DNA of 64,000 nt, from NCBI GenBank assembly GCA_034530615.2, contig JAVRCV020000015.1:32001-96000 (forward strand). Reading direction: 5' to 3'. The stretch's first letter is position 1. Every line of letters begins with the position of its first letter. Source of the DNA: Aulosira sp. ZfuVER01 (GTDB lineage: Bacteria > Cyanobacteriota > Cyanobacteriia > Cyanobacteriales > Nostocaceae). Below are positions 1-64,000 of the stretch, one piece after another. The translations under genes and the position numbers were made by a program. The notes under the pieces were generated by a model. It was given only the letters and a program-made list of their open reading frames with translations. It was not told where the DNA came from and made no database searches.

Positions 1-69
1 CCAGGTGTGAAGCATTGGCTAAATGAAGAATCAACTGCTAAAAGCATTGTCACAGGACTCACACGATGA
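1..69 (+). CDS. 3' end of an upstream ORF (…PGVKHWLNEESTAKSIVTGLTR*), truncated by the window edge
   Basis: Frame 1 is open from base 1 to TGA at 67-69; ATGA overlap with the next start suggests translational coupling. Confidence 0.55.
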   Translation, partial: PGVKHWLNEESTAKSIVTGLTR

Positions 70-578
70 ATATCAAACTGAACTGTCCTGTGTGCGGTTA
101 TCAAGAAGTTGCAGGTAAAACTTGCCCTAACTGCGATACCGACTTGTCTGTGATTCGGATGCTCCAAGAATTACCCTCTGTAGAAACCCTCGTACAACCA
201 GTAAAGGTTGCGACTTGGCCAATAGGGATTGCCTTGTTGATGCTAATGATTGGTGTCTGTTTGGGAGCCGGAAGCAGCTTTATCTTCCAACAAACACAGT
301 TACATACATTAACTGTCTCTGCTCCCCATCCAGTTGCAGCTACTAGCCTTCTTCCAAAACCACCAAATACTCCTGTGGTAGTGAAAAAACCCCCAAAACC
401 AACTACTTATACTGTCCAATCTGGAGATTATCTCAGTGCGATCGCAGAAAAATTTTGTGGTACAGGAACCTCTTGGGATGTGATGGTTAAAGCTAATCCC
501 CAACTCAAAGGAAGAGAGAATCATATAGATGTTGGGGAAGTGTTTAAAATTCCCAACTGCAAGGAGCAACCTGGATGA
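66..578 (+). CDS. Zn-ribbon + transmembrane + LysM domain protein
   Basis: CPVC…CPNC N-terminus, hydrophobic segment (~aa 52-74), Pro-rich linker, C-terminal YTVQSGDYLSAIA…NPQL…IDVGEVFKIP LysM motif. Confidence 0.85.
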   Translation: MNIKLNCPVCGYQEVAGKTCPNCDTDLSVIRMLQELPSVETLVQPVKVATWPIGIALLMLMIGVCLGAGSSFIFQQTQLHTLTVSAPHPVAATSLLPKPPNTPVVVKKPPKPTTYTVQSGDYLSAIAEKFCGTGTSWDVMVKANPQLKGRENHIDVGEVFKIPNCKEQPG

Positions 579-3307
579 GCATCCTTGATAGTTTCAACAC
601 TCTCAGTAAGATTTTGTTGGGTGTGGGGATAGTTGATGTCTACAAGCAAGCACCACAAACCAAAGAAGCCCAGCAAAAAGCCGAAAAATTAGCTCAAACC
701 AAGCATCTACGGGAAGCAGTCAACATTGCTGAAAAGGCTCTCGCTGTTTGGTATAAGAAACCAGGTTTTTGGGAACGTTTGATTCGTCAATTGTTATTGG
801 GTAATTTATTAGGCAACTTTACCCAGCAATTACACCAATGGCGCAGGCAAGTTTTAGAAGCAGACAAACTGGCTGTTAAAGCTAAAAACCTGCTCAAACA
901 GGATAATGGCGATCCTTTAGAAACCCAAGCAATTGTAAATGCGATCGCTCTTTATCAAAGCTGTACTCAAATTCTCCATGATGAGCGCATATCGCGAGCA
1001 ATTAACAAGTGTCAACGAGAACTACAAAGGCGGCAACAGTTTCAGATACTAGTAAAAAAAGCACAATCACACGCCGAAAATAGATTCTTTCAAAATGCGA
1101 TCGCAGTTTACCGTGAAGCCGAAGAACTATACTCTACTGAAGCTTTACAACAGGCGATTAACGCTGCTAAATCCCAAGTAGAAACAGAAAAAATCTATTA
1201 CGCTGCTTTCCAAAGAGCGCAACAAGCTCAAAATCAAGGAAAATTACAGAGAGCGATCGCAATTTTAGAAGCTGCTGTGGCTAATTTTCCGCGCTCAGAT
1301 GGACTCGAATTGCTCCAAGAAATACAACTCACAATCAAAGGTAGAGAACAGTTTCGTCAAGGGTTAGCAGCAGAGAAAGCGGGTAATTTTCCAGCATCTG
1401 TATCTTTGTATGAAAATGCTAAATTGCTCTTACCAAACCCAACAGACTGCCAAATCAGGTTAGGAATCGTTGCCATTAAGACTGAGAATTGGGCGATCGC
1501 ATTATCTCATCTCATGAGCTTACCTGGAGAACAAGCTGCTTATCTACGGGGATTTGCCTATGCTAAACAAGAGAATTTACAGCAAGCTCATCGAGAGTGG
1601 CAAGGTCTATCTACTACTGCTTTGATTACCGAACAACGGCAAATTCTTAATAGTCTTGCCCAACGAAAACGTCTTTTATTAATACAGAATATTGAACAAT
1701 TTGTCAATACTGAAAATCTAGATCGCGCTCAAAATGCGAGTCAAGAATTTATCCAAAAGTTCGGTTTAGATCCTTTAGTAGAGGCAAATCTTAAAGAACA
1801 TATTCAGCCATGTATAGCAGTCGAATTATGGCAAAGTGGAGATTGGAAGATTATTACTAATGAACTCGAAAGAATCTGGATTTCGCAGCCTAACATTACC
1901 ACATTACATAATTGGACAGTAGCGACTTATTACTGTTTCCAAAGTGATTTCTCTAACCTCTCTTATTTAATAATTTCCTTATCAACAGCACTAGCAAATT
2001 TAACTAAAGACCCAACCCTCAAAGATGTGCCTTGGTTAGGAAATCAACCGATTGATTTCACATCAATATCTTTAGAATTGAAACGTCGCTTAGAAGCTGC
2101 AATTGATACTTACAAAGATACCGATATTCAAAAATATTTGAATTTTCGAGATCAATATCGCTTGGAATTAGTCGCCCTAAAACTTATGGGTGAGCCGTCC
2201 CAGCAAGGTATGAAAGTAAATGATGTATTTATCACACCAGGCTGTTATCACCATTACATTTCTCTGTGGCGACACATCGTAGTTCATAGTATAGATTCTA
2301 GCCAGCAAATTCTCCGTTCCCTTTACACTTCTTGGGGATTAGCTGTAGCTGCTTGTTTAGAAGGAGATGCTCAAAGAGCAATTCAACTTAAACCTGCAAC
2401 CCAAACTACTAATACTATCGAAATATTTGCCCAAAAATTTGTTGCTTATCATGAAGGCTGCTATCATCTCAATCACAAAAAATGGCGCAATGCAATTACC
2501 TCACTCAAAGAAGCAAAGTCAGAAATTCAAGCTAATAAAGATTGGCAACAAGAAATAGACAGACTTTGTGGATTGCAGCGTCAAGCTATCTCAGAAATTC
2601 CTGAACATTTAGAATTTGCTCAATTTTGGTATGACATCTTAGCTAGTCAACCTGCTAGAAGTTATTTAGCTGAATACAAAGCCGAAAATATTCGCGAGCA
2701 AGTTGCTGATGAAAAGATTACCTTAGATAAAGCTTTAAAAGAACTCCAAGAAATCAAAAAAATTGATGCCCAAAATCCTATCGTACTTGACTTAATTCAA
2801 AGGATTGAATTCCAGCAAGAAATCGAAGCGATCGAGAAATTACTCAAGAGTAACAAATTTGAAGAAGCAGTCAAGCTTGCTAAAAAATCTCACAATCAAC
2901 GGATACGTAATGTTGTAGCCGATATTTGCCTAGATATATTAGCCAAAGGTTTTCAAAACCGGGATTTAGGCTTTGAAGATATTTACAATTTAGGAAAATG
3001 GGCTTACGAACTCTCTCCTGATGCGGAAAATGTTCAAGAAATTTATAAATTTAGTCAAGAACTAAAAGAAATACACGATTTGATGAAATGCGATCGCTTT
3101 GATGAAGCAATTCGTCGCGCCAAATATTCACAACACGAATCAATTCGCCACTATGTTGCGCAGTTCTTTATTATGACCTTAGTTAAAGGTCTTGAAGATA
3201 GAGATTTATCTTTTGAGCTAGTTCAACAATTAGGTCGCTGGGCTTACGAAATTTGTCCCGATGAACCTGCTTTTCAAACAATTTATCACAGCCTGAATAT
3301 TCATTGA
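575..3307 (+). CDS. Large TPR-like alpha-helical repeat protein
   Basis: 910-aa ORF with many A-x-x-x-Y/AI..L helical repeats and a duplicated C-terminal (F)DEA…LG.WAYE..PD unit; ATGA overlap with the upstream gene. Confidence 0.75.
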   Translation: MSILDSFNTLSKILLGVGIVDVYKQAPQTKEAQQKAEKLAQTKHLREAVNIAEKALAVWYKKPGFWERLIRQLLLGNLLGNFTQQLHQWRRQVLEADKLAVKAKNLLKQDNGDPLETQAIVNAIALYQSCTQILHDERISRAINKCQRELQRRQQFQILVKKAQSHAENRFFQNAIAVYREAEELYSTEALQQAINAAKSQVETEKIYYAAFQRAQQAQNQGKLQRAIAILEAAVANFPRSDGLELLQEIQLTIKGREQFRQGLAAEKAGNFPASVSLYENAKLLLPNPTDCQIRLGIVAIKTENWAIALSHLMSLPGEQAAYLRGFAYAKQENLQQAHREWQGLSTTALITEQRQILNSLAQRKRLLLIQNIEQFVNTENLDRAQNASQEFIQKFGLDPLVEANLKEHIQPCIAVELWQSGDWKIITNELERIWISQPNITTLHNWTVATYYCFQSDFSNLSYLIISLSTALANLTKDPTLKDVPWLGNQPIDFTSISLELKRRLEAAIDTYKDTDIQKYLNFRDQYRLELVALKLMGEPSQQGMKVNDVFITPGCYHHYISLWRHIVVHSIDSSQQILRSLYTSWGLAVAACLEGDAQRAIQLKPATQTTNTIEIFAQKFVAYHEGCYHLNHKKWRNAITSLKEAKSEIQANKDWQQEIDRLCGLQRQAISEIPEHLEFAQFWYDILASQPARSYLAEYKAENIREQVADEKITLDKALKELQEIKKIDAQNPIVLDLIQRIEFQQEIEAIEKLLKSNKFEEAVKLAKKSHNQRIRNVVADICLDILAKGFQNRDLGFEDIYNLGKWAYELSPDAENVQEIYKFSQELKEIHDLMKCDRFDEAIRRAKYSQHESIRHYVAQFFIMTLVKGLEDRDLSFELVQQLGRWAYEICPDEPAFQTIYHSLNIH

Positions 3308-3320
3308 TCAAAGGTGCATT

Positions 3321-3935
3321 ATGGAACATAATCCTTATGACATTTTAGGTATATCCCCAGCAGCATCTAAAGCTGAAATTACTAAAGCTGTAGCCACCGC
3401 AATGAAGCGTAAGCAATATCCCGTAGATATCATTGCTAAAGCCCAAAAAAGCTTAATGAAGCCAGAAGAACGCATCATAGCCGACTATTTGCGTCCGATA
3501 TTAGCCATTATTAAACGCTTCAAATATAGCGATCTATCGGCTTTGGAGCAACCAGTACCAGAACTCGTCTTACTACCAGAATTCGATCGATTAGAGCAAG
3601 CGATCGCTCAAGCTATCCAACAAGAGCGTGTAGAACGTGAGCCGTTAGCCATGAGCTTATCAGAATTAGTGACTGAAGGCATTACAGCTTGCAAAGAAGG
3701 TCGTTACCCCAAAGCCATCAAATATCTCGAAGATTACTGTCAAGGCTGTACAGACCGCAACACCAAAGATTACATTCAAGCCCAAATGTGGCTAATTCAA
3801 GCCTATCAGCTAGGTGGACAGTTACAAAGAGCGATCGCTCTTTGTCAGCTTTTAAGCAACCACACCCATCCTCAAGTACGAACTTGGGTAACGAAAACTT
3901 TATCTATGCTCTCTAAAGAGGTTTCTCATGTCTGA
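3321..3935 (+). CDS. J-domain-like protein lacking HPD, with C-terminal TPR
   Basis: NPYDILGISPAASKAEITKA resembles DnaJ helices I/II but no HPD motif follows; C-terminal TPR-like helices. Confidence 0.7.
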   Translation: MEHNPYDILGISPAASKAEITKAVATAMKRKQYPVDIIAKAQKSLMKPEERIIADYLRPILAIIKRFKYSDLSALEQPVPELVLLPEFDRLEQAIAQAIQQERVEREPLAMSLSELVTEGITACKEGRYPKAIKYLEDYCQGCTDRNTKDYIQAQMWLIQAYQLGGQLQRAIALCQLLSNHTHPQVRTWVTKTLSMLSKEVSHV

Positions 3936-4395
3936 TTCTATTCTGAGCCAAGAGAACCGCGACTTGCTCATCCGAGAATTTAGTAACCTCCAAAAACAAA
4001 ACGTTTCACTCCAACAGACCTTGCGAGAACAGCAAACCCAAACAGCAGCAGATACTGAAGATTTATTCTTGGAACTTTTGGAAGTTGCTGATGCATTAGA
4101 AACTTTGCTGGAATATTTAGAAAAAAATCCGGAACTCAACCAAGAATTTATCCAACGCTTACCCAGATCTGTAGGAGCAGTTCAGCGTAAGTTTCTCAGT
4201 ATACTAAGAAAACGCCAAGTTTTACCTATAGAACTACAAGATACTCAACCAGATTTCAACTTGTGTCGTGTAGTCGATCGAGAAGTCCGAACTGATATAG
4301 AAGACCAAACAATTACTAAAATCGTGCGTCAGGGGTTTCGTTTGAGAGAAAAGATTCTCCGCCCCACAGAGGTAATTACATCTAAATTAGATTAA
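3928..4395 (+). CDS. GrpE-like nucleotide exchange factor
   Basis: Coiled-coil N-terminus, LLEVADALE, C-terminal KIVRQGFRLREKILRPTEV motif typical of GrpE; overlaps the upstream gene by 8 nt. Confidence 0.8.
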   Translation: MSDSILSQENRDLLIREFSNLQKQNVSLQQTLREQQTQTAADTEDLFLELLEVADALETLLEYLEKNPELNQEFIQRLPRSVGAVQRKFLSILRKRQVLPIELQDTQPDFNLCRVVDREVRTDIEDQTITKIVRQGFRLREKILRPTEVITSKLD

Positions 4396-4591
4396 CTAGC
4401 GATCGCTTAATTTTTCATGACAATATCAAACACTTGCTAAATCATCCAAAACTTCCCTAGGAAACTTTTCTCAATTTTATCGGGTTGAAATAATCGCTTA
4501 TAAACAAGCGATCGCTGAACTAATTATTGACCATTCTTGGCTTAAAAAATAACAGCCTTCACTCAAGAGCCTTCTAGTATTTGTCATCCAG

Positions 4592-4654
4592 CATAACCTT
4601 CTAATATCCGAAAATTAAGTTGATATTAACTCTTCCTTTATACAAAATTAATAT
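4592..4654 (+). promoter_or_regulatory. Putative Pho box (SphR/PhoB site) upstream of phoD
   Basis: Octamers CATAACCT (4592), ATTAAGTT (4614), ATTAACTC (4625), CTTTATAC (4636), ATTAATAT (4647) lie in 11-bp phase and resemble the cyanobacterial PyTTAAPyPy(T/A) repeat. Confidence 0.5.
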
Positions 4655-4835
4655 CTTCTGAGTATTTTTTGGGCATCAAAGCAATCAGTGACACATTTTA
4701 GTTAAAAGAAATCTGGTCGTAAAAACCTGATTTAGAAAGGGTCTTCTTCATAGGTTTTACCTATAATTACTCTATTTTTTGGTGTCATATATTTCTCTGC
4801 TTTGATTCACCCATATAGTCAGGGATAAAGAAAGG

Positions 4836-6431
4836 ATGTTCAATTACGAGAATTTTGAGCGGTTGCTGCACTATCCTATCAAGCGACGCAACCTCATCAT
4901 TGGGGCAGGAGCATTTACTGGTTTAGCGATCGCTAGCCAATTTTCTCATCAACGCGCGATCGCCACAGGCAGATTTTCTGACTATCCTTTTAAGCTGGGT
5001 GTGGCGTCAGGCGATCCTTATGACACCAGTGTAGTTATATGGACTCGTCTAGCACCCGAACCTCTAAATGGAGGTGGTATGCCACCTGTGAATGTGCCAA
5101 TTCGCTGGGAAGTAGCAACCGACCCCAAAATGAAGCGGATTTTGTCCAGAGGTACAGAACTGGCAACACCAGAACTAGCTCATTCAGTTCGGGTTGTAGT
5201 TGAAGGACTCTCACCTGATACATGGTATTGGTATCGGTTTATTGTCGGCAATGAAGCTAGCCCAATTGGCCGGACTCGTACTACTCCAGCATTAGGTAGC
5301 TACTCCAATAAATTGAAATTTGCACTAGCAAACTGCCAGAACTATCAGCAGGGATACTATACTGCCTACAAATACATGGCTCAGGATGATCTGGACTTGG
5401 TAGTCCATGTTGGTGATTACATCTATGAGGGAGGAATCAGTCCTATCAGTGCTACTATTCCCAGACAGCATAATAGTTCAGAAATTTTCACATTAGAAGA
5501 TTACCGCAACCGTCACGCCCTCTACAAAAGTGATGTGAATCTCCAAGCTGCTCATGCAGCCTTTCCTTGGATTCTTACCTGGGATGACCATGAGGTAGAA
5601 AATAACTATGCCAACTTCATCTCAGAAGTAGATAATGAACCCGATCAAGATCCAGCAGTTTTTCTCAAACGGCGAGCAATTGCTTATCAGGTTTACTACG
5701 AACATATGCCATTGCGTCCCTTCTCGCGACCAGTAGGCCCTGATATGCAACTTTACCGTCGATTGAACTACGGTAATCTGGCGACATTTCATGTCTTAGA
5801 TACCCGTCAATACCGTACCGATCAACCCTGTGGCGATGGTACTAAAGAGCGTTGCCCAGCAAATCTTGACCCACAAGCAACTATTACTGGCAAAGCTCAA
5901 GAGGATTGGTTATACGACGGTTTAGATAAATCAGCTGCTAAATGGAATGTTCTGGCTCAACAGGTGATAGTTGCTCAAATCGACAGAACAGCAGGACAAG
6001 GCACTACTTACAGTATGGATAAGTGGGATGGGTATGTGGCTTCCCGCGATCGCCTGATGCGTTTCTTGGAACAGCGCAAACCATCTAATCCTGTAGTTTT
6101 AACAGGTGATGTCCATAATAATTGGGCAATGGATTTAAAAGCTAACTTTAACGATCCAAACTCCGCTACAGTTGGCAGTGAATTCGTTGGTACTTCAATT
6201 AGCTCTGGTGGAGATGGATCGGACACTATCCCCAGCTATATTAACAGCACCGATAACCCACACATTAAGTTCTATAACAATCGTCGCGGCTATCTCCGTT
6301 GTTCTGTCACTCCCACCACCTGGAGGACAGACTATTTGGTAGTATCAAACGTCACAACTCCAGATGGTACGATTAGTAACCCGGCCTCATTCGTAGTTGA
6401 AAACGGTCGTCCGGGAGTACAACGCATCTAA
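4836..6431 (+). CDS. phoD: Alkaline phosphatase D family protein, Tat-exported
   Basis: KRRNLI twin-Arg signal, GVASGDP, HVGDYIYE, WDDHEVENN, LDTRQYR, DKWDGY and LTGDVH motifs. Confidence 0.95.
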   Translation: MFNYENFERLLHYPIKRRNLIIGAGAFTGLAIASQFSHQRAIATGRFSDYPFKLGVASGDPYDTSVVIWTRLAPEPLNGGGMPPVNVPIRWEVATDPKMKRILSRGTELATPELAHSVRVVVEGLSPDTWYWYRFIVGNEASPIGRTRTTPALGSYSNKLKFALANCQNYQQGYYTAYKYMAQDDLDLVVHVGDYIYEGGISPISATIPRQHNSSEIFTLEDYRNRHALYKSDVNLQAAHAAFPWILTWDDHEVENNYANFISEVDNEPDQDPAVFLKRRAIAYQVYYEHMPLRPFSRPVGPDMQLYRRLNYGNLATFHVLDTRQYRTDQPCGDGTKERCPANLDPQATITGKAQEDWLYDGLDKSAAKWNVLAQQVIVAQIDRTAGQGTTYSMDKWDGYVASRDRLMRFLEQRKPSNPVVLTGDVHNNWAMDLKANFNDPNSATVGSEFVGTSISSGGDGSDTIPSYINSTDNPHIKFYNNRRGYLRCSVTPTTWRTDYLVVSNVTTPDGTISNPASFVVENGRPGVQRI

Positions 6432-6446
6432 GCAACTGCTTGGATT

Positions 6447-6488
6447 TTGGATTGTAGAGACTTTCTATGCAATGTTTCTGCAATCCAA
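6447..6488. repeat. REP-like inverted repeat / possible terminator after phoD
   Basis: TTGGATTGTAGAGAC…GTTTCTGCAATCCAA imperfect stem. Confidence 0.5.
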
Positions 6489-6542
6489 TAGGTTGCTGTG
6501 AGTATATCAAATTCAAATATAGTAACCAACTAAGTATTTCTG

Positions 6543-6726
6543 CAACACTTACCCAGATCGGTAGCAGCAGTTCATTGTAAGTTTCTGATTATACTAACTA
6601 ATTACAAAATTAATATTAGGTAGTGGCATCAAAATCAAGAAATATTAACAGGCGATCGCTTAATCTTTCGTTACAATCTTGAGGCGATCGCTGCTTAATT
6701 GTTTACAATTCTTGACTTAAAAAATA
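6543..6726 (+). pseudogene. Degenerate copy of the grpE-like 3' region and its downstream DNA
   Basis: 6543-6597 resembles 4153-4207; 6645-6678 resembles 4393-4427; 6683-6726 resembles 4507-4550. Confidence 0.6.
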
Positions 6727-7032
6727 GTTTTTTAGAATATATATTTTTTTTAGGTCTATTTTAGATTTCAGCTTCTATCCAGAGATTTATTTACAATACT
6801 TTACTTGTTTACCTCCTGGTTAAGTTTATTGTATTTTGATTTAACCAGGCTCAATCGGCTGTTAGTCTTGTAATTAAGTTGAGCATTGTTTGAATGTATT
6901 TATATATGATTTGCAAATGCTTGATAAAGCTTTATTTAAGTGAAGAATCATCCTTAAGTTTATAGCATCGAATTTACTAAGTATTTAGATTCATAGAACT
7001 ACACAAATTCAACAAGTTACACTAGCAACCCG

Positions 7033-7356
7033 ATGATGAATCATTACGCTATCGAATGGATTGAGGCATGGTGCCTAGAAAATGGCTGGACAGATTTATT
7101 TGTCGAACGGCGCAATAATTACTGGGCTTTTCCTCCAGGCGGTGTAATGCCTGAACCAATTCCGTCTCATGTGCTGAGATTGATTAAAGCTGAAAATGGA
7201 CTAACTGTTGAAGAAAGATTCTGGTCTACATCAGCAATAATTGGCACAATTGTAGCTGTCTTATCTACGGTTTTCTTTAAGTGCCCTATGCCATTAGTTA
7301 TAGCTTTTGCTTTTAATGCGATTACAGTGGCACAATTTGAACTTGAAGATGCCTAA
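7033..7356 (+). CDS. Hypothetical membrane protein of cyanobacterial type
   Basis: 107-aa ORF, W-rich N-terminus (WC.ENGWTDLF…YWAFPPG.VMP.PIP), two C-terminal hydrophobic segments, followed by a terminator. Confidence 0.75.
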   Translation: MMNHYAIEWIEAWCLENGWTDLFVERRNNYWAFPPGGVMPEPIPSHVLRLIKAENGLTVEERFWSTSAIIGTIVAVLSTVFFKCPMPLVIAFAFNAITVAQFELEDA

Positions 7357-7396
7357 ATTTTTACCTTGGGTATCACTAATCATCAACCATAATAAT

Positions 7397-7438
7397 TTAA
7401 AACAGCTCTTGCCGATATTTTGGCAAGAGCTGTTTTAA
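7397..7438 (+). terminator. Rho-independent terminator
   Basis: Perfect 17-bp stem TTAAAACAGCTCTTGCC / GGCAAGAGCTGTTTTAA. Confidence 0.8.
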
Positions 7439-7634
7439 TGAATTCGTAATTGATAATTAGTTAAACTACTTTTTGTTATCTATATACAGTTTATTTGGCA
7501 GAAGCGTTTGATAGCAATTGCACTTTAAAATAGACAGTCAGTAAACAGAAGTCAGGCGATCGTATCTTGCTCACTGGCAAGTAAGGTTTTCAACTTGGCG
7601 ATCGCTTCCCAATTCCAAAATCCCGCCAACAGCA

Positions 7635-7721
7635 ATCGCCGATACATTTGAGACCAATCGAAAAACCTGTCCAATCTGAGTACAATTTGATTAGACACAG
7701 GCAAGCGTGACCTTCCATGAC
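7635..7721 (+). repeat. 87-bp exact direct repeat (second copy at 10526-10612)
   Basis: Base-by-base identity of atcgccgatacatttgag…ccttccatgac. Confidence 0.9.
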
Positions 7722-7794
7722 TCCAGCCACAGATATTCGTAGAAGAGCGATCGCACTCATTGACCAGTTATCTCCAGAGCAGCGATCAACCTGA
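7717..7794 (+). pseudogene. Truncated 25-aa copy of the 10608 ORF (MTPATDIRRRAIALIDQLSPEQRST*)
   Basis: Near-identical N-terminus to MTTATDIRRRAIALIEQLSPE. Confidence 0.75.
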
Positions 7795-7854
7795 AAAAAC
7801 AGAATCACAAGCAGGCAACAAAAAAGCGATCGCTCTCAATAACTGATGAAAAAA

Positions 7855-7884
7855 GCGATCGCCTACGGTACGCTGCGCGAACGC
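7855..7884. mobile_element. Small dispersed repeat (SDR5-like) inside a HIP1 site
   Basis: GCGAT|CGCCTACGGTACGCTGCGCGAA|CGC; a similar HIP1-interrupting element sits at 8080-8114. Confidence 0.5.
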
Positions 7885-8477
7885 CTCCTAACAGATAAAA
7901 AAGTGCGATCGCCTTTCAGCATATCTGAAGAAAGAGCGATCGCACTTTAACAAAGACAATCAGTAACTAGAAGTCAGGCGATCGCGTCTTGCTCACTAGC
8001 TGGTAAGGTTTTCAACAGATGTGATCGCACTCTCTGCTATCGGCGGAACGGGTGTTGATTAGATTATGCTACAGGACGAGCGATGTCTGGCGACAAGAAG
8101 CAGAGCTTCTATGCACTGGAGGGGTAATTGAATTGCAAGGCGATGCAACTCAATTGCAGGGCGATGCAGTAGATTTTTTGCCCCTGCTGCACGCGATCGC
8201 CCTACTTCCAAAAATAGTTGAGCGCATTCTGCCTTTACCAGTATTGTTAAATACTTGAGGCGATCGCCCAGGACGAGAAATGATGCGCTTGATGGCGATC
8301 GCTTGACTGCAAAAGATGGCGAATGAAGGGGTGATCGCACTTAAGACAGACAGCTAGTAAACAGAAGTCAGGCGATTGCTCATGAATAGTTTGATTGCAA
8401 GTGCTGGCTGAAGCACTGATTGGCATTTTAAACAACAAGCATGGCATTGATATGAGAAAAAAAGAATCACTTCATTA

Positions 8478-9905
8478 TTACGAAAGAAGACCATTTAGAT
8501 CCTTCACTAATAGTGCTTTATCAGTTATTGCTGTTATGTCTCCATTCCCACCACGACAACATACAAAGTGTATATTTCCACTAATGCTCTGTAAGAGTTG
8601 AGACAAAGTTATTGAGAACGTTGAGTCTAGCCTTGTCCATTTCCCCGTACTTAGATCCATTATGAGACAGGGTATTTGATCGTCTCCCTGCAAGTAATAG
8701 TCCTGGGGGTTAGCCTTACCAATAGTACACTGCTGCTCGCTAATAGCTTGAACACCAGCCTCTTGAAGCATTTTCAAGATACTTTCTAAATTTAAACAAT
8801 CCCGCTTAATCATTGTCGCTATCGTTATTCCTGTGTTTACATCCAACAAAGTATTTTGCTTAGCCCAGAAAGTTAATATTGTCCCTCTGGGAGAATCAAT
8901 GGAGGAAAACTCTTTTGGCGTACCATGTCCCAGATACAACCAGTTTCCTTGTTTTGTTGCGCCTACTTTCGATTGCATCAAGGCTTTTAGCTGTATCTCA
9001 ACGCCTACAAATCGTTTTTCTAAAGTTTGTGTTGTTCTGGTCAACGCCTCAATCTGTTGCCTTAACACACCAGCATTTACTAAACGGCTTTCAACACGAT
9101 TTGTAAGTGCGGTTATCTTAGCCTGTTGAAGTGATTCAATTTTCTTCTGAAGAGCGTCAAGTTGCGATGTATAATAATCAAAGTTATTTTGCAATTTTTT
9201 GAGCTGATCTAAATCTTCCGTGTCATCTATCTTCTGAGCTAAAGTGTCCATTTTTTTTCGCCACGCCACTTTTAGATCTTCATAAGCCTCCAAATCTTCA
9301 AACTTACTATAAGTAGAGGCTTATTTTGCTGAATACCTAACAGCGTAGATGTAGAAATCCTGTGTAATGATTTCATTTTGGAAAAAAGATTGAGACTGAT
9401 AGCCACATTCAAGGATGCCCACAAAAAGAGTTAAACCTGGAGCAAGTGGTTCACTTTTTATTTCCCTTTTGGCTGTCACTTCTGTGCTTGCCATAAAAGA
9501 CTGAAGGATGCCAGAAATCACATCAAAAGCTTTTGCTGCAATATATTCGTCAAGTTTAGCAATTGCGGTGAATGCAGGTGCAATATCTTCAGACTTTTTG
9601 TCTGCAACTTTAGCTCCAGGAGGGGGAGGAGCAGTACCAAAAATAGCATCTTTAACTGCTCCAATAATTTTAGTAACATTATCAAGTGACCAATCCTTAA
9701 CATGTTGAACATCTACATTTTCACCATCAAGGAAAGGTTTTGCATCGTCCCAGCCACCACTAGAGTAATGTTTAGAAATAGTTTCGTTGACTTGATTCCG
9801 AACATCCGCTGCCTTTTTATTGATGTCATCTAGCAACTCGTCTAGATATTGTCGAAATTTGCGGTCTTGATCACGTAGCTCGTCGATAGAGGGAGAGTGT
9901 CCCAT
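8478..9905 (-). pseudogene. Single ~475-codon gene split by an in-frame TAA (9321-9323); N-terminal unknown domain, coiled coil, C-terminal GHG…C (Stv/cysteine-protease-like) domain
   Basis: ORFs 9321-9905 and 8478-9293 are in the same frame: …YAVRYSAK*ASTYSKFEDLEAYEDLK…; the second ORF has only a TTG start. Confidence 0.7.
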
Positions 9906-10168
9906 AAAAAGCTCCTAGATAGAAGTTGAAATCTAACATAGTTTAATCTTGTCTGTGTAATCTAGTCTCGACAACCGAAAATGACGAACTTAGTAACTAA
10001 TTTAAAGACTTCTTATCTTCAAGCTTCTAAATTGAGGAAAGTCATGATTCCAAACATTACATTACAAGGCTTGACATCATGTGCCATTTCCTCCTTAAAT
10101 TCGGTTGGTAAAACTTAATTTCAGCATTTACAGTCATAAAGCGTTAAATCAATTACCAACAATTAGAT

Positions 10169-10370
10169 CAGACACAGGTAAGCGTAACTGTCCATAACTT
10201 CAGATACCGATCTTTTTAGATGATCAATCGCACTTATTTAGCAGTATTTCCAAAGCAGCGATACCCCTAAAAAAAACAGAATCAAAAGCAGGCAACAAAA
10301 AAGGCGATCGCTCTCAATAACTAATAAAGAAAGCTATCGCACTCAGTAACACATAAAAAAGTGCGATCGC
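10169..10370 (+). repeat. Degenerate further copy of the 7693-7912 segment
   Basis: agacacagg.aagcgt…aaaaaacagaatca.aagcaggcaacaaaaaa…gcgatcgctctcaataact. Confidence 0.7.
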
Positions 10371-10607
10371 CAAGATATTTAAATCGAGTTTTCACAACCG
10401 AAGTTAACTAACTTAAGCGCTTCTTGTCTTTAAGTCCCCAAAGCAATGCTCCGGATTGGCGATCGCTTCCCAATTTTCCCATTACACCAACAGCAATCGC
10501 CTCAGACTTTGGGATTATTGGTGCGATCGCCGATACATTTGAGACCAATCGAAAAACCTGTCCAATCTGAGTACAATTTGATTAGACACAGGCAAGCGTG
10601 ACCTTCC

Positions 10608-10972
10608 ATGACAACAGCCACCGATATTCGTAGAAGAGCGATCGCACTGATTGAGCAGTTATCCCCAGAAAAGTTAAGTGCTGTCGTTCAATTATTGGAG
10701 TTTCTGTCTGAACCCTCAGAACAAGCTGCATCCAATCCTCAGGAGATAGCGCTGCTGGAAGTCATCCAACGTCGCCTTCCGCCCGATCAGCAGCAACGAT
10801 TACAGGAGTTACGCGATCGCTGTAAATGGGGCGAACTCACCGAAATCGGACATGAAAAATTGATCCACTATGAGGATCAGCTAGAACAGTGGCTAGATTG
10901 CCTAGAAGCTCTTAGGAGTTAGCAAGGCTAAAGAATATTGACTTGCTTACCTTGAATCGTCAATTTCAATAG
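10608..10972 (+). pseudogene. Small antitoxin-like helical hypothetical protein with a probable frameshift near the C-terminus
   Basis: ORF 10608-10922; a shifted frame continues ELARLKNIDLLTLNRQFQ* to 10972. Confidence 0.5.
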
Positions 10973-11504
10973 ACTCGTCCTAAAACTTGCAAGCAACTAG
11001 TGTTTTCCGAAAATACAACAGCAGAGAAAGACGATGGCTGCGCCAACGTCTGCGACGATCGCACTCATCAATGTGACACACTTCTCTATGGCATTAACCA
11101 ACCTCAACCGTGCAACTGCAATAATATTGAGTGATTTGCGATCGCGGACTTCATGAAAATCCGTAAAATTACTTAACGTCCATGCGACAATAAAGCAAGT
11201 AACATAAAAATTGCTGGATAAGTTTGCTTCATTCCGTCTTTTAACTCTGACGTACTTGCGGTCGGAAATGGTGCGTTGCATCTGTGTTCGCTAACAGAAT
11301 TCTTGAAACATTCCTTTTAATAGGGTGCATTTTTTACAATCAAGACTTTATTAAGTCGTAGATAACTTTGTAGATTTCGCAACTGAAGTTATTTACTGCT
11401 GAATTTTGCCAGTCATCTCCTGTTTGCTGGTGCATTTTAACTGATGCACTAGAAACGGTCATGTTTATCCATAAAAAATACATTTATAATCTGCGAGGTT
11501 TCCA

Positions 11505-12929
11505 ATGAAATCCCAACAAAGGAGCCGTAGACGTGGTGTAATCCTAACGCCCCAAGGATTGCAGAAACTCCAAGATGCAAAATCTGAATCAGAAAGTAAT
11601 GAAAATTTCGATCAACGTTATACCCGTGAAGCCTTAGGCTTTCGCATGAGGTTAGATCCAGATACAGTAGCAAAGGTATTTGCTTGTGAAGTGGGGGTAG
11701 ATCGGCAAACCCTGAAGTACTGTTTTGGTGCATTTAACCTGCAACTTGAATCCCAAGACTATCAATTTGCCAATCCTGATAACTATCTCCAGAACGGTAA
11801 CAAAGAAATCCAAACTTCGCTCTCTTGGGGAGAAGCACCAGATGTCTCCCTTTGTTGCGGACGCAGCGAAGAACTGGCAACTCTCAAGCAGTGGATTTTA
11901 AATGAATCTCCTACAAATAAGGCAATACCCTGCCGTTTTATTACTCTATTGGGCATGGGTGGTATCGGTAAAACCTGGCTATCCGTAAAACTTACTCAAC
12001 AGCTTCAGGATCAGTTTGAGTTCGTGATTTGGCGATCGCTCTTACCTCGTCCTCCCCTCAAAGACTTATTATCTGACCTCATTAGCTTCTTATCCAACGG
12101 ACAAGACACGAATTTACCAGATAACGTACATGGCGGAATGTCACGGTTTATTGATTATTTACAACACCACCGTTGTCTGCTGGTTTTAGATGGGGTGGAT
12201 GCTGTTTTACAAGATTGTGTAACTCAAAAGTCGGCTTGCAACAGTTGCGTCTGGTTTCCTGACAAAGGAGATCGAGAGTATCGAGAATTTTTTAAGCGGT
12301 TGGGAGAATCTACCCATAAAAGCTGCTTGATCCTCACAAGTCGCGATCAGCCAAAAGAAATTACACCATTGGCAGGTGAAATCTGCCCAGTGCGAGTCTT
12401 CCATCTCAACGGCTTGCAAATGCCAGATGTTCAGGAACTTTTCAACACCAAGGGTGTTTTTGAGGGAACCCCAGAAGATTGGTACAGACTGGTAGAATCT
12501 TATGCAGGACACCCCCTGGCTTTAAATCTTGTCTCCACCACTATTCAAAATTTATTTGCTGGCAAAATTGGTGAATTTTTGCAGCAACAAACCCCTGTTT
12601 TCGGTGAAGTGTCCAACCTGTTAGAACAGCAATGGCAATGCTTATCAGATACAGCTAAGGAAATTCTCAAATCCTTGGCATTCCATTGCCAACCGATTTC
12701 ATTTGCTCAATTGCGATCGCATCTGGCATCTTCCATCTCACCCCAAATTTTATTGGAGGTGTTGGAGTCTTTGCAAGTGCGATCGCTCATTGAAACCCAG
12801 GGGGCTAGGTTCTCGCTACATCCTTTAGTTATAGAATATGTCAATTCCCAACTCATTCCCCAGAATAATGCACAATTTCAGCAGAGTCTCTTGCCCGATC
12901 AAAAGCATGAACTCCAAATTGCCAGTTAA
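11505..12929 (+). CDS. HTH + NB-ARC (STAND) ATPase without C-terminal WD40 repeats
   Basis: RRRGVILT..GLQKL N-terminal HTH, SWGEAPDVS, Walker A GMGGIGKT, Walker B CLLVLD, GHPLAL, C-terminal wHTH ending FSLHPLVIEYV. Confidence 0.85.
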   Translation: MKSQQRSRRRGVILTPQGLQKLQDAKSESESNENFDQRYTREALGFRMRLDPDTVAKVFACEVGVDRQTLKYCFGAFNLQLESQDYQFANPDNYLQNGNKEIQTSLSWGEAPDVSLCCGRSEELATLKQWILNESPTNKAIPCRFITLLGMGGIGKTWLSVKLTQQLQDQFEFVIWRSLLPRPPLKDLLSDLISFLSNGQDTNLPDNVHGGMSRFIDYLQHHRCLLVLDGVDAVLQDCVTQKSACNSCVWFPDKGDREYREFFKRLGESTHKSCLILTSRDQPKEITPLAGEICPVRVFHLNGLQMPDVQELFNTKGVFEGTPEDWYRLVESYAGHPLALNLVSTTIQNLFAGKIGEFLQQQTPVFGEVSNLLEQQWQCLSDTAKEILKSLAFHCQPISFAQLRSHLASSISPQILLEVLESLQVRSLIETQGARFSLHPLVIEYVNSQLIPQNNAQFQQSLLPDQKHELQIAS

Positions 12930-12957
12930 CTAGCCATGAATTACGAACTACGAATTT

Positions 12958-14760
12958 CTAAGGTTTGCTGTATTTTGCTACCAGACTAGCTAATAGAGGT
13001 AAATCAATTGGTTTAGAAATATAGTCATTTACTCCAGCAGTCAGACAAGTTTCGCGATCGCCTTTCATTGCCATTGCTGTTTGGGCAATTACCGGAGTCA
13101 TCTGATAATGCTGGTTTTCTCTCAGTTGCCGTACTAAGTTCAGGCCATGATCATCCGGCAAATTCACATCCATTAAAACTACTGCTGGGTTGATATTTTC
13201 TAGCGCTTCCCACATCTCGGCAGCATTTTTTACCCAAGTTACTTGATAGCCCAATTTTTCTAAATAAATTTGTATCAATTTAGCGTTATTTAAGTCATTT
13301 TCCACTAACAAAATTTCTAAAAGAGAGCTAGGGGCGCTAGGTAGAGGCGGAGAGGAAGATGAATCAGCAATTTCACCCCCAATTCCTGCTAATTCCCCAA
13401 TGGGATTTAGGGGCAGTACGATAGTAAAACGCGAGCCACAATCAACTTCAGATTCGACTTCTATACAACCACCGTGAACTTCTGCGAGTTTGCGAGTCAC
13501 GGCTAAACCTAAACCAGTACCTTCATGACGAGCAACTGTGGAGTTAGCAATTTGGAAGTACGGTTGAAACAGTTGAGTTTGGTCTGCTTTGGATATACCA
13601 GTGCCAGTATCCCAAACTGTAAAATTCACAAAACTACCTTGAGCCACAACCTTTAAACCAACAGTTCCTGTAGTTGTAAACTTAAGAGCGTTGAAGAGTA
13701 AATTCAACAGCATTTGTTTTAGACGTAACGGATCGGCAACAAGAGTTGTTACATCTGTGTCTAGATCCAAAAGCAGCTTTAAACCCTTGTTGGCAGCTTT
13801 TTCTTTGACTAATGCCAAAACATTGCGACATAGCGCTGGTACATCGACTATTTCCCACTGCACTTCCAGCTGGTTGGCTTCAATTTTAGAGAGATCCAAA
13901 ATATCATTTATTAGCGCTAGCAGGTGCTTGCCACTGGATTGAATAATATTTAAATATTCTTGATGACGTTCTTTAGTCGGATCGTAGCCTTGAGCTAAAA
14001 GCAGGTGGGTAAAACCGATGATAGAACTCAACGGTGTGCGGATTTCGTGACTCGTATTTGCCAAAAACTGGTTTTTAAGTTGATTGGTACGCTCCAGTTC
14101 TCGATTAGAACTACCTAAGTATTGGGTTTTTTGTTGCCAAGATTGTATTTGTCTTAGCTGTGCCAACACTACATTGCAGTACTTAACAGCCCGTGCAATT
14201 AGTTGCGATCTAAATTGAGGTTCTAATCCTGGGAAAGAATCACAATCCGGTCTAACTTGTATCTTGGCAATTATTAGCCAGACTACCATCCCACCAGAAT
14301 CATCGCTCAACTGCCAAGCGTTGGGTGGTTCTTGATTCTCAAGGTGCTGCAAATCTTCGAGTTCTACCGGCTCGTCCAATCTCAAGCGTAGCTTTCTGCC
14401 TTTTTTGGAGATTGCTTCTAGCTGTGGAAGTTGCGATCGCCGGGATGGCGATGGAGAAACATAACAGACTTTACCAGTTATTTCTTGCGGTTGGAACAGA
14501 GCGATCGCCACCTGGGTGCTATTTAAAGCATGGTTAAGATCGTTGACCAAAATTTGGAAAATTTCTGCTTCTGTCGCTCTTTGCTGTGGCAAAGTAGTAC
14601 AAGCAGAAAGCAGGCAATCATTAAGATGGCTTTGCAACTGGTTCAAGCTGCTTTCCAGCCACAACTCGGCCCGAAGTTGCTGGATTGTGGTCAAAAGTGT
14701 TTGAGTTGCATCTATCTGTGAGTTCTGTTCTGGTAAGCTTGAATACTGCTGCATGGTCAA
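12958..14760 (-). CDS. hrmK: Hybrid histidine kinase/response regulator, HrmK-like
   Basis: FLANTSHEIRTPL H-box, N/G boxes and C-terminal REC; N-terminus MQQYSSLPEQNSQ resembles Nostoc HrmK as recalled (gene symbol less certain than the domain call). Confidence 0.7.
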   Translation of the reverse strand: MTMQQYSSLPEQNSQIDATQTLLTTIQQLRAELWLESSLNQLQSHLNDCLLSACTTLPQQRATEAEIFQILVNDLNHALNSTQVAIALFQPQEITGKVCYVSPSPSRRSQLPQLEAISKKGRKLRLRLDEPVELEDLQHLENQEPPNAWQLSDDSGGMVVWLIIAKIQVRPDCDSFPGLEPQFRSQLIARAVKYCNVVLAQLRQIQSWQQKTQYLGSSNRELERTNQLKNQFLANTSHEIRTPLSSIIGFTHLLLAQGYDPTKERHQEYLNIIQSSGKHLLALINDILDLSKIEANQLEVQWEIVDVPALCRNVLALVKEKAANKGLKLLLDLDTDVTTLVADPLRLKQMLLNLLFNALKFTTTGTVGLKVVAQGSFVNFTVWDTGTGISKADQTQLFQPYFQIANSTVARHEGTGLGLAVTRKLAEVHGGCIEVESEVDCGSRFTIVLPLNPIGELAGIGGEIADSSSSPPLPSAPSSLLEILLVENDLNNAKLIQIYLEKLGYQVTWVKNAAEMWEALENINPAVVLMDVNLPDDHGLNLVRQLRENQHYQMTPVIAQTAMAMKGDRETCLTAGVNDYISKPIDLPLLASLVAKYSKP

Positions 14761-14936
14761 CTAGACCGTTGAACAAGTTTCGCTTCGCACAAGAGTGCGA
14801 ACAGGATCTTATGTATATTAGCGCACATTTGTTTTTATTTATAAAGCATAACCTATAGTGTCGAATGTGACGAAGATCCCACAATTTAATGTACGAAATC
14901 ACTAAGCTTGGAATTTCTTAAGATCAACTTAAGACT

Positions 14937-15803
14937 ATGGATTTACAACTTGCTCAATTAATTATCAATGGAATTGCTGTAGGGAGTATTATTGCTCTAG
15001 CGGCAGTCGGACTGACTCTAACATACGGGATTTTACGGTTGTCAAATTTTGCTCACGGTGACTTTCTCACTTTGGGAGCTTACCTGACGCTGCTAGTAAA
15101 TACTGCTGGTATTAATATTTGGTTGTCGATGATCCTGGCTGCGGCAGGAACAGTAGCGACAATGCTGTTATCCGAAAAGTTGCTGTGGTCAAGAATGCGG
15201 AGTCTCCGCGCTACTTCCACTACGCTAATTATTATTTCCATCGGACTTGCCTTATTCTTACGTAATGGGATTATTCTGATTTGGGGTGGTAAGAACCAAA
15301 ATTACAATGTACCTGTTACCTCAGCTTTAGACATCTTTGGCTTAAAAGTGCCGCAAAATCAATTGTTGGTATTGGGTTTAGCAGTGCTAGCTATTTTAGC
15401 GCTGCATTACCTCTTACAAAACACCAAAATTGGCAAGGCGATGCGAGCTGTAGCTGACGATCTAGACTTAGCTAGGGTTTCTGGTATTAATGTAGAACAA
15501 GTAATTCTCTGGACTTGGGTAATTGCTGGCACACTGACATCCTTAGGAGGTAGTATGTACGGCTTGATTACTGCTGTGCGCCCAAATATGGGGTGGTTTT
15601 TGATTTTGCCCCTATTCGCCTCAGTGATTTTGGGTGGAATTGGCAATCCTTATGGTGCGATCGCCGCCGCTTTTATCATTGGTATAGTCCAAGAAGTCAG
15701 CACTCCTTGGCTCGGTTCTCAATATAAACAAGGTGTAGCGCTGTTAATTATGATTTTGGTGCTGCTCATTCGTCCCAAAGGTTTATTCAAAGGCACGATT
15801 TGA
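14937..15803 (+). CDS. natD: Branched-chain/neutral amino acid ABC transporter permease (LivH/NatD)
   Basis: GLTLTYGILRLSNFAHGD, TKIGKAMRAVADD and SVILGGIGNPYGA motifs. Confidence 0.85.
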   Translation: MDLQLAQLIINGIAVGSIIALAAVGLTLTYGILRLSNFAHGDFLTLGAYLTLLVNTAGINIWLSMILAAAGTVATMLLSEKLLWSRMRSLRATSTTLIIISIGLALFLRNGIILIWGGKNQNYNVPVTSALDIFGLKVPQNQLLVLGLAVLAILALHYLLQNTKIGKAMRAVADDLDLARVSGINVEQVILWTWVIAGTLTSLGGSMYGLITAVRPNMGWFLILPLFASVILGGIGNPYGAIAAAFIIGIVQEVSTPWLGSQYKQGVALLIMILVLLIRPKGLFKGTI

Positions 15804-15824
15804 GCAGCACCGCTCAACTTCTAA

Positions 15825-15962
15825 CTATTGGATGATATTGAAGTAATAGGCCGCAACTAAGAAGTTGATCGCTAACAACAACAATGCCCAACCAGTACGG
15901 AAGGGATAGGGAGGTTTAGCTCCACTGTCAGCAACCGGGGAATTTTTACTTTTAGCAGTCAT
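15825..15962 (-). CDS. psaX: Photosystem I subunit PsaX (not in the ORF track)
   Basis: Translates to MTAKSKNSPVADSGAKPPYPFRTGWALLLLAINFLVAAYYFNIIQ*. Confidence 0.95.
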   Translation of the reverse strand: MTAKSKNSPVADSGAKPPYPFRTGWALLLLAINFLVAAYYFNIIQ

Positions 15963-16050
15963 TAGGCTGTTCTCCTAAATTTCAGGACTTTTTAAGACAT
16001 ACCAAACAGGTGTACCGATTGCCCAAATTCTTTAAAAATATTTGTGTAGT

Positions 16051-16106
16051 TTGGGCATTGGGCATCGGGCATTGGGCATTGGGCATGGGGCATCGGGCAT
16101 TGGACA
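16051..16106. repeat. STRR heptamer tandem repeat (TTGGGCA)x8
   Basis: Eight 7-nt units with single-base variants. Confidence 0.9.
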
Positions 16107-16158
16107 AAAGTCATTAGTTATTTATGGTCTACTCCCCTTGTCCCTTTTCCTCTGCTGC

Positions 16159-17064
16159 TCACGTCTCTTCACCTGCATGGTAGGAACTGCGAACCAGAGG
16201 CCCGGAACGGACATGGCTGAATCCCATCTTCCATGCTACGCTGCCGAGTCGATCGAATTCCTCTGGAGTCCAGTATTTTTGAACTGGCAGATGTTCCAAA
16301 GACGGTCGCATATATTGACCAATGGTTAAGCGATCGCATCCGACTGCTCTTAAATCTGTCATTGTTTCAATGACTTCATCGCTGGTTTCTCCATGTCCTA
16401 GCATCAAACCTGATTTCGTGGGGATGGAAGAATCTATTTCTTTTACAATTGCAAGGACACGGAGCGAGCGATCGTACTTCGCTCCCCGGCGGACTGGCCC
16501 GGTTAAGCGTCGCACTGTCTCGATATTGTGGTTAAAACAAGCTGGCTTCGCCCTGACAATCATCGCTATCCGTTGGCGTTGACCTTCTTCCCCAGCCCCT
16601 ACACCGCCCCAAAAATCTGGTGTCAACACTTCAATTTGAGTTTCTGGGTTCAACTGACGGATAGTTTTCATTGTTTGGACAAAATGACCCGCACCTTGAT
16701 CTGCCAAGTCATCACGGGCGACAGAAGTCAAAACCACATAACGTAAACCCAAAAGCTGCACTGCTTCTGCCACCTTTTGCGGTTCTTCTAGGTCAACAGG
16801 CATTGGTGCATGGCCTTTATCTACTTGACAAAATGCACAAGAGCGTGTGCAAGTAGGCCCCATTAGTAAAAAAGTTGCTGTTTTTTGGGCATAGCATTCC
16901 CCCCGATTAGGGCAACGTCCTTCTTCGCAAATTGTATGGATTTGGCGCTGCTTAATAATGCGTTGTACGGTAGAGATTTCACTGGCTTTGCCGATAGAGC
17001 GACGTAACCAGCTAGGCATTGCCATAATTTCTGACTTGAGTTGGGCTTGTTGTGACGAAGTCAT
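16159..17064 (-). CDS. lipA: Lipoyl synthase
   Basis: [20 protein letters not shown] radical-SAM motif, C-terminal RSSYHA; start placed at MTSSQQ (ORF extends to 17085). Confidence 0.95.
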
Positions 17065-17322
17065 AGACATCCAAGCAAGATCCAAAGGTACTGTAGGGCA
17101 AGTTTCCTATGCTCTAGCGCAAGGTTCAAGCCTTAAATATCACCATGACACAATTTGCCAAGAATATAAGCCGAAGTTTTTTAAAACACATCCAGTAACA
17201 TCACTTATAGCGGAATATACTCTCCCCCATTCAAGATAAATTTTGGATATAGTGGGAGCATTCTCAACGTCCAACGGCAAAATAGCCATCTTCACCTATA
17301 GTTTCTGTTAGAGTAATCAGTC

Positions 17323-17964
17323 GTGGCAAGTAACAAAATCCTAGTTATTGATGACACCACAGTTGTCAGAGTAAAAGTACGAGAAATGTTGCCTCCTGGC
17401 AATTTCGAGGTTGTGGAAGCAAAAGACGGCTTGGAAGGACTTAATTTTATCCTTAAAGAAAAATTCAACTTAATCATGTTGGATTTTCTCTTACCCAAAA
17501 TGAGTGGTTGGGAAGTGTTCCAGCAAATTCAAGCCCAGCCAGAGTTAAGGAAGATTCCCTTAGTGATGATGTCTGGCCGTAAGGAAGAAGTGACGGAGAA
17601 AATTCCCGAACCCTTTGAATATTTTGAATTTCTTGGGAAGCCCTTTGACCAGAAGCAACTAATTGGTGCTATTAAATCAGCAATGGCGAAATCCAAACAG
17701 GTACGCCCAGAACCTGTTTTGGTAGGAGCTGGTGTTGCTGTTAGTAATGCTCCAGTCTCAACTTCTAGTTACGGTAATGGTACAGTCACAACTTCTAGCA
17801 CTAGTACTACTAGTAGTGCTGTTCCAACACCTGTTGTTGAGGCTGCTCCCTCTGCGGAAATTGAGATGCTCAATGAAAAAATCGTCAAGATGCAAGCAGA
17901 AATTGATGGTTTGAAGAAACAACTAGCTCAGGTTGTGACTTTTATTAAACAGAAAGTTAAGTAG
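17323..17964 (+). CDS. Response regulator (REC + low-complexity linker + coiled coil)
   Basis: ILVIDD…LIMLDFLLP…GKPF receiver domain; GTG start. Confidence 0.85.
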   Translation: MASNKILVIDDTTVVRVKVREMLPPGNFEVVEAKDGLEGLNFILKEKFNLIMLDFLLPKMSGWEVFQQIQAQPELRKIPLVMMSGRKEEVTEKIPEPFEYFEFLGKPFDQKQLIGAIKSAMAKSKQVRPEPVLVGAGVAVSNAPVSTSSYGNGTVTTSSTSTTSSAVPTPVVEAAPSAEIEMLNEKIVKMQAEIDGLKKQLAQVVTFIKQKVK

Positions 17965-18513
17965 CTATCATTATTGATGTACACCCCTTTGGGGTACTCT
18001 GAACACCCTGATTACTAGTACTGAATAACCAATACGCGATCGCATCTGGATATATTTTGCCCGATTTCGCAAATATGTATGGTCGAGTGTACTGAAAAAG
18101 ATTAATAACCCCAACTGCTATGTCAAACAAAGCAGCTATAGAAAGACTAGCCCTGCCAAATTTTCTTCTAACAAGAGATAAAGGCAGGGTTTTTTATTGA
18201 GCAGAGCGATCGCGCCTGCTAGGCTGAAATACATTGAATCTGCATCATTACTTATCAAGGTTTTTCAGAGTCCAGAATAACTATTGAGGACTCTTGATCT
18301 TTGACTACCCTACACGAAAAATATCCAATTTAAAAGTTTGACAGCTTATTTTTTCAATTTTGATATTTTTAATTACAGTAATTATTTTAATTTATTGCGA
18401 AGTACAACATTAAAATATACAGAACAAACAAAACTAAAACTATTTAATGATAGTGCTAACTATGTCATGGGAATACTGAACCATAGAAATAAAATTTATA
18501 ATCGCAGGCTACA

Positions 18514-21500
18514 ATGTTAGTACTATCAGATACTGTATCTCCTATACTTGGTCATCGCATTACTGAGCAAATATATTCAGGTCAAAAAACCTTAGTTTAT
18601 CGGGCTATTAGAGAAAAAGACCAGCAATCAGTTATTTTAAAACTGATGCGCAATGAAGATCCTAACTTTGCTGAAATTAATCAGTTCCGCAATCAATACA
18701 CAATTACCCAAAATCTTGAAGTTCCGGGAATAGTCAAACTACTAAGCCTAGAAAATTACCATAATAGATATGCTATAGTCATGGAAGATTTTGGGGGGCT
18801 AGCCCTGAATCTCTGGCGCATAGAAGAGCAGCAACAGGGAAAAAATACTGTTTCATTAAGTCAGTTTTTTGATATTGCTATTGAAATTTCTACAACTTTG
18901 GAAGGCTTGCATCGCCATCGCATCATTCACAAAGATATCAAGCCTGCAAACATCCTCATTCATCCCATAACAGGTAAGACTAAAATTATTGATTTTAGCC
19001 TTGCTACTTTATTACCAAAAGAAATTCAATTTCTCACAAATCCTAACGTCTTAGAAGGGACTTTAGCTTATATTTCCCCTGAACAAACAGGACGGATGAA
19101 TCGAGGTATAGACTACCGTACCGACTTTTATTCTTTGGGTGTCACCTTTTTTGAACTCCTGACTGGGCAGTTACCTTTCTGTAGCACTGAACCTATGGAG
19201 TTAGTCTACTCTCACATTGCCAAAGAACCACCAAAAGCCAGCTTGATTAACTCCAATATTCCTACAATTGTATCTGATATTATCAGCAAACTGATGGCTA
19301 AAAATGCCGAAGACCGATATCAGAGCGCGCATGGACTCAGATATGATTTGGAAATATGCCGCAACCAATGGCAAGAGAAAGGAAATATTACGAGCTTTGA
19401 ATTAGCAAGCCGGGATATCTCCAACCATTTTGCTATTCCAGAAAAACTTTATGGTCGCCAACGAGAGATTGAAATTTTACTCACTACTTTTGATCGAGTG
19501 ACAAGCGGTAACACAGAAATGATCTTAGTCGCTGGTTACTCAGGAATTGGTAAAACTGCTGTGGTTAATGAAGTCCACAAACCTATTGCAAGACAGCGTA
19601 GTTACTTTATTAAAGGGAAATTCGACCAGTTCCAACGTGAGATACCATTGTCAGGATTGGTGCAAGCTTTGCGGGATTTAATTGGGCAACTACTCTCGGA
19701 AACAGATGCCCAAATTCAACAATGGAAAGCCAAAATTCTATTAGCATTGGGTACGCAATCCCAGGTAATTATTGATGTCATTCCTGAACTAGAAAGAATT
19801 ATTGGTCAACAACCTCCAGTTGCTGAATTAGCTAGTGGTGCTTCTCAAAATCGATTCAATTTATTGTTCCAGAGATTTATTCAGGTTTTTACTACTAAAG
19901 AGCATCCTCTGGTCATCTTTCTAGATGATTTGCAATGGGCAGATACAACTTCCTTAAAAGTTATTCAATTATTAATGAGTGGAACTTCTTCTCGTCTTAC
20001 TAATGAGACAGAGAATATATCTGAGAGTAAAGCGGCTCTGCTAATGATTGGGGCATATAGAGATAATGAGGTATTAAATTCACATCCATTACATTTGACA
20101 CTACAAGAACTTGCTAAAACCGGAGCAGTAATTAATACAATTAGGCTCTCCCCTTTGAGTCAGGTTGATTTAAATCATCTGATTGCTGATACACTGCATA
20201 GTCGAGAAGCTATCGCTGTGCCTCTGACTCAAATGGTTTTTGCCAAAACTAAAGGTAATCCCTTCTTTGCCGCTCAATTTCTCAAGTTATTATATGATGA
20301 CGAACTCATTAAATTAAATTTTGATGCTGGACATTGGCAGTACGATATTAACAAAATTAAAACATTATCTCTTACAGATGATGTAGTAGAATTTATAGGC
20401 ATTCAAATAGAAAAATTGCCCGAAAATACACAAAATGTATTAAAAATTTCTGCTTGTATTGGTAATGAGTTTGACTTAAAAACATTATCAATTGTTAATG
20501 AAAAATCTTTAATAGATACTGCCTCAGATTTATGGCAAGCATTAATTGAAGGGCTAATTGTACCTCAGAAAGATGGTTATAATCTGGTAGTAGAGGATGA
20601 TAGGCAATTATTAAGTCTTTCAAATCGAGAATCAGAAAATTTATCAATTACCAATTCCCAATTACCCAAATATAAATTTGTACATGACCGAGTTCAGCAA
20701 GCAGCTTATTCTCTAATTTCCCAAGAGCAAATAAAGCAAATACATTTAAGAATAGGACTACTTTTATTAAAAAATATCCCAGTTGCTGAACGAGGAGAAA
20801 AGATATTTGAGTTAGTGAATCAGTTGAATATTGCAGTTGAATTCATCAGCGATCGCCCTAAACTTGATGAGCTAGCCCAAATGAATTTGATTGCTGGGCG
20901 TAAAGCTTTGGTATCAACAGCTTATTCATCTGCGCTTAAGTATTTAACTACGGGAATTGAGCTACTAGCAGATGATAGTTGGGAGACAAATTATGAGCTA
21001 ACTCTAGCTTTGTATGAAATAGCAGTAGAAGCAGCATACTTAGCTGGTGACTTTGAGCAGATGGAGCAATTAGCAGATGTGGTATTAGTAAAAGCGAAAA
21101 CACTCTTAGAAAAAGTCAAAGTCTATGAAGTTAAAATTCAGGCTTATGGAGCGCAGAATCAAATAATAGAAGCAGTCAATATTGCACTAGTAGTTTTGAA
21201 ATTATTTGGAGTAGAGTTTCCAGAAAATCCCAATCAGTCAGATGTCCAGCTTGAAATGGAGAAAATAACTTTAAGTCTAGCTAATCGATGCGTTGGAGAC
21301 TTAATCAATCTACCAGAAATGGAAGATGTCAAAGTACTAGCAGTCATGCGTATTCTATCCAGTATCATTGTTTATGCTAGTCAAGCTTTTCCTGAGCTTT
21401 TTCCATTAATTGTTTTGAAACAAGTAAACTTATCGCTCGAATATGGTAATGCTTCCTTATCTGCTTTTAGTTATGTTGTTTATGGGTTATTCCTCTGTGG

Positions 21501-24132
21501 ATTATTAGAAGATATTGAATCTAGCTATCAATTTGGTAAATTAGCTGAAAGTCTTGTAACTAAGTTCCAAGATAAAAAAATTACGGCTAAAGTTATCCAA
21601 GCATTTAATGCTCATATTAAGCATGGAAAAGAGCATATCAAAGAACTAACAGAGCCTTTTTTAGAAGCTTACTCTGCCGGACTAGAAACTGGAGATTTAG
21701 AATTTGCAGTATATTCTATTAATGCCTATTGCTATGCTTCATTTTTTATGGGAAGAGAACTGACAACACTACAACAGGAAATGGCAGTATACAGTAATGC
21801 CATAAGCCATTTGAAGCAAGAAATGGTATTGCAATGGAATCAAATATATCACCAAACAGTGCTAAATTTGCTGAAAAATTTTGACAGTCCTTGCAATTTA
21901 ATTGGTGAAGCTTATGATGAAGTAACAAAACTACCTATTCACCTTACAGCTAATGATGGTATAGCACTTTTACGCTTATATATAAGCAAGCTTCATCTGT
22001 GTTATTTATTTGATAATTACAATGAAGCACTTGACAATGCAAAAAAGGCAGAAAAGTACTTATATGCTGGATTAGGATCTTTATTTATACCTCAATTTTA
22101 TTTTTACGATTCACTAGTAAGGCTGGCAGTATACCCTGATAGCACAGAGTCTGAACAGGAGGATATTCTACTCAAGGTAACAAGTAATCAGGAAAAAATG
22201 CGCCATTATGCAGATCATGCTCCGATGAATTACTTGCATAAATTTTATTTGGTAGAGGCTGAGACACATCGAATTAAAGGTGAATATCTCGAAGCAATAG
22301 AAGTTTACGATCGCCCTATTAGTCTTGCTAAAGAAAACGAGTACATTCATGAAGAAGCACTCGCTTATGAACTGGCTGGTAAGTTCTATCTCAAATGGGG
22401 TAAACAGAGAATTGCCCAACTCTACCTCACTGATGCTTATTATTGCTACGTTCGCTGGGGAGCATTAACCAAAGTTGATGACTTACAAAAACGCTATTCT
22501 CAATTACTGGTTCCCATCACTCAACCAGAAAAACTTAGCCATTCTTGCAGTGAAAAAAACCTACCTGAACTGAGCATACACCTATCTACACTCAGCAATA
22601 AATCTACTCGGGTTACGAATGAAACTGTGATTGGCTCCAACACCAGTATTTCCGATATGTTGGATTTAGCAACTGTTATTAAAGCTTCTCAAGTAGTCTC
22701 AGGAGAAATTGAACTAGAGGCGCTTCTTTCTACTTTAATGGAAGTTGTGATACAGAATGCAGGAGCTTCTAAATGTGTTTTGATATTGGGTGAAGTTAAT
22801 AACTTAGAATTAACTGTTACTGCAATTAGTTCTGGTTCCACTTTTGAAAGTACTCATACAGAATTTTTATCCATTCCCCTAGAATCAAGTAATATCGTTC
22901 CTATTTCTTTGATTAATTATGTCAAACGTACTCAAGAAATATTAGTAATTGATGACGTTAAAGCTCAAGCTTCTTTTACATTAGATACCTATATTACCCG
23001 TGAGGAACCAAAGAGCATATTATGTATCCCCATGCTGAATCAAGGTAAATTGCTAGGGCTGATTTATCTCGAAAATAATTTAACTACGGGAGCATTTACA
23101 CGCGATCGCCTAGAAGTACTTAAACTCTTAACTGCCCAAGCATCAATCTCTCTAGAAAATGCCATGCTCTACAAAAATTTGGCTAAAGCTAATGAGCGCT
23201 TGGAGGAATACAGCCATGTACTAGAGGAAAGAGTGGTAGTCAGAACAGCAGAAATTAATGAAAAAAATAAACATCTGCAAGCAGCACTAGAGGAATTACA
23301 AAGTACTCAAAGTCAATTAATCCAAAGTGAAAAAATGTCTTCTTTAGGGCAAATGGTAGCAGGAATTGCTCATGAAATTAATAACCCAATCAACTTTATT
23401 CATGGCAATATTGCCCACGCAAGTAACTATGTTCAAGACTTGCTAGATTTGATTAATATTTATCAGCAAGAATATCCCCATCCCTCGGCTTTAGTAGAGG
23501 AAAAAATTCAGGATATAGATGTAGAATTCCTGACAGAAGACCTACCAAGGGTTCTCGATTCTATGAAGCTGGGAAGTTCCCGTATCCGGAATATTATCCT
23601 GAGCTTACGTAACTTCTCTCGTCTAGATGAATCGGAAATGAAGCCTGTAAATATTCATGAGGGAATTGACAGTACCTTAATGATTTTGCAGCATCGACTC
23701 AAGGAAAAGAATGACCGTCCAGAAATTACAGTTATCAAAGAATACGCAAATCTGCCAAATATTAGTTGCTATGCTGGTCAACTCAACCAGGTGTTTATGA
23801 ATATCTTAAGTAATGCGATCGATGCTTTAGAGGAGTACAAGCATGAAGAAGATTCTCCAATTGAAAATCCTCAGATTCGCATTCGCACTGAACTAGGAGA
23901 AGCAAACACCCTGAAGATTCGGATTTCTGATAACGGTCATGGTATGACTGCACAGGTACAGCAGAAAATATTTGATCCATTTTTTACTACTAAGCCAGTA
24001 GGAAGCGGTACGGGGTTGGGTTTGTCAATTAGCTATCAAGTAGTGGTAGATAAACACAAAGGTCAGTTAAGCTGTGATTCAACTCCTGGAAAAGGGACTG
24101 AGTTTGTAATTGAAATTCCCATGCAACAGTGA
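18514..24132 (+). CDS. Multidomain Ser/Thr kinase-AAA ATPase-GAF-histidine kinase (HstK type)
   Basis: HKDIKPAN, GYSGIGKT, FLDDLQWAD, GAF, AHEINNP H-box, DPFFTTKPVGSGTGLGLSI. Confidence 0.92.
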   Translation: MLVLSDTVSPILGHRITEQIYSGQKTLVYRAIREKDQQSVILKLMRNEDPNFAEINQFRNQYTITQNLEVPGIVKLLSLENYHNRYAIVMEDFGGLALNLWRIEEQQQGKNTVSLSQFFDIAIEISTTLEGLHRHRIIHKDIKPANILIHPITGKTKIIDFSLATLLPKEIQFLTNPNVLEGTLAYISPEQTGRMNRGIDYRTDFYSLGVTFFELLTGQLPFCSTEPMELVYSHIAKEPPKASLINSNIPTIVSDIISKLMAKNAEDRYQSAHGLRYDLEICRNQWQEKGNITSFELASRDISNHFAIPEKLYGRQREIEILLTTFDRVTSGNTEMILVAGYSGIGKTAVVNEVHKPIARQRSYFIKGKFDQFQREIPLSGLVQALRDLIGQLLSETDAQIQQWKAKILLALGTQSQVIIDVIPELERIIGQQPPVAELASGASQNRFNLLFQRFIQVFTTKEHPLVIFLDDLQWADTTSLKVIQLLMSGTSSRLTNETENISESKAALLMIGAYRDNEVLNSHPLHLTLQELAKTGAVINTIRLSPLSQVDLNHLIADTLHSREAIAVPLTQMVFAKTKGNPFFAAQFLKLLYDDELIKLNFDAGHWQYDINKIKTLSLTDDVVEFIGIQIEKLPENTQNVLKISACIGNEFDLKTLSIVNEKSLIDTASDLWQALIEGLIVPQKDGYNLVVEDDRQLLSLSNRESENLSITNSQLPKYKFVHDRVQQAAYSLISQEQIKQIHLRIGLLLLKNIPVAERGEKIFELVNQLNIAVEFISDRPKLDELAQMNLIAGRKALVSTAYSSALKYLTTGIELLADDSWETNYELTLALYEIAVEAAYLAGDFEQMEQLADVVLVKAKTLLEKVKVYEVKIQAYGAQNQIIEAVNIALVVLKLFGVEFPENPNQSDVQLEMEKITLSLANRCVGDLINLPEMEDVKVLAVMRILSSIIVYASQAFPELFPLIVLKQVNLSLEYGNASLSAFSYVVYGLFLCGLLEDIESSYQFGKLAESLVTKFQDKKITAKVIQAFNAHIKHGKEHIKELTEPFLEAYSAGLETGDLEFAVYSINAYCYASFFMGRELTTLQQEMAVYSNAISHLKQEMVLQWNQIYHQTVLNLLKNFDSPCNLIGEAYDEVTKLPIHLTANDGIALLRLYISKLHLCYLFDNYNEALDNAKKAEKYLYAGLGSLFIPQFYFYDSLVRLAVYPDSTESEQEDILLKVTSNQEKMRHYADHAPMNYLHKFYLVEAETHRIKGEYLEAIEVYDRPISLAKENEYIHEEALAYELAGKFYLKWGKQRIAQLYLTDAYYCYVRWGALTKVDDLQKRYSQLLVPITQPEKLSHSCSEKNLPELSIHLSTLSNKSTRVTNETVIGSNTSISDMLDLATVIKASQVVSGEIELEALLSTLMEVVIQNAGASKCVLILGEVNNLELTVTAISSGSTFESTHTEFLSIPLESSNIVPISLINYVKRTQEILVIDDVKAQASFTLDTYITREEPKSILCIPMLNQGKLLGLIYLENNLTTGAFTRDRLEVLKLLTAQASISLENAMLYKNLAKANERLEEYSHVLEERVVVRTAEINEKNKHLQAALEELQSTQSQLIQSEKMSSLGQMVAGIAHEINNPINFIHGNIAHASNYVQDLLDLINIYQQEYPHPSALVEEKIQDIDVEFLTEDLPRVLDSMKLGSSRIRNIILSLRNFSRLDESEMKPVNIHEGIDSTLMILQHRLKEKNDRPEITVIKEYANLPNISCYAGQLNQVFMNILSNAIDALEEYKHEEDSPIENPQIRIRTELGEANTLKIRISDNGHGMTAQVQQKIFDPFFTTKPVGSGTGLGLSISYQVVVDKHKGQLSCDSTPGKGTEFVIEIPMQQ

Positions 24133-24141
24133 GATCACGAG

Positions 24142-24256
24142 TAGAATTATTGCAAAAATCGCAATAGGAAGAAAAGGAACCACAGATAAACGCCGATATT
24201 TATCTGTGTTTATCTGTGGTTTGATATCCAAAAAATCGACTTATGCAAGAGGTCTA
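24142..24256. mobile_element. MITE-like remnant
   Basis: Imperfect terminal inverted repeats TAGAATTATTGCAAAAATCG / CGACTTATGCAAGAGGTCTA around an AACCACAGATAAA…TTTATCTGTGGTT hairpin. Confidence 0.45.
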
Positions 24257-24337
24257 ATGACAAATGAAAAATGACTCTTTCCAGTCAGAGGGGGGGAATC
24301 AGAATTTCCTTTCGCCTCCCGCCCTCTGCCTTTTTTG

Positions 24338-25930
24338 CTAACAATGAGCTATTGCAAGTTTCTTTGTTGTATGCAAATTTTTGATATAGGCATAATGGGA
24401 AGGTAACTCACTTAATAGGTCTGCTGTTTTGATCTGTACAGAATTAAAAATCGTCTCTGCCTTTTCTAAGGAATGCTTTTTGTGATTTAAGATAGGCAAG
24501 ATTGCATCAGGTAAGTAATTCATTCCTGTTAAGATTGCCATGTAATTACTATTAGTCCAGAATCTGTCAAAGCCTGCATCAAAGACTTGGTTATATCCAA
24601 ACTCGTCTGTATAGGGAATATTAATCGGGGCCCCAGCCTTATAGACATTTAAGAGAGCCTGCAATGATTGAGGAATTTTGAGATCGAACTTATTCGCCTT
24701 CCAGAATGACGTGTCTTCTCTAGAGGTGGTGCAATAGTGCAAGACGATAAAATCTCTGACATCATCAATCATGTAAGCAATTCTTTCATTGAACTTGTCT
24801 CGCAAATTAGGACTCATGCTCTTGTCAGGGAAATACCTCAGCAATTGCTTCAAAGCTGCGTAAATAAAGTAGATTCCTGTTGACTCTAACGGTTCGATAA
24901 ACCCACTAGCAAGTCCTAAACTGACGCAGTTCTTGACCCAGGAACGCTCAGTTCTGCCTACTCTCATTTTGAGATGCTTAACTTCAATGTCTTTATCTTC
25001 AATCCCATGAAATGCTCTAAACTCTTGTTCAGCTGATTCTGGGGTTTGGAATTTTTGTGAGTAGACATAGCCTGTACCTAGTCGTTCATACAGCGGAATT
25101 TCCCATACCCACCCGGAACTGAGAGCTGTTGCTGTTGTGTAAGGTCTAAAGTTATCGTCGTTGTCGTTGGTCGGGATTGGCACCGCAACAGCGCGATCGC
25201 ATAGTAAACTCTCTGAATAGGATAAGAACGGCTCTTTTAGAGCTTCATTAATTAGCAGACCGCGAAAACCTGAACAGTCTAAATATAAATCTGCTGTGTA
25301 ACTATCGCCTTTTTGGGTTTTTAAAGAGCTAATGGCACCTGTATTGTCTAGAACTACATCGCTAACTTGATCGATGACACGCACAACTCCTCGTTCGATA
25401 GCCCATTTGGTCAAGAATTCAGCAACCATACTGGCATCAAAATGATATGCATAGTTGGCTCCTACACTTCCATCTAAGAATTTAGGAGATTTGTAATTTT
25501 CGCACAGTACTGAGCTAGGGTAACAGCAATCAGCCATCGAACGTTCATATCCATTTAGGCGTTTTTTCAGCCAGTAATGCGTTAACGGAACACCATCGCA
25601 TTCTTTAGATTCCCCAAAGATGTGATAGAACTTATTATTGTTATTGCTAAATGGTGCATAAGCCCAATTAACATACTTAATGCCTATCTTGAATGTCGCT
25701 TTACATTGTGGCATCCACTCTGATTCGGGAATTTCTAAAAAATCAAAGAAATCTGTGCGGATACTTGGTACAGTTGCTTCCCCTACACCAACTGTGGGAA
25801 TTCGATCCGACTCAATCAAAGTAATAGCAACACTTCCTTGCAGTGCTTTGATTAAATATGCGGCGGACATCCAACCAGTTGTACCACCACCGACAATAAG
25901 TATGCTTTGTATATTGTTAGCTGAATCCAT
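24338..25930 (-). CDS. Flavin-dependent halogenase, tryptophan-halogenase (PrnA/RebH/Thal) family
   Basis: GGGTTG, VGEATVP, ATFKIGIK (catalytic Lys region), YHIFG, WVWEIP (WxWxIP), FIEPLESTGI. Confidence 0.93.
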   Translation of the reverse strand: MDSANNIQSILIVGGGTTGWMSAAYLIKALQGSVAITLIESDRIPTVGVGEATVPSIRTDFFDFLEIPESEWMPQCKATFKIGIKYVNWAYAPFSNNNNKFYHIFGESKECDGVPLTHYWLKKRLNGYERSMADCCYPSSVLCENYKSPKFLDGSVGANYAYHFDASMVAEFLTKWAIERGVVRVIDQVSDVVLDNTGAISSLKTQKGDSYTADLYLDCSGFRGLLINEALKEPFLSYSESLLCDRAVAVPIPTNDNDDNFRPYTTATALSSGWVWEIPLYERLGTGYVYSQKFQTPESAEQEFRAFHGIEDKDIEVKHLKMRVGRTERSWVKNCVSLGLASGFIEPLESTGIYFIYAALKQLLRYFPDKSMSPNLRDKFNERIAYMIDDVRDFIVLHYCTTSREDTSFWKANKFDLKIPQSLQALLNVYKAGAPINIPYTDEFGYNQVFDAGFDRFWTNSNYMAILTGMNYLPDAILPILNHKKHSLEKAETIFNSVQIKTADLLSELPSHYAYIKNLHTTKKLAIAHC

Positions 25931-26116
25931 AAAGTTTCTCCTGCAATTCTAATTGTGAATTTTGACAGTTGAATTTTGCTCTCTTGCACTAAATGGCAGC
26001 AAGATAAGCGCTAGTGAGAGAATTTCAATGGTTGCAAAACTTTGAGGAGTCTAAAGAGAATTTAGGACTGGGAGATTGCTCCGACTCCTCCCAATACTAT
26101 TGATTTTCCCAAGCTT

Positions 26117-27667
26117 TTATCGGTAATCGGCAATGCCCACTTCTACGGTGTTACTTATCCAAGAATCATTTGCAGATAATGGCTTTTTAGCCTGTAATTC
26201 TTGCCGCAGGTTCTTGTAGGCTGAGGGACTCAATGGCATCATCATCTCTGCAAACGAACCAGTTTGGCGAAGTTTAGCACCCATGTCACGCATGAGATAG
26301 TCTAAATAGTGAAAACTAAAGGGGAAAAAGCACGTTCCACTATACAAACCTCTTGGCGTTTTAGTCAGTCTCCAGTCCAACTCTGCGTCTATATCCTTGA
26401 GCATCTCTGAGCGTGAAGGTAATTCTAAGTTGCCTTTGACATACTCAATTAGCCACCGAGAGCCAATCTCCGATGATAGAGTCCCAGAAAAAGTACTGTT
26501 GTAGCCAACAAAACCCATCTCAGGAACATCAGGGTGAATGAGATTGCGGTATAGATGAAAGATACCCTGGCGATCGATAATCTGCTGACGATACTGGTCT
26601 TGCAAAAAGGGGATATTCTGGTGGAATCCGGTTGCGAAGATAATTACATCGGCTGATAACTGCTCACCATTTGCCAATTCCACACCACCAGGGACAAACC
26701 TTTCTATGGTCGTCTTTTTAGCACGTATTTTGCCCTGACGCACATATTTATAGAAGTTTTTCGTAGCTATGCTTAAGGGACAGTTGATAAATCCTTCGAT
26801 TGGTTCGTCAGGTAACATCCCACAAGCATCTAAACGTAACTGTAGGCGTAGTAGCATCTCCAAAGTTCGCCAAAAAGCCCAGACTAAAGGCTTACCTACT
26901 GTATGCAACACCTTCTCTACTCCACGAAGTCTGCGGTATGGAAACCAGACTTGCCCCAAGCGCGTTAACATCAAATATTTGATGTTGATGAATCCGAGAA
27001 AGTATCGAGGAATTTTCCAAGACGCTTGACGGAAAACAAGCGTACATTCAGAAGCTTTATCAACCGCGAAAGTTGCTATGTCAGCCGCCGATTTTGCAAA
27101 ACCAACAACGACGACCCGTTTACCTTGGATGAGAGAATCATCATTAATATCAGTGGAATGCAACACCAATCCTCCAGAGTTGATAAACTCTGCCATACCA
27201 GGAAAAGCAAGCACTTTTGGAATGTTGCAAGTACCATTGCAGACAAGAATAAAGTCTAATTCATGTTTTTCCTGGCTTGTTGTTCCTTGAGGGTGATTCT
27301 TGTAGCTGACGCTAACAACCCATCCTGATTTTTTCGCGGTGTTCCTTTCGACTTGAGTCACTTCTGCTTGGAAGCGAATCTTCTCTGCAATGCCAAAGTG
27401 TTGTGCGTAGGACTCTAGGTAATTCCGCACCTGCTCGCCTGTGGGAGCTTCTGGATAGAATGCAGGCATGGGATAATCGGAAAAAGCATACATATCACGA
27501 GGGCTTTGGGTGGTTACTCCTGGATAACTTCTCGACTTTTCCCATACACCGCCAAGTCCTTTCTGTTTCTCGAATACTGTTACTTCGTAACCTTCTTCAA
27601 GAAAAGTTTTAGCTGCGACTAAACCGCTGAGACCAGCGCCAATAACGCCAATACGTTGAATATTCAT
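26117..27667 (-). CDS. Class B flavin-containing monooxygenase (FMO-like)
   Basis: GAGLSG FAD motif, GGVW, F..SGG.VLHST FMO fingerprint, VVGFAKSAADIA NADPH motif, FATGF. Confidence 0.9.
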   Translation of the reverse strand: MNIQRIGVIGAGLSGLVAAKTFLEEGYEVTVFEKQKGLGGVWEKSRSYPGVTTQSPRDMYAFSDYPMPAFYPEAPTGEQVRNYLESYAQHFGIAEKIRFQAEVTQVERNTAKKSGWVVSVSYKNHPQGTTSQEKHELDFILVCNGTCNIPKVLAFPGMAEFINSGGLVLHSTDINDDSLIQGKRVVVVGFAKSAADIATFAVDKASECTLVFRQASWKIPRYFLGFINIKYLMLTRLGQVWFPYRRLRGVEKVLHTVGKPLVWAFWRTLEMLLRLQLRLDACGMLPDEPIEGFINCPLSIATKNFYKYVRQGKIRAKKTTIERFVPGGVELANGEQLSADVIIFATGFHQNIPFLQDQYRQQIIDRQGIFHLYRNLIHPDVPEMGFVGYNSTFSGTLSSEIGSRWLIEYVKGNLELPSRSEMLKDIDAELDWRLTKTPRGLYSGTCFFPFSFHYLDYLMRDMGAKLRQTGSFAEMMMPLSPSAYKNLRQELQAKKPLSANDSWISNTVEVGIADYR

Positions 27668-27699
27668 GTTCTCAATGCGTAAGTCTATATTGTCTTGAT

Positions 27700-28413
27700 T
27701 TAGGCAACTTTTAATGGTTGCTCAATCTGGTAGGTTTTGGCATAAACCAACAGCTCATTTGTCAATTTTGTAAAAACTGTAAATAAGTTTTCGACTAATT
27801 CAAAAGCTTCTTGCCTGTTCACTTCTGATAGTTGTATATCTTGTATAAATTGCTCTATACCAGATGAACCTGTCATGTGTCCCGTTTCAACATCTAAATG
27901 GAAATCTGCAAAATATCTGCATGGTTTTTGAGTAATTACTTTAATTTCTTTACCAATCTCTGCTGCTATTGAAAACATAACATTACCTGTTGATTCTATA
28001 ACTTCAATGACTATCAACTTCTGAATAGGAGTAGCCTGCGAAGTATATTTATACAGTTGATAGTTTAACCAGCGATTATTTTTAGTTTCTTCACCCCAAA
28101 GAAATTTTAATGCATCACTAAATTTCAGCGATTTGTCAAGTTCTAAGTTCTTTATGTCTTCCAAAAACCACAGCCAATGGTGATCGTCTTCATAAGTATG
28201 CTTGTTAATTAGTATTTGCAGAGGCTCGCTAGTTGGTTCTACTCGTAAAAAATATTTGTTCAGTTCTCCAAAATTCATAATGAAATGAGCAGCGCATGGT
28301 GCCCAAGCCAGCCTTTGTTTGGGATCTATGCTTTGGTCTTGCATAAATTTAAATAATGGCAACTGAGCAAATTCCTGCTTTTTGTGTTGAATTAATGCTA
28401 GGACTTCTTTCAT
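27700..28413 (-). CDS. Heme-oxygenase-like diiron enzyme, AetD (nitrile synthase)-like
   Basis: 237 aa from ATG at 28413; HTYEDDHHW, IEVIE and ADFHLDVETGH motifs are collinear with AetD as recalled. Confidence 0.8.
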   Translation of the reverse strand: MKEVLALIQHKKQEFAQLPLFKFMQDQSIDPKQRLAWAPCAAHFIMNFGELNKYFLRVEPTSEPLQILINKHTYEDDHHWLWFLEDIKNLELDKSLKFSDALKFLWGEETKNNRWLNYQLYKYTSQATPIQKLIVIEVIESTGNVMFSIAAEIGKEIKVITQKPCRYFADFHLDVETGHMTGSSGIEQFIQDIQLSEVNRQEAFELVENLFTVFTKLTNELLVYAKTYQIEQPLKVA

Positions 28414-28458
28414 GATTATTACACCAAATTTCAAAAGTTAATTATGTGAGAAAAACTG

Positions 28459-28481
28459 ACTTTTACAAACATTGTAAAAGT
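28459..28481. promoter_or_regulatory. Inverted repeat ACTTTTACAA-N3-TTGTAAAAGT, candidate operator
   Basis: Perfect 10-bp arms, ~45 bp upstream of the AetD-like start codon. Confidence 0.5.
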
Positions 28482-28565
28482 ATTGAATGCAGAGATTTCA
28501 TCACCAATCAGTAAATACCTGTTAGTGTTTTAGATACTTTAGATGACAATGCCAGCATTTTTTAA

Positions 28566-28591
28566 TTATTGAATTAATATTAATTCAATAA
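28566..28591. promoter_or_regulatory. 26-bp perfect palindrome TTATTGAATTAATATTAATTCAATAA
   Basis: Exact self-reverse-complement in the operon upstream region. Confidence 0.5.
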
Positions 28592-30053
28592 AATATAGCT
28601 GAATACACAGTTTCTAAGATTGCTTGATAGTACATTAGATGAGACACTCTTAGTTGGCATTACAAAACAGTGGCGATGAAAAAAATATCGTCTTGAATGT
28701 AAAATATTTCTCAATCTAAACCACTATAATTTAACAACCCTATACCCTTTTAAGTCAGCATATTGCAACGCAACTATCGCCAGCCTAAAGACTGTAGTGC
28801 GGAAACGCCAAGAGCATCAATTTCTCAGGAATAAGAGATTAATTTTCTCGTAGTTTTAAGTTAAGCATTCACTCTAGAGAATGCTCTTCCAGAACTTCAA
28901 CATACCTAATTTATCAGCCTAAAAATACTTAAAGCGAGCCTGATGGATTTAATTTGCCCAATCCAACCATCTCACTAAGGCGGGGAGTTACTTAAAAATC
29001 TATTTTCCCCTTACTTCTTTTTCTCCTACAAAGAAAGGCTGATTAATAGAGCTTGATTACACTGAAAGTGCTTAAATTATAGTCTCTAACTTTAATTCAT
29101 CTATAATCACTGAACAAATTCAAGTGATTATAAAAATTTGAATTACAGGAATATAGAACCCATTGTCCTGTAAATAGTCAGCCACAAAAAGATTTGTACA
29201 GCGTGTAAATAATATTTACTGCCACCGTGGTTTGCGTTTAAAGCTATAATTTGATGTTTGCAACACTTTATGTGTGCAACCATTGTTTAATTTTTTATTA
29301 AAAAAAATATCCGTAATTACCCGTAATTACTAAAAATAGTTAGTTCTATAAAAGACATTGCAATAAATTATACAAATTTGTTGTCAGACTGGATATCTTT
29401 TAACCTTTAGGCTTGAAAGTATTGTATATATTTGTTCATATCAAGCTAATATAACGAATTATGCTTAAATTAACTCAGTATTATGTATTATAAATAACAT
29501 TTTTATTAAAATTAGCTTACTAATTGATAATTAATTATAAAATCTACTAATCTAAAACAGTTATTTATATTACTTATCTAATTAAGTCTTATTACGTAAT
29601 TGTTAGGATTTTCTGACATAAGTAATTTAGTACACAGGCGAAATTCAGCGCGGCTTGTGGTAAAAATCACTCATCCAATGTTAAAAGAGGTTCAGTTTGT
29701 ACATAGCTGTTCAAACATACCAGGGCAAGAAAAGCAAAATATCTATTAAATTGCAGATGCATAAATTAACTATCTCTCAAAGGTAATATATTAAACTAGT
29801 AAGCAAATATTATCTTAATATCAATCAAATATATATCTATTATAGGATGACAAACAAGCAAACTTAGTATAAATAAAAACAGTCATAATAAATAATGATG
29901 AATTTCAAAGCGATCGCCTTGAAATTCCTAGACTAGACGGTTGTAACTTAATCAGCATGATGATACCAATGCCGGGATAATGGGCAAACTAAATATGCAA
30001 GAAATTTACTCCATCTTTGCAAAGCAGCTCAAAAGCAAAAATTATGACAATCC

Positions 30054-30168
30054 CATCAAATTATTGTAGAAAAATATGGTGGATGGAACGCTGAAAGTAA
30101 ATTTATCAATATGGTATGGTTCCGAAGTTAGAATTCCTATTACTATTCAGCAACCAGCCATTGAATAA
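30054..30168 (+). pseudogene. Decayed histidine-kinase HATPase C-terminal remnant
   Basis: HQIIVEKYGG / 4-nt TGGA duplication / TLKVNLSIWYGSEVRIPITIQQP aligns by eye with HQIIVEKHEGSIEVNSIPGAGAEFVITLPI of the 33244 kinase. Confidence 0.6.
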
Positions 30169-30400
30169 ATATAAATTTTTCACTAAATATACGTGGATTA
30201 ATTTTTATTACTTAAGTGTAATTCTCTTTGAATTTATAGTGTTTTTTTATCACAAATATAGTTCCGATCAAACATATATTGATTTTAATTCAACATATTT
30301 TCTTCATATTTTACTTTTAAAGCAAAGTTTTAAAAGTAATTTCTTATCAAGAGATACTACCTTCTTATTTGCTAAAGATAAACTATTGTTTTTAATTTAT

Positions 30401-33232
30401 ATGAATAAAAAACAAATAAAAATAAAATTCTCGCTATTTACGACCAATTCAAATTTTAAAAAGCATTACAAAGTATCATTCAGGCTGATTCTGATTCTTC
30501 CCTTCATTATCCAGATATTTGCTGCTGTGGGACTAGTGGGCTATCTTTCTTGGAGAAATGGGGAGAGGGCAGTTAACGATCTAGCTAATCAGTTAATGAA
30601 AAAAGTAAATAGGCTTGTCGTTCAGCACCTTGATACATATTTAGCAACTCCTCCACAGATTAATCAGATTAATAGCGATGCCATTAAGCTACAGCTAATA
30701 GATATAAATAATCTGCAAAGTACAGGAAACTATTTTTGGAAGCAAATGCAGGTGCTGAATATTGGCTACATTAATTTTGCTAATCCCAAAGGCGAATTTA
30801 TTGGTATCGAACGTTTAGATAATGGGAATCTTTTAATTAATGAAGTTTCCAAAAAGCGTAAAATTGGTAAACTGTATGTTTATACTACAAACACTCACGG
30901 AAATCGTCAAAACCTTACAGCAGTTAAAGATTACGATCCTCGCCTAGAAGCTTGGTATGCGGATGCAGTCAAGATAGGTAAACCTTTATGGACTCCAATT
31001 TATCAATGGGAAGATAAACCAGAAATTTTTTCTATCTCTTCCAGTTTTCCAATTTATGATGAAGAGCGTAAGCCTATTGGTGTAATTGGTATTGATTTAA
31101 TTTTGTCACAAATTAGTAATTTTTTAGCAAATTTAAAAGTAGGTCAAAAAGGTAAAATATTTATTTTAGAGCGTTCTGGTTTAATAGTAGCTGCTTCTAA
31201 TAATGAGTTACCGTACAATATTATTAATGGCAAAGCTAAAAGGCTATCAGCATTAAACAGTAAAGATGGTGTAATTCAAGCAACAGCGCAATATTTAGAA
31301 CAAAAATTTAGCAGTTTTAAAGAAATTAAAGATAGTCTAGAACTTGATTTTACCCTAAAAGGCGAACGGCAATTTGTCCAAGTTATCCCTTGGCAAGACA
31401 AACTTGGGCTAGATTGGTTAGTCATTGTTGTGATGCCAGAATCTGATTTTATGGCACAAATTGATGCCAATACTCGCAGCAGTATACTCTTGTGTCTAGC
31501 AGCATTAGGAGTAGCGACTTTAGTAGGAATGGTCACATCTCGTTGGATTACAAAACCCATTCTACGCTTGCAGGCTGCAAGTATGGCGATCGCTTCCGGA
31601 AAACTAGATCAAAAAGTTGAAATTAAAGGTATAGATGAACTAGAAAGTCTGGCACAATCTTTTAACCAAATGGCTGCACAGTTGCAAGCATCTTTCCTAG
31701 AACTAGAAACCAGAGTAGATGAACGTACTATCGAGTTAAAAACAGCAAAAGAAATTGCTGATAGTGCCAACACAGCTAAAAGTGAATTTTTGGCTAACAT
31801 GAGCCACGAACTGCGCACACCACTCAACGGTATCCTCGGATATGCTCAAATACTTGAGCTTGACCAAAACTTGAGTGCCAAACAAAAGAACGCTATCAAC
31901 ATTATTTACCAATGTGGTTCCCATTTACTGACCCTGATCAACGATATTCTCGATCTATCAAAAATTGAAGCTCGGAAACTAGAATTATCTGCTCACGATT
32001 TCCACTTTACTAGTTTTCTAAAAAGTATTTTTGAAATCTGCCGCATCAAATCTGAGCAAAAAGAAATTGCTTTTACTTACCAAGAACTGAATCAACTTCC
32101 CACTGCTGTATTAGCTGATGAAAAACGTTTGCGCCAAGTGCTGCTGAACTTATTAAGTAACGCAATTAAATTTACAGATTGCGGTGAAGTCAGATTCAAA
32201 ATAGGTGTGTTGGATAATACGCTCAATTTTGATGATTCTTTAACTCAGGTAACAGAGGAGGCTGTAGGTAATAGGCAAAAAGAAGAATTACCTATAATGA
32301 AAATTAGATTTCAAATTGAGGATACAGGCGTTGGCATGAGTCCAGAGCAATTACAAAAGATATTTCTACCCTTTGAACAGGTGGGAAGTAAGCAGCGAAT
32401 GGCAGAGGGAACTGGACTCGGACTCGCTATCAGCCAGCAAATTGTGCAAATGATGGGCAGTGAAATCAAAGTAGAAAGTACTTTGAGCCAAGGTAGCAAG
32501 TTTTGGTTCGATGTGGATTTACAAGGATCACAGCAATGGGTTAATTCAACTTCTAGTAAGCCTACTCATAAAATTGTTGGCTATGAAGGGAATTCAATCA
32601 AGGTTCTGGTTGTTGATGACCGTTGGGAAAATCGCTCTGTAATTGTTAATCTGTTAGAACCCCTAGGTTTTCTACTCATGGAAGCAGTTAACGGACAAGA
32701 AGGATTAGAAAAAGCCCTTGCTTGGCACCCGGAGTTAATTATCACTGACATAGTTATGCCTATACTCAATAGTTGGGAGATGGTACAAAATTTGCGTTCC
32801 CAACCACAATTTTCAAAACTTATTATTATTGCTTCTTCTGCCAATGTATTTAACTTTGACCAACAACAAAGTTATAATTTTTGCTGCAATGATTTTCTTC
32901 CCAAGCCTGTGCAATCAGAGCAACTATTAGCCCAGATTCAAATGCATTTAGGCCTAACTTGGATTTATCAAGCAGATAGTGCAACTGTCCCAGCACTAGC
33001 AGCAGAGAATGCTGTTAGTAATATTGATTGCGAGTTCATGGTTCCTCCTCAAGAGGAATTACAAAATATATGGACTGCCGCCACTATTGGCGATATTGCA
33101 GCAGTTGAACAGGAAGCGCAAAGATTACAGCAGTTAGATATTAAATATCTAGGCTTTACCGCCAAGCTTTTAGAACTCACTCAAAATCTAGATGAAGAAG
33201 CCATTCTTAAGTTAGTGAAAAAATATATTTGA
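30401..33232 (+). CDS. Membrane hybrid histidine kinase (dCache-like sensor, HAMP, HisKA, HATPase, REC)
   Basis: Two TMs flanking a periplasmic YDPRLEAWY Cache motif, [17 protein letters not shown] and REC; start moved from 30116 to ATG 30401. Confidence 0.9.
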
Positions 33233-33243
33233 AAACCTTAAAT

Positions 33244-34533
33244 ATGGTTAATGATAAACAAAGTCTCATCATGATTGTTGAGGATAACCCAACAAATGCC
33301 AAGCTACTATTTGAATTTTTACAAATATCAGGTTTTCGCGTTTTAGTTGCAAAAAGTGGCGAGAGTGCTTTAGAAAAATTACAAGTAGTATCTCCTGACC
33401 TCATATTATTAGATATTATGATGCCGGGAATTGATGGATTTGAAACTTGCCGTCGCTTAAAAGCAGAAAAAGCTACCCAAGACATCCCAATTATTTTTAT
33501 GACGGCTCTATCAGATGTGGTAGATAAAGTAAAAGGTCTAACTCTTGGTGCAGTAGATTACATTACTAAGCCATTTCAGCCAGAAGATATACTTGCTCGA
33601 GTTAATGTTCATCTAAAGCTGTGTCACCTCAACCAAAAGTTAGAACAACGAGCAGTAGAACTCACTACTACTGTGGAGCAGCTACAACAGTCTCAGCGGC
33701 GGTTAGTGCAGAGTGAAAAAATGTCTTCTTTGGGACAAATGGTAGCAGGAATTGCTCATGAAATTAATAACCCTGCTGGCTTTGTTAAAGGTAATCTCGG
33801 TTATGCTCATAAATATATACAAGACCTGATCGATCATATTTATCTGTATCAAAATCAAGCTTCAGCAGCAGAAATCGCTCAACATGCAACAAAAATTGAT
33901 TTGGAATATCTCCTGAAAGACTTTCCGCATATCCTCACTTCAATGCATGAAGGAGTAGAGAGGATCTGCGATATTAGTACTTCTCTACGTACCTTTGCCC
34001 GTGCTGATAACACGGTGAAAATTCCTTTTAATATTCATGATGGTATCGATAGTACTATTTTAATTCTCAAGCATAGATTGAAAGCTTCTAATACTCGCCC
34101 AGCTATTGAAGTTATCCGAGATTACGATAATTTACCAGAAGTAGAATGCTTTCCTGGACAATTAAATCAGGTATTTATGAATCTCTTGGCTAATGCTATT
34201 GATGCTTTAGAGGAATCTAATATAGGGCGTAGCTATCAAGAAATAGCAGCTAATCCCAATTACATTATCATTCAAACTAAGTTAACTGAAGATCAAAATC
34301 ATGTATTAATTATTATTAAAGATAATGGATTGGGTATCCCAGATGCCATAAAATCCCAAATATTTGATAACTTATTTACAACTAAAGCTGTAGGAAAAGG
34401 TACAGGGTTGGGGTTATCAATTACTCATCAAATCATAGTAGAGAAGCATGAGGGCAGTATAGAGGTCAATTCGATACCAGGTGCAGGTGCAGAATTTGTG
34501 ATTACTCTCCCTATAGATTCTAAATTCAGGTAA
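33244..34533 (+). CDS. Response regulator-histidine kinase hybrid (REC + HisKA + HATPase)
   Basis: IMIVEDN…LLDIMMPG…TKPF, AHEINNP, TTKAVGKGTGLGLSI; ORF extends to TTG 33229. Confidence 0.9.
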   Translation: MVNDKQSLIMIVEDNPTNAKLLFEFLQISGFRVLVAKSGESALEKLQVVSPDLILLDIMMPGIDGFETCRRLKAEKATQDIPIIFMTALSDVVDKVKGLTLGAVDYITKPFQPEDILARVNVHLKLCHLNQKLEQRAVELTTTVEQLQQSQRRLVQSEKMSSLGQMVAGIAHEINNPAGFVKGNLGYAHKYIQDLIDHIYLYQNQASAAEIAQHATKIDLEYLLKDFPHILTSMHEGVERICDISTSLRTFARADNTVKIPFNIHDGIDSTILILKHRLKASNTRPAIEVIRDYDNLPEVECFPGQLNQVFMNLLANAIDALEESNIGRSYQEIAANPNYIIIQTKLTEDQNHVLIIIKDNGLGIPDAIKSQIFDNLFTTKAVGKGTGLGLSITHQIIVEKHEGSIEVNSIPGAGAEFVITLPIDSKFR

Positions 34534-34566
34534 TAGGTAATTGAAAATAGCAATTACCTATTACCT
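34528..34566. terminator. Bidirectional terminator between convergent genes
   Basis: Perfect 16-bp stem AGGTAATAGGTAATTG / CAATTACCTATTACCT. Confidence 0.8.
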
Positions 34567-34575
34567 AAGAGTAAT

Positions 34576-36138
34576 TTACAATCCGTCTGGATGTTCGGTA
34601 TTCACAACACTTGCCTGAGTACTAACAACTTTAGTTGCTTGCAATATAGCAGTATTTGCAACTGAATTATTAGCTAAGGTAAACAGGGGATTTGACAAAA
34701 TCCCGGCAATAGAAGTGGCGATTAAAGTTACTATCAACCCCACCTGCAAAGGTCTAAAGCCAGGTAAATTCCAACTGATTGCGGGATAGTTCTTCACAAC
34801 GTCAGACATTTCTTGGGGTTCTTTTACCACCATCATCTTAACTACGCGAATGTAGTAGTAGATGGAGACAACGCTGGTAACTAAGCCTAACAAGACTAAC
34901 CAGTAAAGACCTGCTTGCCAACCTGCCCAGAACAAGTAAATTTTGCCAAAAAACCCAGCTAGTGGCGGAATACCACCTAAAGACAGAAGGGAGATACTCA
35001 AGCCTAATGTCAGAAGTGGGTCTTTTTGATACAAACCAGAGTATTCGGCAATCTGGTCGGTTCCGGTTCTTAGGGAGAACAGAATGATGCAGGTAAAGCC
35101 GCACAAGTTCATGAACAAATAGACCAGTAAGTAAAAAATCATACTGGCATATCCGGCTTCAGTATCAGCAATCAAGCCAATCATCACAAACCCAGCTTGG
35201 GCAATGGATGAATAAGCTAGCATTCGTTTCATGCTGGTTTGTGCTAGGGCAACTACGTTACCCAACACCATACTGAGAACTGCAAGGGCAGTGAAGACGA
35301 ATTTCCATTCCTCGGCAACTAAGGGGAAGACTGTGGTTAGTAAGCGGATAGCTAGGGCAAAACCTGCTGCTTTGGAACCTACAGATAAAAAGGCAATCAC
35401 TGGGGTGGGAGCGCCTTCGTAAACGTCGGGAGTCCATTGGTGGAAGGGTGCAGCAGAAATTTTGAAGCCAATCCCGGCAATCACAAACACCAGAGCAATC
35501 ACTATACCTAATGATTGACCAATATGAGCTGCGGCAATGCCATTAGCGATCGCACTTAGTTCTGTTTGTCCACCCGATAAGCCGTACAGCAGCGACACGC
35601 CATATAAAAATACTGCTGTGCTGGAAGCTCCAATCAACAGATATTTCAGTGCTGCTTCATTAGAGCGTGGGTCACGCTTGGTATAACCTGTTAACAAATA
35701 AGAGGAAATACTCAGGGTTTCTAGGGAGATGAAAATCATCACTAACTCGCTAGCCCCGGATAAAAACATTCCTCCTAGGGTAGCAGTTAACAAAATCGCG
35801 ATGAACTCGGCTAAAGCAGTGCCACTCTGCTCCACGTAGCGAATGGACATCAAGATGGTGACAGCAGCAGACAAGGCAATGATACCGCGAAAGATGATAC
35901 TGAGGTCATCACCATTAAAGCCACCACTAAAGGAGATGGGATTGGTAGCATCCCATTGAAAATACAGGGCGACAATCGCAGCAAGTAAACCTGCGATCGC
36001 TAGATACCCAATCCAGCGTGAAGATGTACGCCCTAAAATCAAATCAACAATCAAAACCCCCAAGAGGGTGAGAATGACAATCCCCTCTGGCAAAATTGTT
36101 CCAGCATTTAACTGGGATGCAAGATTAGCAAAATCCAT
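34576..36138 (-). CDS. ndhB: NAD(P)H-quinone oxidoreductase subunit 2 (NdhB/NuoN)
   Basis: [55 protein letters not shown]. Confidence 0.97.
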
Positions 36139-36303
36139 GAGTTGTATAGGTTTTGGCGATTAGACATCAAGGCTAACTTTGTTCATTCTATCTATTGTTC
36201 TGAACTAAAGTTCCATAAACCTTTCTGTCTGTTTCCATAGATTAGCCTCTTCTCAGCAGACATCCCTAAGATCGTGTGGATTGAACTGGTATATTTGCAA
36301 CCT

Positions 36304-36356
36304 GTCATTGCGAGCAGAGCGTAGACGCGGAGCGGCTTCTCGAAGAGTAGTAATGA
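36304..36356. repeat. Small dispersed repeat nested in a GTCATTGCGAGC element
   Basis: gtcattgcgagc…gtagacgcggagcggcttctcgaagagtag, resembling Nostoc-type small repeats. Confidence 0.4.
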
Positions 36357-36539
36357 TGTTTTCTCAGCGATCGAGCGAACACGATCTCATTTATGGAAAA
36401 ATAAGCAGTTCAAATATATAGCTGAACTGCTTAATATTTAAACAAGCAGTCCAGTAAGTTACTGAATCTGCTAATTATGGGATAATTTTTGTTTAGCTAA
36501 TGCTTTTTATAGCTTTGCCTTGATGAATAGCTTCTAGAC

Positions 36540-36851
36540 TTAATAACGTCGTGAGTATCCACTGGCATTTCTTCCCCAATTGCCACCGCCAGAGCGAGTA
36601 CTTTTCTCCTCCCGTGGTCTAGCTTTGTTAACTTTCATTACACGCCCCATCCATTCGGCACCATCCAGAGCTTGAATAGCTGCATCTTCGGCGGCTGATG
36701 ACTCCATTTCCACGAAACCAAAGCCCCGTGCGCGGCCAGTTTCCCGATCTGTGGGTAATTGAACTCGCTTTACAGTACCGTACTCAGAAAATACCTTGGT
36801 GAGGTCGTCTTGTGTGACGCTGTAGGATAGGTTCCCTACGTAGATAGACAT
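36540..36851 (-). CDS. rbp: RRM RNA-binding protein (cyanobacterial Rbp family)
   Basis: RNP2 IYVGNL, RNP1 RGFGFVEM, Gly-rich tail. Confidence 0.95.
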   Translation of the reverse strand: MSIYVGNLSYSVTQDDLTKVFSEYGTVKRVQLPTDRETGRARGFGFVEMESSAAEDAAIQALDGAEWMGRVMKVNKARPREEKSTRSGGGNWGRNASGYSRRY

Positions 36852-36887
36852 GAAACTCTCCAGAATCCATTGATGCAGAGATGCTTA

Positions 36888-36938
36888 TCCGGAGAGCCGC
36901 TTGCAATTATTACTAAAAACAAGATTCGTATCACCGAA
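36888..36938 (-). promoter_or_regulatory. Conserved 5'-UTR boxes of cold-inducible rbp genes
   Basis: On the minus strand, in order: TTCGGTGA, CTTGTTTTTAGT, TCTCCGGA, matching boxes III/II/I as recalled. Confidence 0.6.
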
Positions 36939-37062
36939 TTTAACTTCTCCAATTTTATGCTAACACAACTTTTCTCTAGGAAGGTTATCAATCTTATCTA
37001 TAAGTCATAATGTGTGCTAAGATACGTTTTTTTATTATTTAGACTACTATATTTACCCGTCT

Positions 37063-38304
37063 TCAGGTTTGGATAGAAAATTCTTCTGGAGCAATTCCCC
37101 AATTCACCCAACAAATAGCCTCATGTGCTGATTTCATTTCTGGTGGAACTCGCAAAGCGTGGATGAATCCAGTACTGGGACAAGTCATTTTTAATAAGTA
37201 AATTGCTTCTTCATCAACATCAGCATCAATTTTTAACAGCGTATATTCTGCCCAAGTATCTAATTCAATAGCTTGTAATTCTTGGCAAATTCGGGCATAA
37301 CCAATACCTTGAATTAACACTCGCCGCAGTTCGGCATTTTCCTCTGTTAACAACCATTGCGCTTGCCATTGCTGCGGGTGAACTTTACCGTATTTTTCAG
37401 GTAAGGTGACACCATGATAAGAATAGAGGCTAAATCCATCCGCATACTCTATTGCAGGTTCACCTTCTGCGTGGAGGCGATTTTGATTATCGAAGCGGAG
37501 ATGAAGCGGGCGATCGCATATAATTGCAGCTTTATCAAAAGCAAAAATCCATCCGCACTCTTTAATTAAAGATTGATATATTAACCATTCTTGGAAAATC
37601 TCAGAAAACAATACACAAGCGATAATAAAATCCCTCGAACTATTAATTTTACACTCTTCTTCTGGCTGAAAAGATTGACAAAATAAATTATTTATTTGAG
37701 AGTATAAACAGGCATGGAAAGAAGATGATAGACGACTTCCGAGTTGTAGGTTTATTTGTTGCCAATCTTCACTTTGTAGTTGTTCCTTCAGATATATTTT
37801 AATGTATTCTTCCAGTACCCAATTTAGCCTAAAACCTATAATGTCTGAAAAATTGTTATCCAATTTACTATACAACAGTTCATCGTATAGGTCTTCATCG
37901 AATTTGATATTCTGAAAAACTTGAGCATATATTGAACAACTCAAATCAGTAAAGAACGAAGTTTGTCTTCCCAATTGCTCTAGTGGCTTTTCTAGCAACT
38001 CCCGTTGTAGACTTTTGAGTTTACTAATTGATGAATTATTTACTTGGCTAACAACTTTGTTATTTAATTCCTGCTTCAAGTAATCAAGCTTGTCAACAAT
38101 AATAGATTTTATAGCTACATAAGGACTTTCATAAAAAATAATGTTAGGAGCATTCTTACCAATTGCTATATAGGCTGCTTTTACTGCTTCCGCAGCTTTT
38201 TTACGATCCATTCGCTCAGTTGAAAGTGCAATCTTTTGCCATTTTTCCCGATAAACTGGAATTAAAGCTTCTTGTTGGGACGTTAACTTTTCAATCAGCG
38301 ACAT
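37063..38304 (-). CDS. DUF6745-like protein
   Basis: LTSQQEALIPVYREKW N-terminus; C-terminal LHAEGEPAIEYADG…GVTLP…ENAELRRV…CPSTG…HALRVPP. Confidence 0.75.
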   Translation of the reverse strand: MSLIEKLTSQQEALIPVYREKWQKIALSTERMDRKKAAEAVKAAYIAIGKNAPNIIFYESPYVAIKSIIVDKLDYLKQELNNKVVSQVNNSSISKLKSLQRELLEKPLEQLGRQTSFFTDLSCSIYAQVFQNIKFDEDLYDELLYSKLDNNFSDIIGFRLNWVLEEYIKIYLKEQLQSEDWQQINLQLGSRLSSSFHACLYSQINNLFCQSFQPEEECKINSSRDFIIACVLFSEIFQEWLIYQSLIKECGWIFAFDKAAIICDRPLHLRFDNQNRLHAEGEPAIEYADGFSLYSYHGVTLPEKYGKVHPQQWQAQWLLTEENAELRRVLIQGIGYARICQELQAIELDTWAEYTLLKIDADVDEEAIYLLKMTCPSTGFIHALRVPPEMKSAHEAICWVNWGIAPEEFSIQT

Positions 38305-38584
38305 ATCGCCAACCTTCAGGCTCGTATTCTCTTTGGATTTTCACCATCCAATGACCTTGGGGAATAGCGATCGCTTTATGCTCCTCGTGCGTCAGCAAAG
38401 CTGTTTTAGAATATACACGTAGGTAGAGAGTGTCATTGTTTAAGAATAATTTTGCCTCACCCTCAGTAATCCGATGCTTGTGCCCAGTTACCTCTCCTTC
38501 AGCCAAAGTCAAGTGAGGTATCTTTTCTCCTTCAACTTGCTGCACAGGTTGTAGAATGACATCACCTTGACGAATTGCTTGCAT
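38291..38584 (-). CDS. Small 'RQGDV' His-rich hypothetical protein, partner of the DUF6745-like gene
   Basis: RQGDV, LAEGEVTGHKH, LTHEEH and QREY motifs; 14-nt overlap with the downstream gene. Confidence 0.75.
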   Translation of the reverse strand: MQAIRQGDVILQPVQQVEGEKIPHLTLAEGEVTGHKHRITEGEAKLFLNNDTLYLRVYSKTALLTHEEHKAIAIPQGHWMVKIQREYEPEGWRYVAD

Positions 38585-39040
38585 AACTTTGCCTCTAGGA
38601 TAGGTACAAACCTTACTTGGCTCTCACTTCAAGTTTGATTAAATTTTGGCACAACCTTCGATGGAATGGGGAGATGACGAGGATGACGGGGATAATCATT
38701 TTTCTTGGCTCCCTCATCTTCCCTTTATCCCTCAACACCTTCTTAAAGGAAAACAGGAGGTATCGCTATATTACACTTGGGGGGTATTTTGAAAACTGTA
38801 GTCGCCAATTTTGCTGAGATAAGTTAAAGATTGAAATAGCTGGAAATTCACACCAGGCGTTTTCCTACCTTATTATCTGGAAAGGACTGTGCCGAAACTG
38901 TAGCGGATTTTTATCCTCATGGGCAGTTTGTGTGAAGATAAACTCACATCTCAAAGCGCGACGTTTTATTTTGACATCTCGCAGAAATCGTCCAAATTTG
39001 CCTGTTTAGCTTAACAGCTATTCTTTTTTTTGAAATTTCC

Positions 39041-41716
39041 ATGTCAACTCTCGTCATCGTCGAATCTCCGACCAAAGCTCGCACCATTCGCAACTACCTA
39101 CCATCAGGCTATCGGGTGGAAGCGTCTATGGGTCATGTGCGTGACCTACCCCAATCGGCTAGCGAAATTCCCACTGCTATCAAAGCAGAAAAATGGGCGC
39201 AGTTGGGGGTAAATGTAGACGCCGACTTTGAACCGGTGTATGTTGTCCCGAAAGACAAAAAGAAAGTTGTCACCCAGCTCAAAGATGCTCTCAAAGAAGC
39301 TGATGAGTTAATCCTGGCAACTGACGAAGACCGGGAAGGTGAGAGCATTAGTTGGCATTTATACCAATTGCTCAAGCCGAAAGTACCGACTAAGCGGATG
39401 GTGTTTCATGAAATTACCCAAGACGCCATCAAAAAAGCTTTGAAAAACTGCCGTAATATCGATGAGCAGTTGGTTCGCGCCCAAGAAACGCGACGGATTT
39501 TGGATCGCTTGGTGGGCTACACTCTGTCTCCCTTGCTATGGAAAAAAATTGCCTGGGGACTATCCGCTGGTCGCGTACAATCTGTAGCCGTGAGGCTGTT
39601 GGTTACAAAGGAACGCCAACGCCGCGCCTTTCATGAGGGGACTTATTGGGATTTAAAAGCTTACCTGGAGCAGCAAAAATCTCCGTTTACTGCCCAGTTA
39701 GTAACCTTGGGAGGAACCAAAATAGCAAATGGCGGCGATTTTGACCCAGCCACCGGACAAATCGCGGCTGGTCGCAATGTGGTTTTGCTCACGGAAGCGG
39801 ATGCAGTTGCACTCAAGGAACGCCTCACAGATAAAACCTGGAATGTCTCAGAAGTAGAAGAACGCCCGGTAACACGGAAACCAGCGCCACCGTTTACAAC
39901 CTCAACGCTGCAACAAGAATCCAACCGGAAATTGCGCCTCTCAGCCCGAGACACGATGCGGATTGCCCAGAATTTGTACGAGCAAGGGTATATTACCTAT
40001 ATGCGGACAGATTCGGTGCATTTGTCTGACCAAGCGATCGCAGCTGCTCGTAGCTGTGTAGAACAACTTTACGGCAAACAATATCTCAGCCCTCAACCTC
40101 GGCAATACACTACCAAATCCAAAGGCGCACAAGAAGCACACGAAGCAATTCGTCCGGCGGGTAGTACTTTCCGCACGCCTCAAGAAACTGGTTTAGGCGG
40201 ACGGGAACTTGCTGTTTACGACTTAATTTGGAAGCGCACTGTCGCCTGTCAAATGGCTGACTCTCGCCAAACCCAAATTACCGTGCAGTTAAAAGTAGAA
40301 GACGCTGGTTTCCGTGCTTCTGGCAAACGGATTGATTTCCCTGGCTACCTCCGCGCTTATGTAGAAGGTTCCGACGATCCCGAAGCCGCATTAGAAGACC
40401 AGGAAGTCATTTTACCGAGTTTGAAAGTGGGAGATCATCCAGATTGTAAAGACCTGGAAGCGATCGGTCACGAAACTCAACCGCCAGCTAGGTACACAGA
40501 AGCTACCCTGGTGAAAACCTTAGAAAGTGAAGGCATTGGTCGTCCCAGTACCTACGCCAGTATTATTGGCACGATTATCGATAAAGGTTATGCCCAATTA
40601 GTTAATAACGCCCTCATTCCTACCTTTACTGCCTTTGCTGTCACTACCCTCCTAGAAAAACATTTCCCTGATGTGGTCGATCCCAGTTTTACCTCCAAAA
40701 TGGAGCAAACCTTGGATGATATCGCCACAGGGGAAGCTAAATGGCTACCTTACTTACAGAAATTTTATCTGGGAGACAAAGGGCTAGAAACCTTAGTCAA
40801 GGAACAAGAAAGTCAAATTGATGCTAGTAAGGCCAGAACAGTAGAACTGGAAAACTTAGCAGCTAAAGTCCGTATTGGTAAATATGGCCCTTACATCGAA
40901 GTCGAAAACGGTGAAGGTGTTGTCACAGCTTCGATTCCTAAAGACTTAACGCCAGCAGACCTTGACCCCAAACAGGTAGAGGTCATATTGCGGCAAAAAA
41001 CCTCCGGGCCTGACCAACTCGGCCGCCATCCCGAAACCGGCGAACCAATTTATGTGAAAATTGGTGCTTACGGTCCCTATGTCCAATTGGGTGACAAGAC
41101 CGAGGAAAACCCTAAACCCAAACAAGCGTCTTTACCCAAAGGTGTAACGCCAGAAACCGTCACCTTAGACATTGCCATTGGACTGTTGGCATTACCCCGA
41201 ACCTTAGGAGTTCATCCCGAAACTGGCGGGAAAATTCAAGCGAGTTTGGGACGCTTTGGGCCTTACATTGTTCATGACCAAGGTAAGGAAGGAAAAGACT
41301 ACCGTTCCCTCAAAGCTGCTGATAATGTGTTGACAGTTTCTCTAGAACGTGCTTTAGAGTTGTTATCGGAACCGAAAAAGGGGCGCAGTTCCACCAGTAG
41401 CAAGTCCAAGGCGGCCTTACGCGAATTGGGTACACATCCAGACGATGGTACACCAATTAATATCTATGATGGTCCCTACGGGCCTTACATTAAGAATGGT
41501 AAAACTAATGTCAGTATTCCTGAAGGCGAATCTGTGGAAGATATGACATTAGATACAGCACTAAAATTATTGGCTGGCAAAGCATCGTCAGCAAAATCTA
41601 CTCGGAAATCGAGTAAGTCTACAACTTCTAAATCTAAGTCAACTTCCAAGTCAACTTCTAAGTCAAAGTCCAAGGCTTCGACAACAGCTACTAAAAAAAA
41701 TAATGCCGACGATTAA
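39041..41716 (+). CDS. topA: DNA topoisomerase I
   Basis: [40 protein letters not shown]-terminal GRFGPY repeats. Confidence 0.98.
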
Positions 41717-41804
41717 TTAGAGCCTGTTCCCCTGTGTGTAGTTGTCGGTTGTTTCTCAGCCACTGACGACTTATGCCATTTTGGATTTGAGATTTTAGAT
41801 TTTG

Positions 41805-41879
41805 CGGAAAGTTGAGCCAGTGCGTTGCGGAGGACAGTCTCGTGGGCAGGTTTCCCGACTTGAGCAAACTTTCCAAGAC
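41805..41879. mobile_element. GAAAGTT…AACTTTC-bounded small repeat with nested interior
   Basis: Related elements at 51955-52037 and 60649-60698. Confidence 0.6.
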
Positions 41880-42262
41880 GGATTGGGGGGAATCCGTCTG
41901 TTGCATTCTGTTTTCAAATTGGTATTAGTATTAACTATTCCAGGCGATCGCAAAATCTAGTCATGAAAGTTGGTATTGGGCACTCACAGGGGTTCATTCC
42001 CCAACAAAATGAAAAAATCCTCCCAAATATCTATATCAGTTGACACTCAGACTAACTAAGTTGGAGGAATGCACGTCTTGTAGTTTACGGATATGATAAT
42101 CTAAGAAGTAAGGCAGATCACAACACAAAATTTGATAAAGTGGATCATCCCCGACATTCGGGAGTGAGATCGGCCTAATAAAAGCCAGAGGTGCGGAAGT
42201 ACGCCAGTTTCTGCGTAGCTGTTAGTCAAAATTGAGGTAGTATCTCAGGAGCAGTCAGTTCA

Positions 42263-42400
42263 ATGGACTATATAGAAAAGGTACTGGAAAAGCTGAAAGA
42301 ATTGGCGCGGAAGCTGATCGAAGCCCTATTAGGGCCAGAGGTTGAGCCGGAACCGGAACTGATTCCGATTCCTGTAGATGAGCGTTCGCGTCGTCGTTAA
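42263..42400 (+). CDS. 45-aa small protein (not in the ORF track)
   Basis: MDYIEKVLEKLKELARKLIEALLGPEVEPEPELIPIPVDERSRRR*; AGGAG upstream; ends 10 nt before aroQ. Confidence 0.8.
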   Translation: MDYIEKVLEKLKELARKLIEALLGPEVEPEPELIPIPVDERSRRR

Positions 42401-42410
42401 GAGCTAGAAA

Positions 42411-42878
42411 GTGCCGGACTTGACGTTGCAGCCTTTAAGTATTTTGGTGCTGCATGGGCCAAACCTGAATTTGCTAGGACAGCGAGAACCGGGGATTTAC
42501 GGTTCGTTTACACTGGCTGAAATTAACCACCTGTTAGCAGCAGAAGGACTGAAACTACAGGTGAGTGTTTTTCCTGTGCAGTCAAATCACGAAGGCGTTT
42601 TGGTTGATACTATTCATGAAGCCCTAGGAAAACATCAGGGAATTTTGATTAATGCTGGGGCTTATACGCATACTAGTGTAGCGTTGCGAGATGCGATCGC
42701 GGGTGTGAACCTGCCTACTGTGGAAGTGCATTTGAGCAACATATACCGTAGAGAAGAATTCCGTCATCATTCTTATATAGCACCCATAGCCATCGGGCAA
42801 ATTAGTGGCTTTGGGGTTCAGAGTTACATATTGGGCTTACAAGCATTGGTACATCATTTAAGGAACGATAAAGTATGA
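42411..42878 (+). CDS. aroQ: Type II 3-dehydroquinate dehydratase
   Basis: [46 protein letters not shown]. Confidence 0.97.
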
Positions 42879-42963
42879 AGTATGAAGGCTAAAGGTTGGT
42901 GAAATTCTATATTCTTCCTCCCTAATCCTTCATCCTGAAAACTTAACACTTGATCCTTGATGT

Positions 42964-43980
42964 ATGCGCTATTCGCTTGTTAGTCGATTTCGTGGTGCTT
43001 TACTAGGGGCATTAGTTGGGGGAAGTTTAGCCTCTAGCCATCACAAAGAACTTCCGAACTGCTGTGACATTGATACAATGGCGGTTCTGGGTACTGAAAG
43101 TTTAATTGAACTTGGCAGATTAGATTTAGATGATTGGCAATCGCGTCAGCAACAAGCATCTAGTAATTTAGCTGTAACTAATAGCATTTCGTTGAAAGTG
43201 ATACTGGCTACATTACCAGTAGCGCTTTTTTTTCATGAAAATACACTTAAACTGCGACAAAACTTACTGCGTGTGTTAAAAATCTGGGAGGATGACCCAG
43301 TAATCCGGGATGGAACACTCGCTGTAGGGTATGCGATCGCGCAAAGCCTTACGGAAAAACTCCACCCCCGCACTCTGATTCCAGAGGCGATCGCCTTTAT
43401 TGGTGAAACGCCAACATCTCTACCACAACAGTTATTAAAAGTTAATGCTTTGTTAGATCGGGGAGCAGGATTAGAAAGGGCGCAAGTCGATTTGAGTAGA
43501 GGAGAAAAGCTAAGTAGTGCTATTGCTATGGCATTTTACTGCTTTCTTATTACCTTGGAAGACTACCGTTTGGCAGTTTTGCGGGCTACTCAACCAGGTG
43601 ATGTTTGGCAACAAGACCATTGGCGTTTACACTTACATAATATAAGTGCAATTACTGGTGCTTTATCGGGGGCCTATAATAGCACTGCGGGTATTCCAGT
43701 AGGTTGGCAGATCTTATACTCGCAAGCAAATTCGCCAGCATCAGGACTGAGCAATTTTTCTGGGGTGGTGGAATTAACTGATGCACTTGTGGCTGTATGG
43801 TCAGGATTGTATAATTTTGCTCAAGATTCCAGTCATTCAAGTGCAGAGGGAGATTCTCTACCTGAGTCAGAAGCATCTCTACCCTTACGGGAAGGCAGTC
43901 GTTACAAATCTGGAAATCAGAGCCACGTGCAGCCTCCTCTGTGCGTCTACGCAGCTCCTCGCGTTATCCGGTCGCGTTAA
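42964..43980 (+). CDS. ADP-ribosylglycohydrolase-family protein (degenerate active site)
   Basis: RFRGALLG N-terminus and AITGALSGAY…GIP..W C-terminus; the acidic metal-binding motifs are not evident. Confidence 0.7.
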   Translation: MRYSLVSRFRGALLGALVGGSLASSHHKELPNCCDIDTMAVLGTESLIELGRLDLDDWQSRQQQASSNLAVTNSISLKVILATLPVALFFHENTLKLRQNLLRVLKIWEDDPVIRDGTLAVGYAIAQSLTEKLHPRTLIPEAIAFIGETPTSLPQQLLKVNALLDRGAGLERAQVDLSRGEKLSSAIAMAFYCFLITLEDYRLAVLRATQPGDVWQQDHWRLHLHNISAITGALSGAYNSTAGIPVGWQILYSQANSPASGLSNFSGVVELTDALVAVWSGLYNFAQDSSHSSAEGDSLPESEASLPLREGSRYKSGNQSHVQPPLCVYAAPRVIRSR

Positions 43981-44244
43981 TGCTATTTATACTGAGCAGT
44001 ATTGTAGACGTGACACCAACATTCAATCCTAGCAAGCAGTCAACAAATAAAAAATTTAGTAGTTCTTTATACTACAATTTCCAAAGAAACTCTTAACCTG
44101 ACTCTGTAGGTAGGTATTGTGGCCGATTTGCCACAAGCAAACCCCACCTCCGAAGTTCTGAGCGGCTTCGGTTGCTCCTGCTTGGACTTCCCCTAGGTTT
44201 GTCTTGTTTTGAGGTATCAAAGTAAGCAACTGTAGGCAGAGGTA

Positions 44245-46971
44245 ATGAAACATCAGCGATTCTTTCAATCTTTGACCCAGCAATTAACTCACTGGCGGCG
44301 ACAGTACAAAGTACTGCGTCGTAAAGGAAAATTGTTGAGGGTGGTTAACGATCAAAGTCACCACAGTCCCCTGGGAGAATTTCCCAGAAATGTGGTCAAT
44401 AACATACTCATGTATGTATCAAAAACTCATGAAACTAGCCACAAACCAAGAATAGTACTCAGATCGATCGCAAAATCGGTTAATCGTGAGCAGCTGATGG
44501 ATACAATTGGTTTAAGCTGGGTGCATGAAAATCGTTCCTCTGTGATTTTGGCGATCGCAGTTGTATCCCTTACAGGAGTAATCGGGTATAAGTTTTACAA
44601 TCAGCCCAAACTAAAACTGGAAACTGTTGCACCCCAAACAATTAAAGCCCCCCGCACATCCAAGATTGAAGATCGCAACAAAACCGAAGCCCAACGCAAA
44701 GCCGTCAGTAACAATTTTCTGCCCATATTAATGGTCGATATGCAAATCAATGAACAAATCGATCATAATTTGCAACAACTTTTAGATGAGGGTGATAAAA
44801 TTCGCGCTATAGCAGGGTCTTTCCCTTTTGTTGACACTTTAGACCTACCTGTAGCTAGTCAGCGCTATCTACGTACTTGTACAGAGCAAGAATGGAAAAA
44901 TATATTACTAGCTTTAGAAAAAACTAGAAAACAGCCAGTAGGATTGTTGCTGCCAAACCAGAAAAACAGTTCCACAAGCAAACAGTTATCTTCATCCTTG
45001 CAATCATCCACAACAGTACCCAAACAAGCCACATCCCCAAACACACCACAAGCATCTATCAAGTTGCTGCTTGAGAATACAAAACCAGTCAATGATTCTC
45101 CAAAAGCTGAATTGATTCAAGTAGTAGCGGAACTAGAAACTTACCGCATCAGAACTTCAGAACAACAATTTGCTTTACTGATCGCTCAAATTTTGCAAGT
45201 AAGGCAAAAATACGAACTAGCCAAGAAAAAACTGTTACAGCCAGAGGCGAAAAAATCGGCAGCAATCAATGGAGAACATATCCTCTTAGATCTGTCAGAT
45301 AAAGACTGGACAACAACACAAACATTAATCCGCCAGATTTCGCAACGAATTGTCACTCAAGGTATTCCATACGGACTACCAGCAAATGCTTTAAAAGATA
45401 CAGTGAGCTTGCAAGTGGAAACATTAGAACCGCAAGAAGCTCAACCTTTAGCAACCAAACTATTGTTGGCTGTGCTGCAACCGAATCTGAAGAAAGATGA
45501 AGGAAAAACGCAAGAACAGGCAAAAAAGGCAGCTGCCAAGGTTTTACCAATAATGGTTGAGGTAAAGCAGAATGAGGTAATTGTCAGTAAGGGACAAAAG
45601 ATTACTAAGTGGAATTTGCAGGTACTGGAACATTATGAATTAAATGAGCGAGAAACTAACTGGCCGGAGTTAATCAAGGTGACAGGTATTGTCATGACAG
45701 CAATTGGTATTTTTGTGGTGATCGAACGCCGTCTCAAAACCCAATTGCGACAGCGCGATCGCTTGTTAGTATTGCTGTTAACCCTCAGTACTCCAGGTAC
45801 GATCGCGGTTGGTGTGATACATACCACCTGGAGTGCCATTGGTTTATTGTTGGGTAGTTTTTATGGCCCTGCTTTGGGCGCAACAGTTGTTGGGCTACTG
45901 TTGCTAGTGCTACCAGTTAGCATAGAAATCAGTAAAATTACCTTGATAGCTGGTGCGGCGGGGGGAATAGTTGGCAGTTGTATGGCCAAACGACTGCGAT
46001 CGCGTGAAGAATTAGCATTATTAGGATTGGCGATCGCCTCAACTCAGGGAGGCATTTACTTAATACTCTCACTACTATGGGGTTCAGCTTCTTGGTATCT
46101 TATCCTGCAAGAAGCAGCGTTATTTGCTTTATCTGGTTTAGCGTGGAGTATTGTGGCCTTGGGCTTGAGTCCTTATTTAGAAAAACTTTTTGATTTAGTT
46201 ACCCCTATCCGATTAGCAGAACTAGCCAATCCTAATCGTCCGCTGTTAAAGCGATTGGCTACAGAAGCTCCCGGAACCTTTCAGCATACCCTGTTTGTTG
46301 CCACCTTAGCGGAAGCGGCTGCCAAAAAACTCGGATGCGATGTCGAACTAGTGAGAGCTGGCACACTCTACCACGACATTGGCAAAATGCACGATCCTCT
46401 TGGCTTTATTGAAAACCAAATGGGGGGACCGAATAAGCATGACACAGAGATTAACGATCCTTGGAAAAGTGCAGAAATTATTAAAAAGCACGTCAATGAA
46501 GGCTTGATGATGGCAAGGGAACATCTTTTACCAACAGCGATTCAAGCTTTCATCCCCGAACATCAGGGAACGATGCTGATTGCTTATTTCCATCACCAAG
46601 CCCAGCAAATGGCGAAGGAAGATCCGAGTTTAACAGTAGACGACGCTGATTTTCGCTACGATGGCCCAATTCCCCAGTCTAGAGAAACAGCAATTGTGAT
46701 GTTGGCAGATTCTTGTGAAGCGGCGCTGCGCACGCTGCAAGTTTCGACAAAGTCATCGCTCAAAGATACTTCGACTGAACAAGCTTTAACAATGGTTAAT
46801 AATATTCTCCGTGCCCGATGGCAAGACGATCAACTCGTAGATTCAGGACTCACACGAGATGAAGTTTCCAAAATTGCTCACATATTTGTGGAGGTTTGGC
46901 AGCAATTCCATCACAAACGTATTGCCTATCCTAAGTTAAAAACTAATAACGAGAAAATGTCTAAAGGGTGA
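44245..46971 (+). CDS. 7TM-HD (HDIG) phosphohydrolase, PgpH-like cyclic-dinucleotide phosphodiesterase
   Basis: Extracellular domain, 7TM region, EAPGTFQH, YHDIGK, EHQGT, MLADSCEAA. Confidence 0.9.
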   Translation: MKHQRFFQSLTQQLTHWRRQYKVLRRKGKLLRVVNDQSHHSPLGEFPRNVVNNILMYVSKTHETSHKPRIVLRSIAKSVNREQLMDTIGLSWVHENRSSVILAIAVVSLTGVIGYKFYNQPKLKLETVAPQTIKAPRTSKIEDRNKTEAQRKAVSNNFLPILMVDMQINEQIDHNLQQLLDEGDKIRAIAGSFPFVDTLDLPVASQRYLRTCTEQEWKNILLALEKTRKQPVGLLLPNQKNSSTSKQLSSSLQSSTTVPKQATSPNTPQASIKLLLENTKPVNDSPKAELIQVVAELETYRIRTSEQQFALLIAQILQVRQKYELAKKKLLQPEAKKSAAINGEHILLDLSDKDWTTTQTLIRQISQRIVTQGIPYGLPANALKDTVSLQVETLEPQEAQPLATKLLLAVLQPNLKKDEGKTQEQAKKAAAKVLPIMVEVKQNEVIVSKGQKITKWNLQVLEHYELNERETNWPELIKVTGIVMTAIGIFVVIERRLKTQLRQRDRLLVLLLTLSTPGTIAVGVIHTTWSAIGLLLGSFYGPALGATVVGLLLLVLPVSIEISKITLIAGAAGGIVGSCMAKRLRSREELALLGLAIASTQGGIYLILSLLWGSASWYLILQEAALFALSGLAWSIVALGLSPYLEKLFDLVTPIRLAELANPNRPLLKRLATEAPGTFQHTLFVATLAEAAAKKLGCDVELVRAGTLYHDIGKMHDPLGFIENQMGGPNKHDTEINDPWKSAEIIKKHVNEGLMMAREHLLPTAIQAFIPEHQGTMLIAYFHHQAQQMAKEDPSLTVDDADFRYDGPIPQSRETAIVMLADSCEAALRTLQVSTKSSLKDTSTEQALTMVNNILRARWQDDQLVDSGLTRDEVSKIAHIFVEVWQQFHHKRIAYPKLKTNNEKMSKG

Positions 46972-47027
46972 AAATTTTCATAAGTAGGTTGGCGCAATTA
47001 AATATAAATTATGAGTGTCCTCATTTG

Positions 47028-48560
47028 TCATTGGTTATTTCTCATTGGTAAGGGTTTTAAAGGAGTTTCTTTTAATAAATAATGAGTACCTAAATGATTT
47101 TGATACGTTTTTAAATAGTTTTCATTGAGATAACTATTTAGATAGTTCTGAATAGTTTGAGATTTACATAGTAAAACTTGCTCTGGATGATAATTTTCAA
47201 AAACTGCAAGAATTTGTTCAGGTGTGATAGTTTTCGACTCTATCCTTTTACGGGATAAAACTCCAATTTCTGGAGGAACAGGTAAGCCTGAATAAAAAGC
47301 ATAAATTGGACAATTTGTGAAAACCCATTTGGTAAATGGTTTATTTTTTAACAAAATGTTAACGAATTGAATATGCTCCTGACTTTGCTCTAAATATCTA
47401 TGATTTTCTAAAATAATTACTCCTAACTTAATCGGAGTCACAATAATTGAGAAAATTACGAATCCTGCTGCTAAACCTGAGAAAGTGATTTTTTTAAAAT
47501 TACGAGGCTTAAACTTAGCGTACCATTTCCGCTGTTGAAAAAAATTAAACGATAATGTTACTCCGTAAGTAGCTAACCAAGCTAGAGGAATAGACAGTAA
47601 AAGGTAGTGATGATACCAGACTGGTCGGTGATTAAGCAGAACTATGAAACCTGTTATTAGCCAAATTATCGGAAAATATTTCTCCCATTCTTTTTTTTGA
47701 AAGATAACTATAATAGCCAAAATTGCTAAAAGTAGATAATCGAAATCCTGGAGTAGAAATAAAAATGTTAACTTCAAACTATTTCCTGTCTGAAAAGCTG
47801 TTTTTACCCTATTATTTAAATGCGATTGTAGTAATTGTTCATAAGTAAGAGAGTTACACAAAATACCAATTAATATGAAAACACTAGAAAAAGCAGTGAT
47901 CCATAAAATTGCATCAAAAAATAAACTCCCTTTTAATTGACGGTGAGAATTTTTTTTTACAGTAAATTGTAATAGATCAAATATAATTAAAGGAACTATA
48001 AAACCTGTAAATAATTTTATTTGTAAAGAAATTCCCAAAAGTGCTCCCGATATAATAATTAAAACTTTAGAAAATTTTTGAGTGAAAATTTGTTTATATA
48101 AAGTCAATGCATAAATTGAGAGCATAACCATTACCAAACATGGCAAATCAATCATTACAGAAACACTGAGTCTGAGAAAATTACATGAAATTATTAGCAT
48201 TAAAGTGCCAATAACTGCTTGTAAATTGCCTAAATAAATCCGTATGGTTTGACAGAAAGACCATATAAGTATTGTTGAGAAACTTAAAGTTAAAAGCCTT
48301 GCAGAATAGATTGATTTGCCAAACCAACCAAGCCAGGATGCTAAAATAACTGTGAAAAGAGGTGGTTGGTCATTCCAAACCTGTGTATACATAGAAAATC
48401 CATCTAAGTGCAAGGTAGCTTTGATCAATTCAATACCTTCATCACTTGAATCGAATTGAAATACCTGCTGAATAGGCATAAAGTAAATAGTAAAAATAAC
48501 AAAACTAGCGGGTATTATGAAATTAAATAATAAAAATGTTTTTAGCTTATTAGCGCTCAT
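47028..48560 (-). CDS. GT-C (ArnT/PMT-like, family 39) glycosyltransferase
   Basis: DEG…NDQPPLF motif and multiple TM helices. Confidence 0.75.
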   Translation of the reverse strand: MSANKLKTFLLFNFIIPASFVIFTIYFMPIQQVFQFDSSDEGIELIKATLHLDGFSMYTQVWNDQPPLFTVILASWLGWFGKSIYSARLLTLSFSTILIWSFCQTIRIYLGNLQAVIGTLMLIISCNFLRLSVSVMIDLPCLVMVMLSIYALTLYKQIFTQKFSKVLIIISGALLGISLQIKLFTGFIVPLIIFDLLQFTVKKNSHRQLKGSLFFDAILWITAFSSVFILIGILCNSLTYEQLLQSHLNNRVKTAFQTGNSLKLTFLFLLQDFDYLLLAILAIIVIFQKKEWEKYFPIIWLITGFIVLLNHRPVWYHHYLLLSIPLAWLATYGVTLSFNFFQQRKWYAKFKPRNFKKITFSGLAAGFVIFSIIVTPIKLGVIILENHRYLEQSQEHIQFVNILLKNKPFTKWVFTNCPIYAFYSGLPVPPEIGVLSRKRIESKTITPEQILAVFENYHPEQVLLCKSQTIQNYLNSYLNENYLKTYQNHLGTHYLLKETPLKPLPMRNNQ

Positions 48561-48682
48561 ATATTCATGAATTTATGAAAATATAGATAGTTGTACAAAC
48601 TAAATGTACATTTAGAAGATTATACGACAACTTGCCATCAAAGATTATTTGATTAAAGTTTCAATCACAATATCAAAAACTT

Positions 48683-50371
48683 CTAATTACTGCATCGATA
48701 AAGCTGATAAGGAATACCAATGCGATAGTGATGTGAAGGGTCTATGGTACAATTCATTTGATGAGGAAGTACCAACTGCGGCGGATAATCTTGCTCGATC
48801 ATTCCAGGGCCAACTATCCATAAATTTAGCTTAGATATTACTGGTATTGGCAGTTGGGAAAGTTTGTTCCATAAAGCTGATAAATTAGGGTATTTCTGTA
48901 AAATCGCCAAACTATCACTGCTAGATATATTTGTGGGGTGATTAATTTTGTATTCTACTGAAGAAGGTTGGCTCCTCAGCTGCTCCAGTGCTAAAGCAAA
49001 ACTTAGTCCCAAAGCTACATCTTGATAATTGCTATATCCTACCACTAGCATTACTGGTATTGAAGACTCTAGATTCATATTCTGAGCTACTTTCTCAGGG
49101 TAAAAAGGCTTTTGAAAAACTAGGTTGTTAACAACAATAACAGAACTGACAATTCCTAATAATACAATAATTAATTGCGCCTTTTTATGTTGGCTAATGC
49201 TGGCTGCTAAAAGGGCACAAAAGCTAGGATAATAGACAAAATGATAACGGGGAACAATAGTGATATCTTTTCCTAAAAAATAAACAATAGCAAAAAATTG
49301 TAATAAGACGAAAATAGTAAAAATCAACAGCGTTAATGTTGCTAAATTAGTTTTACTTTGGCAACATAGCAGTTTTAAACCTTTGTAGGCTTGCCATCCC
49401 ACCAAAATAGCAAAAATCACCATCAAAAAACCATACATAGCTGCAATTGCTAAAGGCTGATTTTCCACAGGTAGAGCAATTACCATTAATACCCAGCTAA
49501 TCAAAGTTTGATATATAGGTGCAATATTATTGGGAGTGGGCAACCAATTAGTTTGAGAAAAGTTAGAATGGCTGACTATTACTAACAACCAAGGTATGAA
49601 GCTAATTAGAACTGTGCTGGTAGAGAGAATTAAAACCAACAAAATTTTGCGTTTGTTAAGTAGCTTTGCCTTACCCCAGTTCATCAGCACAAGTAGCGTC
49701 AGAATTTCAGCAATGAAAGCTAAAACAAAAAAGTAGTGTACATAAAGCCCGATAATATTAACAACTGTCCATAAAAGCCAAACCCAAATTCTGATAGTTT
49801 TGTTCTGAAAAATATCTCGCTGAATTTGCAAGAGTCCTAATAAAGCTAAAGTTATCAGAAACATGGGTATGGTGTAGTGCCGTGCTTCTTGGGAAAGATA
49901 GACAGCAAAAGGAGAAACAGCTATCAGTAATGCTCCTACTATTCCAGCAGCGGGGGAAAAGGCGATATTATTGACAGCATAAATTGCCGCGATCGCACCT
50001 ACACCAAACAAAGCTGGCAATAATCGCAATTCCTGCACACAAGCTTGGCAGAAGGGATTTATCCACTCCAGCCAACTATACATTCCGCAAAAAAATAATG
50101 GTGGATGAGTAGATTGGGTAGCAAGATTGTTTGCAATCTGAGCATAGGTAATACCAGGTTTGAATGTAAAAATTTCCGGTACGCGCTCAAGTGGAAACAG
50201 CACATCCAAAGGCAAATTATTGTAATTGTTTCCCATGCTGAAAATAGCAGTAATTACCTCATCCATCCATAGAGGTTTTAAGTCTAAATTCCAAAAGCGC
50301 AAGCTCGCACCCAGTATAATCGCCCCAGCTAAACATAGATAATGTAGATAAAGTCTGCGCTTTGTTGTCAT
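48683..50371 (-). CDS. GT-C (family 39) glycosyltransferase
   Basis: LWMDE, HPPLFF, SQEARHY and multiple TM helices. Confidence 0.8.
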   Translation of the reverse strand: MTTKRRLYLHYLCLAGAIILGASLRFWNLDLKPLWMDEVITAIFSMGNNYNNLPLDVLFPLERVPEIFTFKPGITYAQIANNLATQSTHPPLFFCGMYSWLEWINPFCQACVQELRLLPALFGVGAIAAIYAVNNIAFSPAAGIVGALLIAVSPFAVYLSQEARHYTIPMFLITLALLGLLQIQRDIFQNKTIRIWVWLLWTVVNIIGLYVHYFFVLAFIAEILTLLVLMNWGKAKLLNKRKILLVLILSTSTVLISFIPWLLVIVSHSNFSQTNWLPTPNNIAPIYQTLISWVLMVIALPVENQPLAIAAMYGFLMVIFAILVGWQAYKGLKLLCCQSKTNLATLTLLIFTIFVLLQFFAIVYFLGKDITIVPRYHFVYYPSFCALLAASISQHKKAQLIIVLLGIVSSVIVVNNLVFQKPFYPEKVAQNMNLESSIPVMLVVGYSNYQDVALGLSFALALEQLRSQPSSVEYKINHPTNISSSDSLAILQKYPNLSALWNKLSQLPIPVISKLNLWIVGPGMIEQDYPPQLVLPHQMNCTIDPSHHYRIGIPYQLYRCSN

Positions 50372-50619
50372 CTATCTATTGCAATATATTGATATGTGAT
50401 TGAAGATTTACAACTATAGGTAGAAAAAGATAGGCATGAAATATTGAAATCTTTAAAAAGACAGCTAAGATTATTTTGCCTTATTTCGAGCAATAATACT
50501 TATTTTTATATTTTAGATTTTGGATTTTATACCAATTCAGTTAATGAGCGTGGCATAGAGATTGTCGCAAACCTCTACAGATACATCCGTTACATTCTGT
50601 ATTCCTAACTTTAAAAATT

Positions 50620-50652
50620 AGATCCCCAGCTTCTCAAAGAAGTCGGGGATCT
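50620..50652. terminator. Palindromic repeat / terminator AGATCCCC…GGGGATCT
   Basis: AGATCCCCAGCTTCT-CAA-AGAAGTCGGGGATCT hairpin downstream of the DUF445 gene. Confidence 0.6.
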
Positions 50653-50677
50653 GGACAGCGCGAATTTTCACAAAGTA

Positions 50678-51916
50678 TTATGGTTGATTGAACAGTAAAA
50701 ATACCGTTTGTCCTATACCCACAATCACACCCAAAACTCCGCCTAAAGTCACAATTGCCTGCAATTCATTTTTAACAATACCTTCAATTGCCGCTTCTAA
50801 ATCAGCGGGTGAAGTTGATTTGACGCGGTCAACAATCACCTGATCTATGGATAAAATTGGAATTATTTGAGCTACAATTACTTCTAAATCTTTTTCTAAA
50901 TATCGCTCTAAAATTAAAGCTAATTCTTGACTCACTACTTCTAATGAACTATTGACTACAGGTGAGGTACTAAGACGATTTAGTAGTAAGGAAGCAATAT
51001 TTTCCCAATCAACGGAGTCAGTTAATCCTTGTAACAAATCACTGCCACTTGATTGTAGGTAGTGGCGGACACTTTCTCTGGTAGTTTTTCGCAGTTGCCT
51101 TACTGTTCCCACTGGCAAATTTTGCAAGGATAAATTTTGCAATAATTTTTTGACGCGATCGCGCATTTGCAATTCTTGAATCAATTCTTTCAATCGAGCA
51201 TTGCTAGCTTCTTTCTCATCTAAGCAAAAAGCTCTGAGTCTGGTGAGAGTATTGCGTAAACCAAACAAATTCGCTACTACCCAATAAGTACCGCTGGTTT
51301 TTTCCCGAAAGCTTTCATCAATAGTTTGAATTGTGCGATCGGTTAAAAAATCAACTATAGTTTGCCGCAGCACATCTGGCGGTAACACTACTTCTATTAG
51401 CCAATCAGCCAGTCTTTTGGATTGTTCTTCACTGAGTTGAAATTCCAAGAGTACTTGGTCAAAAATTTGATTGATTTGAACTTCTAAAAAGTCTTCACGC
51501 CGTGCTAAAACTCTCAAGAGACGTGGCAAGGATTCACCTAACAGATCGCGCAAAATTCCTGCCACAATCTTGGCACTTTTTTGATTTTTTTCCTCTGAGT
51601 TAATTTGGTCGAGGGCTAGTTTTAACAACCACAAAATTGCTGCTTGTACCCGTTCTGTTTGCAACAGACGACGGGCGAGATTTTGCAATTCCTCTGGTGT
51701 CAAAAGTGACCCCATAATTGTATTAGAAATTTTCAGAGCCAAACGTTCCTGGTTACGGGGAATCAATCCAGGTGTAAACGGTATTCTTTGCTTACCGATA
51801 TAAATGGCTCGGTAGGGGCGAAACAACATTTTAATGGCTATATCATTTGTGAAATAGCCGATAATTCCACCTATCACCGGGGGTGATAGATAAAGCCACA
51901 GATGAGACCAATCCAC
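50678..51916 (-). CDS. DUF445 family protein
   Basis: [19 protein letters not shown]…TPGLIP; C-terminal [13 protein letters not shown]. Confidence 0.88.
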
Positions 51917-51954
51917 AGAATTTTGGACTTACCAATTTTGGATTTTGAACTTGG

Positions 51955-52037
51955 GGAAAAGTTGAGCCAGTCGCTTGCGGGGGTTCCCGTTTAAGGAGAT
52001 AGCTCTGCATTGGTCTCCCAACCTAGCAAACTTTTCC
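51955..52037. mobile_element. GAAAAGTT…AACTTTTC-bounded small repeat with nested interior
   Basis: Shares ends and GAGCCAGT with the 41805 element. Confidence 0.55.
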
Positions 52038-52122
52038 AAAAGAATTTTAGATTAAATAGTTGATTTTTGGATTCAAGAATCTCTGTTTCTTTACAAGTAG
52101 ACTTCAATCCAAAATTTCCAAT

Positions 52123-52815
52123 CTAAAATTTACTAACTACCAGCACTCCCATCATACCGTTCGCAATGGGGTAGTGTGTGGCGGCAGCAAAACCAACTTG
52201 AGAAGCTAATTCTACTTGCTCTTTGCCAACGGGAAAGCGGTCTAAGCTGGGACTGATGTAGGCGTATTCTTCTTTGACTCCCAACTGGGTGGCGGCTGGT
52301 ACAACAATATTCTCTAGATACCATTGCTGAAACGATCGCAGCTGCGCATTCTCTGGTCGATGAAAATCTAAAATTGCGGCTTTGGCTCCAGGCTTAAGAA
52401 CGCGATACAACTCTTTGAGACTGCGGGGAATATCTTTAACATTTCTTAAACCATAGCCCATTGTTGCAGCATCAAACTTATTATCCTCAAAAGGTAAATC
52501 GAGGACATCGGCTTCAACCCAGGTAATGTTTGGGTGGAGGTACTGTCTTTGAGAGCGTTCTTTAGCCATCGCTAGCAGGTTGGCGGAGAAATCCACTCCG
52601 TACACCTTTCCTGTTGCGCCCACACGCCTTGCTAAACCTAATGTGATATCGCCACTTCCGCAACACAAATCTAGGCAAGTATCTCCAGGCTCAGGGTTGC
52701 TCCATTTGATTGCCATTGCCTTCCAAATGCGGTGTTGCCCCAAACTCAACCAATCGTTCAACTGGTCGTAAACAGGAGCAATACGGTCAAAAATATCGCG
52801 AATTTCGTGAGTCAT
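52123..52815 (-). CDS. ubiE: Demethylmenaquinone/phylloquinone methyltransferase (UbiE/MenG)
   Basis: FDRIAPVYDQLNDWLSLGQHRIWK, LDLCCGSGD, YGLRNV, RVLKPG. Confidence 0.92.
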   Translation of the reverse strand: MTHEIRDIFDRIAPVYDQLNDWLSLGQHRIWKAMAIKWSNPEPGDTCLDLCCGSGDITLGLARRVGATGKVYGVDFSANLLAMAKERSQRQYLHPNITWVEADVLDLPFEDNKFDAATMGYGLRNVKDIPRSLKELYRVLKPGAKAAILDFHRPENAQLRSFQQWYLENIVVPAATQLGVKEEYAYISPSLDRFPVGKEQVELASQVGFAAATHYPIANGMMGVLVVSKF

Positions 52816-52998
52816 TAGTCAAAAAGTCAAGAGTCAAGAGTCAAGGGGAGCCACTGTGGTGAGACACTGCGTTGCGGGGGTTCCCCCCGTTGAAGGAAGT
52901 GTCGAACCCGTAAGGGTCTTGGGGTCTCCCCAATTAAAGCAAGTGGCGTTCAAAAGTCAATAGTTGAACTTTGGACTCCAGACCATTGACTCTTGACT
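52811..52998. repeat. STRR (GTCAAGA) runs enclosing nested small dispersed repeats
   Basis: Heptamer runs on both sides in opposite orientation; interior gagccactg…[gagacactgcgttgcgggggttccccccgtt…gtgtc]…caagtggcgt. Confidence 0.7.
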
Positions 52999-53953
52999 AA
53001 ACGTTTGCTTTATGGTCACAACTGCTAGTCAAAGCGATCGCTACCAATTGTGCTGATAAGTGAATTAGCTTTAATTCATCTTCTCGCAAAGTGTGAGGTT
53101 GTTTCCACTGTAGAGATAAAACTCCCATAACTTTGTTACGGTAGGCAATTGGAATAATTAAGTGTGCTTGGACACCAGACTGCTGGTAGTGAGCAACACC
53201 AGCTAATTTTTGCTCTTTAGATACATTTAACGATAATTGCAGTTGACCAGTAGCGATCGCCTCACTCACGAGTGGGTCTTGTGCTAGCCAGTTTTCTACA
53301 TTACCGCCGTAACTGTAAGATCCCTGAGTTTTAATCAGAGTATCACCCTCAAGTAGTTGCAGAATACAGTTATCAGCCCCAAAACTTTGGCTAAATGCAG
53401 TAGCTATTGGTATCAAAGTTTCTTCTAAACTATTAGCTGCCTGTGTTACCTCTACTAAAACAGTCAGTAGTGCCATTTGAGCGTTAGCACAGCGCAATTC
53501 TTCGGTGCGTTGCTTTAGCAAGTCGTAAGTTTCTGCTGCCCTTTGGACTACAGCCTTTAGTTCGCCTGGGTCCCAAGGTTTGGTGATGTATTTGTAAACT
53601 TGCCCAGCATTAATTGCTTCCACCAAGTCTTCAATATCTGTAAAGCCAGTCAGAATTATCCTGACTGTATCTGGAAATTGCGGTACAGTCTTGCTGAGAA
53701 ACTCAGTACCCTTCATTTCTGGCATCCGCTGATCGGAGATGATCACTGCCACTTCCCCTTCGGCTGCCAATATTTGCAGAGCGTTCATGCCGCTATCAGC
53801 TTTGAGTACATTAAAATCACGGCGAAAGGTACGATATAGCAGATCCAGATTATCTGGTTCATCATCAACGACAAGGATTTTGAGTTTTTTTGGTCTTTCT
53901 AAAGTCCGTAATTGGCGACGATCTGTATTAGTTTCCAGGCTGGCAGTATCCAT
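52997..53953 (-). CDS. Response regulator (REC + GAF)
   Basis: ILVVDDE…ISDQRMP…YITKPW followed by a GAF-like C-terminus. Confidence 0.88.
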   Translation of the reverse strand: MDTASLETNTDRRQLRTLERPKKLKILVVDDEPDNLDLLYRTFRRDFNVLKADSGMNALQILAAEGEVAVIISDQRMPEMKGTEFLSKTVPQFPDTVRIILTGFTDIEDLVEAINAGQVYKYITKPWDPGELKAVVQRAAETYDLLKQRTEELRCANAQMALLTVLVEVTQAANSLEETLIPIATAFSQSFGADNCILQLLEGDTLIKTQGSYSYGGNVENWLAQDPLVSEAIATGQLQLSLNVSKEQKLAGVAHYQQSGVQAHLIIPIAYRNKVMGVLSLQWKQPHTLREDELKLIHLSAQLVAIALTSSCDHKANV

Positions 53954-54324
53954 AAAAGTTAAGTCCTTTAAATATTTACTATCTTGTTATATTCCATACC
54001 AAGTCTAGTCGATAATAAACTACCAGCCTTGCGAAAATTTGCGGATGTAGCGAAAGAGCAATTGCAGTAATGCTGAATAATTACGATTAGTAAATTTATA
54101 CCTGGATATCAGCCCCAGAGTTTCCGGCTTTTTTCCTATAAAATAAAATTTGCTGATGAAATATTAATTACCCCATAAAGTTTAGTACACCAGCAAGTAT
54201 AAAAATGGATATGGGGAATTGGGCAAAAAAGCAATAGGCAATAGTTATTTTTTCCTGCCCTACTCCCCCTGCTTCCTCATCCTCCTGCTCTCTGTTCCCC
54301 ATTTTCATAATTATTGAATTGCTT

Positions 54325-55410
54325 ATGACTGACCTACCACCTAACGCTCAAAATCCTAGTAACACTGATTCAGATACCGCCCAAGAATTGTTACGAAAGT
54401 TAAGACAAAAGCAAGGTAATTGGGTGGAATGGGGTCAAGCGATCGCCTATTTGCAAAAAGCTGGTTACAATCCCCAAGATATTTTTGAGGCAACTGGATT
54501 TGAGCCAATTCAGCAAAATCAGGTAGTTGTTGGTTCCCAAGTTTATAATTCTTTAGAAAAAGGTGGCGCATCAGAATCGACGCGATCGCATTACGCCACA
54601 CGCGGCAGTGATATTTTATATGAGTTACGCTTGCTCACCCATGAAGAACGCGCCGCCGCCGCTGACCTAACTTTCCAGCACAAACTTGACATGGATGAAG
54701 CGCGGGAAATAGCCAAAGCTATTAAAGAGTTCTCCCGTTTCCGCAACTTGCCAGAAGGATTTTCTAGCCATCCGGGAGATGCTGTTGCCTATGGTTCCTG
54801 GAAACTGGCACGCCAAAACACAGATTTACAAGAGCGATCGCGCCTGATTGCGAAAGGCTTACGGTTTGCCCATACGCAAACTGCTAGAAAACAAATAGAA
54901 CAGTTACTTACAGATTTTACGGTTGTACCTAAGCGTCCGGCCCCACTGTTACCCTTTTACCGCCTGGAGTCTGAAGAAGAGTTACCTAGAATTGTAGCTG
55001 TAGTTGGTGAGTTGCCATTGACACCAAACGACTTAAAAGCGGTGCCTTTAGTGACAGAAATTCAGCCATTTCGCATGGTCAAATTTGCTGGCGAGCAAGC
55101 TTGGATACCATTACCAGGTTGGCAAGTGCTATTGAGTGCCGAAGACCCAGTGGTGATTTTAGCTGAGAGCGATCGCCTGCCCAATCAAATCCAGAATCAG
55201 CCCGGAAAAGTGCTGCTAGTCGTAGATCGCGCCCAACGGCAATGGGATGTCTCTAGTTACTTTATAGTAGAGAGTTCTGGAGAATTAGATATTCAGTGGT
55301 TTGAAACTGAACCGGAAATTCCTCTATTAGGAAAGATTATTATCATCTTGCGTCCTAAGAAAATCCTTGATGAAGAATTCACCAAGGATTCCTGGCAGAT
55401 TGACGAATAG
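54325..55410 (+). CDS. raf1: RuBisCO accumulation factor 1
   Basis: LRQKQGNWVEWG, FEATGFEPIQQNQV, LPGWQV, C-terminal WQIDE. Confidence 0.93.
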   Translation: MTDLPPNAQNPSNTDSDTAQELLRKLRQKQGNWVEWGQAIAYLQKAGYNPQDIFEATGFEPIQQNQVVVGSQVYNSLEKGGASESTRSHYATRGSDILYELRLLTHEERAAAADLTFQHKLDMDEAREIAKAIKEFSRFRNLPEGFSSHPGDAVAYGSWKLARQNTDLQERSRLIAKGLRFAHTQTARKQIEQLLTDFTVVPKRPAPLLPFYRLESEEELPRIVAVVGELPLTPNDLKAVPLVTEIQPFRMVKFAGEQAWIPLPGWQVLLSAEDPVVILAESDRLPNQIQNQPGKVLLVVDRAQRQWDVSSYFIVESSGELDIQWFETEPEIPLLGKIIIILRPKKILDEEFTKDSWQIDE

Positions 55411-55544
55411 AGACCCTAACATTCATCCAAATACACTGCATCCAGTAGTTAAGCTTCCAGCAGCATAGAGCCTCTTGTAAACTCAAACAGTAGTCAATCT
55501 CTTAACTTCTGTAATAAAAGCACTTTATGGGAGGATGATCGGTA

Positions 55545-57158
55545 ATGGAATGGATTTTAGCTCAACAAACCCCTTTAGATAGCAATTCTGCTGTAGATAG
55601 CCAAACGGCAGGAACCATTCCTGAACTGGTCATCATTTTGATTATTTTGCTACTGATTGCAACTGCTGTTGCATTGATAACTCAGCGGCTAAAAATTCCT
55701 TATGTAACAGGATTGGTACTGGCAGGATTACCCATTACAGAACTTTGGTCGCGTCGGATTGGCTTAGATCCGTCCTTAGTGTTAAACCTTTTTCTGCCAA
55801 TTCTGATTTTTGAAGCAGCGATCAATACGGATATCAGTCGTCTTCGCAGTACTTTTAAGCCGATCGCTCTTTTAGCAGGCCCCGGCTCTATTTTTTCTTC
55901 AGCAATTATTGCCGTTCTGATTAAATTTGGGCTGAGATTAGATTGGATTCCGGCTCTGCTGCTCGGTGTGATTTTGGCAAACACGGATACTGTCTCAATG
56001 ATCGCGGTTTTTAAGGAGATCCGCGTGCCTTCTCGATTGTCCACAATTGTTGAGGGAGAAACCCTGTTTAACGATGCGGCTGCCTTAATTTCCTTCAATT
56101 TGCTTTTGGTCATTTATGCAACAGGCTCTCTCACTGCTGTACAAGGTGTGAAGGAACTGCTTCTGGTTGCCTTAGGTGGGGGACTTGTAGGGGCTATTTT
56201 AGGCTACTTAAGTTTGCCAATATTTGTTCGCTTAAACGATCCGTTAAGTAGCCTTTTGCTAACCGTTGCTCTAGCATTGGGAACCTTTCAAATTGGGCAA
56301 TTTTTGGGCGTATCAGGTGCAGTGGCTGTGGTGATCGCTGGATTGATTTTTGGCAATCTAGGGCTACCGCAGAGTTCCTCTGCCTCAGATAGAATTACTC
56401 TGTTAAGTTTCTGGGAATACGCTGGTTTTAGCGTTAATACGTTTATTTTCCTGTTGATTGGGATTGAAATTAACCCAGTAACGCTGTGGAGAAATTTGCC
56501 ATCCATCTTGTTTGTCATTCTGGCGTATCAGTTAGGACGGATTCTCTCGGTTTATTTATTATTAGCAGGACTGCGCTGGTTCGATCGCCCAATTCCGCTA
56601 CGCTGGCAGCACGTTTTGGTTTTAGGGAATATTAAAGGTTCGCTCTCAATGGCGTTAGCAGTTGCTATTCCCTTATCGCTAACGGGACGGGACTTTCTCA
56701 TCGAACTGGTGTTTGGTTCCGTTTTATTTTCTTTAGTGATACAAGGATTAGCTTTACCCGGGCTGATCAAACGGCTCAACATCAGCCGTGTTTCCGAGAC
56801 AATTCAAGAAACTGGTCAGTTGCAGATTCAATTAATTGCGGCTAAAGCTGCTCAGGATGAGTTAGATACTCTGTTGAAATCAGGCGTGTTACCCAAAGCA
56901 GTGTATGAGGAACTATGGGCATCCTATCAAGCGCGGGTAGCAAAGTCGGAACGGGTGCTGCGCGATCTCTACAATCAATATCGGGCAGGTAAACTAGGAG
57001 GCGATCGCAGTGGGCTAGATACGATTCGACGGCGATTGCTGCTAGCAGAAAAGGTTGCCGTTAGCGATGCCCTGCGTAAACGAATTGTGCCAGAAGATCT
57101 GGTGCAGCCCTACATCAAAGATTTGGATGAGAGACTTCTATCGTTGGAAGATGACTAG
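55545..57158 (+). CDS. CPA1 Na+(K+)/H+ antiporter
   Basis: FLPILIFEAA, ANTDTVS, VEGETLFNDAAA, FWEY; many TM helices. Confidence 0.9.
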   Translation: MEWILAQQTPLDSNSAVDSQTAGTIPELVIILIILLLIATAVALITQRLKIPYVTGLVLAGLPITELWSRRIGLDPSLVLNLFLPILIFEAAINTDISRLRSTFKPIALLAGPGSIFSSAIIAVLIKFGLRLDWIPALLLGVILANTDTVSMIAVFKEIRVPSRLSTIVEGETLFNDAAALISFNLLLVIYATGSLTAVQGVKELLLVALGGGLVGAILGYLSLPIFVRLNDPLSSLLLTVALALGTFQIGQFLGVSGAVAVVIAGLIFGNLGLPQSSSASDRITLLSFWEYAGFSVNTFIFLLIGIEINPVTLWRNLPSILFVILAYQLGRILSVYLLLAGLRWFDRPIPLRWQHVLVLGNIKGSLSMALAVAIPLSLTGRDFLIELVFGSVLFSLVIQGLALPGLIKRLNISRVSETIQETGQLQIQLIAAKAAQDELDTLLKSGVLPKAVYEELWASYQARVAKSERVLRDLYNQYRAGKLGGDRSGLDTIRRRLLLAEKVAVSDALRKRIVPEDLVQPYIKDLDERLLSLEDD

Positions 57159-57831
57159 CTTGAATGCCAAGGTAATCAATCATTTGATGGACTAATTCTG
57201 AGCGAGTCACAACCAGGATAGTCGAGTCTGCTTCCAGAACAGTCTTGCCGTTGGGAATCTCTAGATTGGCGCAAGCATGACATTGGTAGCCAATAATTAG
57301 CGAACCCTTAGGAAAGCGTGGGTCTTGCGCAATTTGGGCAACAGTGCGGCCTGCTACATAGCAATTGCCAGGAACGGGTAACTTTAATACCTCTACTTGG
57401 CCTTGCTCAAAGTGCATCATCGACTCGACTTCAGGATATTCAATCGCATTCGCCATAGTTGCAACTGCCAAATCAATCGTGCTGATGACGTGACTTGCTC
57501 CAGCCAAGCGATAGGCTTCCAGAAATTCGCGATCGCGCATCCGTACCACAATATGAGAAATGCCATAGCTCCTAGACAACACAATCAGCGATAAATTCAA
57601 TGCATCATCTCTGAGTGCAGCAACTACCGCATTTGCTTGTTTAATTCCAGCTTCCAAAAGTACCGTAGTGTTAACGGCACTGCCCTCAAATGCCATTACC
57701 CCAATTTTTTCACGAGCAAAGCGACAGGCAAGCGGATCTAAATCGATGATGGCAACTGTGTGACCTAAGTTCAATAACTGCTGGGCTAATCCCAGCCCCA
57801 TCATTCCGGCTCCACCAATTACTACATACAT
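57115..57831 (-). CDS. TrkA/KtrA-family RCK protein
   Basis: IGGAGMMG Rossmann motif (TrkA_N) plus TrkA_C (IPNGKTVLE). Confidence 0.88.
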   Translation of the reverse strand: MYVVIGGAGMMGLGLAQQLLNLGHTVAIIDLDPLACRFAREKIGVMAFEGSAVNTTVLLEAGIKQANAVVAALRDDALNLSLIVLSRSYGISHIVVRMRDREFLEAYRLAGASHVISTIDLAVATMANAIEYPEVESMMHFEQGQVEVLKLPVPGNCYVAGRTVAQIAQDPRFPKGSLIIGYQCHACANLEIPNGKTVLEADSTILVVTRSELVHQMIDYLGIQASHLPTIEVSHPNL

Positions 57832-58053
57832 GATTGACTGCGATCCAAAGAATTCATGTTATCCCAATTTGAAAACAGAATGTGACAGATGAGTGAAGGA
57901 CAATATTCCTAAAAAACGTAAAACATCTGAGTCTTAATTTGCCAACAATGGAATCTTGATGTTTCAATTTGTCATCATAGAGCTATTGCCTGATTAATTT
58001 GTGACCTGCGGTTTTGCAATTAAATTCAAAATCTCGAATCCAAAATTTTATTA

Positions 58054-60522
58054 ATGTCAGACACTAATTTTATTGATAAAGTGACGCAAGAATCTCTATT
58101 CTCAGAATTATCTGATAAATCACCTGTTTCTACCCTACGGGAAGAAGCGATCGCCCGCATTCGCAATAGCCTGCGCCCCGGACAACAGCAAATGGCTGAC
58201 TGGTATGCTGGCCCTTTGGCTGTATCTGCTGTACCTGGTGCTGGTAAATCTACGGGTATGGCAGCAGCAGCAGCGATCGCGATCGCACGTCAATATGAAC
58301 GTGCAGCCCAATCGCGTCTTTCTTCCCGCCGTCAGTTGGTAGTTGTTACCTTTACACGTTCCGCCGCCGCTAATATTAAAGCTAAAATCCGCAAATATTT
58401 ACGGGAAGATTTATCTTTACCCCAGACAGGCTTTGTCGTCTATACTTTGCATGGTCTAGCATTGAATATTGCCAGCCGTCATCCCGATCTATCTGGGTTG
58501 CAGTTAGAAAATGTCACATTAATTACACCTAATCAAAGCCATCGCTTTATCCGTACAGCCGTAGAGCAGTGGATTGCTAATAATCAAAGTACTTATTTAC
58601 GTTTACTAGAAGGTAGCCAATTTGACGGAGAAGAGACAGAAAGATTGCGCCGTCAATCAGTACTGCGAACAGAAGTCTTACCAGACTTAGCAACTACAGT
58701 GATTCATGAAGCCAAAAGTTCTGGACTATCACCAGAAGATTTACGAGAGTGGAATAAACAAACTACAGACCCATACGCAATTTTAAGCGTAGCCGCAGGG
58801 TTGTATGAGCAATATCAAAAATTAATGCGATCGCGCGACTTCATCGACTACGACGACATGATATTAGCGGCTTTGCGGGTGCTAGATAACGACAGCGCTC
58901 GCCGGATTGAGCAAAACCAAGTTTTCGCAGTCTTTGAAGACGAAGCCCAAGATTCTAGCCCGTTACAGACGAGATTGTTAGAGATTTTGGCGAGTGATTT
59001 AGGGGAAGACGTAGAGACACGGGGACGCGGAGACGCGGAGAAAGAAATCTCCGCGTTTCCCCATCTCTCCGTCTCCGCGTCTTCTTCATCTCCAATCAAT
59101 CTCGTCCGAGTAGGCGACCCCAACCAAGCAATTAACTCAACTTTTACACCAGCAGATCCGATTTATTTCCGGGAGTTTTGCCGAGAGTGCGATCGCCTGG
59201 GAAGATTGGCAACAATGGATCAAGCTGGGCGGAGTACGAGAATTATCATTGAAGCAGCTAATTTTGCCCTGGAATGGATTAATAGTTTTTACGGAGTCAA
59301 GATGCAACAATCATCTCATGACTCTATTGCTTCACTTCCCTTTCGTGACCAGAAAATTCGTCCTGTAGACACTGGCGACCCCCAGAAAGATGCTAACCCC
59401 GCAGCAGTAGGACAGGGATTGGAATTACACACTCCTCGTGATATTCATCACACCGTCGAATTACTTTCAAAGAGGGTAATTGAGTTATTTGCTGAAGATC
59501 CCACAAAAATTAGTGCAGCAGTGTTAGTGCGAGAAAATCGCCAAGGACGATGGCTAGCTGAGGCGCTAGAACCGATATGTAAAGAGCATCAAATTACACT
59601 TTACGATGTGGGAGAACGCGATCGCCGCTCCCATATCCCGCAAGAAATTTTAGCATTACTCCAATTTTGCGATCGCCCCCATTCACCTGACTACCTAAAA
59701 GCTGCGCTTGAAGTATTGGTAGAACGCCAGCTAATTCCCACCCAAGACCTCAACGCCTTAGCTAGTTTACCAGAAGAGTTTTTGTATCCAGGCCCCTTGG
59801 CAGCACCGCAAACTGAAACAGTCCAAAAAGCTGCACACTTGTGTCGTAGTCTACTCCGCGCTCGCTTGGAATTGCCAATTTACCAGTTAATTTCTTTTTT
59901 GGCTTTGGCTTTAAATTATGACCAAGCAGAACTAGCAACTGCTGACAAACTCGCAGAACGGGTAAACCAGCAAATAGCTGGTAATAGTTCGATGGGCACA
60001 ATGCTGTCAGCTTTGAGTGAAATTGTCAGTTCCGAACGGTTTGAAGCTGTAGAAACCGAAGATTTAGAAGCTCGTTACACCCGTAATGGTCAACTAACGA
60101 TAATTACCATGCACAAAGCCAAAGGGCTTGATTGGGACTACGTTTTTCTGCCTTTTCTCCACGAAAACTTAATTCCTGGTCGATTTTGGGTGCCACCTCA
60201 AAGCCAGTTTTTAGGCGACTTTACCTTATCTGAAGTGGCTCGTGCCCAAGTGCGTGCTGCTTTACACAATGAATCGCGCATCCCAGAAGTGTCTCAAGCT
60301 TGGGAGGTAGCAAAACACCTAAAAACTGCGGAAGAGTACCGTTTACTTTACGTGGCGATGACACGAGCCAAGCGCTTGTTGTGGATGTCTGCGGCGCAAA
60401 AAGCTCCTTTCACTTGGAGTAAACCAGAGAATTTACAAGAACAAGCGCCTTGCCCAGTGTTTCCCGCGTTAAAGCGCCAATTTCCTGAAAGTGTGGTTTC
60501 TTTAACTGCGGTGGTTCAATAA
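58054..60522 (+). CDS. UvrD/REP-family ATP-dependent helicase
   Basis: AVPGAGKS, VTFT, DEAQD, VGDPNQAI, TMHKAKGLDW, YVAMTRAK. Confidence 0.92.
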   Translation: MSDTNFIDKVTQESLFSELSDKSPVSTLREEAIARIRNSLRPGQQQMADWYAGPLAVSAVPGAGKSTGMAAAAAIAIARQYERAAQSRLSSRRQLVVVTFTRSAAANIKAKIRKYLREDLSLPQTGFVVYTLHGLALNIASRHPDLSGLQLENVTLITPNQSHRFIRTAVEQWIANNQSTYLRLLEGSQFDGEETERLRRQSVLRTEVLPDLATTVIHEAKSSGLSPEDLREWNKQTTDPYAILSVAAGLYEQYQKLMRSRDFIDYDDMILAALRVLDNDSARRIEQNQVFAVFEDEAQDSSPLQTRLLEILASDLGEDVETRGRGDAEKEISAFPHLSVSASSSSPINLVRVGDPNQAINSTFTPADPIYFREFCRECDRLGRLATMDQAGRSTRIIIEAANFALEWINSFYGVKMQQSSHDSIASLPFRDQKIRPVDTGDPQKDANPAAVGQGLELHTPRDIHHTVELLSKRVIELFAEDPTKISAAVLVRENRQGRWLAEALEPICKEHQITLYDVGERDRRSHIPQEILALLQFCDRPHSPDYLKAALEVLVERQLIPTQDLNALASLPEEFLYPGPLAAPQTETVQKAAHLCRSLLRARLELPIYQLISFLALALNYDQAELATADKLAERVNQQIAGNSSMGTMLSALSEIVSSERFEAVETEDLEARYTRNGQLTIITMHKAKGLDWDYVFLPFLHENLIPGRFWVPPQSQFLGDFTLSEVARAQVRAALHNESRIPEVSQAWEVAKHLKTAEEYRLLYVAMTRAKRLLWMSAAQKAPFTWSKPENLQEQAPCPVFPALKRQFPESVVSLTAVVQ
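59005..59087. repeat. In-frame repeat hairpin inside the helicase gene
   Basis: (G)GAGACGCG-type units followed by their reverse complements (CTCCGCGT…CTCCGCGTCTTC). Confidence 0.65.
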
Positions 60523-60648
60523 GTTTTGTTGAGAGTAAAAATATATAGCAATCTGATTTGTGTTCTGAAGTTAATTGCGTAAGGAAGAGCAGCATTCTAA
60601 ATGTTGAATTTTATTTTTAAACGCAGAGGAGCGCAAAGGTTCACGCAG

Positions 60649-60698
60649 CGAAAAGTTCCTCGAAGCCGGGTTTCCCGGCGTAGGAAACTTTTCAAGAC
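60649..60698. mobile_element. GAAAAGTT…AACTTTTCAAGAC small repeat nested in a CGCAGAGG repeat
   Basis: Same termini as the 41805 element; inner GCCGGG-TTT-CCCGGC hairpin. Confidence 0.6.
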
Positions 60699-60757
60699 AG
60701 AGGGTCGCAGAGGTTTCATCATTCTGAGTAGTTTTTTAGTGGTGTGACCAAAATCTA

Positions 60758-61531
60758 TTACCTAGAGCTATTTACAAACTGTTTCCCACAGTCTTTACAG
60801 CGATAGCACTGCTTTCCTCTGCGATACCCGTTTTTAGATAATTGCGGTGATTGACAACGAGGACATTTCATTACTTTCATTACATTGCTCAACGGCCTGT
60901 CTCCCAGATGCGGCTCTAAATATGACACTAGCAAGTCCTCAATCTGCTGAATTAGTCGTTGCTTGTGTTGCTCATCTGTGGTGCGAAGTGCCGACAACAT
61001 TACAGCGTTGCTGCTATGAACACAAACCTCTGCCAATAAACTGCACTGCGCCTCACCCAATGCTGGGTTTTGCTGTTTCAAAATACTCGCCATAAAGTTA
61101 ATCGCTTCTTGAGTCATGCTGTCATCGATTGACTGAAAAATCTGGCGAGATAGAAAAAACTGCACAAACACCACCCGTGACACTGGCTGTTCAAATAAAT
61201 GTGCGAAAGCAGTTGCCAATGCATGAATCATTTGGCGGAGTGGTAACTGAGCAATCTGTAGCTTATCTACCTGTGCCCACATGAGCTTTACCTGTTCGGC
61301 ATGGCGCAGCTCCATTGCATGAAAAATAGCGGCTTTATCGGGAAAGAACTGGTACAAAGAGCCAATTGCTGTCTGTGCTTTTGCTGCAATTAGATGGGTA
61401 GTTGCAGCTTCATAGCCCACTTCGTCAAACACTGCTGCCGCTGCATCCAAGATTTTTTTAACCCGTTCTTTACCTCGCTGCTGTTTAGGTTGACGGCGGA
61501 AACTTCTTGACGAATGTGAATATTCTGTCAT
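60758..61531 (-). CDS. TetR-family regulator with C-terminal IS1 InsA-like Zn ribbon
   Basis: ILDAAAAVF..GYEAAT..IA..A….GSLYQFFPDK HTH; C-terminal CPRC…KNG….QCYRCKDCGKQF. Confidence 0.85.
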   Translation of the reverse strand: MTEYSHSSRSFRRQPKQQRGKERVKKILDAAAAVFDEVGYEAATTHLIAAKAQTAIGSLYQFFPDKAAIFHAMELRHAEQVKLMWAQVDKLQIAQLPLRQMIHALATAFAHLFEQPVSRVVFVQFFLSRQIFQSIDDSMTQEAINFMASILKQQNPALGEAQCSLLAEVCVHSSNAVMLSALRTTDEQHKQRLIQQIEDLLVSYLEPHLGDRPLSNVMKVMKCPRCQSPQLSKNGYRRGKQCYRCKDCGKQFVNSSR

Positions 61532-61580
61532 ATTTTAGAAACACGACGGATTTCTCACAATTTTATATCTAGGATCGAAC

Positions 61581-62600
61581 ATGATGCAGTCTATGCTTCC
61601 TGGTGCGCCTTGGTTATTGGCGCACAAATCGATGCTGGCAGTCAACCAACCTCGCAAAGTTTCCTTGTATGGGGTTGACTATGTAATGTGGAAAGATGCT
61701 GCTGGAGCTATATCTGCTTTACCCAATGCCTGTCCACACATGGGTGCAATGCTATCGGAAGGGTGGTGCGAAGTAAACAGCGATCGCTTTGCCAACACCT
61801 ACGGTGAACGCACAAGTAGCGTGGTTTGCCCGTTTCATGCCCTCCAGTTTGATTCCGAAGGCTGTACAGTTTTACCAGGTTCTGGCAAGAAAACCTTACC
61901 TCAACTGAAACCTCTAGAGTTAACGATCCAAGGCGATTTTATTTGGTCTTATGGGGGATACGAAGCTAAAGTGCCAATTCCCAACGTACTGAATGAGATT
62001 GCCCAAAATTACTACTTTGTCGGGCATACAGCAGATAGAAGTGTAGAGACAGATTTGCTGAGTATGCTGCTGAATATGCATGACTACAATCATCAAAACG
62101 GCACTCATCGGGAATTATTTCGGATTACCGATGTGGAATTTCATCAATTTATTGATAACGGTCATAATTCTCATGCGTTTTATAATATGCCTACAGCGCC
62201 TTACAGCTTGGTAGAAAAGCTGAGGAAACCGGATTTATTGGTACTGCCCAGCACTATTAAAGCGCACCTAGAAAATCACTTCCCATCCCTGGTGATTTTT
62301 CATGGAGAAATGCCATTAGGTAAAGCAGCCCAGTGTCATGTGTTTGTCCCAGAAGCCTTAAATCGGACACGAACTTACATTTTGCTATTTGCCCAAGCCA
62401 AGCATCCTGTCTTTAAGTTATTTGGCAATACGTATCTCAAGTTTGGCAAAGTCGTAGTGGATCAAGATGCAGATATTCTCTCAAAGATTTATCCAGATAC
62501 ACCTCAGAAAATTAAACTCAACAATGAAGTAGGTATGGACTGGGTACGGCGCAATTTTGAGAACTTCCCCAATGTTGTGGAACCTAATTTATCAAAGTAG
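61581..62600 (+). CDS. Rieske non-heme iron oxygenase
   Basis: CPH…CPFH Rieske motif; N..D..H….H and QD mononuclear-iron motifs. Confidence 0.88.
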   Translation: MMQSMLPGAPWLLAHKSMLAVNQPRKVSLYGVDYVMWKDAAGAISALPNACPHMGAMLSEGWCEVNSDRFANTYGERTSSVVCPFHALQFDSEGCTVLPGSGKKTLPQLKPLELTIQGDFIWSYGGYEAKVPIPNVLNEIAQNYYFVGHTADRSVETDLLSMLLNMHDYNHQNGTHRELFRITDVEFHQFIDNGHNSHAFYNMPTAPYSLVEKLRKPDLLVLPSTIKAHLENHFPSLVIFHGEMPLGKAAQCHVFVPEALNRTRTYILLFAQAKHPVFKLFGNTYLKFGKVVVDQDADILSKIYPDTPQKIKLNNEVGMDWVRRNFENFPNVVEPNLSK

Positions 62601-62697
62601 TGGTCTATTAGATTAATGATTTCGTATTCAGGAATGTAATCTTGGATTGTGCAGTACTAAAGTGCTTACTACGATTGCATTAACATTTGTCTCTACT

Positions 62698-62744
62698 ATC
62701 AGTTTCTGAGAAATTAAGGTAAAATGAATTTCTCAGAAACTGAT
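62698..62744. terminator. 18-bp inverted repeat (terminator or operator)
   Basis: ATCAGTTTCTGAGAAATT-N11-AATTTCTCAGAAACTGAT. Confidence 0.6.
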
Positions 62745-62959
62745 GAAAAAGTACAACGTCAAATCAAATATCCTCTTTTGGGAGAACTGATAGCAATTAA
62801 CCATTAAGTTGCACTTAACATTTAGTAAACTAAAATGCGTTACTGCCCCCCGCAGGGTATGACGTTAAATAAGAAAAATCAATCATTATTTTAAGTGTAA
62901 ATTTCGGAGAATTGGTATTAGTAGTTAGGTTAGATATTCAATTCTCAAGGAATAAGAGC

Positions 62960-63961
62960 ATGAAAAGCATTTATAAAGTATCTCATTTAATTAATAATTC
63001 GCGTCAATTTCCGCAAGGAGTGATATTAACTCTGGCGTTAACTAGCCTGCTATCTTGGGGAATTGGACTCACAAATAACAATACTGCTACTGCTGCGCCT
63101 AGTGCAGCAAACATACAATTATCGCAAAACGTCCAAAATAGACTGCCGAGAACGGTTGCGAGAAACATACTCAATGATGCATCCAAACGTTCTGGAGTGG
63201 CGATCGCTGATTTGAAAATTACTCAAGCTACATCCAAAAACTTTGCGAATCCATGTATTTTCCAGTTTGGGGAAGTTTGTACGCGAGAATATAGACCTAT
63301 TCAAGGCTGGGAGGTAATTGTCCAGGTAAAAGACCAATCTTGGACTTACCATGCCAATAGATCTGGCTCGCAAATCATTTTAGATCCGAAAATTAATGCG
63401 TCAGGAAATGTCGCATTACCTAGAGCGATCGCCAATCAAATTTTAAGCGATGCAGCCAAGCGTTCTGGAGTGGCAGTTGCTAATGTAAAAATTACTCAAG
63501 CTACATCCAAAACCTTTGGGAATCCTTGCATTTTCCAATTTGGTGACATCTGCACCAAAGAGTACAATCCCATTGAGGGTTGGGAAGTAATTGTTCAGGT
63601 AAAGAACCAGTCTTGGACTTACCATGTGAATAAATCTGGCTCGCAAATCGTTTTAGATCCGAAAATTAATAAAACGGGAAATGTCAGATTACCGCGAGCG
63701 ATCGCTAATCAAATTTTAAACGATGCAGCCAAGCGTTCTGGAGTAGCCGTTGCTAATGTAAAAATCACTCAAGCTACATCCAAAACCTTTGGCAACGAGT
63801 GTCATTTCAATTTTGGCGAAGTCTGTGCAGAGATTTACAAACCCGTTGAAGGCTGGGAAGTAATTGTTCAGGTGAAGGAGCAATCTTGGACTTACCATGT
63901 GAATAAAAGTGGCTCCGCGATCGTTTTAGATCCTAAAGTGAGTACAACTAGCTCAAGATAA
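62960..63961 (+). CDS. Secreted protein with three 91-aa Cys-pair repeats
   Basis: Signal-like hydrophobic segment ending ATA-A; repeats start at 63143, 63416 and 63689 (273-bp period), each with C-x7-C and GWEVIVQVK..SWTYH. Confidence 0.85.
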   Translation: MKSIYKVSHLINNSRQFPQGVILTLALTSLLSWGIGLTNNNTATAAPSAANIQLSQNVQNRLPRTVARNILNDASKRSGVAIADLKITQATSKNFANPCIFQFGEVCTREYRPIQGWEVIVQVKDQSWTYHANRSGSQIILDPKINASGNVALPRAIANQILSDAAKRSGVAVANVKITQATSKTFGNPCIFQFGDICTKEYNPIEGWEVIVQVKNQSWTYHVNKSGSQIVLDPKINKTGNVRLPRAIANQILNDAAKRSGVAVANVKITQATSKTFGNECHFNFGEVCAEIYKPVEGWEVIVQVKEQSWTYHVNKSGSAIVLDPKVSTTSSR

Positions 63962-64000
63962 ATTCCGCGTGGTTTTGATGTTGCCAAATACCATTGCACT

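Follow-up and report, generated by a model that had tools for sequence, protein, structure and literature searches.

The closest described system is the skt cluster of Nostoc punctiforme NIES-2108, which encodes SktA, SktB, and SktC (Adak et al., J Am Chem Soc 2025, PMC11869266). SktA converts 5-bromotryptophan, and also tryptophan, to (bromo)skatole, cyanide, and bicarbonate; a halogen on the substrate is not required, neither a nitrile nor an aldehyde is formed, and the enzyme co-purifies with skatole (PMC11869266). SktB is a tryptophan 5-halogenase, which prefers bromide and is active without a flavin reductase. SktC is a flavin-containing monooxygenase (FMO), for which no soluble protein could be produced and which was proposed to catalyze a C2-C3 epoxidation leading to 3-hydroxy-3-methyl-oxindole (PMC11869266). 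Among known metabolites of cyanobacteria, bromoanaindolone represents the 6-bromo isomer (PMC2953405). In the aetokthonotoxin (aet) cluster, AetD is, in contrast to the SktA branch with its skatole and cyanide, a nitrile synthase, and it is found beside AetA, a single-component halogenase (AetF), a tryptophanase (AetE), and a P450 (AetB). AetD clusters with no other sequence in the sequence similarity network of Adak et al. (PMC11869266).

Organization of the Cluster

In our study, a three-gene cluster was found in a 64,000-nucleotide stretch of the genome of Aulosira sp. ZfuVER01 (hereafter the window, whose positions are used throughout). All three genes were intact, adjacent, and located on the minus strand, with open reading frames at 27700–28434 (244 aa from a TTG), 26117–27667 (516 aa), and 24338–25930 (530 aa). 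The first contained a sktA-like gene for a heme-oxygenase-like diiron oxidase (HDO; 27700–28413), where the ATG at 28413 gave a protein of 237 aa, the length of most of its homologues, and the in-frame TTG at 28434 added 7 residues. It was followed by a sktC-like FMO gene (26117–27667) and by a gene for a PrnA-branch flavin-dependent tryptophan halogenase, termed Hal' (24338–25930). The spacers on the minus strand were 32 bp (27668–27699, the place of sktB in relatives) and 186 bp (25931–26116), respectively. An AT-rich non-coding region of 1.7 kb (28414–30115, GC 0.28–0.34) was present upstream of the sktA-like gene. On one side of the cluster was ndhB and on the other a large Ser/Thr-kinase/AAA/GAF/His-kinase gene, the same setting as in L001, L002, L035, and L040.

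An earlier note on this DNA had described three co-oriented minus-strand genes with gaps of 32 and 186 bp, encoding a diiron enzyme resembling AetD, an FMO of the classical type, and a flavin-dependent halogenase. The coordinates agreed with this description, and so did the matches to AetD (E 1.2e-53), PF00743, and PF04820. P450, tryptophanase, and AetF-like domains were absent from the 39 window ORFs in the Pfam scan, as the note had stated, and NRPS/PKS genes were absent too. It had also regarded the gene combination as undescribed, and had named a match to a characterized cluster as evidence to the contrary; the trio does match the published skt cluster (PMC11869266), whose biosynthetic genes are limited to these same three enzyme types. 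Since the trio is already published, no new pathway class is present here.

The host genome (8.03 Mb, 99.99% complete) was found to contain Hal' as its only tryptophan halogenase and the sktA-like gene as the only member of its diiron family. In each of three sequencing runs, which are possibly the source of the window, one contig (9558, 9557, and 6819 nt) spanned positions 24208–29000 with zero differences.

The Diiron Enzyme and the FMO

The 237-aa protein had no match in Pfam and NCBIfam. It aligned with the solved AetD over the full length without gaps, and all six iron ligands (D76, H79, E140, H172, E176, and H179) were kept; the identities of these ligands in the AetD family, three His and three carboxylate, are described in PMC10654658. 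The identity was 83% with SktA of N. punctiforme NIES-2108 (L010), 90% with L001, and 89% with L002 vs. about 39% with AetD (90/232 columns), and on this comparison the gene is assigned as an SktA orthologue. The earlier note had held the pathway to be distinct from that of aetokthonotoxin, and the low identity to AetD and the absence of the AetF, AetE, and AetB types bear this out. Positions 142 and 214 contained T142 and F214, as in SktA, whereas AetD contains A142 and S214. A review interprets F214 as occupying the room that a C7 halogen would need (PMC13108848), and the presence of this residue argues against a 7-halotryptophan substrate, though PrnA is a 7-halogenase. The residue was also present in all 84 other family rows of the alignment; being invariant in 85/85 rows, it does not tell partner types apart and was rejected as a marker of halogen position.

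The 516-aa protein belonged to the FMO-like family PF00743 (E 5.5e-48). Its identity was 89% with the L002 FMO and 86% with the L025 FMO, but only 58% with SktC of NIES-2108, which has 517 aa, the same Pfam family, and the same neighborhood. Among 43 sequences, three deep lineages were found, and the FMO belonged to the third, which also holds L002 and L025.

The Halogenase

Hal' matched the Trp_halogenase family (PF04820) with an E of 5e-162. Its best solved relative was PrnA (E 1.6e-182; PDB 2AQJ and others), the tryptophan 7-halogenase of pyrrolnitrin, with 611 bits vs. 405–416 bits for AbeH, PyrH, SttH, and Th-Hal. SktB was closest to the 5-halogenase AbeH (616 bits). Hal' was only 45% identical to SktB, and its clade was separated from the SktB clade with a support of 100/100 in the tree; judged from these scores and the phylogeny, Hal' is classed as non-orthologous to SktB. 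The translation contained GGGTTG and WVWEIP, named motifs of flavin-dependent halogenases, and the flavin-binding N-terminus of the PrnA/RebH type was present. PrnA-type halogenases normally need a flavin reductase, and no flavin reductase gene was present in the cluster.

K81 and E349 of Hal' aligned with the catalytic K79 and E346 of PrnA. The PrnA residues Y443, F454, and N459 were also kept, together with H101, F103, and W455, which stack on the indole. In PrnA, the amino-acid end of tryptophan is held by Y443, Y444, E450, and F454 (PMC5659210). In all 8 rows of the Hal' clade, Y444 was substituted by N and E450 by G; as two of the four tryptophan-holding residues are altered, the substrate pose, or the substrate, may differ.

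Eight of the 389 genomes, besides the host, carried a Hal'-type halogenase. In four of the eight (L104, L105, L108, and L109, further members of the Nostocaceae), an AetD/SktA-family gene, termed A', was located directly before the halogenase. The partners of the Hal' clade are AetD/SktA-family enzymes, whereas the genomic partners of PrnA are prnBCD. The halogenases of the A'-halogenase pairs belong to the same clade as Hal' (66–80% identity), and the pairs of L109 and L104 occupy the same ndhB-to-kinase locus as the window cluster; the A' gene shares only about 50% identity with the diiron gene of the window, and the pairs have no FMO. No paper on these pairs was found in a literature search. 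The closest relatives of Hal' (80%) were present in other tryptophan-related clusters (L101, L102, and L103); tryptophan-supply genes, and an amino-acid oxidase gene plus a VioE-like gene, accompanied the halogenases of L101 and L103.

The earlier note had missed that the halogenase is not of the SktB type and stands at another position. A tjipanazole link of the Hal' clade was also considered. Tjp10 is proposed as the maker of 5-chlorotryptophan (PMC7497240); no Fischerella protein was found among the best 120 homologues listed, and the clade could not be tied to Tjp10.

Comparison with Related Loci

The AetD/SktA family was matched in 244 of the 389 genomes of this cyanobacterial family and is thus widespread in it. 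A flavoenzyme gene came next after the family member in 77 of the 80 loci examined. The Pyr_redox_3 partner of other loci was considered as an AetF-like halogenase and rejected, as its solved relatives were only of the FMO/BVMO type, with no AetF match. The order sktA-like gene, SktB-type halogenase, FMO was found in 35/80 related loci, and the nearest relatives L001 and L002 hold this canonical version at the chromosomal place of the window cluster. At the ndhB-kinase locus, relatives showed at least five other partner arrangements. In the window, the halogenase was the last gene instead of the middle one, and it belonged to the PrnA branch instead of the SktB type.

The upstream region is conserved in the nearest relatives, with positions 27695–30049 aligning to L001 and L002 at 79–80% in blastn. 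Position 27695 of the window corresponded to 7707 of L002 and position 27688 to 9609, so a segment of about 1.9 kb, which holds sktB, is absent here. The gene is cleanly missing relative to Nostoc sp. 106C, the nearest relative. The 32-bp spacer leaves no room for an SktB orthologue, and a search of the host genome with SktB as the query found only Hal'. A second difference was located past the FMO gene, at the far end, where blastn homology to L002 stopped at 24130, in the kinase gene, and restarted at 26141, in the FMO gene. The minus-strand segment 24134–26141 stands in for a 254-aa short-chain dehydrogenase (SDR) gene of L002 (11204–11968); the dehydrogenase gene of the nearest relative is exchanged for Hal'. 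Similarity to other genomes' halogenase loci set in at about 25978. At the nucleotide level, blastn against L109, L104, L108, and L002 showed neither spacer to contain remnants of sktB or of a sister diiron gene.

The arrangement sktA-like gene, FMO, Hal' was present in 0/80 loci and 0/8 of the other Hal'-type genomes, and it had no metagenome match. A metagenome scan with the halogenase gave three loci, of which two were genomes already seen and one was a 2.7-kb fragment. The whole stretch was held by only three sequencing runs, possibly of the source sample. A fourth run, from another study, contained parts of the genes for the halogenase and the FMO (95–97% identity, depth 2–5, no bridging contig) with a loose end at 27670 and a different sequence upstream of the FMO, which is too thin to interpret.

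Expression Signals

Promoter-like hexamers (TTGTAA, 16 nt, CATAAT) were found by consensus scan only at 28441–28468 on the minus strand, 27 bp upstream of the ATG of the sktA-like gene. In the same kind of scan, the 186-bp spacer contained a weak site (26028–26001) with a 9/12 consensus match and no evidence of function; promoter-like sites in the region were rarer than in shuffles (12 vs. a mean of 20.8). Given this site within the gap, Hal' may be transcribed separately. No terminator-like site was present in either spacer, and the only one inside the cluster was a weak 5-pair stem (25243–25231) within the halogenase CDS. The three genes are presumably co-transcribed. Past the halogenase gene, a terminator-like hairpin with 11 pairs and then a T-rich tail was found at 24181–24208 (minus strand). 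It sits within a short dispersed repeat (about 24178–24222), a place at which contigs from three runs are interrupted, with the summed depth reaching 4 to 7 times the value of the flanking sequence. Rfam gave only two chance-level matches in 24000–30200 (E 0.8 and 0.9) and none below 0.8 in the upstream region. In the sequencing-run search, no run recorded as RNA held the stretch.

Proposed Pathway and Alternative Explanations

The skt pathway probably occurs here as a natural variant, with a route from Hal' through the SktA-like enzyme to the FMO. We infer every chemical step and the halogenation site. Hal' would add chloride or bromide to free L-tryptophan, and a halogenated tryptophan as the start would be a feature shared with the aet pathway. 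The SktA orthologue would then split the halotryptophan, or plain tryptophan, at its C-alpha to C-beta bond, with halo-skatole, cyanide, and CO2/bicarbonate as the expected products of SktA-type cleavage. The FMO would oxidize the skatole, following the epoxidation proposal of Adak et al., and the product would most likely be a halogenated skatole-derived oxindole. Compared with its closest sequenced relative, the genome is without sktB, and downstream of the FMO it has a halogenase whose partner in other genomes is a sister branch of the diiron family. It is possible, and we propose it tentatively, that SktA was re-paired in this way with Hal' from the sister two-gene cluster; pairing with a halogenase of another branch would give a regioisomer instead of the canonical 5-halo product, e.g., 6- or 7-halo-3-hydroxy-3-methyl-oxindole.

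The halogenase may instead be an unrelated insertion beside a two-gene skatole pathway that starts from plain tryptophan, with its own promoter and another product or none. The discrete replacement of the SDR gene, the promoter-like site in the 186-bp gap, the acceptance of tryptophan by SktA and its co-purification with skatole, and the location of the closest halogenase relatives in other tryptophan-related clusters are all in line with an insertion. So is L040 (Nostoc sp. NIES-4103), where the diiron gene is followed directly by the FMO gene with no halogenase within the locus, a pair that presumably acts on plain tryptophan. We consider an insertion unlikely, however, as the three genes are adjacent on the same strand with only the weak stem in the halogenase CDS as a terminator-like site, the Hal' clade directly follows AetD/SktA-family genes in half of the other genomes that carry it, Hal' is the sole tryptophan halogenase of the genome, and the nearest relatives of the host all pair the diiron gene with a halogenase.

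Halogenation could also come late, with skatole made from plain tryptophan, oxidized by the FMO, and only then, as skatole or oxindole, halogenated by Hal'. The gene order, the clade-wide loss of Y444 and E450, the invariant F214 with its reported lack of room for a C7 halogen, and an SktA substrate that needs no halogen would fit this. It is quite improbable, as the order of genes is a weak guide to the order of reactions, the neighbors of the Hal' clade in L101 and L103 make free tryptophan the expected substrate, and every solved PrnA-branch member among the matches listed was deposited as a free-tryptophan halogenase. The earlier note had favored AetD-like chemistry, in which the product would be a halogenated indole-3-carbonitrile or, by way of the FMO, an N-oxidized indole or an aldoxime. 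The homology to AetD and the identical metal ligands agree with AetD-like chemistry, but an enzyme 83% identical to SktA, which gives 5-bromoskatole, cyanide, and bicarbonate and neither a nitrile nor an aldehyde, makes it very improbable; the enzyme also shares T142 and F214 with SktA, and AetD groups with no other sequence in the published network.

With the skt-pathway variant as the preferred reading, what is new here is modest yet of use: a natural replacement of the halogenase of a skt cluster by a non-orthologous one, and the supplement of PMC11869266 may list similar variants. The locus is a test case for the tolerance of SktA to halogen position and for the regiochemistry of the cyanobacterial PrnA-branch clade. 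It would also test whether such variants are the source of differently halogenated oxindoles derived from skatole, bromoanaindolone among them; the 6-bromo substitution is unexplained by a 5-brominating SktB, and variants like this locus could be the missing route.

HIP1 Sites

The HIP1 motif (GCGATCGC) was found at 81 sites in the 64-kb window vs. 0.45 expected from shuffles. The earlier note had counted a single site in about 4 kb, and exactly one was present inside the cluster (25193–25200). The window averages 1.27 per kb, by which 4.1 kb would be expected to contain 5.2 sites (Poisson P(<=1) ~0.035). The HIP1-poor stretch extended beyond the cluster, with only 5 sites within 18214–35545. 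As it takes in flanking genes that are conserved and syntenic in relatives, the paucity is no mark of a foreign cluster, and it was rejected as a sign of horizontal transfer.

Gene content and the published skt cluster

Three genes were found on the minus strand of the window: a tryptophan halogenase gene of 530 aa (24338-25930; Pfam PF04820, E 5e-162), an FMO-like gene of 516 aa (26117-27667; Pfam PF00743, E 5.5e-48) and an AetD-family diiron gene (27700-28413), the last assigned by alignment to the solved AetD structures. The diiron gene encodes 237 aa from its ATG; a start at the TTG further upstream (28434) would lengthen the protein by 7 residues. The earlier note had placed the same three ORFs, with gaps of 32 and 186 bp, and our ORF listing agreed with it. 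That note also took the combination to be undescribed; this did not hold, since the trio is the skt cluster of Adak et al. (JACS 2025; PMC11869266), in which the combination of an AetD homologue, an FMO and a Trp halogenase is already described.

The AetD homologue studied by Adak et al. was from Nostoc punctiforme NIES-2108 and belonged to the largest cluster (138 sequences) of their sequence similarity network. SktB yielded 5-bromo-Trp, preferred bromide and was active without a reductase, and SktA converted 5-bromo-Trp, and also Trp, to (bromo)skatole, cyanide and bicarbonate, with no nitrile or aldehyde formed. SktC proved insoluble; the authors proposed for it a C2-C3 epoxidation toward a bromoanaindolone-like 3-hydroxy-3-methyl-oxindole (PMC11869266). 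No description of a PrnA-branch halogenase within an skt cluster was found in the literature searched, which took in the main text of PMC11869266.

The diiron enzyme

The diiron protein had no family match in Pfam or NCBIfam and was aligned to the solved AetD structures without gaps over its full length (E 1.2e-53). Its identity was 83% to SktA, taken from the NIES-2108 record itself, 90% to the homologue of Nostoc sp. T09 and 89% to that of Nostoc sp. 106C. The identity to AetD was about 39% (90 of 232 columns, counted on the alignment), and that between SktA and AetD is likewise about 39% (PMC11869266). The iron ligands of AetD named in PMC10654658 (Fe1: H79, H172 and E176; Fe2: D76, E140, E176 and H179) were all kept, with identical numbering. 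A 2026 review contrasts M139, A142 and S214 of AetD with T139, T142 and F214 of SktA (PMC13108848), and the window protein contained I139, T142 and F214 at these positions. On the basis of orthology, the enzyme is predicted to produce skatole and cyanide. The AetD/SktA family was present in 244 of the 389 genomes of the cyanobacterial family. Neither a second AetD/SktA homologue nor another tryptophan halogenase was found in the strain's own genome (8.03 Mb, 99.99% complete).

The halogenase and the position of halogenation

The window halogenase was 45% identical to SktB (245/545). Its solved relatives were ranked with PrnA (611 bits) ahead of AbeH (413 bits), whereas the ranking was reversed for SktB, where the 5-halogenase AbeH was best (616 bits), followed by SttH and PyrH, and PrnA scored 481 bits. 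In a maximum-likelihood tree of 23 halogenases, the window halogenase was placed in a clade of 8 rows (support 100/100), apart from the SktB clade (6 rows, 100/100). The catalytic K79 and E346 of PrnA and its indole-stacking H101, F103 and W455 were retained. In all 8 clade members, Y444 was substituted by N and E450 by G (PrnA numbering); according to PMC5659210, these are two of the four PrnA residues gripping the amino-acid end of Trp. Similarity is therefore no guide to the position of halogenation.

Clade membership of the halogenase argues for C7 or C6. F214 was invariant in the partner diiron enzyme, and in the review this residue is read as filling the space of a C7 halogen (PMC13108848), which speaks against C7. 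Halogenation at C5, if true, would make the cluster functionally equal to the canonical skt cluster. Bromoanaindolone is a known metabolite, given as the 6-bromo isomer in PMC2953405, and this isomer is not explained by the 5-bromination of SktB.

Partners of the diiron gene across 80 loci

One genome per species was scanned for relatives of the diiron gene; 206 were found and 80 loci were kept. At 35 of the 80 the next gene encoded an SktB-type halogenase, and the order diiron gene, SktB-type halogenase, FMO was found at 35 loci, 3 of which also contained a short-chain dehydrogenase (SDR) gene. A CmlS/PltA-like halogenase came next at 27 loci (within L042-L070, mostly Microcoleus, ~8001-10900); it is of the FADH2-dependent halogenase kind (best PDB match E 8e-52) and not of the tryptophan-halogenase type, and at L043 a second copy of the diiron gene was present downstream of it. 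The next gene at 14 loci (L035-L039, L041, L044, L065, L072-L074 and L077-L079) encoded a Pyr_redox_3 flavoprotein of about 530 aa, whose solved relatives were FMO and BVMO-type enzymes only, followed by an FMO in 7 of the 14. The FMO came directly after the diiron gene at 1 locus (Nostoc sp. NIES-4103), and nothing recognisable followed at 3.

Relatives of the halogenase in other genomes

Homologues of the halogenase at 66% identity or more were found in 8 other genomes among the 389. A separate homologue search gave roughly 16 halogenase clusters at 64% identity or more. In four of the eight (loci L104, L105, L108 and L109) the gene directly followed a diiron gene of a sister AetD/SktA branch, about 50% identical to that of the window, and at L109 and L104 this pair occupied the same ndhB-to-kinase locus as in the window. 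The sister diiron gene of L105 (G328, 15121-15893) was broken into two ORFs, with a stop in the read-through and the loss of three ligand columns. At L108 (G121, contig C1377, 1-7014) it was truncated by the contig start and followed by two tandem tryptophan halogenases, one of the PrnA branch (80% to that of the window) and one SktB-type (73.5% to SktB), a pair reminiscent of dihalogenation in the aetokthonotoxin pathway; a 119-aa ORF, a FAD_binding_4 oxidase and a Methyltransf_33 (EgtD-like) gene came after them.

The closest relatives (80%), at L101 and L102 (G144 and G204), were found in a cluster at ~4900-15200 with a DAHP synthase, a TrpE/G fusion, an IGPS, a bifunctional FAD synthetase, an ABM monooxygenase and a methyltransferase; it looks like a tryptophan-supply BGC. 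In Calothrix sp. NIES-4105 (L103, 7702-16638), a glycosyltransferase, a PrnA-branch halogenase (79%), an amino-acid oxidase, a VioE-like protein, a 721-aa protein lacking a Pfam match and a 416-aa ORF, in this order, may form an indolocarbazole or tjipanazole-like cluster, about 330 kb from the locus in the same genome (L041) with the diiron, Pyr_redox_3 and FMO genes. The halogenase gene of the eighth genome (G169, L110) was split.

An FMO was beside the halogenase in none of the 8 genomes and a metagenome scan added nothing new; therefore, among the 80 loci, these 8 genomes and the metagenome matches, the diiron-FMO-halogenase arrangement was seen in the genome of the window only. The cluster in the window resembles a cross between the skt cluster and its sister of two genes.

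Gene order and its origin

The order in the window was diiron gene, FMO, halogenase, whereas in the canonical skt cluster, as in Nostoc sp. 106C and T09, it is diiron gene, halogenase, FMO. By blastn, the whole neighbourhood was colinear with that of Nostoc sp. 106C (L002), at 90% identity on the ndhB and response-regulator/kinase side, 79% in the diiron gene and its 1.7-kb upstream region, and 88% both in the FMO and in the large Ser/Thr-kinase/AAA/GAF/His-kinase gene. About 1.9 kb containing sktB in L002 was cleanly missing from the window (27695 corresponds to L002 7707 and 27688 to L002 9609), and a 2-kb segment bearing the halogenase (24134-26141) stood in place of the SDR gene of L002. 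The FMO belonged to a small third lineage with those of L002 and L025 (86-89% identity), which was 57-63% identical to the NIES-2108 type and to the second FMO type.

The region 24208-29000 was spanned without differences by single contigs of 9558, 9557 and 6819 nt from three runs, which may be those of the source sample, and an artefact of one assembler is ruled out. Run X4, from another study, yielded low-depth contigs that match portions of the halogenase and FMO genes (window 24575-27670) at 95-97% identity; from 27670, on the upstream side of the FMO start, its sequence differed from the window. This run may represent a related strain whose gene arrangement differs.

Sequence features of the region

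Consensus matching alone gave two promoter-like sites, one 27 bp ahead of the first ATG and a weaker one inside the 186-bp gap, and a terminator-like hairpin downstream of the halogenase gene. The hairpin is part of a short repeat, CACAGATAAA...TTTATCTGTG (24178-24222), at the point where the halogenase and kinase genes converge; the contigs of the three runs break there and their summed depth is 4-7x that of the flanks, so the repeat is dispersed in the genome.

The single HIP1 site seen in the cluster by the earlier note was recovered as 1 of the window's 81 sites, about 5 being expected there from the window average. The cluster and its conserved neighbours are covered by a 17-kb stretch (18214-35545) of lower GC (0.28-0.44), which has 5 sites where the window mean would predict about 22. 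The paucity of HIP1 was rejected as a mark of foreign origin, because the poor stretch (~18.2-35.5 kb) takes in neighbouring genes with conserved synteny in relatives.

A 1038-aa hybrid histidine kinase (dCache, HAMP, HisKA, HATPase and receiver domains) was intact at 30116-33232; its alignment to Nostoc sp. T09 and 106C is limited to short remnants (31535-31730 and 32642-32752).
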